Assembly: GCA_963845565.1 (NCBI GenBank) | Contig: CAWJSJ010000002.1 | Location: forward strand, 1,728,001 to 1,792,000 | Source of the DNA: an uncultured Methylomirabilota bacterium | GTDB taxonomy: Bacteria > Methylomirabilota > Methylomirabilia > Methylomirabilales > 2-02-FULL-66-22 | Direction: 5' to 3' | DNA length: 64,000 nt | Shown here: one piece after another, positions 1 to 64,000 of the stretch | Layout of the letters: the number at the start of each line of letters is the position of its first letter | Numbering within the stretch: position 1 is the stretch's first letter | Program-made: the position numbers and the translations under genes | The notes under the pieces: model-generated | Databases searched by the model: none | Seen by the model: the letters and a program-made list of their open reading frames with translations, nothing else | What the model was told of the DNA's origin: nothing

Positions 1-2
1 AC

Positions 3-1001
3 TCAGGCCTCCTCGGTGGAGGCGGGCGCTCCGAAGAGGCGCCGCTTCAGATCACGGAGGAACTCAACCAGATTCTGGTTCTCCGTGACGTAGGCCAGGA
101 TCAGGACCACGCCGATGAACACGAGCTGCAGATAGAGATTGACCCCGACCATGTTAAGACCGTTGCGGAGCATCGCGATCAGCGTCACGCCGACGAGGGT
201 CTGGGCCACGCCTCCCTTGCCGCCCATCAGCGATGTCCCGCCCACGACCACGGCCGCGATGGAATCGAACTCATAGCCGATGGTGTCGATGGCCTGGGCG
301 GCATTGGAGCGGGCCAAGAAGAGCACGCCCGCCAGCCCGGCCATGAACCCAGAGAACGCGTAGATCAGGCTCTTGTGGAGTCGGACCCGGATGCCCGAGA
401 GGTGTGCCGCCCCCTCGTTGCCGCCGATGGCGTAGGTGGCGATGCCCTGGGGGGTGGCCTTGAGGAACGTGTGAAGGACCAGGAGAACGGCGGCCACCAA
501 GAGGAGCGGCGCTGGCAGCCCCAGGAATTCCCCGTCATGGAGAACCCGCAGGGTGGCAGGGAACCCGGTCAGGACCCGTTCCTCGGTGATGATCAGGGCG
601 GCACCCAGCGCCATGCCCCACATGCCGAAGGTGGGCACGAAGGGGTTGAGCCCCAGGAAGCTGTGCACGAGGCCGTTCACCAGCCCGCAGAGGGCCGCCA
701 CCCCGACACCGACGGCGGCGGCCAGGACGGGTGCCAGGTGGGCCTTGAGCATTAACGTGGCGGTGACGCACGAGGTGAGGCCCATGACCGCGCCCACCGA
801 GAGATCGATGCCGGCAAGCAGGATGACGAACGTCTGGCCAAAAGCCACCAGGGCCAGGACGCTGGCCTGGCGGATGATGTTGACCGCGTTGGAGAGCGAG
901 AAGAAGTTTTCGGAAAGCAGCGAGAACACCCCAATCATCCCCAGGCATATGATGATCGGCCCGGAGACGACCGACGCGAGCCTCGCGGCCAGGCGTGGCA
1001 T
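3..1001 (-). CDS. Sugar ABC transporter permease (RbsC-like)
   Basis: Multi-TM protein with GIDLSVG, AIGGNE and IAAVVVGGTSLMGGKG motifs. Start set at ATG 1001, just past the ATPase stop. Confidence 0.9.
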   Translation of the reverse strand: MPRLAARLASVVSGPIIICLGMIGVFSLLSENFFSLSNAVNIIRQASVLALVAFGQTFVILLAGIDLSVGAVMGLTSCVTATLMLKAHLAPVLAAAVGVGVAALCGLVNGLVHSFLGLNPFVPTFGMWGMALGAALIITEERVLTGFPATLRVLHDGEFLGLPAPLLLVAAVLLVLHTFLKATPQGIATYAIGGNEGAAHLSGIRVRLHKSLIYAFSGFMAGLAGVLFLARSNAAQAIDTIGYEFDSIAAVVVGGTSLMGGKGGVAQTLVGVTLIAMLRNGLNMVGVNLYLQLVFIGVVLILAYVTENQNLVEFLRDLKRRLFGAPASTEEA

Positions 1002-1006
1002 GCGGT

Positions 1007-2497
1007 TTACCCTCCCACCGCGCATTTGAGGATGCGCTCCTGACTGGCCTCGTGGTGGGTGAACTCGCCGCCGATCCGGCCGTCCCTCATGACGTAGATA
1101 CGATCGCTCATGCCCAGGATCTCCGGCATCTCCGAGGAGATCATGACGATAGGCGTGCCCTGGGCCACCAACTCGTCCATGAGACGGTGGATTTCCAGCT
1201 TGGCCCCCACGTCGATGCCCCGGGTGGGCTCGTCCAGGATGAAGAGCTTGGCGTGCGTGGCGAGCCACTTGGCCAGGACCACCTTCTGCTGGTTTCCGCC
1301 GGACAGGTTCTGGACAAGCTGGCTCAGGCTGGGGGTCTGGATCCGGAGGCGCGTGACGAACTCCTGCGCCACGGCCCGCTCGCGGCCCGCATCGATCCAG
1401 AGGCGTGGAAAGAGGCGTTGGATGGCCGCCAGGATGATGTTGTCCGAGACCGACCGAATCTGGAACAGGCCGAGGGCCTTGCGGTCCTCGGTCAGGAACG
1501 CCAACCCGAGTTTGGTGGCCGTGAGAGGTGAGTCCATGCGTACGGGCTTCCCGAACACGCGGATTTCCCCCGAATCGGGCCGGTCGATGCCGAAGATGAC
1601 CCGGGCCAGGGCGGTCCGGCCGGACCCGACCAGCCCGGAGAGGCCGACGATCTCGCCCCGATGGACCGTGAGGCTGACGTCATGAAGGGCGCCCTGCAGG
1701 GAGAGGTTCCGGATCTCCAGCGCCACCTCGCCCGGGGGACGGCGGTGGCGGGGGAACTGATCCTTGAGCTCGCGCCCGACCATCATCTGGATCAGGTCGT
1801 CCACGGTGACCTCGGCCACCGCCCGCGTGCCGATCAGGTGACCGTCCCGCAGGACGGTGACCCGGTCGCCGATCTCCCGGATCTCTTCCAGGCGATGCGA
1901 GATGTAGATGATGCCCATGCCCTGCTGCTTGAGCAGGCGGATCGTCGCGAAAAGCGCCGCGGTTTCCTTCTCGGCCAACGTACCGGTGGGCTCGTCGAAG
2001 ATGACGATGCGGGCCTCCATGGAGAGCGCCTTCGCCACCTCGACCATCTGCTGCTGTGGCACCGAGAGGGTCTTGACCTGGGCGTCGGGGTCGAGGTGCT
2101 GGCCCAGGGAGGCGAGGAGCGTCGCACTGCGGCGGCGGGCCGCCTCGGTGTCCACCAACAGCCCGCCGACCCGTCGGGGCTCGCGCCCCAGCAGGATGTT
2201 CTGGGCCACGGTCAGTTCGGGGATGAGGTTCATCTCCTGGTAAATCGTGGCCACGCCTAGATCCTGAGCGGCGCGGACGGACGCAATGGAAACGTCCTGA
2301 CCGTCCAGAAGGAAACGGCCCCCGTCTTTCGGATAGACGCCGGAGAGGAGTTTGATCAGGGTGGATTTGCCGGCCCCGTTTTCCCCGATGAGGACGTGGA
2401 CCTCGCCGGCACGGAGATCGAAGTCCACCTGGTGGAGGGCCGTCACACCGGGGAACGACTTGGAGACACCTTCGACTCGGAGGAGCGGCTCGGCCAT
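1007..2497 (-). CDS. Sugar ABC transporter ATP-binding protein (RbsA/MglA-like, two ABC domains)
   Basis: Walker A GENGAGKST, LSGGNQQK, and DEPT motifs twice. Confidence 0.95.
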   Translation of the reverse strand: MAEPLLRVEGVSKSFPGVTALHQVDFDLRAGEVHVLIGENGAGKSTLIKLLSGVYPKDGGRFLLDGQDVSIASVRAAQDLGVATIYQEMNLIPELTVAQNILLGREPRRVGGLLVDTEAARRRSATLLASLGQHLDPDAQVKTLSVPQQQMVEVAKALSMEARIVIFDEPTGTLAEKETAALFATIRLLKQQGMGIIYISHRLEEIREIGDRVTVLRDGHLIGTRAVAEVTVDDLIQMMVGRELKDQFPRHRRPPGEVALEIRNLSLQGALHDVSLTVHRGEIVGLSGLVGSGRTALARVIFGIDRPDSGEIRVFGKPVRMDSPLTATKLGLAFLTEDRKALGLFQIRSVSDNIILAAIQRLFPRLWIDAGRERAVAQEFVTRLRIQTPSLSQLVQNLSGGNQQKVVLAKWLATHAKLFILDEPTRGIDVGAKLEIHRLMDELVAQGTPIVMISSEMPEILGMSDRIYVMRDGRIGGEFTHHEASQERILKCAVGG

Positions 2498-2587
2498 GTT
2501 CCCTCGCGGGGACCCGAATGGCGTGCTGCACTACACCGCGCCAGGATGGCGCTGGGGAACGCAACGCAGCACGCCGGAATGTGGCGG

Positions 2588-2616
2588 AGCATGCCCAAGG
2601 CATCGCCCCGTGTCAA
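2588..2616 (-). promoter_or_regulatory. Putative sigma-70 promoter of the sugar ABC operon
   Basis: TTGACA-17 nt-CATGCT on the minus strand. Confidence 0.45.
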
Positions 2617-2755
2617 GCGGACAAGCCAGCTTTGTACAGCGAAGCCGACCTCCGACCTCGACGCTGCCCCCAGGCCGGTGTTTTCTCCCGGGAGTGGACG
2701 GGCAGGGCGATAGCACAGTCGACAGATCCAGGAGGCAGCGGTGGGAACGAAAGGG

Positions 2756-2793
2756 AAAAAGAAACGCCGTCGGGGGGGTTGCATCCCGACGGC
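2756..2793 (-). terminator. Intrinsic terminator after the hemerythrin gene
   Basis: GCCGTCGGG...CCCGACGGC hairpin followed by a T-rich tract on the minus strand. Confidence 0.7.
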
Positions 2794-2852
2794 ATGGGAG
2801 GCTTCGACTTTACGGATGGAGACGAGCCCTTGCGGCCCTCACGACCCTTCGT

Positions 2853-3350
2853 TCAATCGATCGCGGCCGGTTCCTCCAATCCTTTCTCCGCTTCCTTGAG
2901 GAGGAGGACTCGGTCGGCGGCCTCCTCGAGATATGTGATCCCGAGGCGTTCTTCCGCCAGCATGAAACCCACCTCTTCTTCCAGGAACATGTGGTGGAGG
3001 AATTCCTTCACGAGGCCCACGCCTTTCTCGCGCACCAGCGGGGCGAGCTCGGCGCCGATCGGGTTTCTGGTCAGTGCCTTGAACTCGTTCAGGCGAGCGT
3101 CCAGGTCCCGGTGTTCCTGCTCCATCTGGGCGACCACGCCCGCCGCATCGGGGCCGGTCTTCGCCAGCGGCGCGAAGATCCAGCGTTCCTCGGAGCCCCA
3201 GTATTCCCGGAGCTCGATCTCCAGGTAATTGGCGAGGTTCTTGGCGACGATGCCCCAGTTCGGGGTCTCCATGAGAAGGGCCCGGTCCAGCGACACCAGG
3301 GCCTTGCGGATGGTGCGATGATTTCGCCGGAAGATCTCGGTGGCGGTCAT
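2853..3350 (-). CDS. Hemerythrin/HHE cation-binding domain protein (partly degenerate)
   Basis: Pattern H...YWGSEE...EH...HHMFLEE in a helical protein. GGAG RBS upstream. Confidence 0.8.
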   Translation of the reverse strand: MTATEIFRRNHRTIRKALVSLDRALLMETPNWGIVAKNLANYLEIELREYWGSEERWIFAPLAKTGPDAAGVVAQMEQEHRDLDARLNEFKALTRNPIGAELAPLVREKGVGLVKEFLHHMFLEEEVGFMLAEERLGITYLEEAADRVLLLKEAEKGLEEPAAID

Positions 3351-3373
3351 GTGAGACTCCTGTTTGCGACGGC

Positions 3374-3429
3374 GAGCCACGAGCCACGAGCCGAGAGCCG
3401 AGAGCCGAGAGCCGAGAGCCGAGCCGAGA
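3374..3429. repeat. Heptamer tandem repeat (GAGCCAC/GAGCCGA)n
   Basis: About 8 units are directly visible. A related short run occurs at about 34105-34125. Confidence 0.9.
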
Positions 3430-3492
3430 ACTTACGGAAGAGTCTATCACCAAATTGAGGGGCGTGCACCTGGAACGATGTGCGGCGGGCGA

Positions 3493-4857
3493 TCAGTCCC
3501 CGTTGAGTCTTAGGCCGTACCGCCGGATCTTCCGATAGAGCGTCCGGCGATCGATCCCCAGGATGGTGGCCGCACGGATCTGGTGGCCCTTGGTGCGCTG
3601 CAGGATCATGGCGATGTAGTCTCGCTCCAGATCTTCCAGTGTGGCCTCCCTGGTCAGCGCCCGCTCCAGGGGGTTGGCCCCGCCCGCCAGGTGCGTCGGC
3701 AGGTCAGTGGACAACACGGCCGGGCCATGTCCCAGCGTGACGGCGCGCTCGATCACGTTTTCCAGTTCGCGCACGTTGCCGGGCCAGGCGTGGCTCATCA
3801 GGACGGCCATGGCCTCCTTCGAGATCTCTCGGATGGCCGGGTTGGACTCCTGGGCGAACTTCTGGACGAAGTGGTTGGCCAGGAGGGGGATATCCTCCTG
3901 GCGGTCCTTGAGGTCGGGGAGCGTGATCGGCACCACGTTCAGCCGGTAGTACAGATCCTCGCGGAAGGTCCCCTCCTCGACGGCTTTCTTCAGGTCCCGG
4001 TTGGTGGCGGCGATGACCCGGACGTCGATCTTGATGGTCCGGGTGCCGCCGACCCGCTCCACCTCGCGCTCCTGAAGGGCCCGGAGGATCTTCGCCTGCA
4101 GGTCCAGGCGCATGGAGCCTACCTCGTCCAGGAAGAGGCTCCCCCCGGTGGCGAGCTCGAACTTTCCCACCTTGGTGGCGATGGCCCCGGTGAAGGACCC
4201 CTTCTCGTGACCGAAGAGCTCCGACTCCAGGAGCTCCGCCGGGATGGCGGCGCAGTTGACGGCGACGAAGGCCCGGGTGGAGCGCGGGCTGTTATAGTGA
4301 ATGGCCTTGGCGACCAGCTCCTTGCCTGTCCCGCTCTTGCCATAGACCATCACCGTGCTGCGGCTCCCCGCTACCTGTTCGATGAGGCCAAAGATCTCCT
4401 GCATGGCCCGGCTCTTTCCGATCAAGTTCTCGAAGTGATACCGGGTGCGCAGCTCCTGCCGAAGGCTGCTGACCTCGTGGCGCAGACGCCGCTCGTCCAG
4501 CGCCTTCTCGATGGTGAGGAGCATCTCGTCGATCTTGAAGGGTTTGTTGATGTAATCGTAGGCCCCCTCCTTGACCGCCTGAACCGCCTGATCGATGGAG
4601 CCGAACGCGGTCATGATGATGACCACGATATCGGGGTTCAGCTCTTTGATCGCCCGCAAGGCCTCCATGCCGCTCAGGCCTGGCATCCGGACATCGGTGA
4701 CGACGAGATCCGCCGGCTCCCGTTCCAGGAAGGCGAGGGCGTCCACGCCGTTTCCGCAGACGGACACCTGGTAGCCTTTGCGCTCCAGGACCTTGACCAA
4801 CAGGTCTCGCATCTGTTCTTCGTCGTCCACCACCAGGATACGCTCGTGCGGTGTCAT
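3493..4857 (-). CDS. Sigma-54-dependent response regulator (NtrC/AtoC family)
   Basis: REC domain (VVDDE, TDVRMP), AAA+ GKSGTGKE and GSFTGA, Fis HTH. ATGA overlap with the kinase stop. Confidence 0.95.
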   Translation of the reverse strand: MTPHERILVVDDEEQMRDLLVKVLERKGYQVSVCGNGVDALAFLEREPADLVVTDVRMPGLSGMEALRAIKELNPDIVVIIMTAFGSIDQAVQAVKEGAYDYINKPFKIDEMLLTIEKALDERRLRHEVSSLRQELRTRYHFENLIGKSRAMQEIFGLIEQVAGSRSTVMVYGKSGTGKELVAKAIHYNSPRSTRAFVAVNCAAIPAELLESELFGHEKGSFTGAIATKVGKFELATGGSLFLDEVGSMRLDLQAKILRALQEREVERVGGTRTIKIDVRVIAATNRDLKKAVEEGTFREDLYYRLNVVPITLPDLKDRQEDIPLLANHFVQKFAQESNPAIREISKEAMAVLMSHAWPGNVRELENVIERAVTLGHGPAVLSTDLPTHLAGGANPLERALTREATLEDLERDYIAMILQRTKGHQIRAATILGIDRRTLYRKIRRYGLRLNGD

Positions 4858-6683
4858 GCGGTTGCTCTCCCTGCCGGAAGCCAAATGGTGAAGGTGGTGC
4901 CGCGCCCCACCGCGCTGTCCACCTCGACGATCCCGTGATGATCCTCGACGATCCGACGGCTGATGGCCAAGCCCAGCCCGGTGCCCTTGCCGACACCCTT
5001 GGTACTGAAGAAGGGATCGAAGATCCGGGGCATGTGCTCGGGCGCGATGCCCGTTCCGGTGTCGGCGATGATGACGTCCACGCCGGCCTGCGCGGGTCGT
5101 CCGACGCGGCGGGGGCGGTCGGACGCGGGGATGGCCCGCGTGCGCAGGGTGAGGCGGCCCCCCTCGGGCATGGCGTGCCAGGCGTTGATGACGATGTTGA
5201 GGAAGGCTTGCTCCAGCTGGTTGGCATCCCCCCGGATGCGGGGCAGGCCGTCCTGATAGTCGGTCTCGACGCTGATTCGCTCCTTGGCGATCTGGTGCTC
5301 GGTCAGCGAGAGGATCCCTCGCAGCAACTCGTTCAGGTCGAGCGCCGCCAGTTCCATGCGGGCCGGGCGCGCGAAGTTCAGCAATTGTTGAATGAGCTTC
5401 GTGATGCGGTCGGTCTGGGCGATGATGATCTCCAACTCCTGGGGGCGTGGCTTCTCGTCGCCCCATTCCATTAACAGGTACTCGGCGGAACCGGAGATGA
5501 CGTTGAGCGGGGTGCCGATCTGGTGGGCGATTCCCGCGGCAAGCTGCCCCACCACGGCCAGCTTCTCGGCCTGTTGGACTTCCTGGGTCAGCGTCACCCG
5601 GTCGGTGACATCCTCGATCGCGAGGACGGCCCCCGCGATGTCTCCGGTCGCCCGTCGGAGCGAGCTCCCGCGGACGTTCAGGACCACGTGGCCGCGGTGC
5701 CGTGTCTCGTGTTCGAATCGCTGTAGGAGGACCGTGGGTGCGGCGCCGGAGAGCAGGCCTTCCACCGAAGGCCGCAGACCCTCCCATTCGAGGGGCGGGA
5801 AGGCATCGAAGAGATTCCGGCCCAGGACCTCGGCGTCGGTAATGCCGTACCGCTCCGTCAGGGCACGATTCCAGGTGCGGATCCGACAATCGGCGTCGAT
5901 CCCGATGATCCCGTCGGTGATGCTCTGGATGACGTTCCGGGCGTGCTCGCCTTCCTCGACGATCCGGCGACGGGCTTCCGCCAGGTTCCGTCCCAACGCA
6001 TTGAACGCTCCCGAAAGTTGCGCCACCTCGTCCCGGCCGGACACTGCCACCTCCTCGAAGGGTTGCCCGCTGGAGAGGTCCGCGATGCGTTCTGTGAGTC
6101 GTGCCAGCGGCTGGCTGACGGTCCGGTGAATCAGGGCGGAGACCAGTACGATGAGGATCAGGGTGATGGCGGCCAGCGTTGCCAGGAAGGCGTTCCGCTC
6201 GCGAGTCAAGACGGATTGGATCTCCTGCAGGCCCATGGTGATCTTGAGGCCGCCCACGACCGTTTCGCCCGCACGCAACAGGGTGAGATGGGTCTGGACC
6301 GTGACGCCGCCGATCTCCTCACGCTTGCCCACGCCGCGCGGGAACGCCAGGACGGGTGCGAGATCCTCGCGCCGAAGGGATCGGTTGTCGGAGAACAGCC
6401 CCCAGGTGAAGAAGGGATGCCCGGCGTCGTCATAGACCGCCACCCCGAATCGGCCTGCCTCCAGGGTGGATCGCCGGACGATCTCGGACACGTCCGCCGG
6501 GAGGTTCCGCCGAAGCGCGTCGGCCATCGGGATCGACAGGGTGTTGACGATCCGTTCTGCCTCGTCCGCGACCTGCCGATAATGGGTGTCCCGCTCGCGT
6601 CGCAGTGTGATCCCGGCCAGGGCGATCAGGACCGCGAGGAGCGGGACCAGAAGCCAGAGGGTGAGCTTGCTCCCCAAACTCAT
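4854..6683 (-). CDS. Sensor histidine kinase (TM-HAMP-PAS-HisKA-HATPase)
   Basis: Two TMs, AHQIGTPL H-box, N-box, DTGTG, FFSTK, GTGLGL. Confidence 0.95.
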   Translation of the reverse strand: MSLGSKLTLWLLVPLLAVLIALAGITLRRERDTHYRQVADEAERIVNTLSIPMADALRRNLPADVSEIVRRSTLEAGRFGVAVYDDAGHPFFTWGLFSDNRSLRREDLAPVLAFPRGVGKREEIGGVTVQTHLTLLRAGETVVGGLKITMGLQEIQSVLTRERNAFLATLAAITLILIVLVSALIHRTVSQPLARLTERIADLSSGQPFEEVAVSGRDEVAQLSGAFNALGRNLAEARRRIVEEGEHARNVIQSITDGIIGIDADCRIRTWNRALTERYGITDAEVLGRNLFDAFPPLEWEGLRPSVEGLLSGAAPTVLLQRFEHETRHRGHVVLNVRGSSLRRATGDIAGAVLAIEDVTDRVTLTQEVQQAEKLAVVGQLAAGIAHQIGTPLNVISGSAEYLLMEWGDEKPRPQELEIIIAQTDRITKLIQQLLNFARPARMELAALDLNELLRGILSLTEHQIAKERISVETDYQDGLPRIRGDANQLEQAFLNIVINAWHAMPEGGRLTLRTRAIPASDRPRRVGRPAQAGVDVIIADTGTGIAPEHMPRIFDPFFSTKGVGKGTGLGLAISRRIVEDHHGIVEVDSAVGRGTTFTIWLPAGRATA

Positions 6684-7465
6684 GCCGCCCCTCCCACGCC
6701 AGGAAGCGCCAGCGCCCGGAGGGTGTTACGCGCCGTCAACTCGCCGACCGCCGCGGGCGAGGCGTTCCAGACCGCGGCCAACTGCTCGGCAACCAGCGGG
6801 AGATACGCGGGCTCGTTCCGCGTCCCGCGATGCGGCGTGGGGGGAAGGTAGGGCGCGTCGGTCTCCAGCAGGATGCGATCGCGTGGGGCGTCCGTGAGCA
6901 GGGCGCGTAAGTCGCGGGCGTTCGGATAGGTAACGGGACCGGCCACGGCGGTATAGTACCCGCGCATCCACGCCTGGGCGGCCATCGCGCGATCGCCGCT
7001 GAAACAATGGAGGATGACGGCGGGGAGGCCTTCCGCCCCGTCGGACAGGATCCGCATGGTGTCCGCGTGGGCGTCCCGGTCATGAATGCTCACCGGCAGC
7101 CGGAGGCGCTGTGCCATCTCGAGTTGAGCCCGGAAGGCGGCCTCCTGAATTTCGCGGGGGGCCCGGTTCCGATAGAAATCGAGGCCGATCTCTCCAATGC
7201 CGACGACTCGAGGGTGGGCGGTCAACGTCGCCAATTCGTCGAGGGCGGCGGCCGTGGTGTCGGCGGCGTGGTGCGGATGGATGGCGACGCACGCATACAC
7301 ATCCGGCTCTCGGTCCGCCAAGGCAACGGCTTGCCGGCTGGAGTCCAGATCATACCCGATGCCGATGAAAGCGGTCACGCCCGCCGTCCGGGCGCGCGCC
7401 AGGGTTTCGTCTCGGTCATCGTTAAATTCGGGCATATACAGATGGCAGTGGGAGTCAATGAGCAC
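6680..7465 (-). CDS. tatD: TatD family DNase/hydrolase
   Basis: DSHCH, HPH, GEIGLD, HCFSG, LETDAPYL, RNEP. Confidence 0.9.
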   Translation of the reverse strand: MLIDSHCHLYMPEFNDDRDETLARARTAGVTAFIGIGYDLDSSRQAVALADREPDVYACVAIHPHHAADTTAAALDELATLTAHPRVVGIGEIGLDFYRNRAPREIQEAAFRAQLEMAQRLRLPVSIHDRDAHADTMRILSDGAEGLPAVILHCFSGDRAMAAQAWMRGYYTAVAGPVTYPNARDLRALLTDAPRDRILLETDAPYLPPTPHRGTRNEPAYLPLVAEQLAAVWNASPAAVGELTARNTLRALALPGVGGAA

Positions 7466-7718
7466 CGGCGTGCACCCCTTTTGTGCATTCTAGCCGATGT
7501 GTCGCGCTCTGGCAAACCAGGAGCAGAGGTGTCCCATCCTGGTCACAATGTCCCGTTCAAGACGGAATTCCGCGGTATGGATCTGGTAGTCCTGCCGCCT
7601 CATCTCGGCGCGGCCGCGGAGGTGCGATGGGTGGCCTGTTTGGCTGCCTAAACGAAGACGCAGCGGTTGGCGGGGGGGACCGGGCGACCGGCTCGTCAGA
7701 CAGCGATCGCCCGGTGAA

Positions 7719-8450
7719 TCACTTTCCGCCGGCGGCCTTGGTCACAGCGTCGATCAAGCCGGCGGCGTGCGGGTTCGACACGTCCCGCGAGATGAGAATC
7801 GACGCGGGACTGACGTCCTTGTTGTAATACGCCTGATTCAACGACCCCCGCACCGCCACCACCGCGCCATTGACCGAGATTCCGGCGAACAGGCCCCTGG
7901 TCCGCGAGAAGCTCAGGATATCCACGCTGAGGTTGGCGGTGGCGGCTTCGGCCCCGGCGCCGACCGGTCCCGCCGTCACGCTCGCATCGGCACCCAGCTT
8001 GCTGCTGGTGGATAGAAAAGCGGAAAGCCCGCGCTCGGTCAACGCGACGAGAACCACCTCGGCGGCGTCTCCGCCCCACTGCAGGCCGAAGCTGAACTGT
8101 CCGATGGTGTAAAAGGCCGGCCCGCTCCAGGTGTTGGTCTTCTCGTCGCGGGCCAGCAGGACTCCGCTTCCGCCCGAGCCGCCGAAGAAGAAGGCACCCC
8201 GCAGGATCTGCGGATAGATCATGACGGCCCTGGCGCGCGTCACGATGGAGCGCAGGCTGCCGCCCATCTGGGGGTCGGCGAGGAAGCCCTCGAACGCGAT
8301 CCGTGCTCTCTCGACCAGTTGCTGGGCGGCCAGGGTGTCGTCCGCGAATGCCGGCGCCACGGTGCCGGGCAGCGGGGCGACCAAGACGCCTCCGACGAGG
8401 AGACTCACGGCGATTAGGGTAGTGACAAACCGTCCTCGCTGTCCGCTCAT
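7719..8450 (-). CDS. Secreted lipid-binding SYLF (Ysc84-like) domain protein
   Basis: Signal peptide, GGSGGSGV, WSGPAF, SRTRGLFAG. Confidence 0.9.
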   Translation of the reverse strand: MSGQRGRFVTTLIAVSLLVGGVLVAPLPGTVAPAFADDTLAAQQLVERARIAFEGFLADPQMGGSLRSIVTRARAVMIYPQILRGAFFFGGSGGSGVLLARDEKTNTWSGPAFYTIGQFSFGLQWGGDAAEVVLVALTERGLSAFLSTSSKLGADASVTAGPVGAGAEAATANLSVDILSFSRTRGLFAGISVNGAVVAVRGSLNQAYYNKDVSPASILISRDVSNPHAAGLIDAVTKAAGGK

Positions 8451-8553
8451 CGCGCACTCCTTTCGTGGGCGGGTCGGGCCAGGATGAAGCCGCGCCGCCG
8501 CTCGGGGTCTTCGAGAAAAAATCCGATTGTCGCTCGACACACTCGTTACACGT

Positions 8554-8656
8554 TAGGAGCCGTTACGAAATAACCTATACATCTCTTTCTATTTCGTTAC
8601 GGCTCCTTATGCCGTTTCGAAATGTCTCCGCTCAACTATTCTTCGACAACGGCTTA
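8554..8656 (+). mobile_element. Short bipartite inverted-repeat element, family A copy 1 (MITE/REP-like)
   Basis: GGAGCCGTTACGAAA...TTTCGTTACGGCTCC-TTA-TGCCGTT...AACGGC. Homologous to 14415-14517 and to 43081-43196 (reverse). Confidence 0.7.
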
Positions 8657-8838
8657 GTGTACTCGGAGAATCGGGTAACGTCCAGCGGGCCGTCGTGCAG
8701 CGGACCGCCGCCGGCCGTCCCCGCGTATGACTGGACGGTGATGCCTCTTTGCCTGATCGGCCCGCCGTGGTACACTCCTCTCCGTTTCGCACGGCGCCTT
8801 GCCGTCTTCTCCCTCATCGAACTGGAGGATCACTCGTT

Positions 8839-10239
8839 ATGGACACGCAGGCTCTCGCAGAGATCGTGGCCGATCTTCGGACTCTGGGGCTGTCGGCCGG
8901 CCCTGCCCCGCGGCTTCCGGCCGGCGCGCGACCGTCGGGTGAACTGCTAGACCGCTGGGCCCGCGCCGCGGCCCTGGCCGAGCCGGATGTGCGCCAGGCG
9001 GCCATCTGGGCGATCCGGGAGGCGGCGCACGCCTCCGGGGTCATCCCGGCCTCGATCCAGGGGCTCTACGTGGCACGGGGCAAGGACCAGTGGAGTGACC
9101 GAACGGTTCCGGCCCTCAACCTGCGTGGCTGGACGTACCAGACCTGTCGGGCGGCTTTCCGCGCGGCGCGGAAGATGGGATCGTCCCTATTGATCTTCGA
9201 GCAGGCCCTGGCGGAGGCGGTGTACGCCGCGCAGCCGGCGGTGGAGTATACCGCCGGGGTCTTGGCTGCCGCGATGCGCGAAGGGCACCGTGGGCCGGTG
9301 TTCCTCCAGGCGGATCACGACCAAGTCAATGCGGTCAACTACGCCAAGGATCCGGCGAAGGAGACAGAGCGGCTGTCGAACGTCATCCGCGAGCAGATCG
9401 CCGCCAGCTTCTTCAACATCGACGTGGACGCCTCGACGGTGGTGGATCTGGCGCCGCCGACGCTGGTCGAGCAGCAGCGGGTGAACGCCGAGCTCACGGC
9501 GAAGTTCACCCGGCTGGTGCGGACCCTGCAACCGGCGGGTGTCACCATCTCGGTCGGCGCCGAGATCGGCGAGGTGGGCGCCCACAACACCACGCCGGAC
9601 GAACTCCGCGCCTTCATGGCCACGTACCCGGCAGCCCTGGCCGCGGCCGGCGGCGGCGCGGGGATCACCAAGGTCAGCGTGAACTCCGGTACCTATCATG
9701 GGGGCAAGGTGCTGCCGGACGGCACGCTCGCCAAGGTTCCGGTGGCCTTCGACACCCTCGCCGACATCTCCCGCGTCTGCCGCGCGGAGTTCGGCTTGGC
9801 GGGCGCCGTGCAGCACGGGGCCTCGACGCTCCCCATGGACTTCTTCGGTAAGTTCCCCGAAAGCGGTACCGTGGAGATCCACCTGGCGCTCGGGTTCAAC
9901 AACCTCATCTTCGACCACCCGCGGCTGCCGCAGGCTGTCAAGGACGAGATCCGGGCCTACTGTTTCACACATCACGGCAGCGAACGGAAGCCCGACCAGA
10001 CCGAGGCTCAGTTCATTTACACCACGCGCAAGAAGGCCTGGGCGGGGATGAAGCGGCGGTTCTGGGATCTGCCGGCCGACATCCAGGCCGATCTCATGGC
10101 GTCCCTGGAAGAGATGTTCCGCGACATGTTCACGCGGATGAAGGTCGGCGGGACCGACGAACTGGTGGCCCGGTTCACGGAGGCGCCGGTGGTCCCGGTC
10201 CCCGTGCCCGCCGCGCTGGCAAAGGCGCTTGCTCGATAA
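8839..10239 (+). CDS. Class II fructose-bisphosphate aldolase family protein
   Basis: LQADH, GAEIGEVG, GTYHGG, QHGAST motifs. GGAGG RBS. Confidence 0.8.
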   Translation: MDTQALAEIVADLRTLGLSAGPAPRLPAGARPSGELLDRWARAAALAEPDVRQAAIWAIREAAHASGVIPASIQGLYVARGKDQWSDRTVPALNLRGWTYQTCRAAFRAARKMGSSLLIFEQALAEAVYAAQPAVEYTAGVLAAAMREGHRGPVFLQADHDQVNAVNYAKDPAKETERLSNVIREQIAASFFNIDVDASTVVDLAPPTLVEQQRVNAELTAKFTRLVRTLQPAGVTISVGAEIGEVGAHNTTPDELRAFMATYPAALAAAGGGAGITKVSVNSGTYHGGKVLPDGTLAKVPVAFDTLADISRVCRAEFGLAGAVQHGASTLPMDFFGKFPESGTVEIHLALGFNNLIFDHPRLPQAVKDEIRAYCFTHHGSERKPDQTEAQFIYTTRKKAWAGMKRRFWDLPADIQADLMASLEEMFRDMFTRMKVGGTDELVARFTEAPVVPVPVPAALAKALAR

Positions 10240-10254
10240 CGTGCCGTCGCCGGC

Positions 10255-10284
10255 TTGACACCGGCGGCGGGTTGCGCGGATAAT
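10255..10284 (+). promoter_or_regulatory. Putative sigma-70 promoter
   Basis: TTGACA-18 nt-GATAAT upstream of the sugar-binding protein gene. Confidence 0.5.
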
Positions 10285-10361
10285 CCCCCACGAACCGGAT
10301 CCGAACCGAGGATCGGATTGTGCAACGACGAGACGCAACACCAGTAGAAAGGAGTCGGTCC

Positions 10362-11639
10362 ATGTCACGTGTCACGCGGATCCTGACCGTTCTTGCCCTG
10401 GCCGTGGCGGTGGTCGTCGCGTTTACACCGGCGAGCCAGGCCGGCCAGAAGGCCGAGGTGCGATGGTTCCAGTGGAAGACCACGGAGGTGGGCGAGAAGC
10501 TCATGAACGAGCTGAAAGCCGCCTTCGAGAAGGAGCACCCGGACATCACGCTCACCCTGGTGGACAACCCGTTCCAGGGGTTCCACGACAAGGCGCTCAC
10601 GCTGTTCCAGGCGCAGAAGCTGGCGGATGTCCTGATGGTCCAGGTGGACTGGGTGGCGGAGTTCGCGGATCTGGGGATGCTGGAGCCTCTGGACGCCTGG
10701 CTCGCCAAGGAGCCCAAGGAGTTCATGGACAACATCCCGGAGGCCTTCCAGCAGAAGTGGAGGGGGAAGCAGTACTACCTGCCGCTCCACTCGGGCTGCG
10801 TGGCGCTCTACTGGAACACCGAGATCTTCAAGAACGCCGGGATCGCCGGACCGCCCAAGACCTGGGACGAGTACGTCGCAGATTGCCAAGAAGGTGACGA
10901 ACCCGGAGAAGAAGATCTTCGCGACCACGGCCACGCTGCAGATCGAGCCGCCCACCAACATGACCTATGACATCTACCCGCTGATCCTGCAGGCGGGCGG
11001 CGACATCCTCGACAGCGAAGGCCAACAAGGCCGCCTTCAACAGCCCGGCGGGCGTGAAGGCCATCGAGTGGTACGTGGACCTGGTCAACAAGCACAAGGT
11101 GGCGGTGCCCGGCGTGCTGTCGAACGGCGAGAAGGAGAAGCGGGCCAACTTCGCGCACGGGCAACATCGCCATGATGTTCGAGGGACCCTGGGGTGTCGC
11201 CATCCAGAAGAATTTGAACCAGAACCTGAAGTACGACACCGCGCCCCTGCCCAAGGGGATGACCAGCGGGACGGTGGTCCGCGGCGTCGCTCAATACGGT
11301 GACCACCCAGGCCCAGAACAAGGAGGCGGCTTGGAAGTTCGTGCGCTGGATCTCGGGCCCGGTGGGCAACGAGATGTGGGCCAAGGGGACGCGGCGATTT
11401 CCCGGCTCGGAAGGACGTGGCGGAGAAGCCGTTCTTCAAGGAGAACAAGCTCGCTCCAGGCCTTCGTGCAGCAGATGCAGCAGCCGAACGCCAAGTCGCC
11501 GTTCCTCGGGATGCCGAACGCGGTGCAGATGAACAAGATCATGACCACCGAGGTGCAGAACGTGGTCCAGGGCAAGAAGAACGCCAAGCAGGCGCTGGAC
11601 GACGCGGCGGCGGAGTGGAACAAGATCCTGGCCAAGTAG
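10362..11639 (+). CDS. Carbohydrate ABC transporter substrate-binding protein (several frameshifts, likely sequencing errors)
   Basis: Signal peptide. SBP_bac_1-like segments (PPKTWDEY, NKEAAWKFV, AKQALDDAA) are spread over frames. Confidence 0.85.
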
Positions 11640-11723
11640 CCAGCGTTCTCGTCAATTGACCAGCTGACATTGAGCCGCTCCGGTTCGCCCCTGACGTGCC
11701 GGAGCGGCTCGGTCTTCGCGCCC

Positions 11724-12611
11724 ATGACCCTGCGCCACCGCTTTCGCCACGAAATCCAGGCCTACGGTTTCCTGGGGCCGGCCCTCCTGCTCCTCGGCTT
11801 GCTCATGGTCTATCCGCTGCTCCAGGTCCTCCGGATGAGTCTGTACGAGGCCAACCTCCGGAAGGAGGTCTGGGTCGGGCTGGGAAACTACACCGCGTTG
11901 CTCCAGACCGCGCTCTTCTGGCAGGTTCTCTGGCAGACCACCCTCTTCACGGTGGGCAGCGTGGTGATGCATCTCGTGATCGGGATGGGGCTCGCGCTCC
12001 TGCTCCACACCAAGATCAACGTCCGGATCCGGAACTTCCTGCGGGGCCTGCTGATCATCCCGTGGCTGTTCGCCCCGACCGTGGCCGGCATGATCTGGGT
12101 CCTGATGCTCGCCCCCTTCGGCGTCCTGAACGGCCTGCTCACCACCCTGGGCCTCCTCGATCCGAACGCCACCATCAACTGGCTGGGGAGCCCGCAGACG
12201 TCGCTCCTCTCGGTGACGGCGATGAACATCTGGCGCGCCTTCCCGTTCTTCATGGTCATGCTCCTGGCGGGGCTCCAGGCGATCCCCGAGGACGTCTACG
12301 AGGCCGCGGATATTGACGGCACCACGGCGCGCCAGAAGTTCTGGTACATCACCCTGCCGGCGCTTCGCGGTATCATTCTGACGGTGATCCTCCTGGACTC
12401 CATCTGGACCTTCCGGGCCTTCGACCCGGTGTACGTCATGACCGGCGGGGGCCCGATCAACTCGTCCCAGGTGCTCGCGACGGTGATTTACTTTGACGCC
12501 TTCCAAAAGCTGCAGTTCGGCTACGCGTCGGCCGAGGCGGTGATCATGTTCCTGATCCTCTTTGCCTTCAGCGTGGTGTACGTGCGCCGCGCCGTGCGGG
12601 AGATCGCGTAA
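11724..12611 (+). CDS. Carbohydrate ABC permease (MalF/UgpA-like)
   Basis: EAA motif YEAADIDG, TGGGP. Confidence 0.92.
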   Translation: MTLRHRFRHEIQAYGFLGPALLLLGLLMVYPLLQVLRMSLYEANLRKEVWVGLGNYTALLQTALFWQVLWQTTLFTVGSVVMHLVIGMGLALLLHTKINVRIRNFLRGLLIIPWLFAPTVAGMIWVLMLAPFGVLNGLLTTLGLLDPNATINWLGSPQTSLLSVTAMNIWRAFPFFMVMLLAGLQAIPEDVYEAADIDGTTARQKFWYITLPALRGIILTVILLDSIWTFRAFDPVYVMTGGGPINSSQVLATVIYFDAFQKLQFGYASAEAVIMFLILFAFSVVYVRRAVREIA

Positions 12612-12612
12612 C

Positions 12613-13467
12613 ATGGCGCGCGAGAGTTGGGGCATGCGGACCCGCCGGCAGGTCGCCCACGCGGCCATCTATAGCCTCCTGGCGGCGGTGACGGTGATCA
12701 TGCTCTTCCCGGTGGCCTGGATGCTCACGGTGTCGGTCCGGCCGAACGTGGAGGTCATGAAGATCCCGCCCCAGTGGATCCCGACCGTCTTCACGCTGGA
12801 GCCCTATCTGAAGGTGCTCAGCAGCCCCCGCTATATGTGGACGTTTGTGAACAGCTATTTCATCGCGGGGGTGGTGACCGCCTTCTCGCTCTTCGTGGGG
12901 GCGCTGGCGGCCTACGCCCTGGCCCGCTTCCGCTTCAAGGGGCAGCGGGCGGTGATCATGTTCCTGATCATCACGCAGATGTTCCCGCTGGTGCTCCTCT
13001 GTATCCCGTATTTCCGGGTGGTGGTCCGACTCGGCCTCTACGACACGCTCACCGCCCTGATCGTCGTGTACACCACGTTCACGCTGCCCTTCTGCATCCT
13101 GATGCTCCGGAGCTACTTCGCCCAGATCCCCAAGGACATGGAAGAGGCGGCCATGGTGGACGGGTGCACGCGGCTGGGGGCGATCGCCCGCACGCTCGTG
13201 CCGATGTCCTTTCCGGCGCTGGTGGGGGCGGGGCTCTACACGTTCCTGCTGGCCTGGAACGAATTCCTTTTCGCCGTGGTGCTGATCGAATCCTGGGGCA
13301 AGCGGGTCCTCACCATCGCCATCTACAGCCTGCTGGCCGAGTTCGTCACCGAGTGGAGCATGATGATGGCGTTCTCGGTCCTGGCCAGCGCCCCGCTGGT
13401 GATCGCCTTCATCTTCCTGCAGCGCTATGTGGTCCAGGGCATGACGGCGGGGGCGATCAAATCATGA
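12613..13467 (+). CDS. Carbohydrate ABC permease (MalG/UgpE-like)
   Basis: EEAAMVDG, AWNEFLFA, QGMTAGAIK. Confidence 0.92.
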   Translation: MARESWGMRTRRQVAHAAIYSLLAAVTVIMLFPVAWMLTVSVRPNVEVMKIPPQWIPTVFTLEPYLKVLSSPRYMWTFVNSYFIAGVVTAFSLFVGALAAYALARFRFKGQRAVIMFLIITQMFPLVLLCIPYFRVVVRLGLYDTLTALIVVYTTFTLPFCILMLRSYFAQIPKDMEEAAMVDGCTRLGAIARTLVPMSFPALVGAGLYTFLLAWNEFLFAVVLIESWGKRVLTIAIYSLLAEFVTEWSMMMAFSVLASAPLVIAFIFLQRYVVQGMTAGAIKS

Positions 13468-14417
13468 GCGAAGGCGCCCCGGCCAGCCAATCCTGGGACG
13501 TCGTGGGGTTCGGCGTCAACGCGCTGGATCTGATCGCCATCATCGACGGCTACCCGGAGCCCGACACCAAGGCGCAGTTCCAGACCTTCGACGTGCAGGG
13601 GGGCGGGGTGACGGCCACGGCGATGGCGGCTGCAGCCCGACTGGGGTTGCGGGCCCGGTACATCGGCAAGGTGGGGGGCGATTTCTGGTCGCGCCTGTCG
13701 CTCAAGACGCTGTCCCGGGAAGGGGTGGACGTCCGGCACGTCATCCGCGTCAAGGACAGCCCGGGTCATGTGAGTCTGGTGCTGGCCGATCGCGCCACCG
13801 GGCAGCGGACGCTGTTCTTCCGCCGCCCGCCGGCCTACGCCATCCGCCCGGACGAGTTGGATCGGGCGGCGATCACCTCGGGGCGGCTCCTGCACGTGGA
13901 TGGCATCGACTCGGACGCCGCGGTTCGGGCCATCGAGTGGGCCCGCCACGCCGGCATGCGGGTGACCATGGACGGGGAACGGATCGTGCCCGGGATCGAG
14001 CGGGTCTGGCCGCAGGTGGATCTCTTGGTGTGTAACCCCCGCTTCATCCGTGGGACGACGGGCCACGCCGCGGTCGCGGACGGCCTCCGCGAGTTGGCGG
14101 AACGCGGGCCGGCCCGCGTTGCGGTGACGCTGGCCGAGGAGGGGGTCCTGGGGTACGAACGCGGCCAGTGGGTCCGCGTGCCCGGCTTCCGGATCGAGCC
14201 CGTGGACACGAACGGGGCCGGCGATGTGTTCCATGGGGCCTGCACCGTGGGTGAGCTCCGCGGCTGGCCCCTCGCGTGGACGCTCACCTTCGCCAACGCC
14301 GTGGCCGCCATGAAGTGCCGGTTCCTGGGCGGCCGGCGCGGCATTCCCCGCCTGCCCGAGGTGGCCGAGTTCCTCGCGGCCCACGGGCACCGGGAGATCG
14401 CCGCAGCGATCAGTTAG
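13464..14417 (+). CDS. PfkB family carbohydrate kinase
   Basis: GGG...ARLG N-terminal motif and DTNGAGDVFHG signature. Confidence 0.9.
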   Translation: MSEGAPASQSWDVVGFGVNALDLIAIIDGYPEPDTKAQFQTFDVQGGGVTATAMAAAARLGLRARYIGKVGGDFWSRLSLKTLSREGVDVRHVIRVKDSPGHVSLVLADRATGQRTLFFRRPPAYAIRPDELDRAAITSGRLLHVDGIDSDAAVRAIEWARHAGMRVTMDGERIVPGIERVWPQVDLLVCNPRFIRGTTGHAAVADGLRELAERGPARVAVTLAEEGVLGYERGQWVRVPGFRIEPVDTNGAGDVFHGACTVGELRGWPLAWTLTFANAVAAMKCRFLGGRRGIPRLPEVAEFLAAHGHREIAAAIS

Positions 14418-14517
14418 GAGCCGTTACGAAATAACTTGGCCATTTTTTGGTTTCGTTACGGCTCCTTATGCCGTTTACGGAATTTCTCCGGTCAAGTTAT
14501 TCTTTGACAACGGCTTG
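14415..14517 (+). mobile_element. Short bipartite inverted-repeat element, family A copy 2
   Basis: Near-identical ends to copy 1. Overlaps the stop codons of both convergent flanking genes. Confidence 0.7.
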
Positions 14518-15749
14518 ACCCGGCCGTCGTGGTCTTCGACGGAAAGCCAGTCGGTACAGGCCCGCACGTCTTCCAGCACACGCCCGCAGATCTCGTCGCA
14601 CACCAGGTAGCCCTTCGCGGTCAATCGGAGTATGCCGCCCTCCGCACAGGCGAGGTCCGCTTCGGTCATCCCTCTCAACATCTCGCGTTGCCGGGTTGCG
14701 AGATCGTACCCCAGGTCCGCGGTGAGGCCCACCAGGTCGAGGCCGCTGCTCCTGAGCCCCAGGAAGATCCGCTCGCTGACCATCTCGCGGATCCCGATCC
14801 GTTCCCTGCCGGCGACGGGCAGCGAGCCTTCCTGTAGCCGCTCCCGATAGCGGGACAGATCGGCGACGTTCCAGCAGCGCTCGCCGACCCTTCCCCCGGC
14901 CTCCGTCCGGAACGAATGCGCCGAGGGGCCCAGCCCGAGGTAGTCCTGATGACCCCAATAGGCGGCGTTGTGCCGGCAGCGGAAGCCCGGGAGGGCGTAG
15001 TTCGACACCTCGTAGTGCTCATATCCGTGCGCGGCGAACGCCTCCATGGTCCGTTCGTACATTCGCGCGTCGTCATCGGTGGAATGGGTGTGTACCGTGC
15101 CGGCATGCACCATGTGGGCGAGGGGGGTGTGTTCCTCGACGATCAGGTTGTAGGCGGCAAGATGCTGGGGCGCGAGGTCCGCGGCGGTGCGGAGGTTCTC
15201 CTCCCAGTGTTCCAGCGTTTGGCCCGGGATCGAGTAGATCAGGTCAATGCCGAGATTGTCGAAGCCGGCGGTGCGGCTGAGGTCAATACACCGGAACGCG
15301 TCGGCCGCGTTGTGGACGCGACCGAGAACATCGAGATCTTCGCCGCGAAACGACTGAATCCCGATGCTCAGCCGGTTGACGCCGAGGGACCGGAAGGTTC
15401 GCAGAGACTCCTTGTGCACCGTGCCGGGGTTTGCCTCCAGGGTAATCTCGGCGTCTGTCGCGATCTGAAACGCGGCGCGCAGGCGGGAGAGAATCCATTC
15501 AAGCTGTCGGGGGGTCAGCAACGACGGGGTGCCGCCGCCGAAGAAGACGGTCCGGAAGGCGGTTCCATCCTGCTCAGGGGCCCGGAGCGCGATCTCGCGC
15601 GCCAGCGCCGCCAGGAAGTCCTCGATCAGGTCGGGGCGCTCGACCGAATAGAAGTCGCAATAGAGGCACTTCCGCTCACAGAAGGGGATATGGATATAGA
15701 GAGATGGCAGCGGGCACCTCCCACCTCGTCGTTGGACTCGGCCTACCAT
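14475..15749 (-). CDS. hemW: Radical SAM heme chaperone HemW (HemN-like); exact start uncertain
   Basis: YIHIPFCERKCLYCDF, GGGTPS, YEVSNY, HNAAYW, YLGLGPSAHS. Confidence 0.88.
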   Translation of the reverse strand: MVGRVQRRGGRCPLPSLYIHIPFCERKCLYCDFYSVERPDLIEDFLAALAREIALRAPEQDGTAFRTVFFGGGTPSLLTPRQLEWILSRLRAAFQIATDAEITLEANPGTVHKESLRTFRSLGVNRLSIGIQSFRGEDLDVLGRVHNAADAFRCIDLSRTAGFDNLGIDLIYSIPGQTLEHWEENLRTAADLAPQHLAAYNLIVEEHTPLAHMVHAGTVHTHSTDDDARMYERTMEAFAAHGYEHYEVSNYALPGFRCRHNAAYWGHQDYLGLGPSAHSFRTEAGGRVGERCWNVADLSRYRERLQEGSLPVAGRERIGIREMVSERIFLGLRSSGLDLVGLTADLGYDLATRQREMLRGMTEADLACAEGGILRLTAKGYLVCDEICGRVLEDVRACTDWLSVEDHDGRVKPLSKNNLTGEIP

Positions 15750-15764
15750 CTGCGGACCGCGATT

Positions 15765-16466
15765 CTACGCCCACGGGCGTTCCAGCATCTCCCGGGTTTC
15801 CTCCACGGCCACCGTCCAGATGGCGTCCATCTCGGCGTCCGGGCGCTGGTGGTAGCCGCCGTAGTTCCCGTCGCCGAGCAGGGCGCGCAGCGCCGGCGGG
15901 TCCGAGAGGCGCACACGGTCCAGGTCCACCATGGGCTTTCGGTCGCCGGGCAGGGCGACGCCGGCGAGGCGCGTCCAGGGGAAATTCTCCATCCACGAGC
16001 CGTGCGAGGCGACCGGATCTATCTCCAGGACCTTCGCCCAGGTGCGCGGGGCTCTCCACCAGTCGTGGAAACGCACCCGCACGCCCGGGTGGTCCGCCAT
16101 CCACTCACCGGCCAGCGCCTGCGCGGGGGCGTTTCCGCCGTGTCCGTTCACCAGCAGGATCCGCCGGAAGCCGCTGTGTGCCAGGCTGTCGAGGAGGTCG
16201 CGGACGATCGCGAGATAGGTCTCGACCCGCAGGGACACCGAGCCCGGGTAGGCCCGGAAATACGGGCTGATCCCGTAGGGAAGGGCCGGAAACACCGGCA
16301 CGCCGAGCGGTTCCGCCGCCTCGACCGCCACCCGCTCGGCCAGGATGGCGTCGGTCCCCAGGCTGAGATGGGCGTGCTGCTCCGTGCTGCCCAGCGGGAG
16401 CACGGCCCGGTCCTCATGCCGCAGGTTCGCTTCGACCTGCATCCAGTTCCGTTGATAGATTCGCAT
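15765..16466 (-). CDS. Creatininase family amidohydrolase
   Basis: PLGSTEQHAHL, NGHGGN, SHGSWME. Confidence 0.9.
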   Translation of the reverse strand: MRIYQRNWMQVEANLRHEDRAVLPLGSTEQHAHLSLGTDAILAERVAVEAAEPLGVPVFPALPYGISPYFRAYPGSVSLRVETYLAIVRDLLDSLAHSGFRRILLVNGHGGNAPAQALAGEWMADHPGVRVRFHDWWRAPRTWAKVLEIDPVASHGSWMENFPWTRLAGVALPGDRKPMVDLDRVRLSDPPALRALLGDGNYGGYHQRPDAEMDAIWTVAVEETREMLERPWA

Positions 16467-16728
16467 CCGGCCTCCCGTTGATCTCGTTGCGTCAATCATG
16501 GGCAGAGACCGCCACGCCAAGCCGCGCTCGGCCACGGTCCGTGGGGGATGAGAATGGCCCGGGGGCGTGGTATTGTCAAGGGCCGAGACGACTTCGATTT
16601 CGAGTTTGCCCTTGACAGTCCGGTTCCTGAGCGGGCATCCTGCCCCGGTCCCGAGGGAGCAAACGCCGGTCGCGAACTCGGCGCGAGATGTTCTGCGGCG
16701 TTCGACCACATCACAAATGGAGCCCGAC

Positions 16729-17496
16729 ATGGGAAACGGCAGCGCACCCGCGCGACTGTCCTACGAGGCGCTACTCGAACTGAAGCGCTGGAACACCCCG
16801 AGTGTGTACAACGGCTGGGAAGCCATCACCAGCAAGAATCGCGCGAAGGGCCACTTCAACCTGGAAGAGACGCGAGACTACATGCCGCAGATGGGGCCGA
16901 TGGTCGGCTATGCGATGACCGTGGTCATCGAGCCGAGCAACCCCGACCACCCGAAGACCAACCCGAATGTGTGGAGCGAGTACCGACGCTATGTCGCCGG
17001 TGCGCCCGGACCGAAGATCGTCGTCGTCCAGGATCTGGACAAACCGCAATTTGTCGGCGCGTATTGGGGCGAGGTCAACAGCAATACCCACCGGGCGCTG
17101 GGGTGCGTGGGGACGATCGTCGATGGGACCATCCGCGACGTGGACGAGATGTGCAACGCCGGGTTCAAGGCCCTCGCCAAGCGCACCAGCGTCGGCCACG
17201 CGTATTCCGTGCCGGTCCGATGGAACTGCGACGTAGAGGTGTTCGGGTGCCCGGTGCGGCCGGGCCAGCTGATTCACGCCGATAAACATGGATTCCTGGT
17301 CGTGCCGGAAGAAGACGAGGCCGCGCTGCTCGACGCCTGCCGCTTCATGGACGCCAACGAGTGCCGCACGCTGATCCCGGCGGCCCGGGCCACGGCAGGC
17401 AAGACCATGGACGAGATCCTCCGCGGTATGGACGAGGCCGGGCGGCAGTTCGACAAGGCGGCGCGCGCCCGGTTCGGCGCCAAGGGGGAGTGGTAA
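16729..17496 (+). CDS. RraA/HMG-aldolase family protein
   Basis: WGEVN, DGTIRDVDE, PGQLIHADKHG. Confidence 0.85.
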   Translation: MGNGSAPARLSYEALLELKRWNTPSVYNGWEAITSKNRAKGHFNLEETRDYMPQMGPMVGYAMTVVIEPSNPDHPKTNPNVWSEYRRYVAGAPGPKIVVVQDLDKPQFVGAYWGEVNSNTHRALGCVGTIVDGTIRDVDEMCNAGFKALAKRTSVGHAYSVPVRWNCDVEVFGCPVRPGQLIHADKHGFLVVPEEDEAALLDACRFMDANECRTLIPAARATAGKTMDEILRGMDEAGRQFDKAARARFGAKGEW

Positions 17497-17571
17497 ACGC
17501 CGACGCCGAACCTTTTTTTGACGAAGCGGATGAGCTTGCCGAGACGCACGACAGCAAGGGGAGGGGGGGCG

Positions 17572-18348
17572 ATGCGACAAACACGGATGACCGGAGTGCT
17601 GGCCGGACTGTTCTTCGCTGTAGCGGCAGGCAATGCCGTTCCGGCGGGCGCGGCCGAGATCCGGGTCCTGAGCGCAGGCGCGGTGAAGGCGGCGGTCGTG
17701 GACCTGGCGAAAGACTTCGAGCGCGACACCGGCCACACGGTCCGGTTCACCTTTGCCACCGTGGGCGTCCTGCAGAAGAAGATCGCCGAGGGGGAGACCG
17801 CCGACCTCTTCATCATGACCGACGTGGCACTTGAGGAGCAGATGCGCAACGGCACGGTCGCGGTCGGAAGTCGCACCGACATCGCACGGGTGGGGGTTGG
17901 GGTCGCGGTGCGGGCGGGGTCGCGCCTGCCGGACATCTCTACCACGGAGGCGTTCAGGCAGACGGTGCTGGCGGCGACGTCGATTGTCTACATGGATCCG
18001 ACCAAGGGGGGCACCAGCGGAATCCATTTCGCGGCCGTGCTGCAGCGGCTGGGGATTGCCGATCAGGTGCGGGAGAAGACGACGCTCTGGCCCGAGGGCT
18101 ACGCCGCCGAGGCGGTGGCCAAGGGCGACGTCGAGCTCTGCATCCACCAGATCAGCGAGATCCTGGCCGTCAAGGGGGTCACGCTCGCGGGCCCGCTCCC
18201 ACGGGAACTGCAAAAAGTGAGCGTCTATTCCGCAGGCGTGGCTGCGCGGGCGAGCGCGCCGGAGGCGGCGACCATGTTCCTCGCCTTCCTCCAGACCCCA
18301 TCGTCGCGGGCCAAGTTCAAGCAGGTCGGTCTCGACTACACGGAATGA
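17572..18348 (+). CDS. Orphan ModA-like ABC substrate-binding protein
   Basis: Signal peptide, LSAGA, GGTSG, QISE, GPLP motifs of the ModA-like SBP subfamily. Confidence 0.8.
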   Translation: MRQTRMTGVLAGLFFAVAAGNAVPAGAAEIRVLSAGAVKAAVVDLAKDFERDTGHTVRFTFATVGVLQKKIAEGETADLFIMTDVALEEQMRNGTVAVGSRTDIARVGVGVAVRAGSRLPDISTTEAFRQTVLAATSIVYMDPTKGGTSGIHFAAVLQRLGIADQVREKTTLWPEGYAAEAVAKGDVELCIHQISEILAVKGVTLAGPLPRELQKVSVYSAGVAARASAPEAATMFLAFLQTPSSRAKFKQVGLDYTE

Positions 18349-18368
18349 TCCCGGCCGGCGGCGGCCCC

Positions 18369-19055
18369 CTAGCGCCGAGGTGGCCCCGGCGGTGGGGTAC
18401 GGCTCGCCACGATCTTGGTCAGAACTTCTCTGGCGTGGCTCTCCAGTGCCAGCCATCGGATGCTGTGGCGGTATCCGCTTTCGTCCGCCGGCCGCCCGTG
18501 TCCGATATCGGCCGCCACGACCTCCGCGCGTCCACGAAAGACCAGCCCGTCCACCACCATGAAGACCTCCACCTGGGCGAAGCGCGGGAGACGCTTGGCG
18601 ACGCACACCTGCGCACCGCCCAGACTCACATCGATGATCTCGCCGCTCACGGGCGGGCTCGGCCAGAAATCCTTGGCATCCAGGAGGCGGCACTCCACCC
18701 GAACATTGAGGGTCACCCGCGGGTGTTGGCGAGCGGGCTGCGCTCCTCCCCGTCCCTCCGTACCGACGGTGAGGCTGCTGCCCTGCTCCATGTGGGTGAT
18801 CTTAGAAGAGGGCGGCACGTAGATCACGCCCCGGCCGATCAGCGTCTTCTCCACGTGGGAGAGTGCCCGGACGAGGCTCGGCAGCAGGCTGGCCGGTATG
18901 GCGACGGCTTCCGCGGCGCGCACCGGTTCCGCGCCGGCGGCGCCGGTACGCCCGTACATCCGCAATTCCACCTGCGGGTCACCCTCCTCGGTCCGGAGCG
19001 AGATCCACATCTCCTCCGTCTGGTTGTACAGCAGTCGCTCGAGTCTCTCAGCCAT
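18369..19055 (-). CDS. PC4/YdbC-like N-terminal domain fused to a PilZ domain
   Basis: PilZ RQHPR (RxxxR) and DVSLGG (DxSxxG). The N-terminus NQTEEMWISL..VELRMY..LLPSLVRAL resembles the bacterial PC4 pattern. Confidence 0.7.
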   Translation of the reverse strand: MAERLERLLYNQTEEMWISLRTEEGDPQVELRMYGRTGAAGAEPVRAAEAVAIPASLLPSLVRALSHVEKTLIGRGVIYVPPSSKITHMEQGSSLTVGTEGRGGAQPARQHPRVTLNVRVECRLLDAKDFWPSPPVSGEIIDVSLGGAQVCVAKRLPRFAQVEVFMVVDGLVFRGRAEVVAADIGHGRPADESGYRHSIRWLALESHAREVLTKIVASRTPPPGPPRR

Positions 19056-19202
19056 GATCAGATCTCCAGCACGTTGGGGACGGGCCGTCGAGGCCTACGA
19101 CCCCGTCCAGTGCGCATCCCGAGCCCCCGACGGTTCAAGACGAATACGCCCCAGTGACGGCGATGACCGGAATCGCCCGGTGAATGACCCGGTCCATGTG
19201 GA

Positions 19203-19231
19203 ACCTACCGAACGGATGACCGAATGTCAAT
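19203..19231 (-). promoter_or_regulatory. Putative sigma-70 promoter of the PilZ gene
   Basis: TTGACA-17 nt-TAGGTT on the minus strand. Confidence 0.5.
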
Positions 19232-19311
19232 CCAGAGAGCGGTCTACCGAGGCGGCCCTTTCGGCACACCTTCCCGCGCGACGTCAGCCGCGCCGCCGCC
19301 GTGTTTCCCGG

Positions 19312-20434
19312 CTAGCGGGCCAGCAGGGCCAGGATCGCGCCGCCGGCCATCACCGAGCCGATCTGGCCGGCCGTGTTCGATCCCATGGCGTGCATGAGGA
19401 GGAAGTTGTTCGGGTTGGCCTCCAGGCCGACCCGGTTGACGACCCGGGCCGACATGGGGAAGGCGGAGATGCCCGAGGCGCCGATCAGCGGGTTCACCTT
19501 GCCGCGGGAGACGAGGCAGAGCAGCTTGCCGAAGCCGAGTCCCGCCACGGTGTCCAGGGCGAACGCGACCAGACCCATGCCGAGGATGAACAGCGTCTGG
19601 GCCGTGAGGAACTTGTCGGCGGACATGGTGGAGCCGATGGTCAGGCCCAGGAAGATGGTGACCACGTTGATCAGCTCGTTCTGGGCGGCATTGGACAGGC
19701 GCTCCACGACCCCGGCCTCACGCAGCAGATTGCCGAACATCAGCATGCCGATCAGGGGGGTCGACATCGGGGCGATCAGGCCGCAGACCAGGGTGGTCAC
19801 GATGGGAAAGAGGACCCGAGTGGCCTTCGAGACCGGCCTCGTCGGTGTAGGGCATCACGATGGCCCGCTCTGCCGGCGTGGTGAGCGCCCGCATGATGGG
19901 CGGCTGGATGATCGGGACCAGGGACATGTACGAATACGCCGCCACGGCGATGGGTGCCAGCAGGTCGGGCGCCAGGATGGAGGCCACGTAGATGGAGGTC
20001 GGTCCGTCGGCGGAGCCGATGATGCCGATGGAGGCCGCCTGGTTGATGTCGAACCCGAGGAGGGTCGCCATGAGCAGGGTGCCGAAGATCCCGAACTGGG
20101 CCGCGGCGCCGAGGATCACCGTATAGGGCCGCTCCAGCAGGGGGCCGAAATCGGTCATGGCCCCGACACCGATGAAGATCAGCAGCGGGAACAGCTCGTT
20201 CTTGATGCCCATGGCGTAGAGGACGCCGAAGAGACCCTCGACCTCCGTCATCCCGGTGACGGGGATGTTGGTCAGGATGCAGCCGATTCCGATCGGGAGC
20301 AGCAGGACCGGCTCGTATTCCTTGACGATGGCCAGGTAGATCAGGATCCCGCCGACCAGGATCATGACCAGGTGGCCCCATCCGAAATTTGCGAAACCCT
20401 CAACCAGCTTGGCGGTGACCTTCGGATCAATCAT
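19312..20434 (-). CDS. oadB: Na+-translocating decarboxylase beta subunit (frameshift near 19845)
   Basis: [46 protein letters not shown]. Confidence 0.9.
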
Positions 20435-20508
20435 GCCCGTTCACCTGTTGGCGGAAGAGTTGGCGACACATCCGACCGCAGTCGACGGCGGCCGGCGTGG
20501 TAACCGGT

Positions 20509-21799
20509 TTACTCGAGCACCAGCAGCGGCGCCCCGAAGGCCACGGCTCTGGCCCGGCGCGACCAGGACCTCCCGGACCGTGCCCTCCCGCTGCGCCTTG
20601 ACGCTGTTCCCCATCTTCATGGCTTCGATGACGCAGAGCTCGTCCCCCTGCTGCACGCGGTCGCCCGCCTTCACCGCGACCGACAAGATCTTGCCGGGGA
20701 GCGGGGCGGTGACCGGTTGCCCGGCGCCGGCCGCGGGGGCGGTCGGAGCGGGCGCGGGGGCGACGGCTGCGGCGGGGGCCATAGGTTTCGCCGTCTCGCG
20801 GACGATCTCCACGCGCTCGGTCCGCCCGTCGATCACGACGGTGGCCGTGCTCCCGGCGGTGTCTTTCACCTCGACCGTGTGGGCCTGGCCGTTCACGAGA
20901 ATCCGGGCGGCGTCCGACTTGTCCCGCTCCACCCGGTAGCTCGTTCCGTCGAGGGACACCGTGGCGGCACCGTCACTGCCGGCCACCTCGACCTTGTGAA
21001 GCGTCCCGCCGGAGGTGAGGGTGAACGCCCGCGGCGTCGAGGGCGCTTGCCGCCCCACGTCCACCTTCTGCGTCACGCCGTCGATCACGACGGTGGCCGT
21101 GCTTCCGGCGACCTCCTTCACCTCGATGGTGTGCACCTGGCCGTTCACCAGCAGCTTGGTGCGGTCGCCGGCATCACGCCGCACCTCGTAGCGCGTGCCG
21201 TCGAACATCACCGCAAGCGCCCCGGCGCCCATGGGCACCAGCTCCACCGCATGCGCCTTCCCCGCGATCCCGAGGGTGAAGACTGATGGCTCCGCTATCT
21301 CGATAGAAGCCGGCGCCGCAGGCGCGGCGACCGGTGCGGTCGGCCGGGAGGCCGCCGCCGCGGTGGAGGCAAGCAACACGAGGGGCGCGCCAAAGGCCAC
21401 GGTGTTTCCCTGGGCGACGCACACCTCGGCGACGAAGGCCTCCCGCGGGGCCTTGACGCTGTTCCCCATCTTCATGGCTTCGATGACACAGAGCTCGTCC
21501 CCCTTCTGCACGCGGTCGCCCGCCTTCACCGCAACGGACAGGACCTTGCCGGGGAGCGGGGCGTTGACGGCTTCGGTCGCTGCTACGGCGACCGGCGGCG
21601 GCGCGGTGACCGTCATGCCGGCCGGCACGGCCACGGTTGAGCTCGGCGCCGGGTCCGGCGCCGCCGACAGGATATCTTTGCCGGTGGCCACGGCGAAGAC
21701 CTTGGTGAGGAGCATGATCGCCACCATGAGCACGAGCAGGGCGAGGAACACGATGCCCAACCCGTATATCGTGACATTCAAAGCTAGCATGAAGTCCAT
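20509..21799 (-). CDS. OadG-like membrane anchor fused to two biotinyl domains (late frameshift; true stop at 20509)
   Basis: N-terminal TM GLGIVFLAL, two EAMKM motifs, duplicated beta-rich internal repeats. Confidence 0.85.
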
Positions 21800-21840
21800 G
21801 CCGTCATTCCTCCCTCGTGCGCTGTGGAATGTCGTTCAGG

Positions 21841-23250
21841 TTACTTCGCGCCCACGGCGACGGCGATCGCGGCCAATTGGTCCCCGCTGAGGCCGGCCGG
21901 CGGCTTGCCGCGGCCGGCGAGGAACTCCTTGGCCACCTGCGGGAACAGGACGTAGGAAAGCACGTCCTCCTCGTTCTTGGCCAGCGCGCCGATCTCGGCC
22001 TTGGCCTTCTCCATCTCCGGCTCCAGCAGGTCGGCAGGGCGGCAGGTGATGGGGGCCTCGTCGCCCAGGATCTGCTTCTGGAAAGCCGCACCGATGGGGG
22101 CGGGGGTGCGACCGTACATCCCCTTCACGATGTTCCGAACTTCTTTCGGCACCATCTTGTAGCGCTCGCCCGTGAGCACGTTCAGGACCGCCTGCGATCC
22201 GCAGATCTGGCTGGAAGGTGTGACCAGCGGTGGAAACCCCAGATCCGCCCGCACGCGAGGGATCTCCTTCAGCACCTCGGGAAGCTTGTCCTCCTGGTTT
22301 TGTTCCCGCAGTTGATTCACGAGATTGGAGATCATCCCGCCGGGAACCTGGAACTGGAGGACGTTGGTATCCACCCCGTAGGTCCTCATTTCCAGATGGG
22401 CGTATCCTTTGCGCACCGACGCGAAGTGCTTCCCGATGGCCGACAGCTTGGCGAGGTCCAATCCCGTGGCCCGCGGGGTGCCCGCCATCGCCGCCACCAC
22501 GCTCTCCGTCGGGGGTTGAGATGTCCCCAAGGACATGCTGGAGATGGCGCAGTCCACGATGTCCACGCCGGCTTCCGCCGCCTGGAAGTACGCCATGGAC
22601 GCCATGCCGCTGGTGTAGTGGGAGTGCAGCGAGATGGGCACGGCGGTGACGGCCTTGAGCCGACCGACCAGGTCGGCGGCGTCGGTGGGGGAGATCAGGC
22701 CCCCCATGTCCTTGATGCAGAGCGAGTCCGCGCCGTACTGGAGGAGCTCCGTAAAGGTCTTCACGAAGCCTTCGTTGCTGTGCACGGGACTCAGGGTGTA
22801 GCACACCGAGGCCTGCAGATGCCCGCCGTACTTCTTGACCGCGCGCATGGCGGCTTCCATGTTGCGGATGTCGTTGAAGGCATCGAAGATGCGGAAGACT
22901 TGCATGCCGTTCTCGACCGCGCGGGCGACGAAACGCTCCACCACGTCGTCGGCATAGTGGCGGTACCCCACGACGTTCTGGCCGCGCAGCAGCATCTGGA
23001 GGCGCGTCTTGGGCATCCGCTTTCGCATGATCCGCAACCGCTCCCAGGGGTCCTCGTTCAGGAAGCGCATACAGGCATCGAAGGTGGCGCCACCCCAGAC
23101 TTCCAGCGACCAGTAGCCGACGTCGTCGAGCAGTTCCATGGCCGGGATCATGTCCTCGGTCCGCATCCGGGTGGCCAGGAGCGATTGGTGGCTGTCGCGC
23201 AGGACGGTGTCGCAGATACCAAGCGGCGTCTTCGTCTGACTCTGGGTCAC
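21841..23250 (-). CDS. Oxaloacetate decarboxylase alpha / pyruvate carboxylase B-type carboxyltransferase without a biotin domain
   Basis: LRDSHQSLLATRM, WGGATFD, IKDMGG, HSHYTSG, PPLVTPSSQI. Confidence 0.9.
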   Translation of the reverse strand: MTQSQTKTPLGICDTVLRDSHQSLLATRMRTEDMIPAMELLDDVGYWSLEVWGGATFDACMRFLNEDPWERLRIMRKRMPKTRLQMLLRGQNVVGYRHYADDVVERFVARAVENGMQVFRIFDAFNDIRNMEAAMRAVKKYGGHLQASVCYTLSPVHSNEGFVKTFTELLQYGADSLCIKDMGGLISPTDAADLVGRLKAVTAVPISLHSHYTSGMASMAYFQAAEAGVDIVDCAISSMSLGTSQPPTESVVAAMAGTPRATGLDLAKLSAIGKHFASVRKGYAHLEMRTYGVDTNVLQFQVPGGMISNLVNQLREQNQEDKLPEVLKEIPRVRADLGFPPLVTPSSQICGSQAVLNVLTGERYKMVPKEVRNIVKGMYGRTPAPIGAAFQKQILGDEAPITCRPADLLEPEMEKAKAEIGALAKNEEDVLSYVLFPQVAKEFLAGRGKPPAGLSGDQLAAIAVAVGAK

Positions 23251-23543
23251 GGTCCCACCTCCATGTTCGCGACGGACTCTCGGCCGTCGCGTCGAACGCC
23301 CGGGCGCCCTTCGCCCGCGTGGCGGGCACAGTTGCATACGTACCAAAGGGGAAACGGGCTAGCGGGTGGTGATGGGTCGCGTTGCCCGACACCTTCGGCT
23401 CGACGCATGCCTGCGCCGAGAGTGGCGATCAGCCCCGCAGAACGGACTCCGCATCAGCGAGCCCTGTATACGAAACACCACCCACGCCCGCATGATACGC
23501 ATTTGCCATCAACGCGGCAGGGAAACCTCCGCCGACGCCCCTG

Positions 23544-23572
23544 AACATGGCCCCGAGCCGCGGGGGATGTCA
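23544..23572 (-). promoter_or_regulatory. Putative sigma-70 promoter of the decarboxylase operon
   Basis: TTGACA-17 nt-CATGTT, giving a leader of about 290 nt. Confidence 0.4.
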
Positions 23573-23844
23573 AGTGCAAATCGCGCAGAGGCTCGGTCGA
23601 GTGCACATCTAGGCCCCTCGACGGGTGCTCCCGACCAACTGGCAGCGGTCAACGGACCACAGGTCGGACCGCCTGCGAATGGGATCGAGATCCACCGCCA
23701 GGAGGGGGCAGCCACGGAGAGAAGGTCTTGGGATACGCGAATGAGGGGGGCGGGCGTCTGGTTTCGAAAACAGGCACCCGCCGCCTCTTGATTTCGCACC
23801 ATTTCTTAGCAATAATCACCCCATACTTTCCACCTGGAGGACTT

Positions 23845-24318
23845 ATGAACGCGTGGTCTGGTCGCTTCGTGGTCGCGTGGGTGGCATTCGGTGTCCTGTC
23901 CGGGGGCTGGCTGGCGGTGACATGGGCCGGCGAAGGCCATCGCTCTGGCATGGCACACGGGGGAACCGCGATGCAGCACGGCAGGATGGAGGTCGGCGAC
24001 GCGGCGGCGCCTCCTGCGGTGACGCTGGTGGTTCACAAGGATCTCAAAGCGGGGTGGAATCTGCAGGTGCGGGCGGAGAACTTTCGATTCGCGCCGGAAC
24101 ATGCCAGCACCGCGCACGTGGCCGGCGAGGGGCATGCGCACTCGTTCATCGACGGGAAGAAGATCACCCGTCTGTACGGGGAGTGGTACCACGTGCCCGC
24201 GCTGACACCGGGGGTCCACAAGATCACCGTGACGCTCAACGCCAATTCGCACGAGGATCTCACGGTCAGGGGTAAGGTGGTGTCCGATACCAAGGAGGTC
24301 CACGTTCCGTCCAAGTGA
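23845..24318 (+). CDS. Secreted His-rich beta-sandwich protein, probably metal-binding
   Basis: Signal peptide, His/Met-rich N-terminus, GEGHAH, LNANSH. Confidence 0.75.
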   Translation: MNAWSGRFVVAWVAFGVLSGGWLAVTWAGEGHRSGMAHGGTAMQHGRMEVGDAAAPPAVTLVVHKDLKAGWNLQVRAENFRFAPEHASTAHVAGEGHAHSFIDGKKITRLYGEWYHVPALTPGVHKITVTLNANSHEDLTVRGKVVSDTKEVHVPSK

Positions 24319-24525
24319 GACGGTTCGGCTCGGACGGCTTCTGCCGTTCCGCGTTCTGTGCGGGGCAGCCGAGGCGGCGTCGGGCTGTCGCTGTGCCAGG
24401 CCGAGAGGATCGGCACCGAACGCGGGTCCGCGGTACCGCAGCGCGTGGTGGTGCGGCGGCACGGGCGGCTCGATCCGCTGGCATCGAACCGGTGGGATTC
24501 TCCGGTCGGTCGAGGAGGAGGGGCC

Positions 24526-24745
24526 ATGGAGCGCAGGTACTGGGTCTCGTTCATCGTGATCGCTTTCGTGATCGGACTCGTGATCGGCTTCGGCTCGGCC
24601 TTTCAAGGCATCCCGGGTTGTCGAACTGGAGAAGCAAGTACAACAACTGACCCAGGACAACGCCGACCTCCGGGGAAAGCTCGCGACGACCGCCGTGCCA
24701 ACGACCCCAGCGCCGGGAGCGGCGGGCCCGCCTGCGAAACCGTAA
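24526..24745 (+). CDS. Small single-TM coiled-coil protein (one frameshift)
   Basis: GAGGAGG RBS. TM MERRYWVSFIVIAFVIGLVIG, then in a shifted frame SRVVELEKQVQQLTQDNADLRGKL...PAKP*. Confidence 0.55.
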
Positions 24746-25062
24746 CGTTCCGGCTTGCCGTGGCCACTCGTTTCGGGTGGGACCCGCCGCCTTGGTTTTG
24801 GCCTTTCGGGCATTGACAAGATTTCTCCGATGAAAGTCTGGGTTTATCGTGTATGATATAGGGCCACCAAGAAATACGGGCCGTCGGCGACGGTTTCGGC
24901 TGAGCCACGTCGGCCTGTAATGCTCGGCAAGCCACACCGGTACGGGTTGAGCCCGACGAAACAGGTCAGGGAATCGTGAACCGAGGCGGGGTCGCGGTGA
25001 CCGTGCCTCAACGTGCATGGAGGAGACTGGTGATGATCGGATGTCGTGAAGGAAGGCATGTG

Positions 25063-26271
25063 ATGCGACGAGCCGGATTCCTGATGGGGATCCTGGCAAC
25101 GCTGCTGGTCGTTGCCGGGCCCGTCGTGGTGGGGGCTGCCGACGAGCAGGCCAAGCGGGATAACCGGCCCGATCGTGGCATCGGGGTCTACACCGAGTAT
25201 TCCGGCGTGGTGGTCCCGATCGGCGAGAGCGTCCGGATGGATCTGACGGTGGAGAACAAGGGGAAACAGGATGAAGTGGTGTCCCTGAAACTTGCCACCG
25301 TCCCGAAGGGGTGGAAAGCCTCGCTCAAGGGCGGAAGTTTCACCGTGACCGGCGTGGCGATTCCGGACGGGAAGACCCGGAACCTGGCGTTTACCGCCGA
25401 GCCTGACAAGGGACTGGCGGCCGGGACCTACGAGTTTCTGATCGAAGCCGTCACGTTGGACGGCAAGCTGACGGCGACCCACGCCATCGCCGTCACGACC
25501 CGCGACCGGAGCCGGATGGGGGCCGAGGAGATCCAGATCACGACCTCCTACCCCGTCCTGCGCGGCCAGACGGACGCCACCTTCGAGTTCTCGCTGGATG
25601 TGGCCAACAAGAGCGAGGCCGATCGCACGGTCAATCTCGCCGCCCAGGCCCCCGAGAAGTGGGAGGTCAATTTCAAACCCGGGTACGAGCAGAAGCAGAT
25701 CTCCAGCCTGCGGATCCGTGGAAGCGGCAACCAGACCGTGGCGGTCTCGGTGACGCCTCCCAAGGACACCGCCGCGGGAGAGTACCCGGTCCTGGTGCGG
25801 ATCACCTCGGGCGAGTCGAAGGCCGAAGCGAAGCTGATGGTCGTGCTGACGGGTATCTACAAGCTGGACGCGGCGACGCCGAGCGGGATCCTGTCCGTGG
25901 AAGCCGTGACCGGGAAGCCCACCACGGTCTCGCTCTTGGTCAAGAACACCGGCTCCGCGGTGAACCGCAACGTCAACCTCTCCTCGTTCAAGCCCGAGAA
26001 CTGGAAGGTCGAGTTCAAGCCGGAGAAGATCGAGGCGCTGGAGCCGGGGCAACTGAAGCAGATCGAGGCGACCATCACGCCCGCCGCGACGGCGCTGGTG
26101 GGAGACTACTCGGTGGGTCTGATGGTCGACGGCGAGAAGTCCTCCAGCAAGACGGTCGAGATGCGGGTGACGGTGAAGGCGCCCACTGCCTGGGGCTGGA
26201 TCGGCGTGGGATTGATTGCCCTGGTGATCGGCGGCATGGGCGGCCTGTTTGCCTGGCTGGGGCGGCGGTGA
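25063..26271 (+). CDS. NEW3 (NPCBM-associated) Ig-repeat membrane-anchored protein
   Basis: Signal peptide, three Ig-like repeats (PxxW), C-terminal TM WGWIGVGLI...GRR. Typical partner of an ABC exporter. Confidence 0.85.
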   Translation: MRRAGFLMGILATLLVVAGPVVVGAADEQAKRDNRPDRGIGVYTEYSGVVVPIGESVRMDLTVENKGKQDEVVSLKLATVPKGWKASLKGGSFTVTGVAIPDGKTRNLAFTAEPDKGLAAGTYEFLIEAVTLDGKLTATHAIAVTTRDRSRMGAEEIQITTSYPVLRGQTDATFEFSLDVANKSEADRTVNLAAQAPEKWEVNFKPGYEQKQISSLRIRGSGNQTVAVSVTPPKDTAAGEYPVLVRITSGESKAEAKLMVVLTGIYKLDAATPSGILSVEAVTGKPTTVSLLVKNTGSAVNRNVNLSSFKPENWKVEFKPEKIEALEPGQLKQIEATITPAATALVGDYSVGLMVDGEKSSSKTVEMRVTVKAPTAWGWIGVGLIALVIGGMGGLFAWLGRR

Positions 26272-26278
26272 GGCGGCC

Positions 26279-27040
26279 ATGGCACTTGCGATCGAGACAC
26301 ACGAACTGACAAAGCGGTACGGCACCCAGGTGGCGGTCAACGCCCTGACCCTTCAGGTCCCGCAGGGAGAAATCTTCGGTTTCCTGGGGCCGAACGGGGC
26401 GGGCAAGACCACCACGCTCCTGATGCTTTTGGGCCTGAGCGAGCCCACCTCCGGTACGGCACGGGTCTGCGGCCACGACCCCACCCGCGATCCGCTGCAA
26501 GTCAAGCGGCTGGTCGGCTACCTGCCGGAAAGCGTTGGGTTCTACGAGGACATGACCGCCGTCCAGAATCTGGCCTACGTGGCGCGGCTGAACGGGATCC
26601 AGAACGACGGCCTGCCCCGAAAGATCGAGGGGCTGCTGGAACAGGTGGGGCTGCTCGGCGAGGCGCGGAAGCGCGTCGGCGCGTACTCCCGCGGCATGCG
26701 ACAGCGGCTCGGCATCGCGGAGGTGCTTTTGAAGGATCCGCAGGTCGTGTTCCTGGACGAGCCCACGCTGGGCCTGGATCCCGACGGCACGCAGAAGATG
26801 CTGGACTTCATCGTGGGCCTGGGTCGGGAGAAGGGTATCACGGTCTTCTTCTCCTCCCACCTGCTGGATCAGGTGCAGCGGGTGAGCGACCGGGTGGGTA
26901 TCATGCTGAAAGGCAACCTGGTCGCGGCCGGACCTATCCAGGAGTTGGCGAAGCAGAAACTCGGGGTGGACCAGGAGCGGTACACCCTGGAAGAGATCTA
27001 CATGCGGTATTTCCGGGAGGGCGTACCGGCGCAGTCGTGA
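26279..27040 (+). CDS. ABC transporter ATP-binding protein
   Basis: GPNGAGKT, YSRGMRQR, DEPT. Confidence 0.93.
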   Translation: MALAIETHELTKRYGTQVAVNALTLQVPQGEIFGFLGPNGAGKTTTLLMLLGLSEPTSGTARVCGHDPTRDPLQVKRLVGYLPESVGFYEDMTAVQNLAYVARLNGIQNDGLPRKIEGLLEQVGLLGEARKRVGAYSRGMRQRLGIAEVLLKDPQVVFLDEPTLGLDPDGTQKMLDFIVGLGREKGITVFFSSHLLDQVQRVSDRVGIMLKGNLVAAGPIQELAKQKLGVDQERYTLEEIYMRYFREGVPAQS

Positions 27041-27070
27041 GGCCGGGCCGCCGCCCTGTGAGGGATTTCC

Positions 27071-28033
27071 GTGCACGGACTATGGGCGGTCTATCGCAAG
27101 GAACTCGAGGATCACTTCAGCAGCACGCGCTCCATCCTGCTTCTCACCGTGATCATGATGGTTGGTCTGGTCACGGCTTACATGGTGGGGAGCGGCCTCC
27201 GGAAGGAGCTGGAGGGGATGGCCAAGCCGTCGCTGGTCTTCCTGCTGCTCTTCACCTCCACCGGGGCGCTCTTCTCCCTGGCGCAGTTCATCGCCTTCTT
27301 CGGTCCGCTGATCGGGATGGTGCTGGGCTTCGACGCCATCAACCGGGAGCGGGCGGCGCGGACCCTGAGCAAACTCTTGTCCCAGCCGATCTATCGCGAT
27401 GCGGTCATCAACGGGAAGTTTCTGGCGGGCCTGACCACCATCGCGATCATGCTGCTGGCCATCGTGGTGCTGATCTCGGGGATCGGCCTGCTCGTGCTGG
27501 GCGTCGTGCCGGGCTGGGAAGAGATCGGGCGGATGGCCGTGTACCTCCTGGTGAGCGTCGTCTACATCGGCTTCTGGCTGGCGCTGTCCATTCTCTGCTC
27601 GGTGGTGTTTCGAGGGATGGCTACCTCGGCCCTGGCGACCCTTGCTCTCTGGATCTTCTTCGCCTTCTTCATGGCGCTCGGGGCCCGGTTGGCGGCGGAC
27701 GTGATCGCACCCCTGCCGTCGGGCTCGTCCATGAACGCCGAGGCGGTGCTGCAAAACGACAAGGTCCGGTCCATCGTCGCGACCCTCTCGCCCATCACGC
27801 TCTACAGCGAGGCGACGGGGATCGTCCTGGATCCGCTGCGCAAGACCACGCGGTCGCTGGTCCTGATGGGACCCATGGAGCAGCTCTCCATCAGTCGGTT
27901 CCAAAGCCCGCTGCCGCTGTTTCAGAGTGCGCTCATCGTGGCGCCGCACCTGGTGTCCCTGGTGGCGATCACGGTGGTTTGCTTCGGGATTTGCTATGCC
28001 TGCTTCATGCGACAGGAGGTCCGATCCACCTAG
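27071..28033 (+). CDS. ABC-2 type permease
   Basis: Multi-TM, GFDAINRER, QPIYRDAVINGKF. Confidence 0.9.
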   Translation: MHGLWAVYRKELEDHFSSTRSILLLTVIMMVGLVTAYMVGSGLRKELEGMAKPSLVFLLLFTSTGALFSLAQFIAFFGPLIGMVLGFDAINRERAARTLSKLLSQPIYRDAVINGKFLAGLTTIAIMLLAIVVLISGIGLLVLGVVPGWEEIGRMAVYLLVSVVYIGFWLALSILCSVVFRGMATSALATLALWIFFAFFMALGARLAADVIAPLPSGSSMNAEAVLQNDKVRSIVATLSPITLYSEATGIVLDPLRKTTRSLVLMGPMEQLSISRFQSPLPLFQSALIVAPHLVSLVAITVVCFGICYACFMRQEVRST

Positions 28034-28115
28034 GATGGACCAACAGGCGTACGACACTATGCCAGGCGGCGGTCGGCGGTTTGGTCCGCGGCATCCGCCG
28101 ACCGTGCCAGTTCTC

Positions 28116-28148
28116 AAGGGCCCCGCGAGTCGCGGGGCCCTCTTTTTT
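28116..28148 (+). terminator. Intrinsic terminator
   Basis: GGGCCCCGCG-AGT-CGCGGGGCCC followed by TCTTTTTT. Confidence 0.85.
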
Positions 28149-28366
28149 CGCGGGACGGGCGTGGAGAGGCCGAACGTAAAGGTCCCCTTGACAGAGAGGG
28201 GACGCTCAGTCTATGAGAGTATCGGCGTCGGTCGGAACGGTACCGGCCGAAGCTACCCCGGCGCCCCGGGCAGGCAGGAACGCGCCTCCTGACGGCGCCC
28301 GAGAAGCGGAGAACGGACGGCTCGAGAAGCGCGCGCGGCACGCGGCCGTGCGGTAGGCGGACCCAC

Positions 28367-29599
28367 ATGGCGGGCGAGACGATTCTGCTGGTGGATGACG
28401 ATCCGCTGATCTTGCAGATGTGCCGGCATATCCTGGAGACGGCCGGATACCACGCGGTTTGCCTGGAAGAGGGCAGCGCCCTGCACGCCACGGTCGCCTC
28501 GGTTGAGCCGTCGCTGATCCTCCTCGACATCATGCTGCCCGGCACCGACGGTCTGACCCTGTGCCGCCAACTCCGCTCCGGCCGCACCCCCTTCCTCGGC
28601 CCGATCATCGTGTTCTCGGCCAAGCACTACGATGCCGACAAGCAACTGGCCGGCGAGGTGGGGGCCAACGCGTATCTCGAGAAGCCGTTTTCGCCCGAGC
28701 GGCTCGTCACGATGGTGCGCGAATTCCTCGCCCGCCGGATCACCATCCGATTCTGGGGCGTGCGCGGGTCGATCCCCACGGCGTCCCGCGAAACGGTGCG
28801 GTACGGGGGAAACACCCCCTGCATCGAGGTGCGGGTGTCGGGTGTCGAGGACGCCTTCATCTGGGACGGGGGGACCGGGCTCCGGGAGTTGGGGCGATCG
28901 CTCCGGGTGCCGGGCGGTCCGACCCGGGGATATCTGTGTTTTTCCCATTTTCACTGGGATCACATCCAGGGGCTTCCGTTTTTCGGGCCGGCCTACATGG
29001 CGGGCAACACCTTCAGCCTGGTGGGACCGGCCCAGCCGACGGCGGACCTCCTCCAGATCCTGTCAGGCCAGATGGCATCGGTTTATTTCCCGGTCGGGCT
29101 GGAGCAATTTGGCGCCAAGCTCACGTTCCAGGAGATCGACGAAGGGACCTTCACGCTGGGTGGCGTCCAGTTCGACACGCTCTCCGCGCTGCACCCCGGC
29201 CGGGCGTTGATCTACCGGCTTTCGCATGGCGGGAAGCGCGTGGTCTATGCCACCGACAACGAGCTGCCGGTCGGCTGGAAGACGGTCGGAGGCTCCGCGG
29301 CGCACGAGGTGGAGCGGTTCCTCCGATTTTTCGAGGGGGCGGACCTGCTGATCCACGACGCCCAGTACACACCGGAGGAGCTGGAGCGGCGGCGCGGGTG
29401 GGGGCACTCGGCGTGGCCGGACGTCCTGGATATCGCGGTCGAGGCCGGGGTGAAGAGTCTGCTCTTGTTCCACCACGACCCGGACCACTCCGACCAGTTC
29501 CTGGACGAGATCCACACGGCGGTCCAGCAGCGTGTCGCGCTGATCGGGGCCCCTATTGAATGCGGGTTGGCGCGGGAGGGGGACCAGCGGGTCCTTTAA
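28367..29599 (+). CDS. Response regulator fused to an MBL-fold metallo-hydrolase
   Basis: REC domain, then FWGVRGSIP, SHFHWDHIQG, HDAQY, GWGHS, FHHDP. Confidence 0.9.
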   Translation: MAGETILLVDDDPLILQMCRHILETAGYHAVCLEEGSALHATVASVEPSLILLDIMLPGTDGLTLCRQLRSGRTPFLGPIIVFSAKHYDADKQLAGEVGANAYLEKPFSPERLVTMVREFLARRITIRFWGVRGSIPTASRETVRYGGNTPCIEVRVSGVEDAFIWDGGTGLRELGRSLRVPGGPTRGYLCFSHFHWDHIQGLPFFGPAYMAGNTFSLVGPAQPTADLLQILSGQMASVYFPVGLEQFGAKLTFQEIDEGTFTLGGVQFDTLSALHPGRALIYRLSHGGKRVVYATDNELPVGWKTVGGSAAHEVERFLRFFEGADLLIHDAQYTPEELERRRGWGHSAWPDVLDIAVEAGVKSLLLFHHDPDHSDQFLDEIHTAVQQRVALIGAPIECGLAREGDQRVL

Positions 29600-29616
29600 C
29601 GCAAGGGGAGTAATCG

Positions 29617-29934
29617 ATGGGTCGTCCGGTTCCGATCGCGCCGACTCTGGCGGTTGCCGGCGGTAAGGCCGCCCCGCAGGAGACGGAGGACCGCACGGTC
29701 GGAGGCGGCGAGGGGAGCAAGGTCTTCCTCTTCAACTGCGAGTGTCACACCTTCGACCAGGTCATCACGCAGCTTCTGAAGGCCGTTCCCGGGATGACGC
29801 ACACCCTGGCGGAAGAGTTGGCCTGGCGCGTTCACACCTCAGGCCTGGCAGAGGTATACCGGGGCGGCGGGTCGGATTGCGACCGCGTGGCGAGGATACT
29901 GGGCGAGACGGGGTTGGTCGTCCAGGTGATGTGA
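29617..29934 (+). CDS. clpS: ClpS-like adaptor protein
   Basis: VFLFNCECHTFDQVI and AWRVHTSGLA resemble the ClpS core. Confidence 0.7.
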   Translation: MGRPVPIAPTLAVAGGKAAPQETEDRTVGGGEGSKVFLFNCECHTFDQVITQLLKAVPGMTHTLAEELAWRVHTSGLAEVYRGGGSDCDRVARILGETGLVVQVM

Positions 29935-29944
29935 CTGTTTTCCC

Positions 29945-30244
29945 TCAGCGGAACGCTCCGGACTTGACGATCCTTTTCTGCAGTTCGAGGAAGGCCTCCT
30001 TGATCGCCTCCTTCCCGGCCAGCGAGCGATCACGGTGTACATCCGGTAATCGCATGTGCGCCTCGGCCTTGAGGCTGGTCTCCCAGATCACCTTCCCCGT
30101 GCCGTCGGTCGCTCGGCAATCGAGGGAGACCGTGAAGTCGTTGCGGAAACAGATCCAGGCTTGGCGGGATGAGGGGCCCGCGTCTCCGCTGTCACCCGTT
30201 GGCCCGACCTCCTCTGGATTGGCGTGATCATTTGGCTTGGTCAT
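29945..30244 (-). CDS. Hypothetical protein or gene remnant
   Basis: Open frame with protein-like C-terminus; no recognisable family. Confidence 0.3.
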   Translation of the reverse strand: MTKPNDHANPEEVGPTGDSGDAGPSSRQAWICFRNDFTVSLDCRATDGTGKVIWETSLKAEAHMRLPDVHRDRSLAGKEAIKEAFLELQKRIVKSGAFR

Positions 30245-30247
30245 CCT

Positions 30248-30276
30248 TGACACCGTGGGGCTATCTCCGGATAATA
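30248..30276 (+). promoter_or_regulatory. Putative sigma-70 promoter (short or leaderless transcript) of the panE-like gene
   Basis: TTGACA-17 nt-GATAAT about 7 nt before the ATG. Confidence 0.55.
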
Positions 30277-30283
30277 CGCCGCC

Positions 30284-31302
30284 ATGCACATCACCGTCTG
30301 GGGTGCCGGAGCCATCGGCGGGATCACCGGGGGAGCGTTGACCCGCGCCGGACATGACGTCCTGCTGGTGGACGCTCACGAGGCGCACGTCGCTGCGCTG
30401 AAGCGGGACGGCCTGACGGTGGAAGATGCCCGGGGCAACTGGCACGTGTCCGTCAAGGCGGCGACCCCGGCCGAGGTGCGGGGACCGCTCGGGCTGATCC
30501 TCCTGGCCGTCAAGGCGCAGTCCACGCCCGATGCCATCGGACCAGAGTCGTCCCTCACCTGACGGACGCCTCGGTCGTCGTCTCGGTCCAGAACGGGTTG
30601 AACGAGGAGCTGATCGCGGAGCGGATCGGCGCGGCGCGCACCGTCGGATGCCTGGTCAACTGGGCGGCGGACTGGATCGCGCCCGGGCGGATCCAGTTCG
30701 GGGGCCCGGGGAGCTTCCTGGTCGGGGAGCTGGACGGCGCCATGACCCCCCGTGTGCGCGACCTGGCCGACCTGCTGTCGGTCGTCATGCCCAGTGGGAC
30801 GACCGACAATATCTGGGGCTGTCTCTGGGCGAAGACCTGTTACGCAGCACTGCTGTTCGGCACGGCCCTCACCGACGAGACGATCTACGACGTGGTGGAG
30901 CGGCCGTTCCCCACCCAGCGGATGCTAGTGCTGCTGGTGGCCGAGGCGATGGCGGTGGCCGAGGCGTCCGGCGTGCGCCTGGTGGCCTTCGACGAATATG
31001 ACCCCGCCCTGTACCGGAAAGGCATGGCAGGGGATGCGGCGGCGGTGAGCGAGGCCATGGCGGCGGTCTCCCGGTTTTACCGGAGACACACCAAGGTGAA
31101 GACCGGCATCTGGCGTGATCTGGTGGTCCGCAAGCGCAAGACCGAGGTGGACTCGCAGATCGGGGCGGTGGCGGCCAGGGGTCGGCGTCTCGGTGTGCCC
31201 ACGCCGCTCCTGGACCGGGTGGTCACGATGATTCACGAACTGGAGGACGGCCGGCGCGGCATGAGTTGGGCCAACCTGGACGAGCTGGTGGCCCTGACTT
31301 AG
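30284..31302 (+). CDS. Ketopantoate reductase (PanE/ApbA) family protein (frameshift near 30545)
   Basis: GAGAIGG, LAVKA, SVQNG, LWAK, RKTEVD, GVPTP. Confidence 0.85.
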
Positions 31303-31456
31303 CAGGCTGCTGAAAGAAATCCATCTGCCGCGTTGGCTTGCTCGGGCACTCGCTGCGGCGTACCGCAGTACGCCTCGCTCGGCCCATCCCGCGCCGCCTT
31401 GCATCTGGACTTTTTTGAGCAGCCTGGGCGAAATCTGTTTTTTTGGAACCCTGCGA
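31300..31456 (+). mobile_element. Short inverted-repeat element, family B copy 1 (MITE-like)
   Basis: TAG-CAGGCTGCTGAAA...TTTGAGCAGCCTG with internal GCGTAC..GTACGC hairpin. Homologous to 41677-41873. Confidence 0.7.
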
Positions 31457-31510
31457 GACGGCAGGGTGGGCTCGTCGGGGGCGACCCCGGCTTTGCGGAA
31501 GGAGAGGTCC

Positions 31511-33106
31511 ATGAGGAAGATGAAGCAAGCCGCGCGGATGCTGCTGGTCGCGGCGCTCCTGCTGGCGACACTCGGCTGGGTGTCGGATGCCCTGGCGGGT
31601 GAGAAGCGGGGCGGGACGCTGACGATCGTCCGGCCGACGGATCCCGTGTCCCTGGATTCCAATCTGGAGACCACCGGGCCCGGCGCCTGGGTGTACTACA
31701 ACATCACCGAGCCGCTCCTCGTCCTGGACGAAGCGGGGAAGCTCCAGCCCCGGCTGGCTACGAGCTGGCAGCAGCTCTCCCCGACCAAGGTCCGGTTCAA
31801 GCTGCGCCCAAACGTCAAGTTCCACGACGGGACGCCGTTCAACGCTGCGGCGGTGAAGTTCACGATCGATCGGGCCTTCAACGAGAAGCCGGGGGCGCGC
31901 TGGGCTAGCCTGGCCGGGCCGTTTGCGGGCGCCGAGGTCGTGGATGACCTGACCGTGGATATCATGACGAAAGAGGCGTACGGACCGACCCTGCGTTCCC
32001 TGGCGATGGCCTACGTGGGGATCGTGTCGCCGACGGCCGTCAAGAAGCACGGCGAGAATTACGGGCGCAACCCGGTCGGGACCGGCCCATTCAAGTTCGT
32101 GGAGTGGCGGACCAACACCAGCATCACCATCGAGAAGAACAACGACTACTGGGGCGACAAGGCCCTGGTGGACCGCGTGGTCTTCAAGGTGGTGCCCGAG
32201 GAAGGCGCCCGCATGATCTCCTTGCGGACGGGCGAAGCGGACATGGTCCTGATCCCGTCGCCGGCCGAGCTCCCGAATCTCAAGCGCGAGGGGAAATTCA
32301 ACGTGTACGAGGTGGTCGGCGGCCGGATCATCTTCGTGGGGTTCAACCTGGCCAAGCCCATCGTGAATGACCCGCTGGTGCGCCAAGCCATGTTCCACGC
32401 CGTAAACATCAACACGATCCTCGACAACATCTACGAGGGGTCGGCGGTTCGGCCGAAGAGCTACCTGGCCCCGAGCGTGTTCGGTTTCAAGGACATGCAG
32501 TTCGACAAGCTGTATCCGTACGACAAGGCCAAGGCCAAGGCGCTCTTCGCCAAGGCGGGCTGGACGCCCGGGCCCGACGGGATTCTGCAGAAGGGCGGGC
32601 AGAAGATGACGTTGTCCTGGCTGGCCTCACGCGGTCGGTATCTGAAGGACGCCGAGATGGCCGAGGCCGCGCAGGCGCAACTCAAGGAGGTCGGCGTGGA
32701 CGCTCGACTCCAGTTCCTGGAGTGGGGTGCGGTGTTCAGCCAGATGCGCTCGGCCAATCTGGACCACCACATGTACACCTTCGGATGGATTACCACCAAC
32801 AACGACGCCGATTACACCATGTACTCCTCGTTTCTGTGCAAGAGTGAGCCGCCGGCCGGTTGGAACCGGGCCCGGTACTGCAACGAGAAGGCGGATGCGC
32901 TGATCGCGAAGGCGCGAAGTAGCGTGGATCAACCGGCGCGCGAGAAGATGTACGGCGAGGTCCAGACCATCATGGCCAAGGAACCGATCTGGATCCCGGT
33001 GGCCAACACCAAGGAAGTCGTCGTTACCCAGCGGTATGTCCGCGGTTTCTCGGTGCATCCGGTGGAGTACAATCTGGACCTGACCAAGGTCTGGATGGAC
33101 AAGTAG
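31511..33106 (+). CDS. Family 5 (peptide/glutathione) ABC substrate-binding protein
   Basis: Signal peptide, KFHDGTPFNA, PVGTGPFK, VRQA. Confidence 0.92.
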   Translation: MRKMKQAARMLLVAALLLATLGWVSDALAGEKRGGTLTIVRPTDPVSLDSNLETTGPGAWVYYNITEPLLVLDEAGKLQPRLATSWQQLSPTKVRFKLRPNVKFHDGTPFNAAAVKFTIDRAFNEKPGARWASLAGPFAGAEVVDDLTVDIMTKEAYGPTLRSLAMAYVGIVSPTAVKKHGENYGRNPVGTGPFKFVEWRTNTSITIEKNNDYWGDKALVDRVVFKVVPEEGARMISLRTGEADMVLIPSPAELPNLKREGKFNVYEVVGGRIIFVGFNLAKPIVNDPLVRQAMFHAVNINTILDNIYEGSAVRPKSYLAPSVFGFKDMQFDKLYPYDKAKAKALFAKAGWTPGPDGILQKGGQKMTLSWLASRGRYLKDAEMAEAAQAQLKEVGVDARLQFLEWGAVFSQMRSANLDHHMYTFGWITTNNDADYTMYSSFLCKSEPPAGWNRARYCNEKADALIAKARSSVDQPAREKMYGEVQTIMAKEPIWIPVANTKEVVVTQRYVRGFSVHPVEYNLDLTKVWMDK

Positions 33107-33176
33107 CCGACCGGTCAACCTCGATTCGCCAGGATGCCCCCGGGCCAGGGCGCCCGGGGGCATCCACCTTTTTGTG

Positions 33177-34097
33177 ATGCTCATCTATCTGTTGCGCCGA
33201 CTACTGCAATCCGTTCCGGTGGTCCTGGGTGTGATCTTTGCGGTCATGCTGACGATCGAGATGATCCCAGGGGATCCGGTGACACTCATGCTGGGCGAGC
33301 ACGCCACCCAGGAGTCGGTTGCGGCTGTCCGCGAAGCCCTCGGCCTGGACAAGCCGCTCCTCGTCCGGTATGCGCAGTACATCGGGAACCTCCTTCACGG
33401 CGATCTGGGGCGGTCCATCCGCGAGCGGCGACTCGTGAGCCAGGAACTGGCCGACGTGTGGCCCGCTACGCTGGAACTCACGACGGCTGCGCTCGCGATT
33501 GCGGTTATCTTCGGGGTGCTGGCGGGGGTGGTCTCGGCGGTGTGGCCGAACTCCTTCTTCGACGGGGTGATGCGGCTCGGCTCGCTCTTCGGTCTCTCCA
33601 TGCCCGTCTTCTGGACGGGCCTCACCCTGATCATTTTCTTCAGCCTTTGGCTTCCCTGGCTACCCGTAGGGGGGAGCGGATCGCTGCGCCATCTCATCAT
33701 GCCTGCCGTCACGCTGGCGCTGCCATCGCTGGCGATGGTGGCGCGTATGACGCGCTCCAGCGTCCTGGAGGTGCTGCGCGAGGACTACATCCGGACGGCG
33801 CGGGCGAAGGGGGTGCGGGAGCAGGTGGTGGTCCTCAAGCATGGCTTGCGCAATGCGTGCATCCCGATCGTGACGCTGCTGGGGTTGCAGGTGGGGCAAC
33901 TCCTGGGCGGTGCGGTCCTGACGGAGACGGTGTTTGCCTGGCCGGGGATGGGCCGGCTGATCGTGCGGGCCATCTTCGCCCGCGACTACATCCTGCTGCA
34001 GGGAGCCATCCTGGTCTTCGCGCTGGCTTTCGTGCTCATCAATCTGATCGTGGACATCTCGTATGCGATGTTCGATCCGCGGGTGAGCCGACGGTGA
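33177..34097 (+). CDS. Peptide ABC permease (DppB-like)
   Basis: PGDP, DYIRTARAKG, ETVFAWPGMG, DPR. Confidence 0.93.
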   Translation: MLIYLLRRLLQSVPVVLGVIFAVMLTIEMIPGDPVTLMLGEHATQESVAAVREALGLDKPLLVRYAQYIGNLLHGDLGRSIRERRLVSQELADVWPATLELTTAALAIAVIFGVLAGVVSAVWPNSFFDGVMRLGSLFGLSMPVFWTGLTLIIFFSLWLPWLPVGGSGSLRHLIMPAVTLALPSLAMVARMTRSSVLEVLREDYIRTARAKGVREQVVVLKHGLRNACIPIVTLLGLQVGQLLGGAVLTETVFAWPGMGRLIVRAIFARDYILLQGAILVFALAFVLINLIVDISYAMFDPRVSRR

Positions 34098-34143
34098 CGA
34101 TCGGCGAGCCACGAGCCACGAGCCAAGGCGGGCATTTCTGTCA

Positions 34144-34170
34144 ATCAGCGCCATCTGTGTAATCTGCGGA
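34144..34170. repeat. Three 9-bp ATCWGYG-type repeats
   Basis: ATCAGCGCC ATCTGTGTA ATCTGCGGA between the permease genes, next to a GAGCCAC run. Confidence 0.55.
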
Positions 34171-34189
34171 TGAATCGTCGGGGTCGTCG

Positions 34190-35050
34190 GTGACGGACAG
34201 TTCTGGGGTTTCGGCAATCAAGGCGGATGCGTGGAAGCGGTTCTGGCGGAATCGTCTGGCCGTGGTGGGCCTCGCGATCGTGGCGTGCTTGTTGCTCGCC
34301 GCGATCCTTGCGCCGCTGCTCGCGCCTCACGATCCTGGCCTCCAGGATCTGGCTGCCAAACGCACCCCGCCCGGCGCGCGGTTTCTCTTGGGGGCGGACG
34401 AGTTCGGTCGGGACATCCTGAGCCGGATCATCTACGGAACGCGCGTCGCCCTGCTGGTCGGGACCGTCTCGGTCGGGATCGCGCTTGTGCTGGGACTGTT
34501 CTTCGGGATCGTCTCGGGGTACGTGGGTGGAGTTCTGGATAGCCTGGTCAGCCGGGGGATGGAGATCTTCTTGGCCTTCCCCTATCTGCTGCTGGCCATC
34601 GCCGTGGTGAGCGCCCTTGGCCCGGGCGTCCTCAACACGACGCTGGCCGTGGGAATCTGGGCCATGCCGGCCTTCACCCGGATCGTCCGGGCCTCGGTGC
34701 TGTCCCTTCGGGAGATGGACTACATCCAGGCGGCCCGCGCCATGGGCGCGCCCACCCGGGCCATCCTCCTGCGGCACCTGCTGCCGAATTTCCTGCCGAC
34801 GCTCATCGTGTACTCGACGCTCTACATGGCCAACGCCATCCTGGTGGAGGCGGCGCTGTCGTTCCTGGGCCTGGGCGTGCAGCCCCCGACCGCCTCCTGG
34901 GGATTGATGGTGGCCACGGGCCGCGACTTCCTGTTGCTGGCACCCCACATCACCACGATTCCCGGCCTCGCCATCATGCTGGCCGTCCTCGGCTTCAACC
35001 TCCTGGGCGACGGTTTACGCGACGCCCTCGACCCCAGACTCAGGACCTGA
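34190..35050 (+). CDS. Peptide ABC permease (DppC-like)
   Basis: LGADEFGRD, YIQAARAMGA, LSFLGLG, GDGLRDALDPR. Confidence 0.92.
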   Translation: MTDSSGVSAIKADAWKRFWRNRLAVVGLAIVACLLLAAILAPLLAPHDPGLQDLAAKRTPPGARFLLGADEFGRDILSRIIYGTRVALLVGTVSVGIALVLGLFFGIVSGYVGGVLDSLVSRGMEIFLAFPYLLLAIAVVSALGPGVLNTTLAVGIWAMPAFTRIVRASVLSLREMDYIQAARAMGAPTRAILLRHLLPNFLPTLIVYSTLYMANAILVEAALSFLGLGVQPPTASWGLMVATGRDFLLLAPHITTIPGLAIMLAVLGFNLLGDGLRDALDPRLRT

Positions 35051-35344
35051 ACCGCAAAGGGCGTAAGGCCTCGAACCGAGTCCGCCCCCAAAGCGCAGCC
35101 AAACGCTGTCCGCGCATTCCAACGCCACAAGACCGTATCCACGTACGGCCTGCGCTCCCCAACGGGGGCCGCGAGTACGGCTTGACAGCCCATATGTCCA
35201 GTGTTAGCGTGCCCTTGTATCAAGGATCGGATCTCAACGAGGCCGAAATGTGTTCGGGGGCTGTCGAAGGGGGTAATTCCGAAGATTCGCAGCGAACGGA
35301 TACCGTTGTTGTGTGAAAGAGGCGGGTGGCGGGGGGGAGTTGCT

Positions 35345-35548
35345 ATGGAATACCCGGTGGTGCTGGAGAGGGATAAAGAGGCGGGTGGTTATGTAGTCTA
35401 TTGTCCGACGCTGAGAGGTTGTGTGTCTCAGGGGGAGACCGAGGAAGAAGCCCTGGAGAACATCAAGGACGCGATCCGGACCTACTTGCTTGGACTGGAG
35501 GACCTCAAGACCCTGAAAAGAATGCGGACCGTTGAGGTTACATTGTGA
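35345..35548 (+). CDS. hicB: HicB family antitoxin (short, no DNA-binding domain)
   Basis: YVVYCPTLRGCVSQGETEEEALENIKDAI. Confidence 0.9.
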   Translation: MEYPVVLERDKEAGGYVVYCPTLRGCVSQGETEEEALENIKDAIRTYLLGLEDLKTLKRMRTVEVTL

Positions 35549-35757
35549 CCCACCTGTCCCAGGTCTCCCATGAGCGGGTCGTTCGCGCTCTGGAGCGGCG
35601 GGGTTTTTGGATTCTTCGCCAGGGAAAGCATATTGCCATGACCGACGGCAAGGTCCTTCTCATCATTCCGCGGCAGCACACCATCAAACCGGGTACTCTC
35701 CGCCAGATCCTTGACGCCGCCAATCTGACCGCCGAGGAGTTCCGGGATCTCCTTTGA
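35545..35757 (+). CDS. hicA: HicA family mRNA interferase toxin
   Basis: LERRGF..RQGKHI, IPRQ, GTLRQIL. GTGA overlap with hicB. Confidence 0.88.
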   Translation: MTHLSQVSHERVVRALERRGFWILRQGKHIAMTDGKVLLIIPRQHTIKPGTLRQILDAANLTAEEFRDLL

Positions 35758-35774
35758 AGTCCACCAAGGGTGTC

Positions 35775-35948
35775 CGGATGCAAGGTCCGCTCTGGACGGA
35801 CTTGAGTGGGGTCGGGCTGTTTCTGACATATCTTGGCTTCAACCTTCTGTATTCCAGGTACGGTGCGTCACAATACGTCCTCTATGCGGTGCTATCCATC
35901 ATCACGACAACAATCATTGTTGGTATTTGGTGGTTAAAGGAGCCGGTG
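35775..35948 (+). pseudogene. Fragment of a small multi-TM (DMT/SMR-like) protein
   Basis: Hydrophobic frame ending in IVGIWWLKEPV, truncated at both ends, lower GC. Confidence 0.45.
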
Positions 35949-36072
35949 CGGCGGTTGTGCTCTTCTCGATTGGCCAGTCAACGGCTTAACGCGCGACTTG
36001 ACCGGATAGGTTTCAGCCGCCGGTGATCTGTGGCGCTTGGGTATTGAAATCAACCCTTGAAAGGAGAAGCGC

Positions 36073-36762
36073 ATGAAAAAGTATGGCGCAGAGTTCTTCG
36101 GGACATTTTGGCTGGTTCTTGGCGGATGCGGCAGTGCGGTGTTGGCCGCTGCCTTTCCCAGCGTCGGCATTGGTCTGCTTGGTGTTTCGCTGGCCTTCGG
36201 TCTGACAGTACTGACGATGGCCTACGCGATTGGACACATATCTGGCTGTCACCTCAATCCGGCCGTTTCTGTCGGGCTCTGGGCCGGCGGTCGTTTTCCC
36301 GCGAACCAGCTTGTGCCTTACATCATCGCACAGGTCTTGGGCGGGGTTGTCGCGGGCGGCGTCCTCTATATCATTGCCAGCGGAAAGGCCGGGTTCGACG
36401 TAGCCAAGGGGTTCGCTGCGAATGGCTACGGCGCGCACTCGATCGGCGGCTACTCGCTGTTGGCCGGTCTGGTCACCGAGATCGTCATGACGATGATGTT
36501 CTTGATCATCATTCTGGGTGCAACGGACAAGCGGGCACCGCAAGGATTCGCCCCGCTGGCGATCGGTCTGGGTCTGACACTGATCCACCTGATCAGCATC
36601 CCGGTCACCCAGACATCGGTGAACCCGGCACGCAGTACGGGCGTAGCCATGTTTGTCGGCGACTGGGCGACAGCTCAGCTATGGCTCTTCTGGATTGCTC
36701 CGATTGTTGGTGCTCTCATTGGCGCGGCTATCTATCGGTTCATCGGCAGCACCGAGGACTGA
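36073..36762 (+). CDS. aqpZ: Aquaporin Z
   Basis: [18 protein letters not shown] and TSVNPARS (two NPA motifs). Confidence 0.97.
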
Positions 36763-36844
36763 TCGCTATCGTGCCTGACCACCGGTTGTCGCATGCGGCT
36801 CACGGCCGCCGCCGAACCGGCGCGTAGGGCAGATACGGAATTGT

Positions 36845-37030
36845 GAGCGGGATCGATTCCGCCGCGAACAACCACCAGCGATTCGTGCGTGCGCAAACGG
36901 CGGACCCTTTCGTCTGGCCCGGGTGCGATCAACAGTTCGGGGTCTCAGTCCACCGATACCGCGATCGTCCGTGGGCCGAGCTTGTCGAGTTGTGGGTCGG
37001 CCTCAATCGTCATGTGGCCCAGATCAACGA
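36845..37030 (+). pseudogene. DinB-family fragment
   Basis: IDSAANNHQRFVRAQ...WAELVELW..LNRH, with no intact start or end. Confidence 0.6.
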
Positions 37031-37047
37031 GGGCGTGCCGCCTACAC

Positions 37048-37176
37048 GCCACGGAGGTCGGACGAGGCGTCAGCGTGCGCGTGCCGGTGGTCGTCATCAA
37101 CGGCAAGGCGGACCGACCGGTGTTCGCGGTGACGGCAGGCGTGCGCGACGCTCTGGACCCGCGGCTCAGACCCTAA
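37048..37176 (+). pseudogene. Chimeric remnant: aspartoacylase-gene fragment fused to a DppC-like 3' end
   Basis: VRVPVVVINGKADRPVFAVTAGV matches 39635-39727. RDALDPRLRP* matches the end of 34190-35050. Confidence 0.7.
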
Positions 37177-37255
37177 ACCGGCTCGTCCCTTCCGGCTTCC
37201 AGTTGCCAGCTGCCAACTGCCTGCTGCGCCTTATCCGCACTGCGCCTTGTCTGCC

Positions 37256-37284
37256 TTGACACGGCCTCCGGTGTGGGCTAGGTT
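37256..37284 (+). promoter_or_regulatory. Putative sigma-70 promoter
   Basis: TTGACA-17 nt-TAGGTT about 300 nt upstream of the collagen-like gene. Confidence 0.55.
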
Positions 37285-37581
37285 TGGGCCGTTCCAGCGG
37301 TTCCCCGGACGCGTCCGGTGAGGCACTCGCCAATCCCGACGGGCCCTGGGGCCGCGCGATTCCGGAGCGGGTACATCTCAACCAAAGGTAATCGGCCCGC
37401 GACCACACGGCGGTGACTCAGGGAGACCTTTCTGGGCATTCTCGGGCTTCGTCCCGCGGAGATGACACATGCTGATTCGGTGCGGTTCCCTGCTTTCTCC
37501 TGGGAGAACCGACACGATCAGGCAGGTGGTGTCCGGTACCGTTTCCGCTGTTACCCTTGACGCGAAAGGGAGGTGGTGGTC

Positions 37582-38058
37582 ATGGCCAAAAAACCAACCG
37601 GAAAACCCATCAAGAAGAAAACACCGGCGGTTCGGGCAAAGGTGACCAAGGCAAAGGCCGCTGCGGCGCGCAAGCCTGCGACCGCTGAGCGCCTCGACGC
37701 CCTGGAAACTGGCTTGGCCGACCTGGCCCGCAAACTGGGTAAGCTGACCCGCACGGCGGGACCAGCGGGCCCCGCGGGACCGGCCGGCGCGAAAGGAGAC
37801 AAGGGTGAACCCGGCGCGCAAGGTTCACCAGGCCCGAGGGGCGAGCGGGGCGAAACCGGGCCGCAAGGTATTCCCGGCATGAAGGGTGAGGCCGGACACC
37901 AAGGCCCGGCCGGACTCAAAGGCGAGCCTGGTCTGCAAGGGCCTGCGGGACCGAAAGGAGACAAGGGTGAACTTGGCCCGCAAGGTCCGTCTGGACCAAA
38001 GGGCGAGAAGGGAGATCGTGGCCCCCAGGGCCCCCAAGGCCCCCCAGCGTCTGCCTGA
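37582..38058 (+). CDS. Collagen-like protein (Lys/Ala-rich N-terminus, short coiled coil, 32 GXY triplets)
   Basis: Uninterrupted GXY run. GGAGGT RBS. Confidence 0.88.
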
Positions 38059-38640
38059 TGGTGGGAACGGGCAGGCGTTCAAAAACGGCACCGGACACCA
38101 TTTTGAAGCTGACTGCCTGATCTCGCAGAGGCAGGGATCCAGTTCTGGGCAGCGTACGGAGCGGGGTGCAGGGACGCCGCTCTTCGGAAACGGAGGTTTT
38201 GTCGCAGTCGGTCGTGCGGGTGGGAGCGGACGGTCTCTGGGGTACATTCGCCAGTGAACGTGGTCGCTGGCGTCGGATCACGCCGGCAACAGACATGTGC
38301 CCGCGTTACCTGAGCTCGGTCTGGGCAGGCTACCTGTTGGCCGACCTGTTCAAGACATTCTTTATCCCCAACGGAATCTCAGTCTTGTCCTGCACGCCCG
38401 CCGCGGAGCCCGTTCTCTCGCCATCACGAACCTCGTTGGCCGGATCCGCCATGCTTGACTGCTCGCCGTTGTCCATGGCATGGACGATTCCATGCGAGTC
38501 TTCTGGGGGCTCATCACGTCCTCACGTGGCAGGGCCCGCTGCTTCTTGCCGCGCCGAGGAGATCCGTGCGGGCGGATGCCCCGACGCGCTGCGCGGATCG
38601 GCGGTCTCCCCTTCGCGCGCCTCGATGCGAAAGGTGGCGT

Positions 38641-39321
38641 ATGCGTATCAGCGCGGTGGTGTTCGATTTTGACGGCCTGATCCTCGATACGGAAAGCACC
38701 GACTTTCAGGCCTGGCAGGAAGTGTTTGCCGCGCATGGCTGCGAGTTGGGTCTGGAGGTGTGGGCCGACTGCATCGGGCGCCCATCGGGATACTTCGATC
38801 CGTACGATCATCTTGAGCGGCTCCATGGCGCCCCGATCGACCGTGCCCGCATCGACGCGCAGCGCCGCGGTCGGCTCCGGAAGCTCAACCTGCGGCAGCC
38901 GATCCTTCCAGGCGTCGTCGACTATCTCTGTGCGGCGCGAGGGATGGCGCTGAAGATCGGGCTGGCCTCCAGTGCGGATCGCGCCTGGGTGCACGGGCAC
39001 CTGGAGCGACTGGGCCTGCTTGGCTACTTCGACGCGACCAAGTGCGTCGAGGATACCGGCGCGCACAAACCCGACCCCGGCCCGTACCTGGCCGTGCTCG
39101 ACACGCTCGACGTCGCGCCCGGCGGGGCCGTGGCCTTCGAGGATTCGCCCCCCGGCATCGCTGCGGCCAAGGCGGCCGGGATGTGGTGCGTGGCCGTGCC
39201 CAACCCGATCACCCGGCAGTTGCACCTCGGCCGCGCCGACTGTCTGTTGGAATCGCTCGCTGCGATGCCGCTGCGGACGCTGCTGGCGCAACTCGATGGA
39301 GCAGAGGCGTCGGAACCGTGA
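38641..39321 (+). CDS. HAD family phosphatase (beta-PGM/CbbY-like)
   Basis: FDFDGLILDTE, KPDPGPY, FEDSPPG. Confidence 0.92.
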   Translation: MRISAVVFDFDGLILDTESTDFQAWQEVFAAHGCELGLEVWADCIGRPSGYFDPYDHLERLHGAPIDRARIDAQRRGRLRKLNLRQPILPGVVDYLCAARGMALKIGLASSADRAWVHGHLERLGLLGYFDATKCVEDTGAHKPDPGPYLAVLDTLDVAPGGAVAFEDSPPGIAAAKAAGMWCVAVPNPITRQLHLGRADCLLESLAAMPLRTLLAQLDGAEASEP

Positions 39322-39349
39322 GAGAGGGGCCGAGACGTCCGCAGCAACA

Positions 39350-39551
39350 TCGCGGAGTCGCGGTCAAACCGGACGACATCCTCTTCGGAAATGACGACGG
39401 GATCATGGTCGCGACGGCGCAGGACTTGGTCGAGGCGATTCCGGTCGCCGAAGCAATCCAGTCGGAAGAGGAGACGGCGCTTTCGCGGATGCGGGAGGGA
39501 GCGAGCCTTGCCGCCCTGGGTGCCGGCGGGTTCCCTGATTATCAAACGTAA
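39350..39551 (+). pseudogene. C-terminal remnant of an RraA-family gene
   Basis: GVAVKPDDILFGNDDGIMV...EAIQSEE...MREGASL with no N-terminus. Confidence 0.6.
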
Positions 39552-39562
39552 GGAGAAACGCG

Positions 39563-40525
39563 ATGTCCACGAAACCAATATCAGTGGGAGAGATCACGGC
39601 GCAGCCTGGTCAGGTGGCACGGGGATTCCTAACCACGGACGTCGGGCGAGGCATCACCGTTCGGATGCCGGTGGTCGTGATCAACGGCAAGGCCGACGGG
39701 CCGGTATTCGCGGTAACGGCAGGGGTCCACGGCGCGGAGTATCCGGGGATCGAGGCGGCCATCCGGCTGTCCCGGACGCTGGATCCCTCTGAGGTGCGGG
39801 GCGCGGTGATCGTCGTCCCCGTGGTGAGCGTTCCCGCCTATCAGCGGCGAGCGATCTACGTGAACCCCCTGGACGGGATCAACTTCAATCGCGTCTGTCC
39901 CGGAAACCCGGTGGGGACGATCACCGAGATCATGGCCGATTTGCTGTTCAAGAATGTGATCGCGCAGGCCGATCACTACATTGACTTGCACGGCGGCGAC
40001 ATGATCGAGGCACTGGTCCCGTTCACGTTGTATTACAAGTCCGGAAACGAGGCGGTTGACGCCGCATCCAAGGCGCTGGCCGAGGCGTACGGCATCCCGA
40101 TCATCCTGGGGACGACGGTCCTACGGGGTGGGGCCTACGGGGCGGCGGCGGCGATGGGGAAGCCGGCGATTCTTACGGAGGCTGGCGGACAGGGGATCCT
40201 GGACGAACCTTCGACGCAGACACACATCCGCGGGGTACTGAACGTCCTTAAGAAATTCGGCGGGCTCCCGGGCGCGCCCGAGCCCGGGCCGCCGCCTGTC
40301 TACTACAACAAGTTCGTCTGGCTGGCAGCCGACCAGGACTGCGTGTACTACCCGAAGGTCACGGTCGGACAGCAGGTGAAGGAGGGGCAAGTGATCGCCG
40401 AGTTCACCGACCTGTTCGGGGAGAAGATCGGCGAGTTGAAGTCCCCCGCCACGGGCCCCGTGCTGTTTCTGGTCACGTCGCCCGCCATCAACAAGAGCGA
40501 CCCGCTGATGGCGATCGGCGCCTAG
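39563..40525 (+). CDS. Succinylglutamate desuccinylase/aspartoacylase (M14-like) family protein
   Basis: GVHGAE, NFNR, DLHGG, EAGG, C-terminal hybrid barrel. Confidence 0.92.
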   Translation: MSTKPISVGEITAQPGQVARGFLTTDVGRGITVRMPVVVINGKADGPVFAVTAGVHGAEYPGIEAAIRLSRTLDPSEVRGAVIVVPVVSVPAYQRRAIYVNPLDGINFNRVCPGNPVGTITEIMADLLFKNVIAQADHYIDLHGGDMIEALVPFTLYYKSGNEAVDAASKALAEAYGIPIILGTTVLRGGAYGAAAAMGKPAILTEAGGQGILDEPSTQTHIRGVLNVLKKFGGLPGAPEPGPPPVYYNKFVWLAADQDCVYYPKVTVGQQVKEGQVIAEFTDLFGEKIGELKSPATGPVLFLVTSPAINKSDPLMAIGA

Positions 40526-40575
40526 CGAGGGTTGGGGAGCAGGAGAGCACACGCCTCTGGTTGGAGGGACGGCGG

Positions 40576-41679
40576 ATGACGATGGGTGTGGAGTGTCCGA
40601 AGTGCGGCTTGCTCCAGTTGCCGGGGCCGACCTGCGCGTCCTGCCAGGCGCCGCTTCGCAGTTCGCCCCACGCGCCTTCGCCACCACCGGAGCAGAGACC
40701 GCCCGCGGGCGGTCCGGGGCTCGGACCCGGCACGCACACGATGCACCGGCTCGCGTTCCATGGCGCGGGTGGCTCCCTGCTGGGCATCCACATCGTCAAC
40801 GTGCTTCTCACCATCGTGACACTCGGTGTCTACTACTTCTGGGCAAAAGTGCGGGTGCGAAGTTACATCCTCAGCCAGACAGAATGTGCGGGAGACCGCT
40901 TCGCATACCACGGGACGGGCAGGGAACTGCTGCTTGGTTTCGTCAAGGCGGTGTTGCTGATCGGCATACCCTTCCTTCTCCTGGACCTGGGCATCGATCT
41001 GGTCGCCCGTGGGCCGGTCGCGCAGGCCGCAGGCGGTCTTCTTTCCTACGTGGCGATTCTCGCTTTCTTCGCCTTCGCAACGGTCGGCGCCCGCCGTTAT
41101 CGCCTGAGCCGCACATCCTGGCGGGGCGTTCGCTTCTCGTTCCGAGGCCGGGTGCTGGAATTCCTCAGGCTCTTCGTCGGGGGGTCGTTGCTCACCACGA
41201 TCACCATCGGCCTGTACTACCCCTTCTTCGATACCCGGCGGCATGGGTTTCTGGTGTCACAATCGTACTTCGGCAATCAGACGTTTTCTTTCGATGGCCG
41301 TGGAAGGGACCTCTTCGGCCAGTATCTGCTGACCTTGCTGATCTTGGTTCCGACCTTGGGCATGTGCTGGTTCTGGTTTCTGGCGAGGAAACAGCGTTAT
41401 TTCTGGGCCCACACCTGGTTCGGCGCCGCTCGATTTCGTTCCACGGTGACCGGGGGTCGGCTCTTGTTGCTCAGTGCGGGGAATGCGCTGCTCCTGATCC
41501 TGACGCTCGGATTCGCCTGGCCATGGGTCGTGGTGCGCAACGCGCGATTCGCGTGTACCTATCTGACCATCGAGGGGCCCTTCGATCTGACGACCGTCCA
41601 ACAGGAGGCACAGGCGGCCTCCACGACGGGCGAGGGTTTGGCGGGCATTCTCGACGCGGGTTTCGATATCGGCTTGTAG
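40576..41679 (+). CDS. YjgN/DUF898 family membrane protein with N-terminal CxxC-CxxC ribbon
   Basis: LLTIVTLGVYYFW, FAYHGTG, T.WRGVRF; CPKC..CASC. Confidence 0.88.
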   Translation: MTMGVECPKCGLLQLPGPTCASCQAPLRSSPHAPSPPPEQRPPAGGPGLGPGTHTMHRLAFHGAGGSLLGIHIVNVLLTIVTLGVYYFWAKVRVRSYILSQTECAGDRFAYHGTGRELLLGFVKAVLLIGIPFLLLDLGIDLVARGPVAQAAGGLLSYVAILAFFAFATVGARRYRLSRTSWRGVRFSFRGRVLEFLRLFVGGSLLTTITIGLYYPFFDTRRHGFLVSQSYFGNQTFSFDGRGRDLFGQYLLTLLILVPTLGMCWFWFLARKQRYFWAHTWFGAARFRSTVTGGRLLLLSAGNALLLILTLGFAWPWVVVRNARFACTYLTIEGPFDLTTVQQEAQAASTTGEGLAGILDAGFDIGL

Positions 41680-41873
41680 CAGGCGGGTGAAAAAGGCCCA
41701 TCTGCGAGGACCCATCCTTTGGGTGGGTACCCCGCCGGCCTCGGCATTCGCTGCGGCGTACTTCCAGTACGCCTGGACCCAGATGCGCTGGGTACCCCGG
41801 CCGTCGGCCCGCCGCCTGGCATCTGGACCTTTTTTGAGCAGCCTGGGCGAAAACGCGTTTCTCGGCACCGTGC
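41677..41873 (+). mobile_element. Short inverted-repeat element, family B copy 2 (longer)
   Basis: TAG-CAGGCGGGTGAAAAA...TTTTTGAGCAGCCTGGGCGAAA. Shares its core with 31300-31456. Confidence 0.7.
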
Positions 41874-41964
41874 GGACCCGGAGTCCGTGCCTGGGGCCCC
41901 CGGCGACAATCGGTGCGGCCGCTCGACGGGCGCGGCCGGGGATATCGGATCGGTAACCGGAACC

Positions 41965-43101
41965 ATGCAGACAGAATGGAAAGGAGACTATCTGGATGGC
42001 CAGACCGCCATCCGGCGGGCGGCGGCGGTCCGCCTCTTGCGGAGCGGGCTGGAGATCACCACCGAGACCGGTCACACGGCCTGGTGGCCGTACGGGGAAG
42101 TGCACCAGACCCAAGGCTTCTACGAAGGCCAGGAGGTCCGCCTGGAGCGCGGCGGGCCGCTTCCGGAGGTGGTGCTGATCCGCGATGCCGCGTTCCTAAG
42201 CGCCCTCCATCGGGCGGCACCAGACGTGGCGGCGCGGTTCCACGATCCCAGCCGTCGGCGAAGGCGCAGCGCGCTCACGGCTCTCGCGGCGCTCGCCGTC
42301 GTCGGGATCACGACGGCGCTCTATCTGTGGGGGATCCCCGGGATAGCGTCCGTCGTTGCGCCGCACGTTCCGCCGTCATGGGAGGAGCGCCTGGGAAGGA
42401 GCGTGAGCGAGCACCTGGCGCCCGAGGCGAGGCGCTGCAGCGAGAAGACCCGCGCGCAGGCGATTCAGGAGATCGCCGACTCCCTTCTCTCGACCGTGCG
42501 GGATTCCCCCTACACGTTCAGAGTCATGGTCGTGAACAACCCATCGGTGAACGCCCTAGCGGCTCCTGGGGGTTACGTCGTCGTCTTCCGTGGGTTGCTG
42601 GAGCAGACCCAGACCGCCGAGGAGTTGGCGGGCGTCCTCGCGCACGAGTTCCAGCATATCCTCTTCCGGCACACGACCCGCGCACTGCTCCGACACGCCT
42701 CGACCGGGTTGCTGCTTGCCGCCATCACCGGCGATATGACCGGGCCCATGGCGTACGGACTCGAGAGTGCCCGGATTCTCGGAGAGCTTCGCTATAGTCG
42801 GCAGGATGAGGACGAGGCGGACCGGGCGGGCTTCCGAATGCTGGTGGACGCTGGCGTGGACACCGCCGGCATGATCGCCTTCTTTGAGACGCTCGCGACG
42901 GACCGACCCAGGACGCTCACCCTTCCGCCGTACCTATCCACGCACCCGACCACCGAGGGGCGAATCGAACGGCTCCGATCGCTCGATTCGCGGACGCAGC
43001 CCGTCACGACCAGACTGCTTTCCGGTGTGGACTGGCGCGATGTTCGACGCCTCTGCGGGGCCACCAACCCGCTTGTCCGCCAAGCCGTTGTCAAAGAGTA
43101 A
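41965..43101 (+). CDS. M48 family metallopeptidase (usual YjgN partner)
   Basis: NALAAPGG, LAHEFQH (HExxH), YSRQDEDEAD, STHP. Confidence 0.92.
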   Translation: MQTEWKGDYLDGQTAIRRAAAVRLLRSGLEITTETGHTAWWPYGEVHQTQGFYEGQEVRLERGGPLPEVVLIRDAAFLSALHRAAPDVAARFHDPSRRRRRSALTALAALAVVGITTALYLWGIPGIASVVAPHVPPSWEERLGRSVSEHLAPEARRCSEKTRAQAIQEIADSLLSTVRDSPYTFRVMVVNNPSVNALAAPGGYVVVFRGLLEQTQTAEELAGVLAHEFQHILFRHTTRALLRHASTGLLLAAITGDMTGPMAYGLESARILGELRYSRQDEDEADRAGFRMLVDAGVDTAGMIAFFETLATDRPRTLTLPPYLSTHPTTEGRIERLRSLDSRTQPVTTRLLSGVDWRDVRRLCGATNPLVRQAVVKE

Positions 43102-43196
43102 CCTGACCGGAGAAATTCCGGGAACGGCATAAGGAGCGGTGACGAAATTACAAGAGGTGGAGGGTTTCCCCTCCACCTCTTTTGTCACCAGGCGCC
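43081..43196 (-). mobile_element. Short bipartite inverted-repeat element, family A copy 3 (reverse)
   Basis: Reverse complement reads ...TTTCGTCACCGCTCC-TTA-TGCCGTTCCCGGAATTTCTCCGGTCAGGTTACTCTTTGACAACGGC. Confidence 0.7.
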
Positions 43197-43216
43197 GGTG
43201 AAGTCCGCCAGAGGGG

Positions 43217-43540
43217 TTAATCCTCCGATTCGCTTCGCTCGTGCCTCTCTGCTCTCTTAATGTTCAGAACACCGCCGGGGGTTGGCGGCGGCGTGCCGAC
43301 CGCGTTCACCGTGATGGTGAAGATCACCGGAGCGCTCGTCAGCGCGGGGCTCCCGTTGTCGGTGGCGGTGCCGGCCTGAGCCGTGGTCGGCGTCCAGGCG
43401 AAGGTGTTGGTCGTCGCGTTCAGGGTCGCCCCGGTGGGCAGGTTGCCCGCCGAGAAGGTCAGGGCGCTGCCAGCATCCGGATCGGTCGCGGTTGCTGTGA
43501 GCGTGAGGAGCTGGTTTTCGTTCACGCGAGCGATGGGCCT
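43217..43540 (-). pseudogene. Decayed Ig-repeat (He_PIG/cadherin-like) remnant
   Basis: VNENQLLTLTATATDPD...LPTGATL...FAWTP...DNGSPAL is homologous to the stalk repeats of 43782-46850, with an internal deletion. Confidence 0.7.
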
Positions 43541-43632
43541 ACCAGTTGCCGCCCGCTCCACTGGCTCTTGATGGAATTCTTCAGGGCTGGCACATAGAGG
43601 CAAGGAAGAGTGAGAACAGTCGCCTTGCGACG

Positions 43633-43673
43633 GAAAAATGAGAAGCGGAGGTCCACTGAAGGACCCCCGCTTC
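43633..43673 (-). terminator. Intrinsic terminator after the large CxxCH/Ig gene
   Basis: GAAGCGGRGGTCC hairpin with a minus-strand T tract. Confidence 0.6.
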
Positions 43674-43781
43674 GGAAGGTGGTGCGATGCCGCTTCACTT
43701 CACGAGCGTCTCGAGGTCGATCGAGAGGTCAGAGCCCGTTGGCGCTAGCGGTAACCGGTGCCGCGTCAGCGCCGACTCCCT

Positions 43782-46700
43782 CTAATCATCGTCAACTTGC
43801 ACTTGCGGAGCGACTGTCAATACCATCCGGCCCCACGCCTGCCAGGCGTCCGCGGTCACGCCGTTATTGCGGACCCAGGCGTGGACCTCGTAGTCTCCGG
43901 GGGCAGTGGGCGTCCAGCGGAGGGTGTTGCCGGGGGCCCACTCCTGCGCGACGCTCCAGGCGCTCCCGTTCCAGACCCACCACTTGAACTGATAGGGGGC
44001 GGTGCCCCCGGTCGCCGTGGCGGTGAGGGTGACGGACCGGCCGACCGGTCGGATGCCCGTCCGGTTGGCGGTGACGCTGGCCATGGTCGGGGCGGGGGTG
44101 GCCGTCACCGTGTAGGCGAGACGTCCCCACGCCTGCCAGGTGTCCGCGGTCACGCCGTTATTGCGGACCCAGGCATGGACCTCGTAGGCTCCGGGGACGG
44201 TGGGCGTCCAGGTGAGGGTGTTGCCGGTCCCCCACTCCCGCGCGACGGTCCAGGCGCTCCCGTTCCAGACCCACCACTTGAACTGATAGGGGGCGGTGCC
44301 CCCAGTCGCCGTGGCGGTGAGGGTGAGGGGCGTCCCGGCAACCTGCGGGCTCGCCTGGGTGGCGGTGACGCTGGACATGGTGGGAAGGGAAGCGGTGGGA
44401 GCAGCCGTCACCGTGTAGGTGAGGCGTCCCCACGCCTGCCAGGTGTCCGCGGTCACGCCGTTGTTGCGGACCCAGGCGTGGACCTCGTAGTTGCCGGGCG
44501 CCGGCGGCGTCCAGGTGAGGGTGTTGCCGGTCCCCCACTCTCGCGCGACGGTCCAGGCGCTGCCGTTCCAGACCCACCACTTGAACTGATAGGGGGCGGT
44601 GCCCCCGGTTGCCGTGGCGGTGAGCGTGAGGGCCGTCCCGGCCACCACCGGGCTCGCCTGGGTGGCGGTGACGCTGGACATGGTAATCGGGGTGGTGGCG
44701 GAGGAGCAGCCGTCACCGTGATGGTAAAGGTTTGCGAGGCGCTCAACGCCGGGCTGCCGTTGTCGGTCACGGCGACCGTCACGGAGTAGGGCGTCGCGCT
44801 GGCCTGACCCGCCGCCGGCGTCCAACTGAAGGCCCCAGCCGACGTCAAGGTCGCACCGGTCGGCAGCGTCGCGCTCGCAAAGGTCAACGCGTTACCGTCC
44901 GGATCGCTGGCACTCAGCGTGAACGAGAGCAACTGCCCGGTGTTCACCGTCTTGTTGCCTGGATTCGTCAGGACCGGCGCTCGGTTCGCGGCCGCCGGAG
45001 TGTTCACAGTGATGGTAAAGGTCACCGACGCGCTTGTCAGCGCCGGGCTCCCGTTGTCGGTGGCGGTGACCGTCACGGAGTAGGGCGTCGCGCTGGCCTG
45101 ACCCGCCGCCGGCGTCCAGGAGAAGGCGCCGGTTGTCGCGTTCAGGGTCGCGCCGGCCGGCAGGGTTGCGCCGGCGGAGAACGTCAGCGCGTTGCCGTCC
45201 GGATCACTCCCGGTGATCGTGAACGACAGCGGCTGACCTGCGGTCACCGTCTTGTTGCCGGGGTTCGTCACCGTCGGTGCACGGTTCACGGGTGCTGTCG
45301 TGCTCACCGTGATCGTGAAGGTCTGCGACGCGACCTGCCCGCCTGGGTCGGTCACAGTGACCGTCACGGAGTAAGGCGTCGCGCTGGCCTGACCCGCCGC
45401 CGGCGTCCAGCTGAAGGTTGCCGTGCCGTTGGTGAGTCCGGGGACCACGCTCGCGCCATTTGGCAACGTCGAGCTTGAGAAGACGAGCAGATCTCCGTCG
45501 GGATCGCTCGCGGTGAGCGCGAGCGTCAGCAGTTGCCCTTCGGCCACAGCCCGGTTACCGGGGTTCGTCAACACCGGCGGCCGGTTGACGTTGCCGACGG
45601 TGATGGTGAAGGCCTCGAAGTCGCTCGCCACCGGACTCCCATTGTCGGTCACGGTGATGGTGACGATGTAGGTGCCGGCCTGAGCGAAAGTGGGCGTCCA
45701 GCTGAAGGCCCCCGCCGGTGTCAGAGTCGCGCCGGTGGGCAGATCCCCCCGCCGAGAACGTCAGCGCGTTGCCGTCCGGATCCGTTGCGGTGGCGGTAAA
45801 CGCGAGGAGCACCCCCTCGGTCCCCGTCTTGGCACCGATCGGCGCCAGCACCGGAGGCCGGTTGACATTACCAACGGTGATGGTGACGATCTCCGAGGCG
45901 ATCAGGCCCCCGGTGTCGGTCACGGTCACGGTGACGTTGAAGTTACCGGCCTGACCCGTCGCCGGCGTCCAGCTGAAGGCTCCAGCCGGTGTCAGAGTCG
46001 CGCCGGTGGGCAGACCCCCCGCCGAGAAGGTCAGCGCGTTGCCGTCCGGGTCCGTCGCCGTGGCCGTGAAGGTGAGGGGCTGTCCCTCGGCCCCCGTCTT
46101 GGCACCGATCGGCGCCAGCACCGGCGGCCGGTTGACATTACCAACGGTGATGGTGAACGTCTCAAAGTCGCTCGCCACCGGACTCCCGTTGTCGGTCACG
46201 GTGATGGTGACCGAGTAGGGAGTGGTCTGCCCCTGCGTGAAGCTCGGCGTCCAACTGAAGGCGCCGGCGGGAGTCAGGGTCGCCCCGGTCGGCAGATTGC
46301 CGCCCGAGAAGGTCAGGGCATTGCCGTTCGGATCGGTCGCGGTGGCCGTGAACGTGAGCGGCTGTCCTTCGTTCACCGTCTTGGCACCGATCGGGTTCAG
46401 CACCGGCGGCTGGTTGCCGGCGACCGTCGGGTCCAGGGGCAGGTTCACCACGCCGGCCGGCAGCGTGGTCACGCCGTTGTTGTTGCAGCCGGCCGTGGTC
46501 GCGACACACCAGCCGGGCTGGGTGCCGCCTTGGATCTCCGCGAGGTTGGTGCCACCCACACCATCGGAGTTTAGGCTGTCGACGGCGATGAGATTCGCGG
46601 TGATATCGCCCGTGGCCGCCCCGCCGCCCAACGCATCGAGATCAACCCCGTAGCGGTTGAAGGACGACGCGTTGTTGCTCGCTGCGTGGCACAATTTGCA

Positions 46701-46850
46701 GGACGCAGCTTCGGTGCCGGTGTTCCCGTACCGCGCCGTGAATTGCGTCAGGTACTCCGACAACGCATGCGCCGTCCCAGGGGACAGCACCACCATGAAC
46801 AACATGAAGAAGATGACTCCAGCAGATACCCTCAGTGTCGTTGCGCGCAT
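43782..46850 (-). CDS. Secreted single-CxxCH protein with 6 He_PIG-like Ig repeats and 3 Trp-rich (Y_Y_Y-like) repeats; two frameshifts (about 45745 and 44690)
   Basis: Signal peptide ending AHA, CKLCH, NRYGVD, SDGVGGTNLAEI. NRPPVL..WTP repeats. YQFKWWVWNG repeats. Confidence 0.85.
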
Positions 46851-47276
46851 CTCGATTCCCCCCCCGTCCCGATTTATAGCAAACAACAAGTTGGTGGATG
46901 CACCCTCACGATTTCAGTTACATCATCTCTCCCCTATGCGTTCCGCTCCGGCTTGCGATCGTCGGGACCGACGCATGCATCACGCGCGCGACATGACACG
47001 CTTGTCCACAAGGTGGCCGGCCACACCATCACGCGGCTTGAATGAGATTGCCCTTCAGGATTGAGGTAATTGTTCCGCATGTCATCTGAATACGACCGGC
47101 GGCCATGTTTCGCTCTCGAAGAATAGACACATCCCGTGTGGTGATTTGCCCACGCCATGCGCCCCCACATTTTCTATATTGCACACTGAGCTATTGGGAC
47201 ACGGACCCCCGTTCGACTGAACGCAACACGGTTATCACGGATCCGTTGGACTCGGCAGAAATCCATACCTGATAAA

Positions 47277-47293
47277 AGCAATCTCCATGCCCA
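47277..47293 (-). promoter_or_regulatory. Sigma-54 promoter (-24/-12)
   Basis: GGCATGGAGATTGC (GG-N10-GC), identical in the duplicate at 51212-51228. Confidence 0.75.
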
Positions 47294-47354
47294 CACGGGA
47301 TCACGCTCGATGGATCAGGGGTCTTGGCGGCAAGTGGTCGGGATTCAAGGACGT

Positions 47355-47405
47355 TGGTGTCGAGTCACCACCGCAAACTGACCGGTCAGTCTGGTCGCCA
47401 CACCA
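47355..47405. promoter_or_regulatory. Candidate enhancer (UAS) palindrome
   Basis: ACTGACCGGTCAGT flanked by TGGTGTCG / CGCCACACCA, conserved at 51290-51340. Confidence 0.55.
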
Positions 47406-47590
47406 CGAGGGAAAGCAGGAAGTTTTTCATGAGGGCGTGTAAGAGTTACGGGCCTGCCAGGATGGGAGGGTTGCTCTTGCGTGCGCAGCGATGAACGGGC
47501 CGCGCGCGTCGTGCGTGGGTAGGCGGGCGTGTTCGCGAAAGAGGCGTTCACGCGTCGAGTCGCGAGCCCTCGCTTGCGAGTTTGTGCGAC

Positions 47591-47790
47591 CTATCGGGCG
47601 CTCCCGCTGACCTTGTTCCTCGCCGGAGTTCTGGGCGGGGCCGCCAGCGTTGCCCAATCTGTGCCCAGGGCGTTGCTCAGGTGGTAGCAGACCTTGTTCC
47701 ACTGGCGGACCAGGCCGACGGTGAGTGGCTTTGCCTCGTTGCTCTTGGCGGGGATGGCGCCCCAGCGGCGCATCGGTTCCACGCCCGATG
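47591..47790 (-). pseudogene. Duplicated 3' end of the M28 peptidase gene
   Basis: EPMRRWGAIPAKSNEAKPLTVGLVRQWNKVCYHLSNAL matches the C-terminus of 51527-53320. Confidence 0.85.
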
Positions 47791-47856
47791 GCTGAGCGAA
47801 ACGGATCGGCGATTCAGGAGTCGTGAGCGCGGCGCTGGTGGGCGACGAGGACTCTT

Positions 47857-48924
47857 CTACCGGAGACGGTACGTCTTGGTCATGAGCTGCCCCTGTCGCT
47901 GCAGGTGGAGTTCGACGACCGATATGCTCGGGTCGCGCTTGACCTGCTGATACAGTCGGAACAAGTCCGGGAAGCCGTTGATCGGCTGGCCGTTTATCGC
48001 CAGCACGACATCCCCGGCCTCGATCCCGGCCCGTTCGGCCATATTGGGGCTGACCACGCGAAAACCGCGTGGACCCAGGACCCCGTCGGCGACGGCCGAC
48101 TTCACGCTGAAGTTCATGCCCTGATCGAGCGAGAGCATCGGCCGGATCGTGGACATGGCCTCCGCCAGAATCCTCCCGCCGTGGTCGAAGGCCATCTGCG
48201 CGTCGGCCGCGTTAATCTCGTAGGTATCCGGGCCGGCCGGTTTGACCCGAACCTTGTCCAGAATCGCCTTATCCAGCCGCCGCTCCAACTGCAGCGAGCG
48301 GTCCGTTGCCGGCGGCGGGATTGGTGGAGCGGATGGGACGGCAACGGCCACGATCTGCGGGCTGGTGATATCCACTTCCAGGTGGCCGCGACGCTCCCGG
48401 ATTTGCAGCAGTCGAGGCTCGGGATCAACGGTGCTGCCCGCGGTGACATAGCGGTACTCGACCCCGTCGAGAAGGACCGTACCTTCCAGGCGCCGGCCGC
48501 CCGAGCCCGGAATCACGCCGCCCACTTCTACCCGAAACGATTTCGGGCCACGGGTATCGCGGATCTGCAGTCCGTCTGGGTGGAGTTTGTCCACGATGAA
48601 CCCTTGACCGGCCGCGTTCGGATCCGGAAGGAAATCCCCATTGGTATACAGGCGCCGTGTACTGGCTCGAGGCTCGCTGACGATGGCGAAACGTTGTGGG
48701 GTCGCGAACGTCACCTCAGCGGTCGGGGAGGGGTCCGGCGCCGTCGCCTCGATCGGCGCGCGCGACACGGGCGCGACTGGGGCCTTCGATTGAGCGGCCG
48801 GGGCCTTCGTCTGGCTCGCGGCGGCCGCCGGGTCAGTCCAGGAAAGCAGCGCACTCGCGGCCAGCGCGGTCGTCAGCGAGCACCGCCACGCGCGATGGCG
48901 CCCGATGGAAAGATGGGCTCGCAT
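47857..48924 (-). CDS. GspC-like protein with C-terminal PDZ domain (orphan)
   Basis: N-terminal hydrophobic/signal segment. C-terminus GIEAGDVVLAINGQPI..LYQQVK..LQRQGQLMTKTYRLR resembles the GspC PDZ end. Confidence 0.65.
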   Translation of the reverse strand: MRAHLSIGRHRAWRCSLTTALAASALLSWTDPAAAASQTKAPAAQSKAPVAPVSRAPIEATAPDPSPTAEVTFATPQRFAIVSEPRASTRRLYTNGDFLPDPNAAGQGFIVDKLHPDGLQIRDTRGPKSFRVEVGGVIPGSGGRRLEGTVLLDGVEYRYVTAGSTVDPEPRLLQIRERRGHLEVDITSPQIVAVAVPSAPPIPPPATDRSLQLERRLDKAILDKVRVKPAGPDTYEINAADAQMAFDHGGRILAEAMSTIRPMLSLDQGMNFSVKSAVADGVLGPRGFRVVSPNMAERAGIEAGDVVLAINGQPINGFPDLFRLYQQVKRDPSISVVELHLQRQGQLMTKTYRLR

Positions 48925-48935
48925 GTTTGCCTCCT

Positions 48936-50843
48936 TCAGCCCCGGCGGGACCGGCGGACGACCAGCCAGACTCCGACGATGGGTAGGAGCGGCATCCCAA
49001 ACCCAATCGCCGGTGACCACAATGCCAACGTCGCCCAGCCCAGGAGCGGCATCAGGGCGAACCGCACAACCGCCCGGAGGGTCTCCGAACGGCCGATGAC
49101 GCCCGCAACCCCCGGGCTCACGGCGTAGTACCAATCCACCAGCACTCGCCCTGGCCCATACGGCAGGAGATAGGTATCGCGGACCTCGCGCAGGAGCTGG
49201 ACCTGCGGTGCCAGGGGTGACCCGAACGCCGCCGTGGCGATGAAGCAGCCACCGCCCGAGGAAGCCGGTGCGGGCGCATACAGAACCGAGACAACCACAT
49301 TTGACTGCGTGCTACTCAGTACGCCATCGCTCACGACAAGTCCCACCACATAGCTTCCGGCCCAGACGGGAGTGAAGGTCGGGTTCGCCGTCGTGGGATT
49401 CCCCAGCGTCGCCGCGCTCCCCGCGGGCTGGGAGACGAAAAACCACCGGTAGGTAAGCGCTTGGCCTTGAGGATCGCTCGAGCCGCTGCCATCGAGCGTG
49501 ACCGTGGTTCCCACGGTAACCGCCTGATCCGGCCCGGCATTTGCCACCGGCGCGAGGTTTCCCGCAGCCGCGGTGACCACCACCGTATCCGGCGGGCTGT
49601 TCACCTGCCCGTCGTTGACGATCAACTGCACCGTGTAGCTGCCCGCCACATCGGCCACGAAGGTCGGCTGCACCGCCGCGACATTCGAGAGCGCCGCCAC
49701 GCTCCCCGCGGGCCGGGAGACGAACGACCAGGCGTAGGTCAGCGGATCTCCGTTGGGGTCGGTCGAGCCGCTGCCATTCAACGTGACCGTCTGCCCCACA
49801 TTGACCGCCTGATCCAGCCCGGCATTCGCCACCGGCGGGAGATTTCCCGTAGTCACCAACACCGTATCCGGCGGGCTGTTCACCTGCCCGTCGTTGACGA
49901 TCAACTGCACCGTGTAGCTGCCCGCCACATCGGCCACGAAGGTCGGCTGCACCGCCGCGACATTCGAGAGCGCCGCCACGCTCCCCGCGGGCCGGGAGAC
50001 GAACGACCAGGCGTAGGTCAGCGGATCTCCGTTGGGGTCGGTCGAGCCGCTGCCATTCAACGTGACCGTCTGCCCCACATTGACCGCCTGATCCGGCCCG
50101 GCATTCGCCACCGGCGGGAGATTCTGGGCGGGGGCCGCGGTGACCACCACCGTATCCGGCGGGCTGTTCACCTGCCCGTCGTTGACGATCAACTGCACCG
50201 TGTAGCTGCCCGCCACATCGGCCACGAAGGTCGGCTGCACCGCCGCGACATTCGAGAGCGCCGCCACGCTCCCCGCGGGCCGGGAGACGAACGACCAGGC
50301 GTAGGTCAGCGGATCTCCGTTGGGGTCGGTCGAGCCGCTGCCGTTCAGAATGGCCGTCTGCCCCACATTGACCGCCTGATCCGGCCCGGCATTTGCCACC
50401 GGGGGGGTGTTACCCGGGCCTGCCGGGTCCAGGGGCAGCGTCGGCACGGGGGGCGGCAGCGTGGTCACGCCGTTGTTGTTGCAGCCGGCGGTGGTTGCGA
50501 CACACCAACCGGGCTGGGTGCCGCCTTGGATCTCCGCGAGGTTGGTGCCGCCCACACCATCGGAGTCGAGGCCTTCGACTGCGATGAGATTCGAGGTGAT
50601 ATCGCCGGTGGCCGCCCCGCCGCCCAACGCATCGAGATCAACCCCGTAGCGGTTGAAGGACGACGCGTTGTTGCTCGCTGCGTGGCACAGTTTGCACGAC
50701 GCAGCCTCGGTGCCGGTGTTGCCGTACCGCACCGTGAATTGCGTCAGGTACTCCGACAAGGCGTGCGCCGTCCCTGCGGACAGCGCCAGTGCCAACAAGA
50801 AGGAAATGGCCGCGGCAGATACCGTTCGCGTCGTTGCCCTCAT
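48936..50843 (-). CDS. Secreted single-CxxCH protein with 4 PKD-like repeats and a CFI-box-CTERM domain
   Basis: Same head as 43782-46850, four PVANAG.DQ repeats, GGGCFIATAAFGS..LREVRD..YY..SP plus C-terminal TM and basic tail. Confidence 0.9.
   Translation of the reverse strand: MRATTRTVSAAAISFLLALALSAGTAHALSEYLTQFTVRYGNTGTEAASCKLCHAASNNASSFNRYGVDLDALGGGAATGDITSNLIAVEGLDSDGVGGTNLAEIQGGTQPGWCVATTAGCNNNGVTTLPPPVPTLPLDPAGPGNTPPVANAGPDQAVNVGQTAILNGSGSTDPNGDPLTYAWSFVSRPAGSVAALSNVAAVQPTFVADVAGSYTVQLIVNDGQVNSPPDTVVVTAAPAQNLPPVANAGPDQAVNVGQTVTLNGSGSTDPNGDPLTYAWSFVSRPAGSVAALSNVAAVQPTFVADVAGSYTVQLIVNDGQVNSPPDTVLVTTGNLPPVANAGLDQAVNVGQTVTLNGSGSTDPNGDPLTYAWSFVSRPAGSVAALSNVAAVQPTFVADVAGSYTVQLIVNDGQVNSPPDTVVVTAAAGNLAPVANAGPDQAVTVGTTVTLDGSGSSDPQGQALTYRWFFVSQPAGSAATLGNPTTANPTFTPVWAGSYVVGLVVSDGVLSSTQSNVVVSVLYAPAPASSGGGCFIATAAFGSPLAPQVQLLREVRDTYLLPYGPGRVLVDWYYAVSPGVAGVIGRSETLRAVVRFALMPLLGWATLALWSPAIGFGMPLLPIVGVWLVVRRSRRG
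49575..50400. repeat. Three near-identical intragenic PKD repeats (periods 279 and 288 nt)
   Basis: CACCGTATCCGGCGGGCTGTTCACC... recurs at 49581, 49860 and 50148. Confidence 0.92.
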
Positions 50844-51211
50844 CTCAATCCCCCCCCGTCACGGTCTTCAGAAAACAACCGATCCGCGGCCATGCCGCTC
50901 ATATGCATATCAACGAAACCGACCGGAACATCCCGACTGGTTTTGTTTTCGCGTCGATCGGGGGAAAACCAAGGAGTGTTGGGACCGTTGACACTTGCGA
51001 GAAGAACGTTTTGGCATGGTCCGGCGATCGGGTTGATCTACCGACTTCCGGAGTGGATGCGCCGTCCCATTCTCACGCAACCTCAAAAAGATTAATGTGC
51101 CAAGAACCGCCGCGCAAGAAGGTTTTATCTTTGACGCCTCGGAAGCAATTAGGGTACGAGGTACCGATGATCACGGATCCGCAGGACCTGGTGAAAACGA
51201 AAAGTGATAAT

Positions 51212-51228
51212 AGCAATCTCCATGCCTT
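51212..51228 (-). promoter_or_regulatory. Sigma-54 promoter (-24/-12)
   Basis: GGCATGGAGATTGC, conserved with 47277-47293. Confidence 0.75.
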
Positions 51229-51289
51229 CACGGATCACTTCTAATCGATTCGGAGGTCGAAGCAGGAAGTCTACCGGATTCAATGAGGT

Positions 51290-51340
51290 TGGTGTGGCGT
51301 CAACCAGGTGAACTGACGGGTCAGTCTGGTGGCCACACTA
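51290..51340. promoter_or_regulatory. Candidate enhancer (UAS) palindrome
   Basis: TGGTGTGGC...ACTGACGGGTCAGT...GCCACACTA. Confidence 0.55.
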
Positions 51341-51526
51341 CGAGGTTAGGAGCAGGTCTTACGTGGAGTGTGTAATATTTACAGGTCGGGCAGGATCTGA
51401 GAGCTGCTCGCGCGTGTACAGCAGTAATGATCGGGTCGCGCACGTCATGCGTGGGCAGGCGGGCGCGTCAGCGACCGAGGCGTCTGCTGTTCGGCTCTCG
51501 ATCCTTCGCGCGGGCGCTGGTCCGGA

Positions 51527-53320
51527 CTATCGGGCGGGCCTGCTGGCCTTGTTCCTGGCCGGAACTTTGGGCAACGCTGCCAGCGTGGCGTGGACCGTAG
51601 CCAGGGCATTGCTCAGGTGGTAACACATCTTGTTTCGTTGGCGGACCAGACCGACGACGAGTTGCTTTGCCTCGCTGCTCTTGGCGGGGATGACGCCCAA
51701 GCGGCGCATCGGCTCCAGGCCGGGGAACGGCGGGACTGGCAGCGTCGTGTCGTGGTCGAACGGGCCGGAGCGGCAGTAGTTGATCGGGATCATTTGCCGA
51801 CCGAGGGCCATCAGGCACACGTTGGCCAGTTCGGCTGCGGTCGGGGGCAGGGTCTGCGAGCGAATCGCGCGCTCGAGTCGCGCGACCGCCTTGCCGAGGT
51901 CGCCCAGCAAGCCGAAGACCGGCGTGAGATCGAAGCGGCCCTTCGCCTCTCTCGCGTACTGGGTCAGGATCGCCCGGGCTTCGGCCACCGCCGCGCGGTA
52001 GTCCAGCGGCAGAATGGGGTCTTCCAGCGCGCGCTGCGCGGCCAGCACATAGATCTGCGCGTCGCGCACCAGGTGGGCCGGGTCCAGCTTGTCCAGCGTG
52101 TCGGCCGGGGTGTGCCACCACCAGCCCAGACCGCCGCTCCGCGTCGCGCCGCCCATGAGCTGGGCGTAGGCCCGGGCGCCGTCGGAGTCGTCCGCCGGCT
52201 GTTCCGAGGGGCTCATGAAGAGCGAGGGGACGCCGTGGCCCCAGAAGGACTGGTCCGCCGCCCGCGGGGGCCGGACGCCCGACAGGCGCTGCCCCGCGAT
52301 CTTCTCCACGACGTCCGAGCCGAGGTCGCGCGCCTCGGCCATGGCGATGGCCTCGGTCATCAGCGTCGCGCCCTTGGCGCCCACGCAATCCACATTCACG
52401 TGGAGCACGCAGTGCTGATGAAGGTCCCGCCAGCAATGGTCCGCGTACCAGGCGGAGCCGCCGTACCGGGCGTGGGAATGGCCCGACCAGAAGGCGAGGC
52501 GCAAGTCGCGCCGCAGGTGCTTCTTTCTGGCGGCGAAGATGCGACCGACCTCCATCTGCGTGGCGTTGCCCGCCCCGTTGTCCATCGCCCCGTAATGCCA
52601 GGAGTCCACGTGGCCGCTCATGAGGACGAAGTCGCCGTTTCCCCGGGGCGCACGCAGATGTGCGATGAGGAGCGGGAGGGTGCGCCAGCGCGTGTCCACC
52701 TGGGTGCGGAGGCGAACGCGAACGGGACCCCGGCCCAGCGCCGCACGGAGGAGGCGGCCACCCTCGCGATTGATGGAGACCATGGGGGTCCTGGGGAGTA
52801 GGCCGGCGTTCTCGGGCGAGGGGGAGCCCCAGACGATGGAGGTGATCATCTCGTGCATCTGGTCGCCGCAGGCGTGAATCTGTGCCGCCGCTCCCGCCTG
52901 CTCGACCCGAAAGACCTTGCCCGGCATCGCGTGACCGTCGCACAGGGCCGCCCGGCCGGCAATGGGGAGGCCCGCCAACGTCGCGGGATCGGCCCGGCCG
53001 ACGTCCACCAATTCCAGCGCGACACCTTCGGGTGGTGTGGAGGCGGCCATGGAGTGCGTGATGCACGGAATGCTTGCAGGTGCGTCCCCCAGCAGCTCCA
53101 GGAGCGCTGCCACCGGCCAGCTCGTCCAGCACTCCGGCCGATGCGCCTCGATCTCGAACCCCCAGCCGCTCAATGTGCGAGCGATGTACCGGAACGCGGT
53201 ACGCTCTTCGGCCGATCCCGACAAGCGCACCCGGCGGGTGACGTGAATGAGAAAGTCCTCGAGGCGTTCCGCCGAGACCTGGTTGGCCAGGGCCCGTTCT
53301 GCCGCCGTCAGCTTTGCCAT
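51527..53320 (-). CDS. M28 family peptidase with PA-like insert
   Basis: GHVDSWHYGAMDNG, WSGHS, NVDC, ADQSF, WWHTPADT. Confidence 0.85.
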   Translation of the reverse strand: MAKLTAAERALANQVSAERLEDFLIHVTRRVRLSGSAEERTAFRYIARTLSGWGFEIEAHRPECWTSWPVAALLELLGDAPASIPCITHSMAASTPPEGVALELVDVGRADPATLAGLPIAGRAALCDGHAMPGKVFRVEQAGAAAQIHACGDQMHEMITSIVWGSPSPENAGLLPRTPMVSINREGGRLLRAALGRGPVRVRLRTQVDTRWRTLPLLIAHLRAPRGNGDFVLMSGHVDSWHYGAMDNGAGNATQMEVGRIFAARKKHLRRDLRLAFWSGHSHARYGGSAWYADHCWRDLHQHCVLHVNVDCVGAKGATLMTEAIAMAEARDLGSDVVEKIAGQRLSGVRPPRAADQSFWGHGVPSLFMSPSEQPADDSDGARAYAQLMGGATRSGGLGWWWHTPADTLDKLDPAHLVRDAQIYVLAAQRALEDPILPLDYRAAVAEARAILTQYAREAKGRFDLTPVFGLLGDLGKAVARLERAIRSQTLPPTAAELANVCLMALGRQMIPINYCRSGPFDHDTTLPVPPFPGLEPMRRLGVIPAKSSEAKQLVVGLVRQRNKMCYHLSNALATVHATLAALPKVPARNKASRPAR

Positions 53321-53549
53321 GATGTCTCCTCGCGCCGATCGTTGCGGGTGTCTCGTCGGCTGAGATGATCGCTCTGCGCCCGGCGGATTTCAACCCCGTT
53401 TTCTTGAAGCGCCGAGGCGCCGCGGGAAAGTTGTCCCACAAACTGGACAGGGGGGCCCCGAAGACGTGGCAACAGGGAGCGGGTTGGACTATACTCAGAG
53501 CGGCGTCAATCCGACCGAGCGTGCATCGGTCTTCACAGGAGGAGTACCC

Positions 53550-55826
53550 ATGGCAAGCACCGCCAAGATTGCAACCCAGGAACAGATCGAGGCCCTCGTG
53601 GCTGCCAGCCGACCCGAGCGGTTATCGGACCCCGGCAAGCGGCCGATCACGGGCGATCACGCCGCCAACGTGGTGCAGCTCACCACTTGGGGGCAGACCG
53701 CGCTGGCGGCCGACCACTTGCTGTTCCCCGAGCTGAACGGGTGCCTGCCGGGCATCGTGGCGGGGGTGATCCGGCAGCTGAACATCCGGTTCGTCGGGGC
53801 CGGCCTGCACGCGGGCGATTCGCCGGCGGAGGTCGCGCGCAAGATTCGCGATCGCCAGTACGCCTACGAAACCCTGCTCGAGACGACCATCAACTTCTGC
53901 GGACTGGAAAGCCGGTGGTTGGATGCCGCCGAGCGCTGCCAGGCGGTGGGGAGCATTCGAGGCGCCCTGGCCGAGTGGGAGGCCCGCGAGGCGGCGGAGG
54001 GGCAGGGCTCGGTGGCCGTTGCCGTCGTGCGCCGGTTTCTGGATCGGATGAAGCTGGTCCAGAAGGGAATCAGCATGGCCGCCAAGGCAGCGCTCCGGAT
54101 CGAGCAGGCGCTGGACTTCGGCAAGCCCATTCTTCTGCCGTTCCTGGACAAGGTCCACGCCGAGATCGAGGCGAACATCTACACTCGGATGGTGCGGGAA
54201 GGCCGCTGCCGCTTCGGGAACGACTACGCGCTGGGCCTCCGCTGGCTGCGTCACCTGGGGTTCGAGCAGGTGTCCACCAACCCGGTCCTGGCGGCCCTGG
54301 CCTATTCCGACGATCCGTCGCTGGCGCAGGCCCTCAACGACGAAGTGAAGTTTCACCCCAAGTTCGCCGCCTGGAAGGCCGCGCCGGAGAAATTCGGCGA
54401 CGAGATCGCGCTCTATGCGACGCTGCTGGCCCTGTGGGACAACCTGCACGTCTACCGGCCGATCTTCTTCAACCTGGCCGGCACCTCCGGCGGCGGCGTG
54501 GTCTCCTTCCAGTTGAACCCGAATATCGCCCACCTGGTGCAGGAGAGCGTTCGGGACGTCTTCGCCGCCTTTGCCGAGGCGACGGAGGATCTGCGCCTCT
54601 ATGATGACTACCTCCTGGCGGGCTATCCGGCCACGCGCGAGCGGTCCCGACCCAACGTGGTGATCAAGGTCGCGGCGTCGTCACCCGCCGCCCGCGAGAT
54701 CGCCCGGACCATCAACTCCTTCGGATTCGGCTCCAACATCACCGTCATCTACACGGTGGGCCAGGAAGTCACCATGGTTCTGGAGGAGTTGGCCGGCATG
54801 GCGGCCGCCATCAAGAAGGGGATCGTGCCCACCCAGCTCTACATGACCAACATGGGCGGCCGGTTCGAGAGCCACCTGCGGGAAGCGAAACTGGAAAGCC
54901 TCTTCGGTGAGCTGAAGGAGCTGGTCGGAGAGGCCAAGGCGCTGGCGAAGGTGAACCAGCTCGCTGCCGCGAACGGGACCAAGGCGAAGGTGGACGAGGC
55001 GAAGGGGTACGAGGCCAAGGTCGTGGCAGCCACGCGGTTCGCCAGCCAGCGGACGATCGACGCGAATGTCGCCGCAGCCCTGGCGGACGTCGCCTCCGCC
55101 GATGCCCTGAAGACCTGGGAGGACGCGATCGGCAAATCGGGCACGCTGGTAGCCCGGCGCGCCTGGGGCATCTTCTGGTCCGAGGGGAACCGGGGCAAGT
55201 GGGTCGAGTATCTTGCCAAGAAGCACCAGATCAGCAAGGAGCAGGCGGCCTTGATCCTGAGCCGCGTCAACTACCTGCCGGCCTCCAAGCGGAAGCCGCA
55301 GGACACCTACTGGACGCTGACCGGGTTCAACATGGTGCACACCGAGTTCCCGAACCACCAGGAGAACGTGCGCAAGATGGCGGAGGAACCGGGCTTCAAG
55401 CTGGCGGACTACGTCGAGTCGATCACGCAGCCGTTCCCCGCCGAGGTCGTCAAGCGACTCACCACGATTCCGGATTTCCGGCTGGGCTACGAGTTGAACG
55501 GGGAGCTCAGCCAGCTCTTGCGCCAGGTGGGAATCGACGGCGACTTCGGGATTGGAGGCCACACGCCCGAGCAGTGGCCCGAGTTCGGTTCGGTCCAGAA
55601 GACGCTGACGGAATTCAAGGCAGCCTATGACAAGTTCCGGGGCGACATGCTGTCGCTCTTCAATGCGGCGGCGGGGCCGGCGGCGAAGGTCGCCAAGCCC
55701 ACGGCTGCAAAGAAGGCTGCCGCGAAGGCGGTGACCGCGAAGAAGGCGGCGGCCAAGCCGTCGGCGAAGAAAGTCGTGAAGAAGGCGCCCAGGGCGGCGG
55801 CCACCAAGCGTGGGGCGCGCCGCTAG
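53550..55826 (+). CDS. Large transaldolase-family protein with N-terminal extension and Lys/Ala-rich tail
   Basis: FGNDY, VSTNP, VSFQLNP, PNVVIKV, NITV, MGGR. Confidence 0.75.
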   Translation: MASTAKIATQEQIEALVAASRPERLSDPGKRPITGDHAANVVQLTTWGQTALAADHLLFPELNGCLPGIVAGVIRQLNIRFVGAGLHAGDSPAEVARKIRDRQYAYETLLETTINFCGLESRWLDAAERCQAVGSIRGALAEWEAREAAEGQGSVAVAVVRRFLDRMKLVQKGISMAAKAALRIEQALDFGKPILLPFLDKVHAEIEANIYTRMVREGRCRFGNDYALGLRWLRHLGFEQVSTNPVLAALAYSDDPSLAQALNDEVKFHPKFAAWKAAPEKFGDEIALYATLLALWDNLHVYRPIFFNLAGTSGGGVVSFQLNPNIAHLVQESVRDVFAAFAEATEDLRLYDDYLLAGYPATRERSRPNVVIKVAASSPAAREIARTINSFGFGSNITVIYTVGQEVTMVLEELAGMAAAIKKGIVPTQLYMTNMGGRFESHLREAKLESLFGELKELVGEAKALAKVNQLAAANGTKAKVDEAKGYEAKVVAATRFASQRTIDANVAAALADVASADALKTWEDAIGKSGTLVARRAWGIFWSEGNRGKWVEYLAKKHQISKEQAALILSRVNYLPASKRKPQDTYWTLTGFNMVHTEFPNHQENVRKMAEEPGFKLADYVESITQPFPAEVVKRLTTIPDFRLGYELNGELSQLLRQVGIDGDFGIGGHTPEQWPEFGSVQKTLTEFKAAYDKFRGDMLSLFNAAAGPAAKVAKPTAAKKAAAKAVTAKKAAAKPSAKKVVKKAPRAAATKRGARR

Positions 55827-55863
55827 TCGCTCTTACCCGCACGTTCTCAGAGGAGGGATGACC

Positions 55864-55935
55864 ATGGCCTGTGGATGTGGAACCAAGAAGGCGCCCAAGA
55901 CCAAGGCGAGCCCGAAGCCGGCCAAGAAGAAGTAG
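55864..55935 (+). CDS. Small Cys/Lys-rich peptide MACGCGTKKAPKTKASPKPAKKK
   Basis: Strong RBS AGAGGAGGG, host-like codons, followed by a terminator. Confidence 0.6.
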   Translation: MACGCGTKKAPKTKASPKPAKKK

Positions 55936-55953
55936 CGCGCGGACGCGACAGGA

Positions 55954-55994
55954 CGAAGCCCTCTCGGGCGCTACCGAGGGGGCTTCGTGTTTTT
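55954..55994 (+). terminator. Intrinsic terminator
   Basis: CGAAGCCCTCTCGG...CCGAGGGGGCTTCG followed by TGTTTTT. Confidence 0.8.
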
Positions 55995-56094
55995 GGCCTC
56001 AAGAGCATCCAGAGTTGTGCCGATAGATGAAGTGATGCGACGCGCGACGGGGCCGCGGCCGTCCGCCCCGTACACCGCTGACGGAGGCATTGCC

Positions 56095-56229
56095 ATGCTG
56101 GATCTCTTGTATCTCTTTCTGGCGTCCCTGCCCATCGCGACCGGTCTCGCCTTCGTCCTGGTGGCGTTCCGGGAGCGACGGCGCGCCCAGGCCGTCCCGG
56201 TGCGGCCTGCCGCACCAGAGAGGCGGTAA
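56095..56229 (+). CDS. Small single-TM peptide (44 aa)
   Basis: GGAGG RBS. MLDLLYLFLASLPIATGLAFVLVAF followed by RERRR (positive-inside). Confidence 0.55.
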   Translation: MLDLLYLFLASLPIATGLAFVLVAFRERRRAQAVPVRPAAPERR

Positions 56230-56424
56230 TCCTCGGCACCGTCAAGACCGCGCTCGCCCTCAAACCCATGGCCCCAATTGTCGGAGTCCGGTAGCGTCGC
56301 CCCCGCTTGCCGATCCTGTTCCCCCGACCGCGAGATCGCAAAACGCACGGGCACGCCGCGTCACCCGTCGCTGCTGCGATCCGGCGCACCCGGTCCGGAG
56401 AGCCATGCCATCGATTCTCGGCCG

Positions 56425-56453
56425 TTGACAGCCACGGACGCGCCAGCTATGGT
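56425..56453 (+). promoter_or_regulatory. Putative sigma-70 promoter of the PTS-IIA/ehr operon
   Basis: TTGACA-17 nt-TATGGT. Confidence 0.6.
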
Positions 56454-56508
56454 GTCGCCGTTTGTCGTGTGATGCGGACGGGTGATGACCGGTCCGGTGG
56501 GGAGAGCC

Positions 56509-57213
56509 ATGCAGCTTACCGTGCGAGACGTCGCGAGTCTCCTGAAGGTGTCCGAGCGGACGATCTATCGGTGGATCAAGGAGGGGACCATCCCCGCCTA
56601 CAAGATCAGCGAGCAGTACCGGTTTCACCGGGCCGAGATCCTGGAGTGGGCGACGGCGCGCCGGATCGGCGTGTCGGTGGACATCTTCGAGGAGGCCGAC
56701 GACGCCACGGCTCGTCCGCCCGTCCTCAGCGAGGCCTTGCAGGCAGGCGGGATCGTGTACCGATTGGGCGGAGCCGACAAAGAGTCGGCGTTACGCGCCG
56801 CGGTGGACGCGATGCGCCTGCCCGAAGAGGTGGACCGGGAACAGTTGCTCCGTGTGCTCGTGGCGCGCGAGGCGATGGCCTCGACGGCCATCGGGGATGG
56901 CATCGCTATCCCGCACGTGCGTAACCCCATCGTGCTGCATGTCCCACGCTCCATGGTCACGCTCTGCTTCCTCGAAAAGCCGATCGACTTCGGGGCGCTG
57001 GACGGGCAGCCGGTTCACTGTTTGTTCACCATGGTGAGCCCGACGGTGCGATCCCACCTGCATCTGCTCTCCCGGCTGGCCTTCGCGCTCCGGGACCCGG
57101 GGTTCCAGGGGGCGATCCGGCGTCAGGGGCTGCGTGACGAGATCCTGACGGAGCTCCGCCGGGTGGAGTTCGGCCTGAACGCCGCGCGGACGACCGGCCC
57201 GGCGGGCGAGTAA
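56509..57213 (+). CDS. Excisionase-type HTH fused to a PTS EIIA(Ntr/Fru-like) domain
   Basis: LTVRDVASLLKVSERTIYRW; RE..STAIGDGIAIPH; DFGALDGQPV. Confidence 0.9.
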   Translation: MQLTVRDVASLLKVSERTIYRWIKEGTIPAYKISEQYRFHRAEILEWATARRIGVSVDIFEEADDATARPPVLSEALQAGGIVYRLGGADKESALRAAVDAMRLPEEVDREQLLRVLVAREAMASTAIGDGIAIPHVRNPIVLHVPRSMVTLCFLEKPIDFGALDGQPVHCLFTMVSPTVRSHLHLLSRLAFALRDPGFQGAIRRQGLRDEILTELRRVEFGLNAARTTGPAGE

Positions 57214-57219
57214 TCCTCG

Positions 57220-59215
57220 ATGACGCTTTTCCTGTTCGCGATGGGTGTGATCGTCCTGGGCGGTCTGTCGGCCCTGATCGCCGGCCGTTCCGCCAGACGC
57301 GCCTCGCTACTCGGGGCGGGCGGCGCGGTGACAGGCTGTGCGCTGGCGCTGGGTCCGGCACTCCGGGCGCTCCTCGGGGGGCCGTTGGAGCGGCTGGACG
57401 CCCCGTGGAGCATGCCCGGGGGGAGCTTCTCGGTCGCGCTGGATCCGGTGTCCGGCCTCTTTCTGGTCCCGACGCTGTTCCTCTCGGCGTTGGCCGCCGT
57501 GTACGGAACGGGCTACCTGAAGCCATTCGGTGCGACCAGGGCGCTCGGGGAGGCCTGGTTCTGTTTCGACCTCCTGGTCGTCAGCATGGCGCTGGTCATG
57601 GTCGCCAGGAACGGCGTGCTGTTCCTGGTCGCCTGGGAGGTGATGGCGCTGGCGTCCTTCTTCCTGGTGACCTTCGATCGCAAAACCGCGAGCGTCCGCG
57701 ACGCCGGCTGGACATACCTGATCGCCACGCACCTGGGTACGGCGTTCCTCCTGGCCATGTTCGTGTTGCTTGGAGGCGCGACCGGCTCGCTCGAGTTCGA
57801 CGGCTTCGGGACGGTCGCGGGGACCGCCCCAGGGCTGATCGGGCCGCTCTTCCTCCTCGCGGTCATCGGATTCGGCACCAAGGCCGGATTCATCCCGCTG
57901 CACGTCTGGCTGCCGGAGGCGCACCCCGCCGCGCCCAGCCATGTCTCGGCGGTCATGTCCGGCGTGATGATCAAGACGGGGATCTACGGCCTCGTGCGCT
58001 TTCTGATCGTCCTCGGTCCGCCGCCGGTGTGGTGGGGGTGGCTGCTGATCGGGATCGGAGTGACCTCGGGCGTTCTCGGCGTTCTTCTGGCACTGGCCCA
58101 GCACGACCTCAAGCGGCTGCTCGCCTACCACAGCGTCGAGAACATCGGCATCATCACGCTCGGGCTTGGCCTCGGGACGCTGGGCGTCGCCACAGGCATG
58201 CCCGCGCTGGCCGTGCTCGGGTTCGGCGGCGGACTGCTGCACGTCGTGAACCACGCGCTCTTCAAGGGACTGCTGTTCTTGGGGGCGGGTGCTGTGCTGC
58301 ACGGCGCGGGCACGGGGGAGATCGATCATCTCGGTGGACTGCAGCGGCGGATGCCCTGGACGGGCACCTGTTTCCTGGTGGGGGCGGCGGCCATCTCGGG
58401 GCTCCCGCCGCTCAACGGCTTCGTAAGCGAGTTCCTCATCTATCTGGGGGCGTTTCTGGGGGTGATCGCGGCCGCGGGGACGGTGGGGATCCTGGTCTCG
58501 GGGCTTGTCACTATCGGCGCGCTGGCGCTCATCGGCGGACTGGCGGCGGCCTGTTTCACCAAGGCGTTCGGGATCGTGTTCCTGGGCGAGCCCCGGAGCC
58601 ACCATGCTGCGGATGCGCACGAGGCGGGTGCGAGCCATGCGGTGGCCGATGGCGATCCTGGCGGCGGGCTGCGCTGTGGTCGGCCTCTTCCCGGCGCCGG
58701 CGCTGCGGGCCTTGGCGCCTGCGCTGCGCCTCGTCACGCGGCAGCCGGAGACGGCAGTCGCCGGGGCGCTCGCCGATGCGGCGACCCCGCTCTGGATGAT
58801 CACGGCGGTGGCGACGGTTTTCCTGGCCGCGGTCCTGCTCCTGGCCGCGGTGCGCCGGAAGTGTCTGGCGGGTCGGCCGGTGGAGGAGACCGTGACCTGG
58901 GATTGCGGATACGCGCGACCGACCGCCCGCATGCAGTACACGGCGTCGTCGTATGCGCAACCGTTGACCGAACTCTTTCGGCTGGTCCTGCGGACGCGAG
59001 TCCGCCTGGTCGCGCCGACGGGCCTCTTCCCGTCGCGAGCGATGCTGGTCACGGAGACGCCGGACGTGTTCCGCGAGGCCGTCTTCCGGCCGGCGTTTGT
59101 CGGGATCCGGCGGGCGCTCGATCGCCTGCGGATCCTCCAGCACGGACGGATCCAGCTCTATGTTCTGTACGTCGTGCTGACGCTGGTCGCCCTGATGGTG
59201 TGGACGCTGCGATGA
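57220..59215 (+). CDS. hyfB: HyfB-like antiporter subunit (frameshift near 58635)
   Basis: PLHVWLPEAHPAAPS, KRLLAYHSVENIG, NHALFK, WDCGY...RMQYT. Confidence 0.85.
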
Positions 59216-60141
59216 GCCACCTGGCCTGGACCATGATGATGATGGCGGTCCCGCTGGCGACCGGGCTGCTCCTGGCGCCGCTGCTGCTTACGGTCATCAA
59301 CCGCGTCAAGGCGTTCTTCTCCGGCCGGCGGGGGCAACCGCTCCTCCAGCCCTACCTCGACCTCTGGAAGCTGCTCGGGAAGGGCGCCACCTACAGCCGG
59401 ACCACCACCTGGATCTTCCGGGCCGGACCGATCGTGGGGCTGGCCGCCACCCTGGCCGTCCTGGCCATGATGCCCTTGGGCGGCGTGCCGGCGCCGGTCA
59501 GGTTTCGGGGCGACCTCCTGCTCTTTGCCAATCTGCTCGGGCTGATGCGCTTCATCACGGTGGTCGCGGCGTTGGATACCGGGTCGAGCTTCGAGGGGAT
59601 GGGGGCGAGTCGCGAGGTGCTCTTCTCCGCCCTCGCCGAGCCGGCGCTCCTCGTCGGCCTGGCGGCCGTGGCACTGGAGACGCGGAGCATCTCCCTATCG
59701 GACATGGTGGCATCGGTAACGGCCGAGCGCTGGTTGACTCAGGGGCCGGCCCTCGGGCTGGTCGTGGTGGCCCTCGGCCTGGTCCTGGTGACGGAGAACG
59801 CCCGCATCCCGGTGGATGATCCGACCACCCACCTGGAACTGACCATGATCCACGAGGTCATGGTCCTGGATCACGGCGGGCCGGACCTGGCCTTCATCCT
59901 GTACGGTGCGGCGCTCAAGCTCTGGGCGCTGGGCGCGCTTCTGGTCGGAATGGCGGTGCCCGTTCGGACCGGCAATCCGCTGCTCGATCTGGGGGCATTC
60001 CTCGCGGGGATGCTGATCCTGGCGGTGGTGATCGGCGTCGTGGAGTCCTCGATGGCGCGCCTCCGTCTTCTGCGGATCCCCAAGCTGCTGGTCGGGGCGA
60101 CGGCGCTGGCGGTGCTGGCCGTCGTGCTCGTCTTGAGGTGA
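59212..60141 (+). CDS. hyfC: HyfC/HycD-like (NuoH family) subunit
   Basis: RRGQPLLQPY, GMGASRE, ENARIPVDDPTTHLELTMIHE. Confidence 0.88.
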   Translation: MSHLAWTMMMMAVPLATGLLLAPLLLTVINRVKAFFSGRRGQPLLQPYLDLWKLLGKGATYSRTTTWIFRAGPIVGLAATLAVLAMMPLGGVPAPVRFRGDLLLFANLLGLMRFITVVAALDTGSSFEGMGASREVLFSALAEPALLVGLAAVALETRSISLSDMVASVTAERWLTQGPALGLVVVALGLVLVTENARIPVDDPTTHLELTMIHEVMVLDHGGPDLAFILYGAALKLWALGALLVGMAVPVRTGNPLLDLGAFLAGMLILAVVIGVVESSMARLRLLRIPKLLVGATALAVLAVVLVLR

Positions 60142-60145
60142 AGCG

Positions 60146-60796
60146 ATGAGCGTCGGCGTGGAGGGCGTGATCGCCCTGCTGGTGATCACCGACTTGCTGC
60201 TGCTGGGATCGAGCCGGCTGCGGAGCTGCATCACCATCGCCGCGCTGCAAGGGGCCGTGGTCAGCCTGCTGCCCGTTCTCCTGCACGGCGACGAGGGATG
60301 GGTCCGGGCGTGGAGCCTCACCGTCGGCAGCATGCTCCTCAAGGGCGGGGTCTTCCCCTGGCTCCTGCGACGCGTCCTGCGCGAGTCGGGCGTGCGCCGG
60401 GAGGTCGAGCCGTTCGTCGGCCACACGCTCTCCGTCATGGTGGGGGTCGCGGCGCTGGCGTTCGCGGTCTGGGTGGACGCGCGGCTGGCGTTGCCGGCCT
60501 CGGCCACCGGACACGCCCCCCTCTTGGTCCCGGCCGGACTGGCGACCCTGCTGGTCGGGCTCTTCCTGATCGTCAGCCGCCGCACGGCGGTCACCCAGGT
60601 GCTGGGCTACCTGGTGGTGGAGAACGGTATCTACGCGTTCGGCGTCGCCCTGGTGGGCGGCGTGCCGCTCCTGGTAGAGCTTGGCGTCCTCATGGACATC
60701 TTTGTGGCCGTGTTCATCATGAGCATCGCGGCCTATCACATCAGCCGTGAGTTCGACCACATCGACGTCGATCAACTGGACCGGCTGAGGGGTTGA
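60146..60796 (+). CDS. hyfE: HyfE-like membrane subunit
   Basis: QG, GYLVVENG, VELGVLMD, L.RL.G end. Confidence 0.85.
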   Translation: MSVGVEGVIALLVITDLLLLGSSRLRSCITIAALQGAVVSLLPVLLHGDEGWVRAWSLTVGSMLLKGGVFPWLLRRVLRESGVRREVEPFVGHTLSVMVGVAALAFAVWVDARLALPASATGHAPLLVPAGLATLLVGLFLIVSRRTAVTQVLGYLVVENGIYAFGVALVGGVPLLVELGVLMDIFVAVFIMSIAAYHISREFDHIDVDQLDRLRG

Positions 60797-60803
60797 TCCG
60801 GTG

Positions 60804-62284
60804 ATGCCCGACACGCTGCTCTGGTCTGTCCTGCTCCTGCCCGCCGTCCTGGGAGCGGGGTGCCTCGTGCCGCGCTCCGCCCGGGGGATCCTGGTCCTCG
60901 TCTCGATCGGGGGCGCCGGCTGGGCTTGCCTCGCGGGAGCCACCGCCTGGGATGCCTTCGCCTGCGGTTCGCTGGTGACCGCCACGGGCTGGCTGCGGCT
61001 GGATGCGCTGTCCGCCTACCACCTGGCGGTCCTCGCCCTCGTCTTCGGCGCGAGCTCGGTGTATGCCTGGGGATACTTCCGGGCGGAAACCGCGACGGGA
61101 AGCCTCTCTCGCCGGTCGGCACGTCGATTCGGCACGCTCTGGTTCGGGTCGGCGGCGGCGATGGCGGCGGTGCTGCTGTCCAACGACCTCGGCATCATGT
61201 GGGTCGGCATCGAGGCCACCACGCTGCTGACCGCCTTCCTGATCTGCGTCCACGTGACCCCGCTGTCGCTCGAGGCGATGTGGAAGTACTTGGTGGTCTG
61301 CTCCGTCGGTGTGGCCTTCGCGTTCGTCGGGACACTGCTGGTGGCGGCCTCCGCGCAGCACCTGGGGATCGGCGCCTCGGAGATGCTGCTCTGGACGAGC
61401 CTTCAGGCCTCGGCGGCCCGGCTCGGACCCGGCTCCATGAAGCTGGCCTTTCTCTTCCTGCTGGTGGGCTACGGCACCAAGGCGGGGCTGGCGCCGCTCC
61501 ACAGCTGGCTGCCGGACGCGCACAGTCAGGCCCCGGCGCCCGTCTCTGCGCTGTTCTCCGGCTTCATGCTGAACGCCGCGCTCTACTGCATCGCGCGGTA
61601 CCTGCCGCTGGTGGAGGCGGCGACCGGCGACGCCGGCTGGGGGCGGCAGCTCTTGGTGGCGTTCGGGGTCGCCTCGATCCTGGTGGCGGCGGCCTTCATC
61701 GTCTTCCAGCGAGACGGGAAGCGGTTCCTGGCCTACTCCAGCGTGGAGCATCTGGGCATCATCTGCTCTCGGCCTGGGGCTCGGCGGGGTGGGCGTCTTC
61801 GCGGCGCTCTGGCATGCGCTGAACCACTCGGTCGGCAAGTCGCTGGCCTTCTTCTCGATCGGGCGGCTGGGCCAGATGTATGGCACCCACGACCTCGGCG
61901 CGCTGTCCGGGGCCATGCGCCGGTCGCCGATCTGGGGCGTCGGCTTCTGCGGGGGGCTGCTCGCGCTCATCGGCGTCGCCCCGTTCGCGATCTTCATGAG
62001 CGAGTTCCAGATCCTCCGCGCGGCTGCCGCCGACCGGGCATTCGTGGTGCTGGCCCTCTTCCTGGTCGGCGTCGGCATCGTGTTCGTCGGGGCGCTGCGG
62101 CACGCGATAGCGGTCGCCTGGGGCGACGAGATCTGCAGACCCGAGCCGCAGGCCGGCGGCGCGGCGGACGCCGTGCTCGTGTGCGGGGGCGCTGGCGCTC
62201 CTCCTGGTGCTCGGCCTGTGGATGCCGGGCCCGCTCGGCAGCGCGCTGGAAGCCGCGGCGGCCGTGGTCGGGGGCCGCCCATGA
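60804..62284 (+). CDS. hyfF: HyfF-like antiporter subunit (frameshifts)
   Basis: EAMWKY, GYGTKAGLAPLHSWLPDAHSQAP, KRFLAYSSVEH. Confidence 0.85.
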
Positions 62285-63817
62285 GCCAGGCGCCCGTCCT
62301 GCGCGTCCACAACGGGGAAGCGTGTCCCTGCGGCGCAGTGCCGCAGGTCGGGATGGCAGACTTTCGGGCGCACGCGCTGGCGGCGGTTGCGGCCGGTGCG
62401 CGAATCGTCGCGCTCTTCGGAATGCCACGCCCCGACGAGGCGATCCGGATCCTGCTGGTGCTGGCGCAGGCGGAAACCGGGATGCTGTCGCTCCTCTCGA
62501 CCGACGTTCGAGACGACTATCCGGCGCTGACGCCCGACTGCCCGCAGGCCCACTGGTTCGAGCGCGAGATCGCCGAGCAGTGGGGCGTCCGCGCCGGAGG
62601 GCCATCCCTGGCTCAAGCCCATCCGGTTCCACCGCTCGTACCGGTCCGGGCCGCGACGCCTGGGGCCGAGCCGCCGGCGGACGCGATCCTGCCGTGCGTG
62701 ACCGACTTCTTCCGGGTGGAGGGCGAGGAGGTCCACGAGGTGGCGGTGGGGCCGGTCCACGCCGGGGTCATCGAGCCGGGGCACTTCCGCTTCCAGTGCC
62801 ACGGCGAGACGCGTCTTCCACCTGGAGATCTCGCTGGGCTACCAGCACCGCGGCGTCGAGCGGGCCCTGGTCGGCGGGCCGACGCCGCGGACGCATCCAC
62901 TACATGGAGACGCTGGCCGGCGACACGACGATCGGCCATGCCACGGCCTACTGCCAGGCGGTGGAGGCGCTGGCCGGGTGCCGCGTCCCCGCGCGCGCCG
63001 AGGCGCTGCGCGGCATCGCCCTGGAGCTGGAGCGCCTGGCCAATCACACCGGCGACCTCGGGGCGCTGGCCGGCGACGTGGGGTATCTGCCCACCGCCTC
63101 GTTCTGCGGGCGGCTGCGCGGCGACTTCCTGAACCTGACGCGCGCTGCTCTGCGGCAGCCGGTTCGGCCGCGGCCTGGTCCGGCCCGGCGGCGTGGGGTT
63201 CGACCTGGAAGCGGGGCGCGTCGCCGAGCTCGCGCGACCGGCTCGACCGGACGCTGCAAGGACGTGGCCGGCGCGGTCAACCTGCTGTGGGAGTCGCCGT
63301 CGGTGCTGGCCCGGTTCGAGGAGACCGGCCCGGTGTCGCGGGAGATCGCGGAGGCGCTGGGACTGGTCGGCGTCGGCCGCGCGGGCCTGCGGGGCTGGAG
63401 CGGGACGTGCGCTTCGATTTCCCGGCGGGCATTTCCCGGCTTCGCGCAGATTCCGGTGTCGACGCTGGCAGAGCGGCGACGTGTTCGCCCGGGCGTACGT
63501 CCGCTGGCTGGAGATCCAGCGGTCGGCGGCGTTCATCCGCGACCAGCTGCGGGCCCTGCCGGACGGTCCGATCCGTGCCGCGGTGGGACCGCTGTGCGCC
63601 GGATCAGATGGTCGTCTCGCTGGTCGAAGGCTGGCGCGGCGAGATCTGCCACGTCGCCATGACGGACGGCGACGGGCGGCTCGCGCACTACAAGGTCGTG
63701 GACCCCTCCTTCCACAACTGGATGGGGCTGGCCATGGCGCTGCGCGACCAGGAGATCTCCGACTTCCCGCTGTGCAACAAGAGCTTCAACCTGTCCTATT
63801 GCGGACACGACCTGTGA
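62281..63817 (+). CDS. HyfG/EhrL-like large subunit lacking NiFe-binding CxxC motifs (multiple frameshifts)
   Basis: GPVHAGVIEPGHFRF, ETLAGDTTIGH, ELERLANH, EGWRGE, DPSFHNW, DFPLCNKSFNLSYCGHDL. Confidence 0.85.
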
Positions 63818-63825
63818 GGGCGCGG

Positions 63826-64000
63826 ATGCTGAGAGAGCTCGTCGAGCGCATCCGGCAGGGATACCGGACCATGGCGTATCCCGACGGCGAGCCGGTCCTG
63901 CCGGACCGGTTCCGCGGCCGGCCGGTCATCGACGGCGCCGCGTGCCCGCCGGACTGCCGGGCGTGCGTCGCCGCCTGTCCCACCGGCGCAATCGGCGGAA
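63826..64000 (+). CDS. 4Fe-4S subunit (HyfH/I-like), truncated at the window end
   Basis: RFRGRP..CPPDCRACVAACPTGAI. Confidence 0.8.
   Translation, partial: MLRELVERIRQGYRTMAYPDGEPVLPDRFRGRPVIDGAACPPDCRACVAACPTGAIGG

Follow-up and report, generated by a model that had tools for sequence, protein, structure and literature searches.

The window, a 64,000-nt stretch of the genome of an uncultured Methylomirabilota bacterium, contains tandem paralogous genes that place one CxxCH head domain on varied Ig-like stalks. Four points are directly established: promoter motifs recur along the array, heads are joined to stalks, heads have been exchanged between genes, and a CFI-box tag is paired with a GspC-like PDZ gene. 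We propose that the genes share a likely sigma-54 promoter and encode secreted monoheme redox proteins, some anchored and others released, and give this reading as a whole an even chance. Judged from its sequence, the array likely does extracellular redox chemistry.

Layout of the locus and the duplicated segments

The original prediction described a 1.3-kb block occurring twice in tandem. Two homologous segments were found, but they do not make up one block: positions 46401–46887 match 50397–50879 (86.9% over 487 nt; RBS, signal peptide and head) and positions 47234–47785 match 51170–51721 (74.3% over 556 nt; M28 3' end, palindrome and sigma-54 motif), while the leader of ~300 nt between them, from promoter to RBS, is unalignable between genes A and B. 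The heads had been called nearly identical, with the similarity stopping right behind them, and both statements held for genes A and B: over 98 aa the heads share 95% of their residues, and their codons differ at 5 places with an amino-acid change and at 11 synonymously. In gene B, a domain search recovered the four PKD repeats and the CFI-box-CTERM domain (NF041770; 87.9 bits at residues 533–600, cut-off 40). Gene A has the six He_PIG-like and three Trp-rich repeats and no anchor, as described, but is not a single ORF in the window. The contrast between an anchored and an unanchored product agrees with the CFI-box of B and with the intact relatives of gene A, which have no hydrophobic segment at the C-terminus.

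Table 1. Features of the head-gene locus (positions within the window)
Feature	Positions	Strand	Evidence or remarks
M28-family peptidase gene, 3' end within repeated segment	51527..53320	-	Pfam PF04389, blastn
Palindrome, putative UAS of gene B	51312..51325	-	GG of the sigma-54 motif lies 99 nt downstream
Sigma-54-type -24/-12 motif of gene B	51212..51226	-	GG-N10-GC
Gene B, 635 aa	48936..50843	-	signal peptide; CxxCH head at residues ~29-135, CxxCH at 50696; 4 PKD repeats from 50396; CFI-box-CTERM from 49247 with hydrophobic tail and Arg cluster
GspC-like gene, 356 aa	47857..48927	-	signal-like N-terminus, beta-rich domain, PDZ
M28 3'-end relic upstream of gene A	47590..47785	-	blastn
Perfect palindrome, putative UAS of gene A	47377..47390	-	
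Sigma-54-type -24/-12 motif of gene A	47277..47291	-	
Leader of gene A, ~430 nt	46851..47276	-	
Gene A	43782..46850	-	two single-base frameshifts in this assembly; signal peptide; head (CxxCH at 46700), then 6 He_PIG repeats starting at 46415 and 3 Trp-rich repeats of Y_Y_Y-like type; unanchored
Headless relic of third He_PIG-stalk gene	43217..43603	-	He_PIG match

The third, decayed Ig stalk suspected downstream does match He_PIG, and the relic is also present in an independent contig (L013). Another species of the genus (G009) has an equivalent locus of three genes, the order of which differs from that in the source genome (G000), and a third full gene occupies the position corresponding to the relic. 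The third head gene of the source genome is located outside this locus. The GspC-like gene starts 9 nt past the stop of gene B. The leader of gene A is kept in G009 and in part in other copies; an Rfam scan of positions 43000–54000 gave four matches, all far under the gathering scores, and no riboswitch in the leaders. A plasmid tblastn search gave no match. Contigs from RNA runs lay over head B (X16, 50262–50640, 8 differences) and, in pieces, over gene A (X17); as they carry no information on strand or level, they were not counted as expression.

The frameshifts in gene A consist of an added base near 45744 and a missing one near 44700. Together with the headless relic and the finding of no single read or contig across both units, they could mean that the units are chimeric or that the duplication is decaying, with gene A a pseudogene. 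This explanation is already largely refuted, and we find it scarcely credible. L013, which is 96–97% identical, has neither frameshift, keeps the gene order and encodes an intact 823-aa gene A protein, and P0007 and P0008 are intact as well. A second contig (L014) covers unit B and overlaps L013 at 48659–48993, such that the two jointly cover both units. One contig (X7) crosses the first frameshift site with one gap, and another (X18, depth 2) carries a one-base insertion at the second. With the same locus found in G009, L013 and L014 indicate that the duplication is not an assembly chimera, the outcome that would have undone the original prediction. A hydrogenase-like ORF at 57220–60141 also appears frameshifted, which marks the assembly as indel-prone.

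Promoter motifs and exchange of heads

All seven head genes of the two species (three in the source genome, four in G009) have GGCAYG-N4-TTGC with the palindrome 98–100 nt upstream, a predicted promoter architecture that agrees with the co-regulation proposed earlier. The base preceding the GG is G or A in both sites of the locus, and the two motifs form the best-conserved windows (0.94 and 0.88 versus 0.67). Among 5000 random 500-nt windows, 0.04% had the strict motif, and the combined sigma-54 and palindrome pattern was present in 2 of 251 genomes, only ahead of head genes, with a reversed control giving 0. The source genome has rpoN, and 31 of its 38 PF00158 matches score above 190 bits; the features of a sigma-54 promoter, GG-N10-GC with TTGC, an upstream site, and rpoN and activators in the host, are all present. 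The head genes thus likely sit behind a common sigma-54 promoter. The promoter pair is absent before heads outside the genus (L063 and L003), and the promoter is absent at the four GEGP-type genes checked. A genome-wide PWM scan of the source genome identified no further regulon member, the next-best score being 13 bits in comparison with 39–55 for the three training promoters, for which the score is circular.

The palindrome of gene A has no other exact copy in the source genome. A copy with one mismatch lies ahead of a TetR-like gene without a sigma-54 site (C1:202441), and the palindrome may therefore be a repressor site. The genes could then be as described, with the palindrome serving as operator for a TetR-type regulator or simply carried along in the duplication, and the common promoters reflecting recent copying rather than selected co-activation; the entire promoter region being 74% alike between A and B is consistent with this. 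The motifs and their 98–100 nt spacing persist, however, in divergent copies on other contigs, the heads of which are 44–61% alike, and we regard recent copying as very unlikely to explain the pattern.

Head identity is 95% within the source genome and 82% within G009 but 60–62% between the genomes. The heads cluster by genome while the orthologous stalk pieces stay 72–87% alike between the two species, which indicates that heads have been exchanged between genes. The AU tests reject grouping the heads by stalk (p 6e-44 and 1e-8). The proposed shuffling of heads and stalks is upheld by these tests and by the many partner domains in homologues elsewhere, including PKD, ASH, FN3, further cytochrome domains and sugar dehydrogenases; the same stalk type also carries other heme heads. 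The suggestion that the stalks show the same head at different distances from the cell fared worse. By the established tunnelling limit, electrons have no path to the cell from a lone heme borne on a stalk that itself contains none, and stalk length differs among strains; together, these leave the suggestion unsupported.

The head domain and the CFI-box/GspC-like pair

The single-CxxCH domain that forms the head has no name and is widespread, with homologues in 344 clusters. Of 164 aligned heads, 159 have the motif, following a signal peptide; in the two heads studied here, for which Pfam gave no match, it lies at residues 50–55. The source genome has three PF01578 genes for cytochrome c assembly, and the head likely binds heme. 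Class I cytochromes c have a conserved second heme ligand; the head alignment contains no such distal Met or His, and 126 of 244 heads are without any further Met/His. The distance from signal peptide to Cys is 21–22 residues in 106 of 220 heads, and this tight spacing hints at an N-terminal ligand. Cytochrome f, a beta-rich thylakoid protein, uses its N-terminal amine as the sixth ligand and has ~20 residues from the mature N-terminus to CxxCH, a distance that makes it a model for the spacing in the head; the predicted head structure differs in being helical and without a structural match. Three proteins consist of 4–7 heads in tandem, and since the N-terminus of their internal repeats is not free, amine ligation cannot apply to every head. 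Among 53 longer homologues scanned, five are fused to glucose/sorbosone dehydrogenase and six have further cytochrome c domains. One variant in G009, seen in one error-rich assembly, has the head reduced to ~20 residues around CxxCH.

The model of the head, 110 residues long, is helical and confident. Foldseek gave 0 matches against the PDB and the best VIA-align Z was 2.9, which does not prove a new fold, and searches of solved structures with the head sequence and profile gave nothing significant.

The link between the gene B tag and the GspC-like gene proved stronger than the original prediction could know. Of 31 GspC-like genes, 22 have a CFI-box gene no more than 2.5 kb away, and the two form one ORF in six genomes, with the box then internal to the protein (the count leaves out G002:C519, an apparent frameshift). 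Both were found in 22 of 61 genomes, one of them in 4 and neither in 35, although related genomes are not independent. At 14 of 37 CFI-box places, some of them on short contigs, a GspC-like neighbour is missing. GspC-like genes adjoin or fuse with CFI-box genes across the order, and on this genomic evidence the tag and the PDZ gene are a conserved pair, new here.

The GspC-like protein scores 30.2 bits against NF041515, in the PDZ only and below the cut-off of 150, and this PDZ matches both HtrA and EpsC/PulC. In the Atlas the protein scores 0.88 with T2SSC clusters; the HR domain was not matched. The split form has no clear membrane helix, while the fused forms have a second hydrophobic segment. 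The GspC-like profile showed no similarity to the PilP of the source genome. In one genome (G027), a CFI-box/GspC-like fusion lies just downstream of GspF, GspE, secretin and pseudopilin genes; the source-genome orthologues of those genes are at C2:2.676–2.684 Mb, ~0.9 Mb from the window, and no secretin of the source genome scored above the GspD cut-off. The searches made, of structures and of literature outside subscription journals, found neither the head fold nor the CFI-box/GspC-like pair, no papers on CFI-box-CTERM and none on an extracellular monoheme cytochrome c with a PKD domain at the surface.

Proposed function and comparison with known systems

In the proposed mechanism, one enhancer-binding protein would bind the palindrome and turn on all head genes together. 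The signal peptide would take the proteins past the inner membrane, where cytochrome c maturation would attach one heme c at CxxCH; because no Met or His is conserved, the sixth iron position may be taken by the mature N-terminal amine or an outside ligand, or be open. A type II secretion-like machine would then export the proteins, with the GspC-like PDZ protein acting as an adaptor for the CFI-box-tagged protein B. B would stay at the surface, and A would be released or held by its Trp-rich repeats. On contact, the head would pass electrons singly to and from partners outside the cell, as in the "heme on a chain" of PgcA and not as a wire. Recombination among the repeated promoter-head segments would keep the heads alike within a genome and reshuffle the gene order.

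The absence of a conserved second ligand fits a ligand-binding or catalytic heme equally well. The head could be a five-coordinate heme c at the surface that binds or turns over O2, NO, peroxide or sulfide as a scavenger, catalyst or sensor, with the stalks merely displaying it. The lack of a distal Met/His, the single heme on an insulating stalk and the G009 mini-head, too small to enclose a heme, point this way, although the mini-head comes from the one error-rich assembly. The dehydrogenase and cytochrome fusions and the tandem heads suit electron transfer better and the signal-to-Cys spacing hints at an N-terminal ligand, and we consider a small-ligand heme rather unlikely. Stalks of PKD, He_PIG, FN3 and ASH domains are typical of adhesins, and the head resembles Temptin_C, with [DN][ST]D in 227 of 244 heads. 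The proteins might accordingly be adhesins or matrix proteins with a temptin-like, calcium-binding adhesive head, the CxxCH being structural as a heme scaffold or a disulfide or metal site. CxxCH is near-invariant and directly follows the signal peptide, however, the two heads of the locus miss the second Asp of DSDXD, and the heads of one genome have been homogenised, where variable adhesin tips would be diversified; we consider the adhesin or matrix reading unlikely.

Beyond the monoheme redox reading, a broader joint reading is possible but doubtful. The head would be an undescribed cytochrome c fold with its own N-terminal amine as ligand and a bacterial heme-binding relative of animal temptin, and temptin before copper monooxygenases would be a cytochrome-derived electron-donor module. 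In the genus, at least three kinds of heme head would be plug-in tips recombined onto Ig stalks under one sigma-54 activator, and the CFI-box and the GspC-like PDZ protein next to it or fused to it would form a new cis-acting sorting route, each cargo bringing its own type II secretion adaptor.

The findings add a widespread, unannotated and probably monoheme domain to the few extracellular cytochromes of the "heme on a chain" kind, and tie it to temptin. The modelled head is a directly expressible and testable protein. That CFI-box and GspC-like genes are paired and sometimes fused is a direct lead on the surface route of an orphan sorting tag and on cargo choice in type II secretion, and the locus offers a direct view of head exchange among surface-protein genes.

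Sequence comparison makes the head a distant relative of Temptin_C and of the GEGP diheme proteins. Its C-terminal half (NxYG, DSD-loop, N..EI, PG) corresponds to profile positions ~26–75 of Temptin_C (PF24784, molluscan temptin), with an Atlas score of 0.93, 176 shared features and bridging homologues such as P0158. At the cut-off of 27 bits, the heads of the locus gave no match; 14 of 78 homologues matched at E<=1 and 4 of 38 exceeded the cut-off. Temptin, in the portions of the source available (PMC10075465), has a DSDXD motif that binds calcium and is reported to act in attraction and biomineralization, with no heme role seen there; the heads of the locus carry CxxCH and lack DSDXD, and D[ST]DxD is present in 97 of 244 homologues. 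Among the matches listed in the literature search on temptin, none was bacterial by title. The N-terminal region of the GEGP diheme protein (NF041762) is homologous to the head at 19–23 bits, in the head region only; membership needs 300 bits, two CxxCH and the GEGP domain, in place of which the head has one heme motif and an Ig stalk. A true GEGP member is encoded in the same genome (441 bits).

The CFI-box shares with GlyGly-CTERM/rhombosortase and MYXO-CTERM/myxosortase, as outlined in the available part of that paper (10.1101/2023.06.07.544157), a C-terminal tag with an invariant Cys, hydrophobic segment and Arg cluster and a T2SS link; that part does not include the CFI-box. It differs in its longer helical domain and in the GspC-like partner that follows it, either as a neighbouring gene or as a fusion. 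Distant head homologues terminate in GlyGly-like tails. The surface protein Cyc2, a cytochrome-porin, likewise has one CxxCH soon after the signal peptide, according to the accessible sections of its description (10.1101/228056), but the head was rejected as a Cyc2, having no AXPXFAR[Q/K][T/Y] motif five residues ahead of CxxCH and no porin. PgcA of Geobacter sulfurreducens is, by the excerpted account (PMC12307469), a secreted c-type cytochrome with three hemes and Pro-Thr tethers, "hemes on chains", proposed as a short-range electron shuttle. The likeness lies in hemes held in separate domains on non-conducting tethers. The proteins described here, set beside PgcA by description, differ in having one heme, a fold without a solved match, Ig-like stalks, an array of paralogues and a CFI-box anchor.

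Tandem units in the window

The original prediction held that a single block of about 1.3 kb is repeated in tandem. Self-comparison of 43-54 kb resolved instead two pairs of homologous segments, with an intervening leader that could not be aligned (see table). The predicted near-identity of the heads, the ~100-aa CxxCH domains behind the signal peptides, and its loss right after the head were borne out (95% identity over 98 residues, none beyond), as was the gene B stalk of four PKD repeats followed by a CFI-box-CTERM tail. Gene A has the six He_PIG and three Trp-rich repeats ascribed to it, but not in a single frame, as two indels split the frames. Both indels are absent from a 96-97% identical metagenome contig, L013, which encodes an intact 823-aa protein; gene order on L013 is that of the window, from the end of gene B through the GspC-like gene, M28 relic, promoter, gene A and relic to an M48 gene. 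A second contig, L014, extends from M28 to the GspC-like gene. No assembled piece from four DNA runs bridges both units, and the homologous proteins P0004 (PKD) and P0007 (He_PIG-Trp) probably belong to the same contig. Intact genes of relatives contain 2-4 PKD, 5-6 He_PIG and 2-3 Trp repeats, a variation of which short-read collapse may have caused a part.

The AT-rich repeat of ~75 bp is REP- or MITE-like; a blastn search of the genome gave 207 hits at E<=1e-3. Across many metagenomes its contig depth is very high, and no Rfam family matched it at gathering level.

Coordinates of features in the window, elsewhere in the source genome G000 and in relatives
Feature	Location	Remarks
Gene A (He_PIG/Trp-rich stalk)	43782..46850 (-)	+1 base near 45744, -1 base near 44700
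GspC-like gene	47857..48927 (-)	356 aa
Gene B (PKD/CFI-box)	48936..50843 (-)	
Segment pair 1	46401-46887, 50397-50879	86.9%
Segment pair 2	47234-47785, 51170-51721	74.3%
Leader	46851-47276	long
Dispersed AT-rich repeat	43082-43160, about 8552-8657, about 14413-14517	
Short collagen-repeat protein	37573-38058	PF01391, Lys-rich N-terminus, without signal peptide
786-aa protein	53466-55826	transaldolase-like motifs (by eye), histone-like Lys/Ala tail; no Pfam or NCBIfam match
HTH-PTS EIIA regulator, then hydrogenase-4/Mrp-like membrane complex	56482-64000	complex with long ORFs seemingly fused by frameshifts
Third G000 head gene	L001 1559-9000 (G000:C1)	FN3-like Trp/Cys repeats
GEGP diheme protein	L002 7053-8630 (G000:C5)	NF041762, 441 bits
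Palindrome copy, one mismatch	G000:C1:202441	before TetR-like gene and efflux operon
Second CFI-box/GspC-like cluster	L117 (G000:C4:28000-31600)	FG-GAP-like repeats
Third GspC-like gene	G000:C5:581807-582817	without CFI-box neighbour
Third gene of G009 locus	L011 5276-5671 (G009:C31)	
He_PIG gene of relative G006	L080 647-2734 (G006:C135)	unrelated head: two CxxCH and beta domain

Head exchange and promoters within the genus

We infer that the host represents a non-methanotrophic family of Methylomirabilales, since pmoA, found in two of the five genomes tested, was not found in G000, while a genus with pmoA (genomes of 2.6-2.8 Mb) exists in the same order. Among 60 relatives, close heads were found in G009 alone, another species of the same genus. 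Its locus has three consecutive genes: head-He_PIG-Trp; head-PKD-CFI, with a GspC-like gene and M28 relic; and, where the window has its relic, a He_PIG stalk that terminates in ASH-like and C-terminal domains. Compared with the window, the first two genes are in inverted order, and a fourth head gene lies on a separate contig.

Heads shared 95% of their DNA sequence in G000 and 82% in the G009 locus, against 60-62% between genomes, while orthologous stalk pieces were 72, 85 and 87% alike. Trees constrained to heads-by-stalk were rejected (p-AU 6e-44 and 1e-8; alignment of 7 rows with two long branches). Inside each genome the heads have thus undergone exchange or homogenisation, for which the repeated promoter-head segments are the likely substrate.

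All seven head genes of G000 and G009 are preceded by the sigma-54-type motif GGCAYG-N4-TTGC and, 98-100 nt upstream of it, by a palindrome resembling CTGACCGGTCAG; these were the two best-conserved alignment windows (0.94 and 0.88 versus 0.67). Random windows contained the strict motif in 0.04% and the loose motif in 4% of cases; the combined pattern occurred in 2/251 genomes of the phylum, at three places, each preceding a head gene. G000 encodes RpoN and about 31 full activators. The palindrome copy beside the TetR-like gene counts against reading the palindrome as an activator site. No such promoter site was found at four genes of the GEGP diheme type or at the head gene of G082, and L003 had a loose site without palindrome (L016 and L064 left out). 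The predicted co-regulation thus holds up within the genus and not for the head domain in general, and would be a trait of the former.

Several variants were observed in passing. The third G009 gene, behind the same promoter and a signal peptide, has a CxxCH head of only ~20 residues, microperoxidase-like, a single sighting in a frameshift-rich assembly. Large, frameshifted genes for surface proteins with shared FN3-like repeats form a run that ends in the third G000 head gene, and blocks of the long leader of gene A are kept in this gene and in G009. At the G006 He_PIG gene, inspection by eye gave no clear palindrome.

Pairing of CFI-box and GspC-like genes

CFI-box genes above the cut-off were present in 24/61 genomes and homologues of the GspC-like gene at E<1e-10 in 24 (split pieces joined, weaker PDZ-only matches left out), both together in 22. 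A CFI-box gene lay on the same strand within 2.5 kb of 22 of the 31 GspC-like places, and 23 of the 37 CFI-box places had such a neighbour. Single-ORF fusions of the two occur in G007, G023, G027, G040, G053 and G057, in the order stalk, CFI-box, hydrophobic segment, basic loop, second hydrophobic segment and GspC-like part. The G027 fusion comes after GspF, GspE, secretin and pseudopilin genes, which have orthologues in G000; of the secretins in G000, one is PilQ and none reached the cut-off for GspD. The HMM match of the GspC-like protein is confined to its PDZ, for which Foldseek matched EpsC and PulC, and HtrA equally; in the Atlas, a protein cluster map, the protein is linked to T2SSC clusters at 0.88. 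The available text of a study on CTERM tags and T2SS (10.1101/2023.06.07.544157) has no occurrence of 'CFI', and none of the papers searched contains 'CFI-box-CTERM'.

The head domain and its proposed role

Searching 50% clusters returned 344 clusters with the head at E<=0.001, almost always directly behind a signal peptide; homologues are annotated at source as hypothetical or PKD proteins. In the phylum the domain is rare (6/251 genomes, GEGP types counted). CxxCH is present in 159/164 aligned heads (near-identical ones included), with conserved NxYG, DSD loop, N..EI and PG; no conserved Met or second His was found among the 164, and 126/244 heads lack any other Met or His. With cleavage sites predicted independently, 21-22 residues precede the first Cys in 106/220 heads, 20-25 in 148/220 and 28 in 30/220. 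The spacing resembles that of cytochrome f with its amine heme ligand, but may reflect the first helix alone.

The head model (pLDDT 92.9, five helices) matched no solved structure, and the window's heads had no Pfam match. Temptin_C clusters adjoin the head in the Atlas (0.93), and Temptin_C matched 14/78 homologues at E<=1 and 4/38 above cut-off; passages on temptin describe a DSDXD motif (PMC10075465) and fusion to a monooxygenase where relatives carry DOMON (PMC2762978). A weak match also links the head to the N-terminal part of GEGP diheme proteins. The true GEGP gene of G000 neighbours aldehyde oxidoreductase-like and phosphatase-like genes.

Alongside the demonstrated architecture, promoter motifs, head exchange and CFI-box/GspC-like pairing, we propose that the head genes would be switched on jointly, heme attached to the head (cytochrome c assembly genes are present in G000) and the proteins secreted with the GspC-like protein as adaptor; protein B would be kept at the surface and protein A released, and the head would exchange single electrons through contact. 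The redox reading draws on fusion partners and tandem heads. Among 53 longer homologues, out of 145 new ones, partners were PKD in 21 (6 also with further cytochrome c domains), ASH/Cep192 in 9, glucose/sorbosone dehydrogenase in 5, FG-GAP in 3 and other families in 8, with 7 lacking any family. Proteins P0029, P0033 and P0035 have 4-7 tandem heads each and an FLPxxxK-like tail, and are candidate multiheme chains of the domain. This reading is weakest on conduction, as a solitary heme carried by an insulating stalk makes no wire, and an open heme could bind a ligand instead. For electron exchange, candidate redox partners are the multi-CxxCH proteins of G000, where 16 reading frames have at least three CxxCH (up to 15), some possibly spurious.

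The system is real. It has an unnamed head domain, direct evidence of head exchange and an unreported tag-adaptor pair, and is built of known kinds of parts: a CTERM tag, sigma-54 control and a stalked extracellular cytochrome, for which passages on PgcA (PMC12307469) and on Cyc2 (10.1101/228056 and PMC13692758) provide the comparison.
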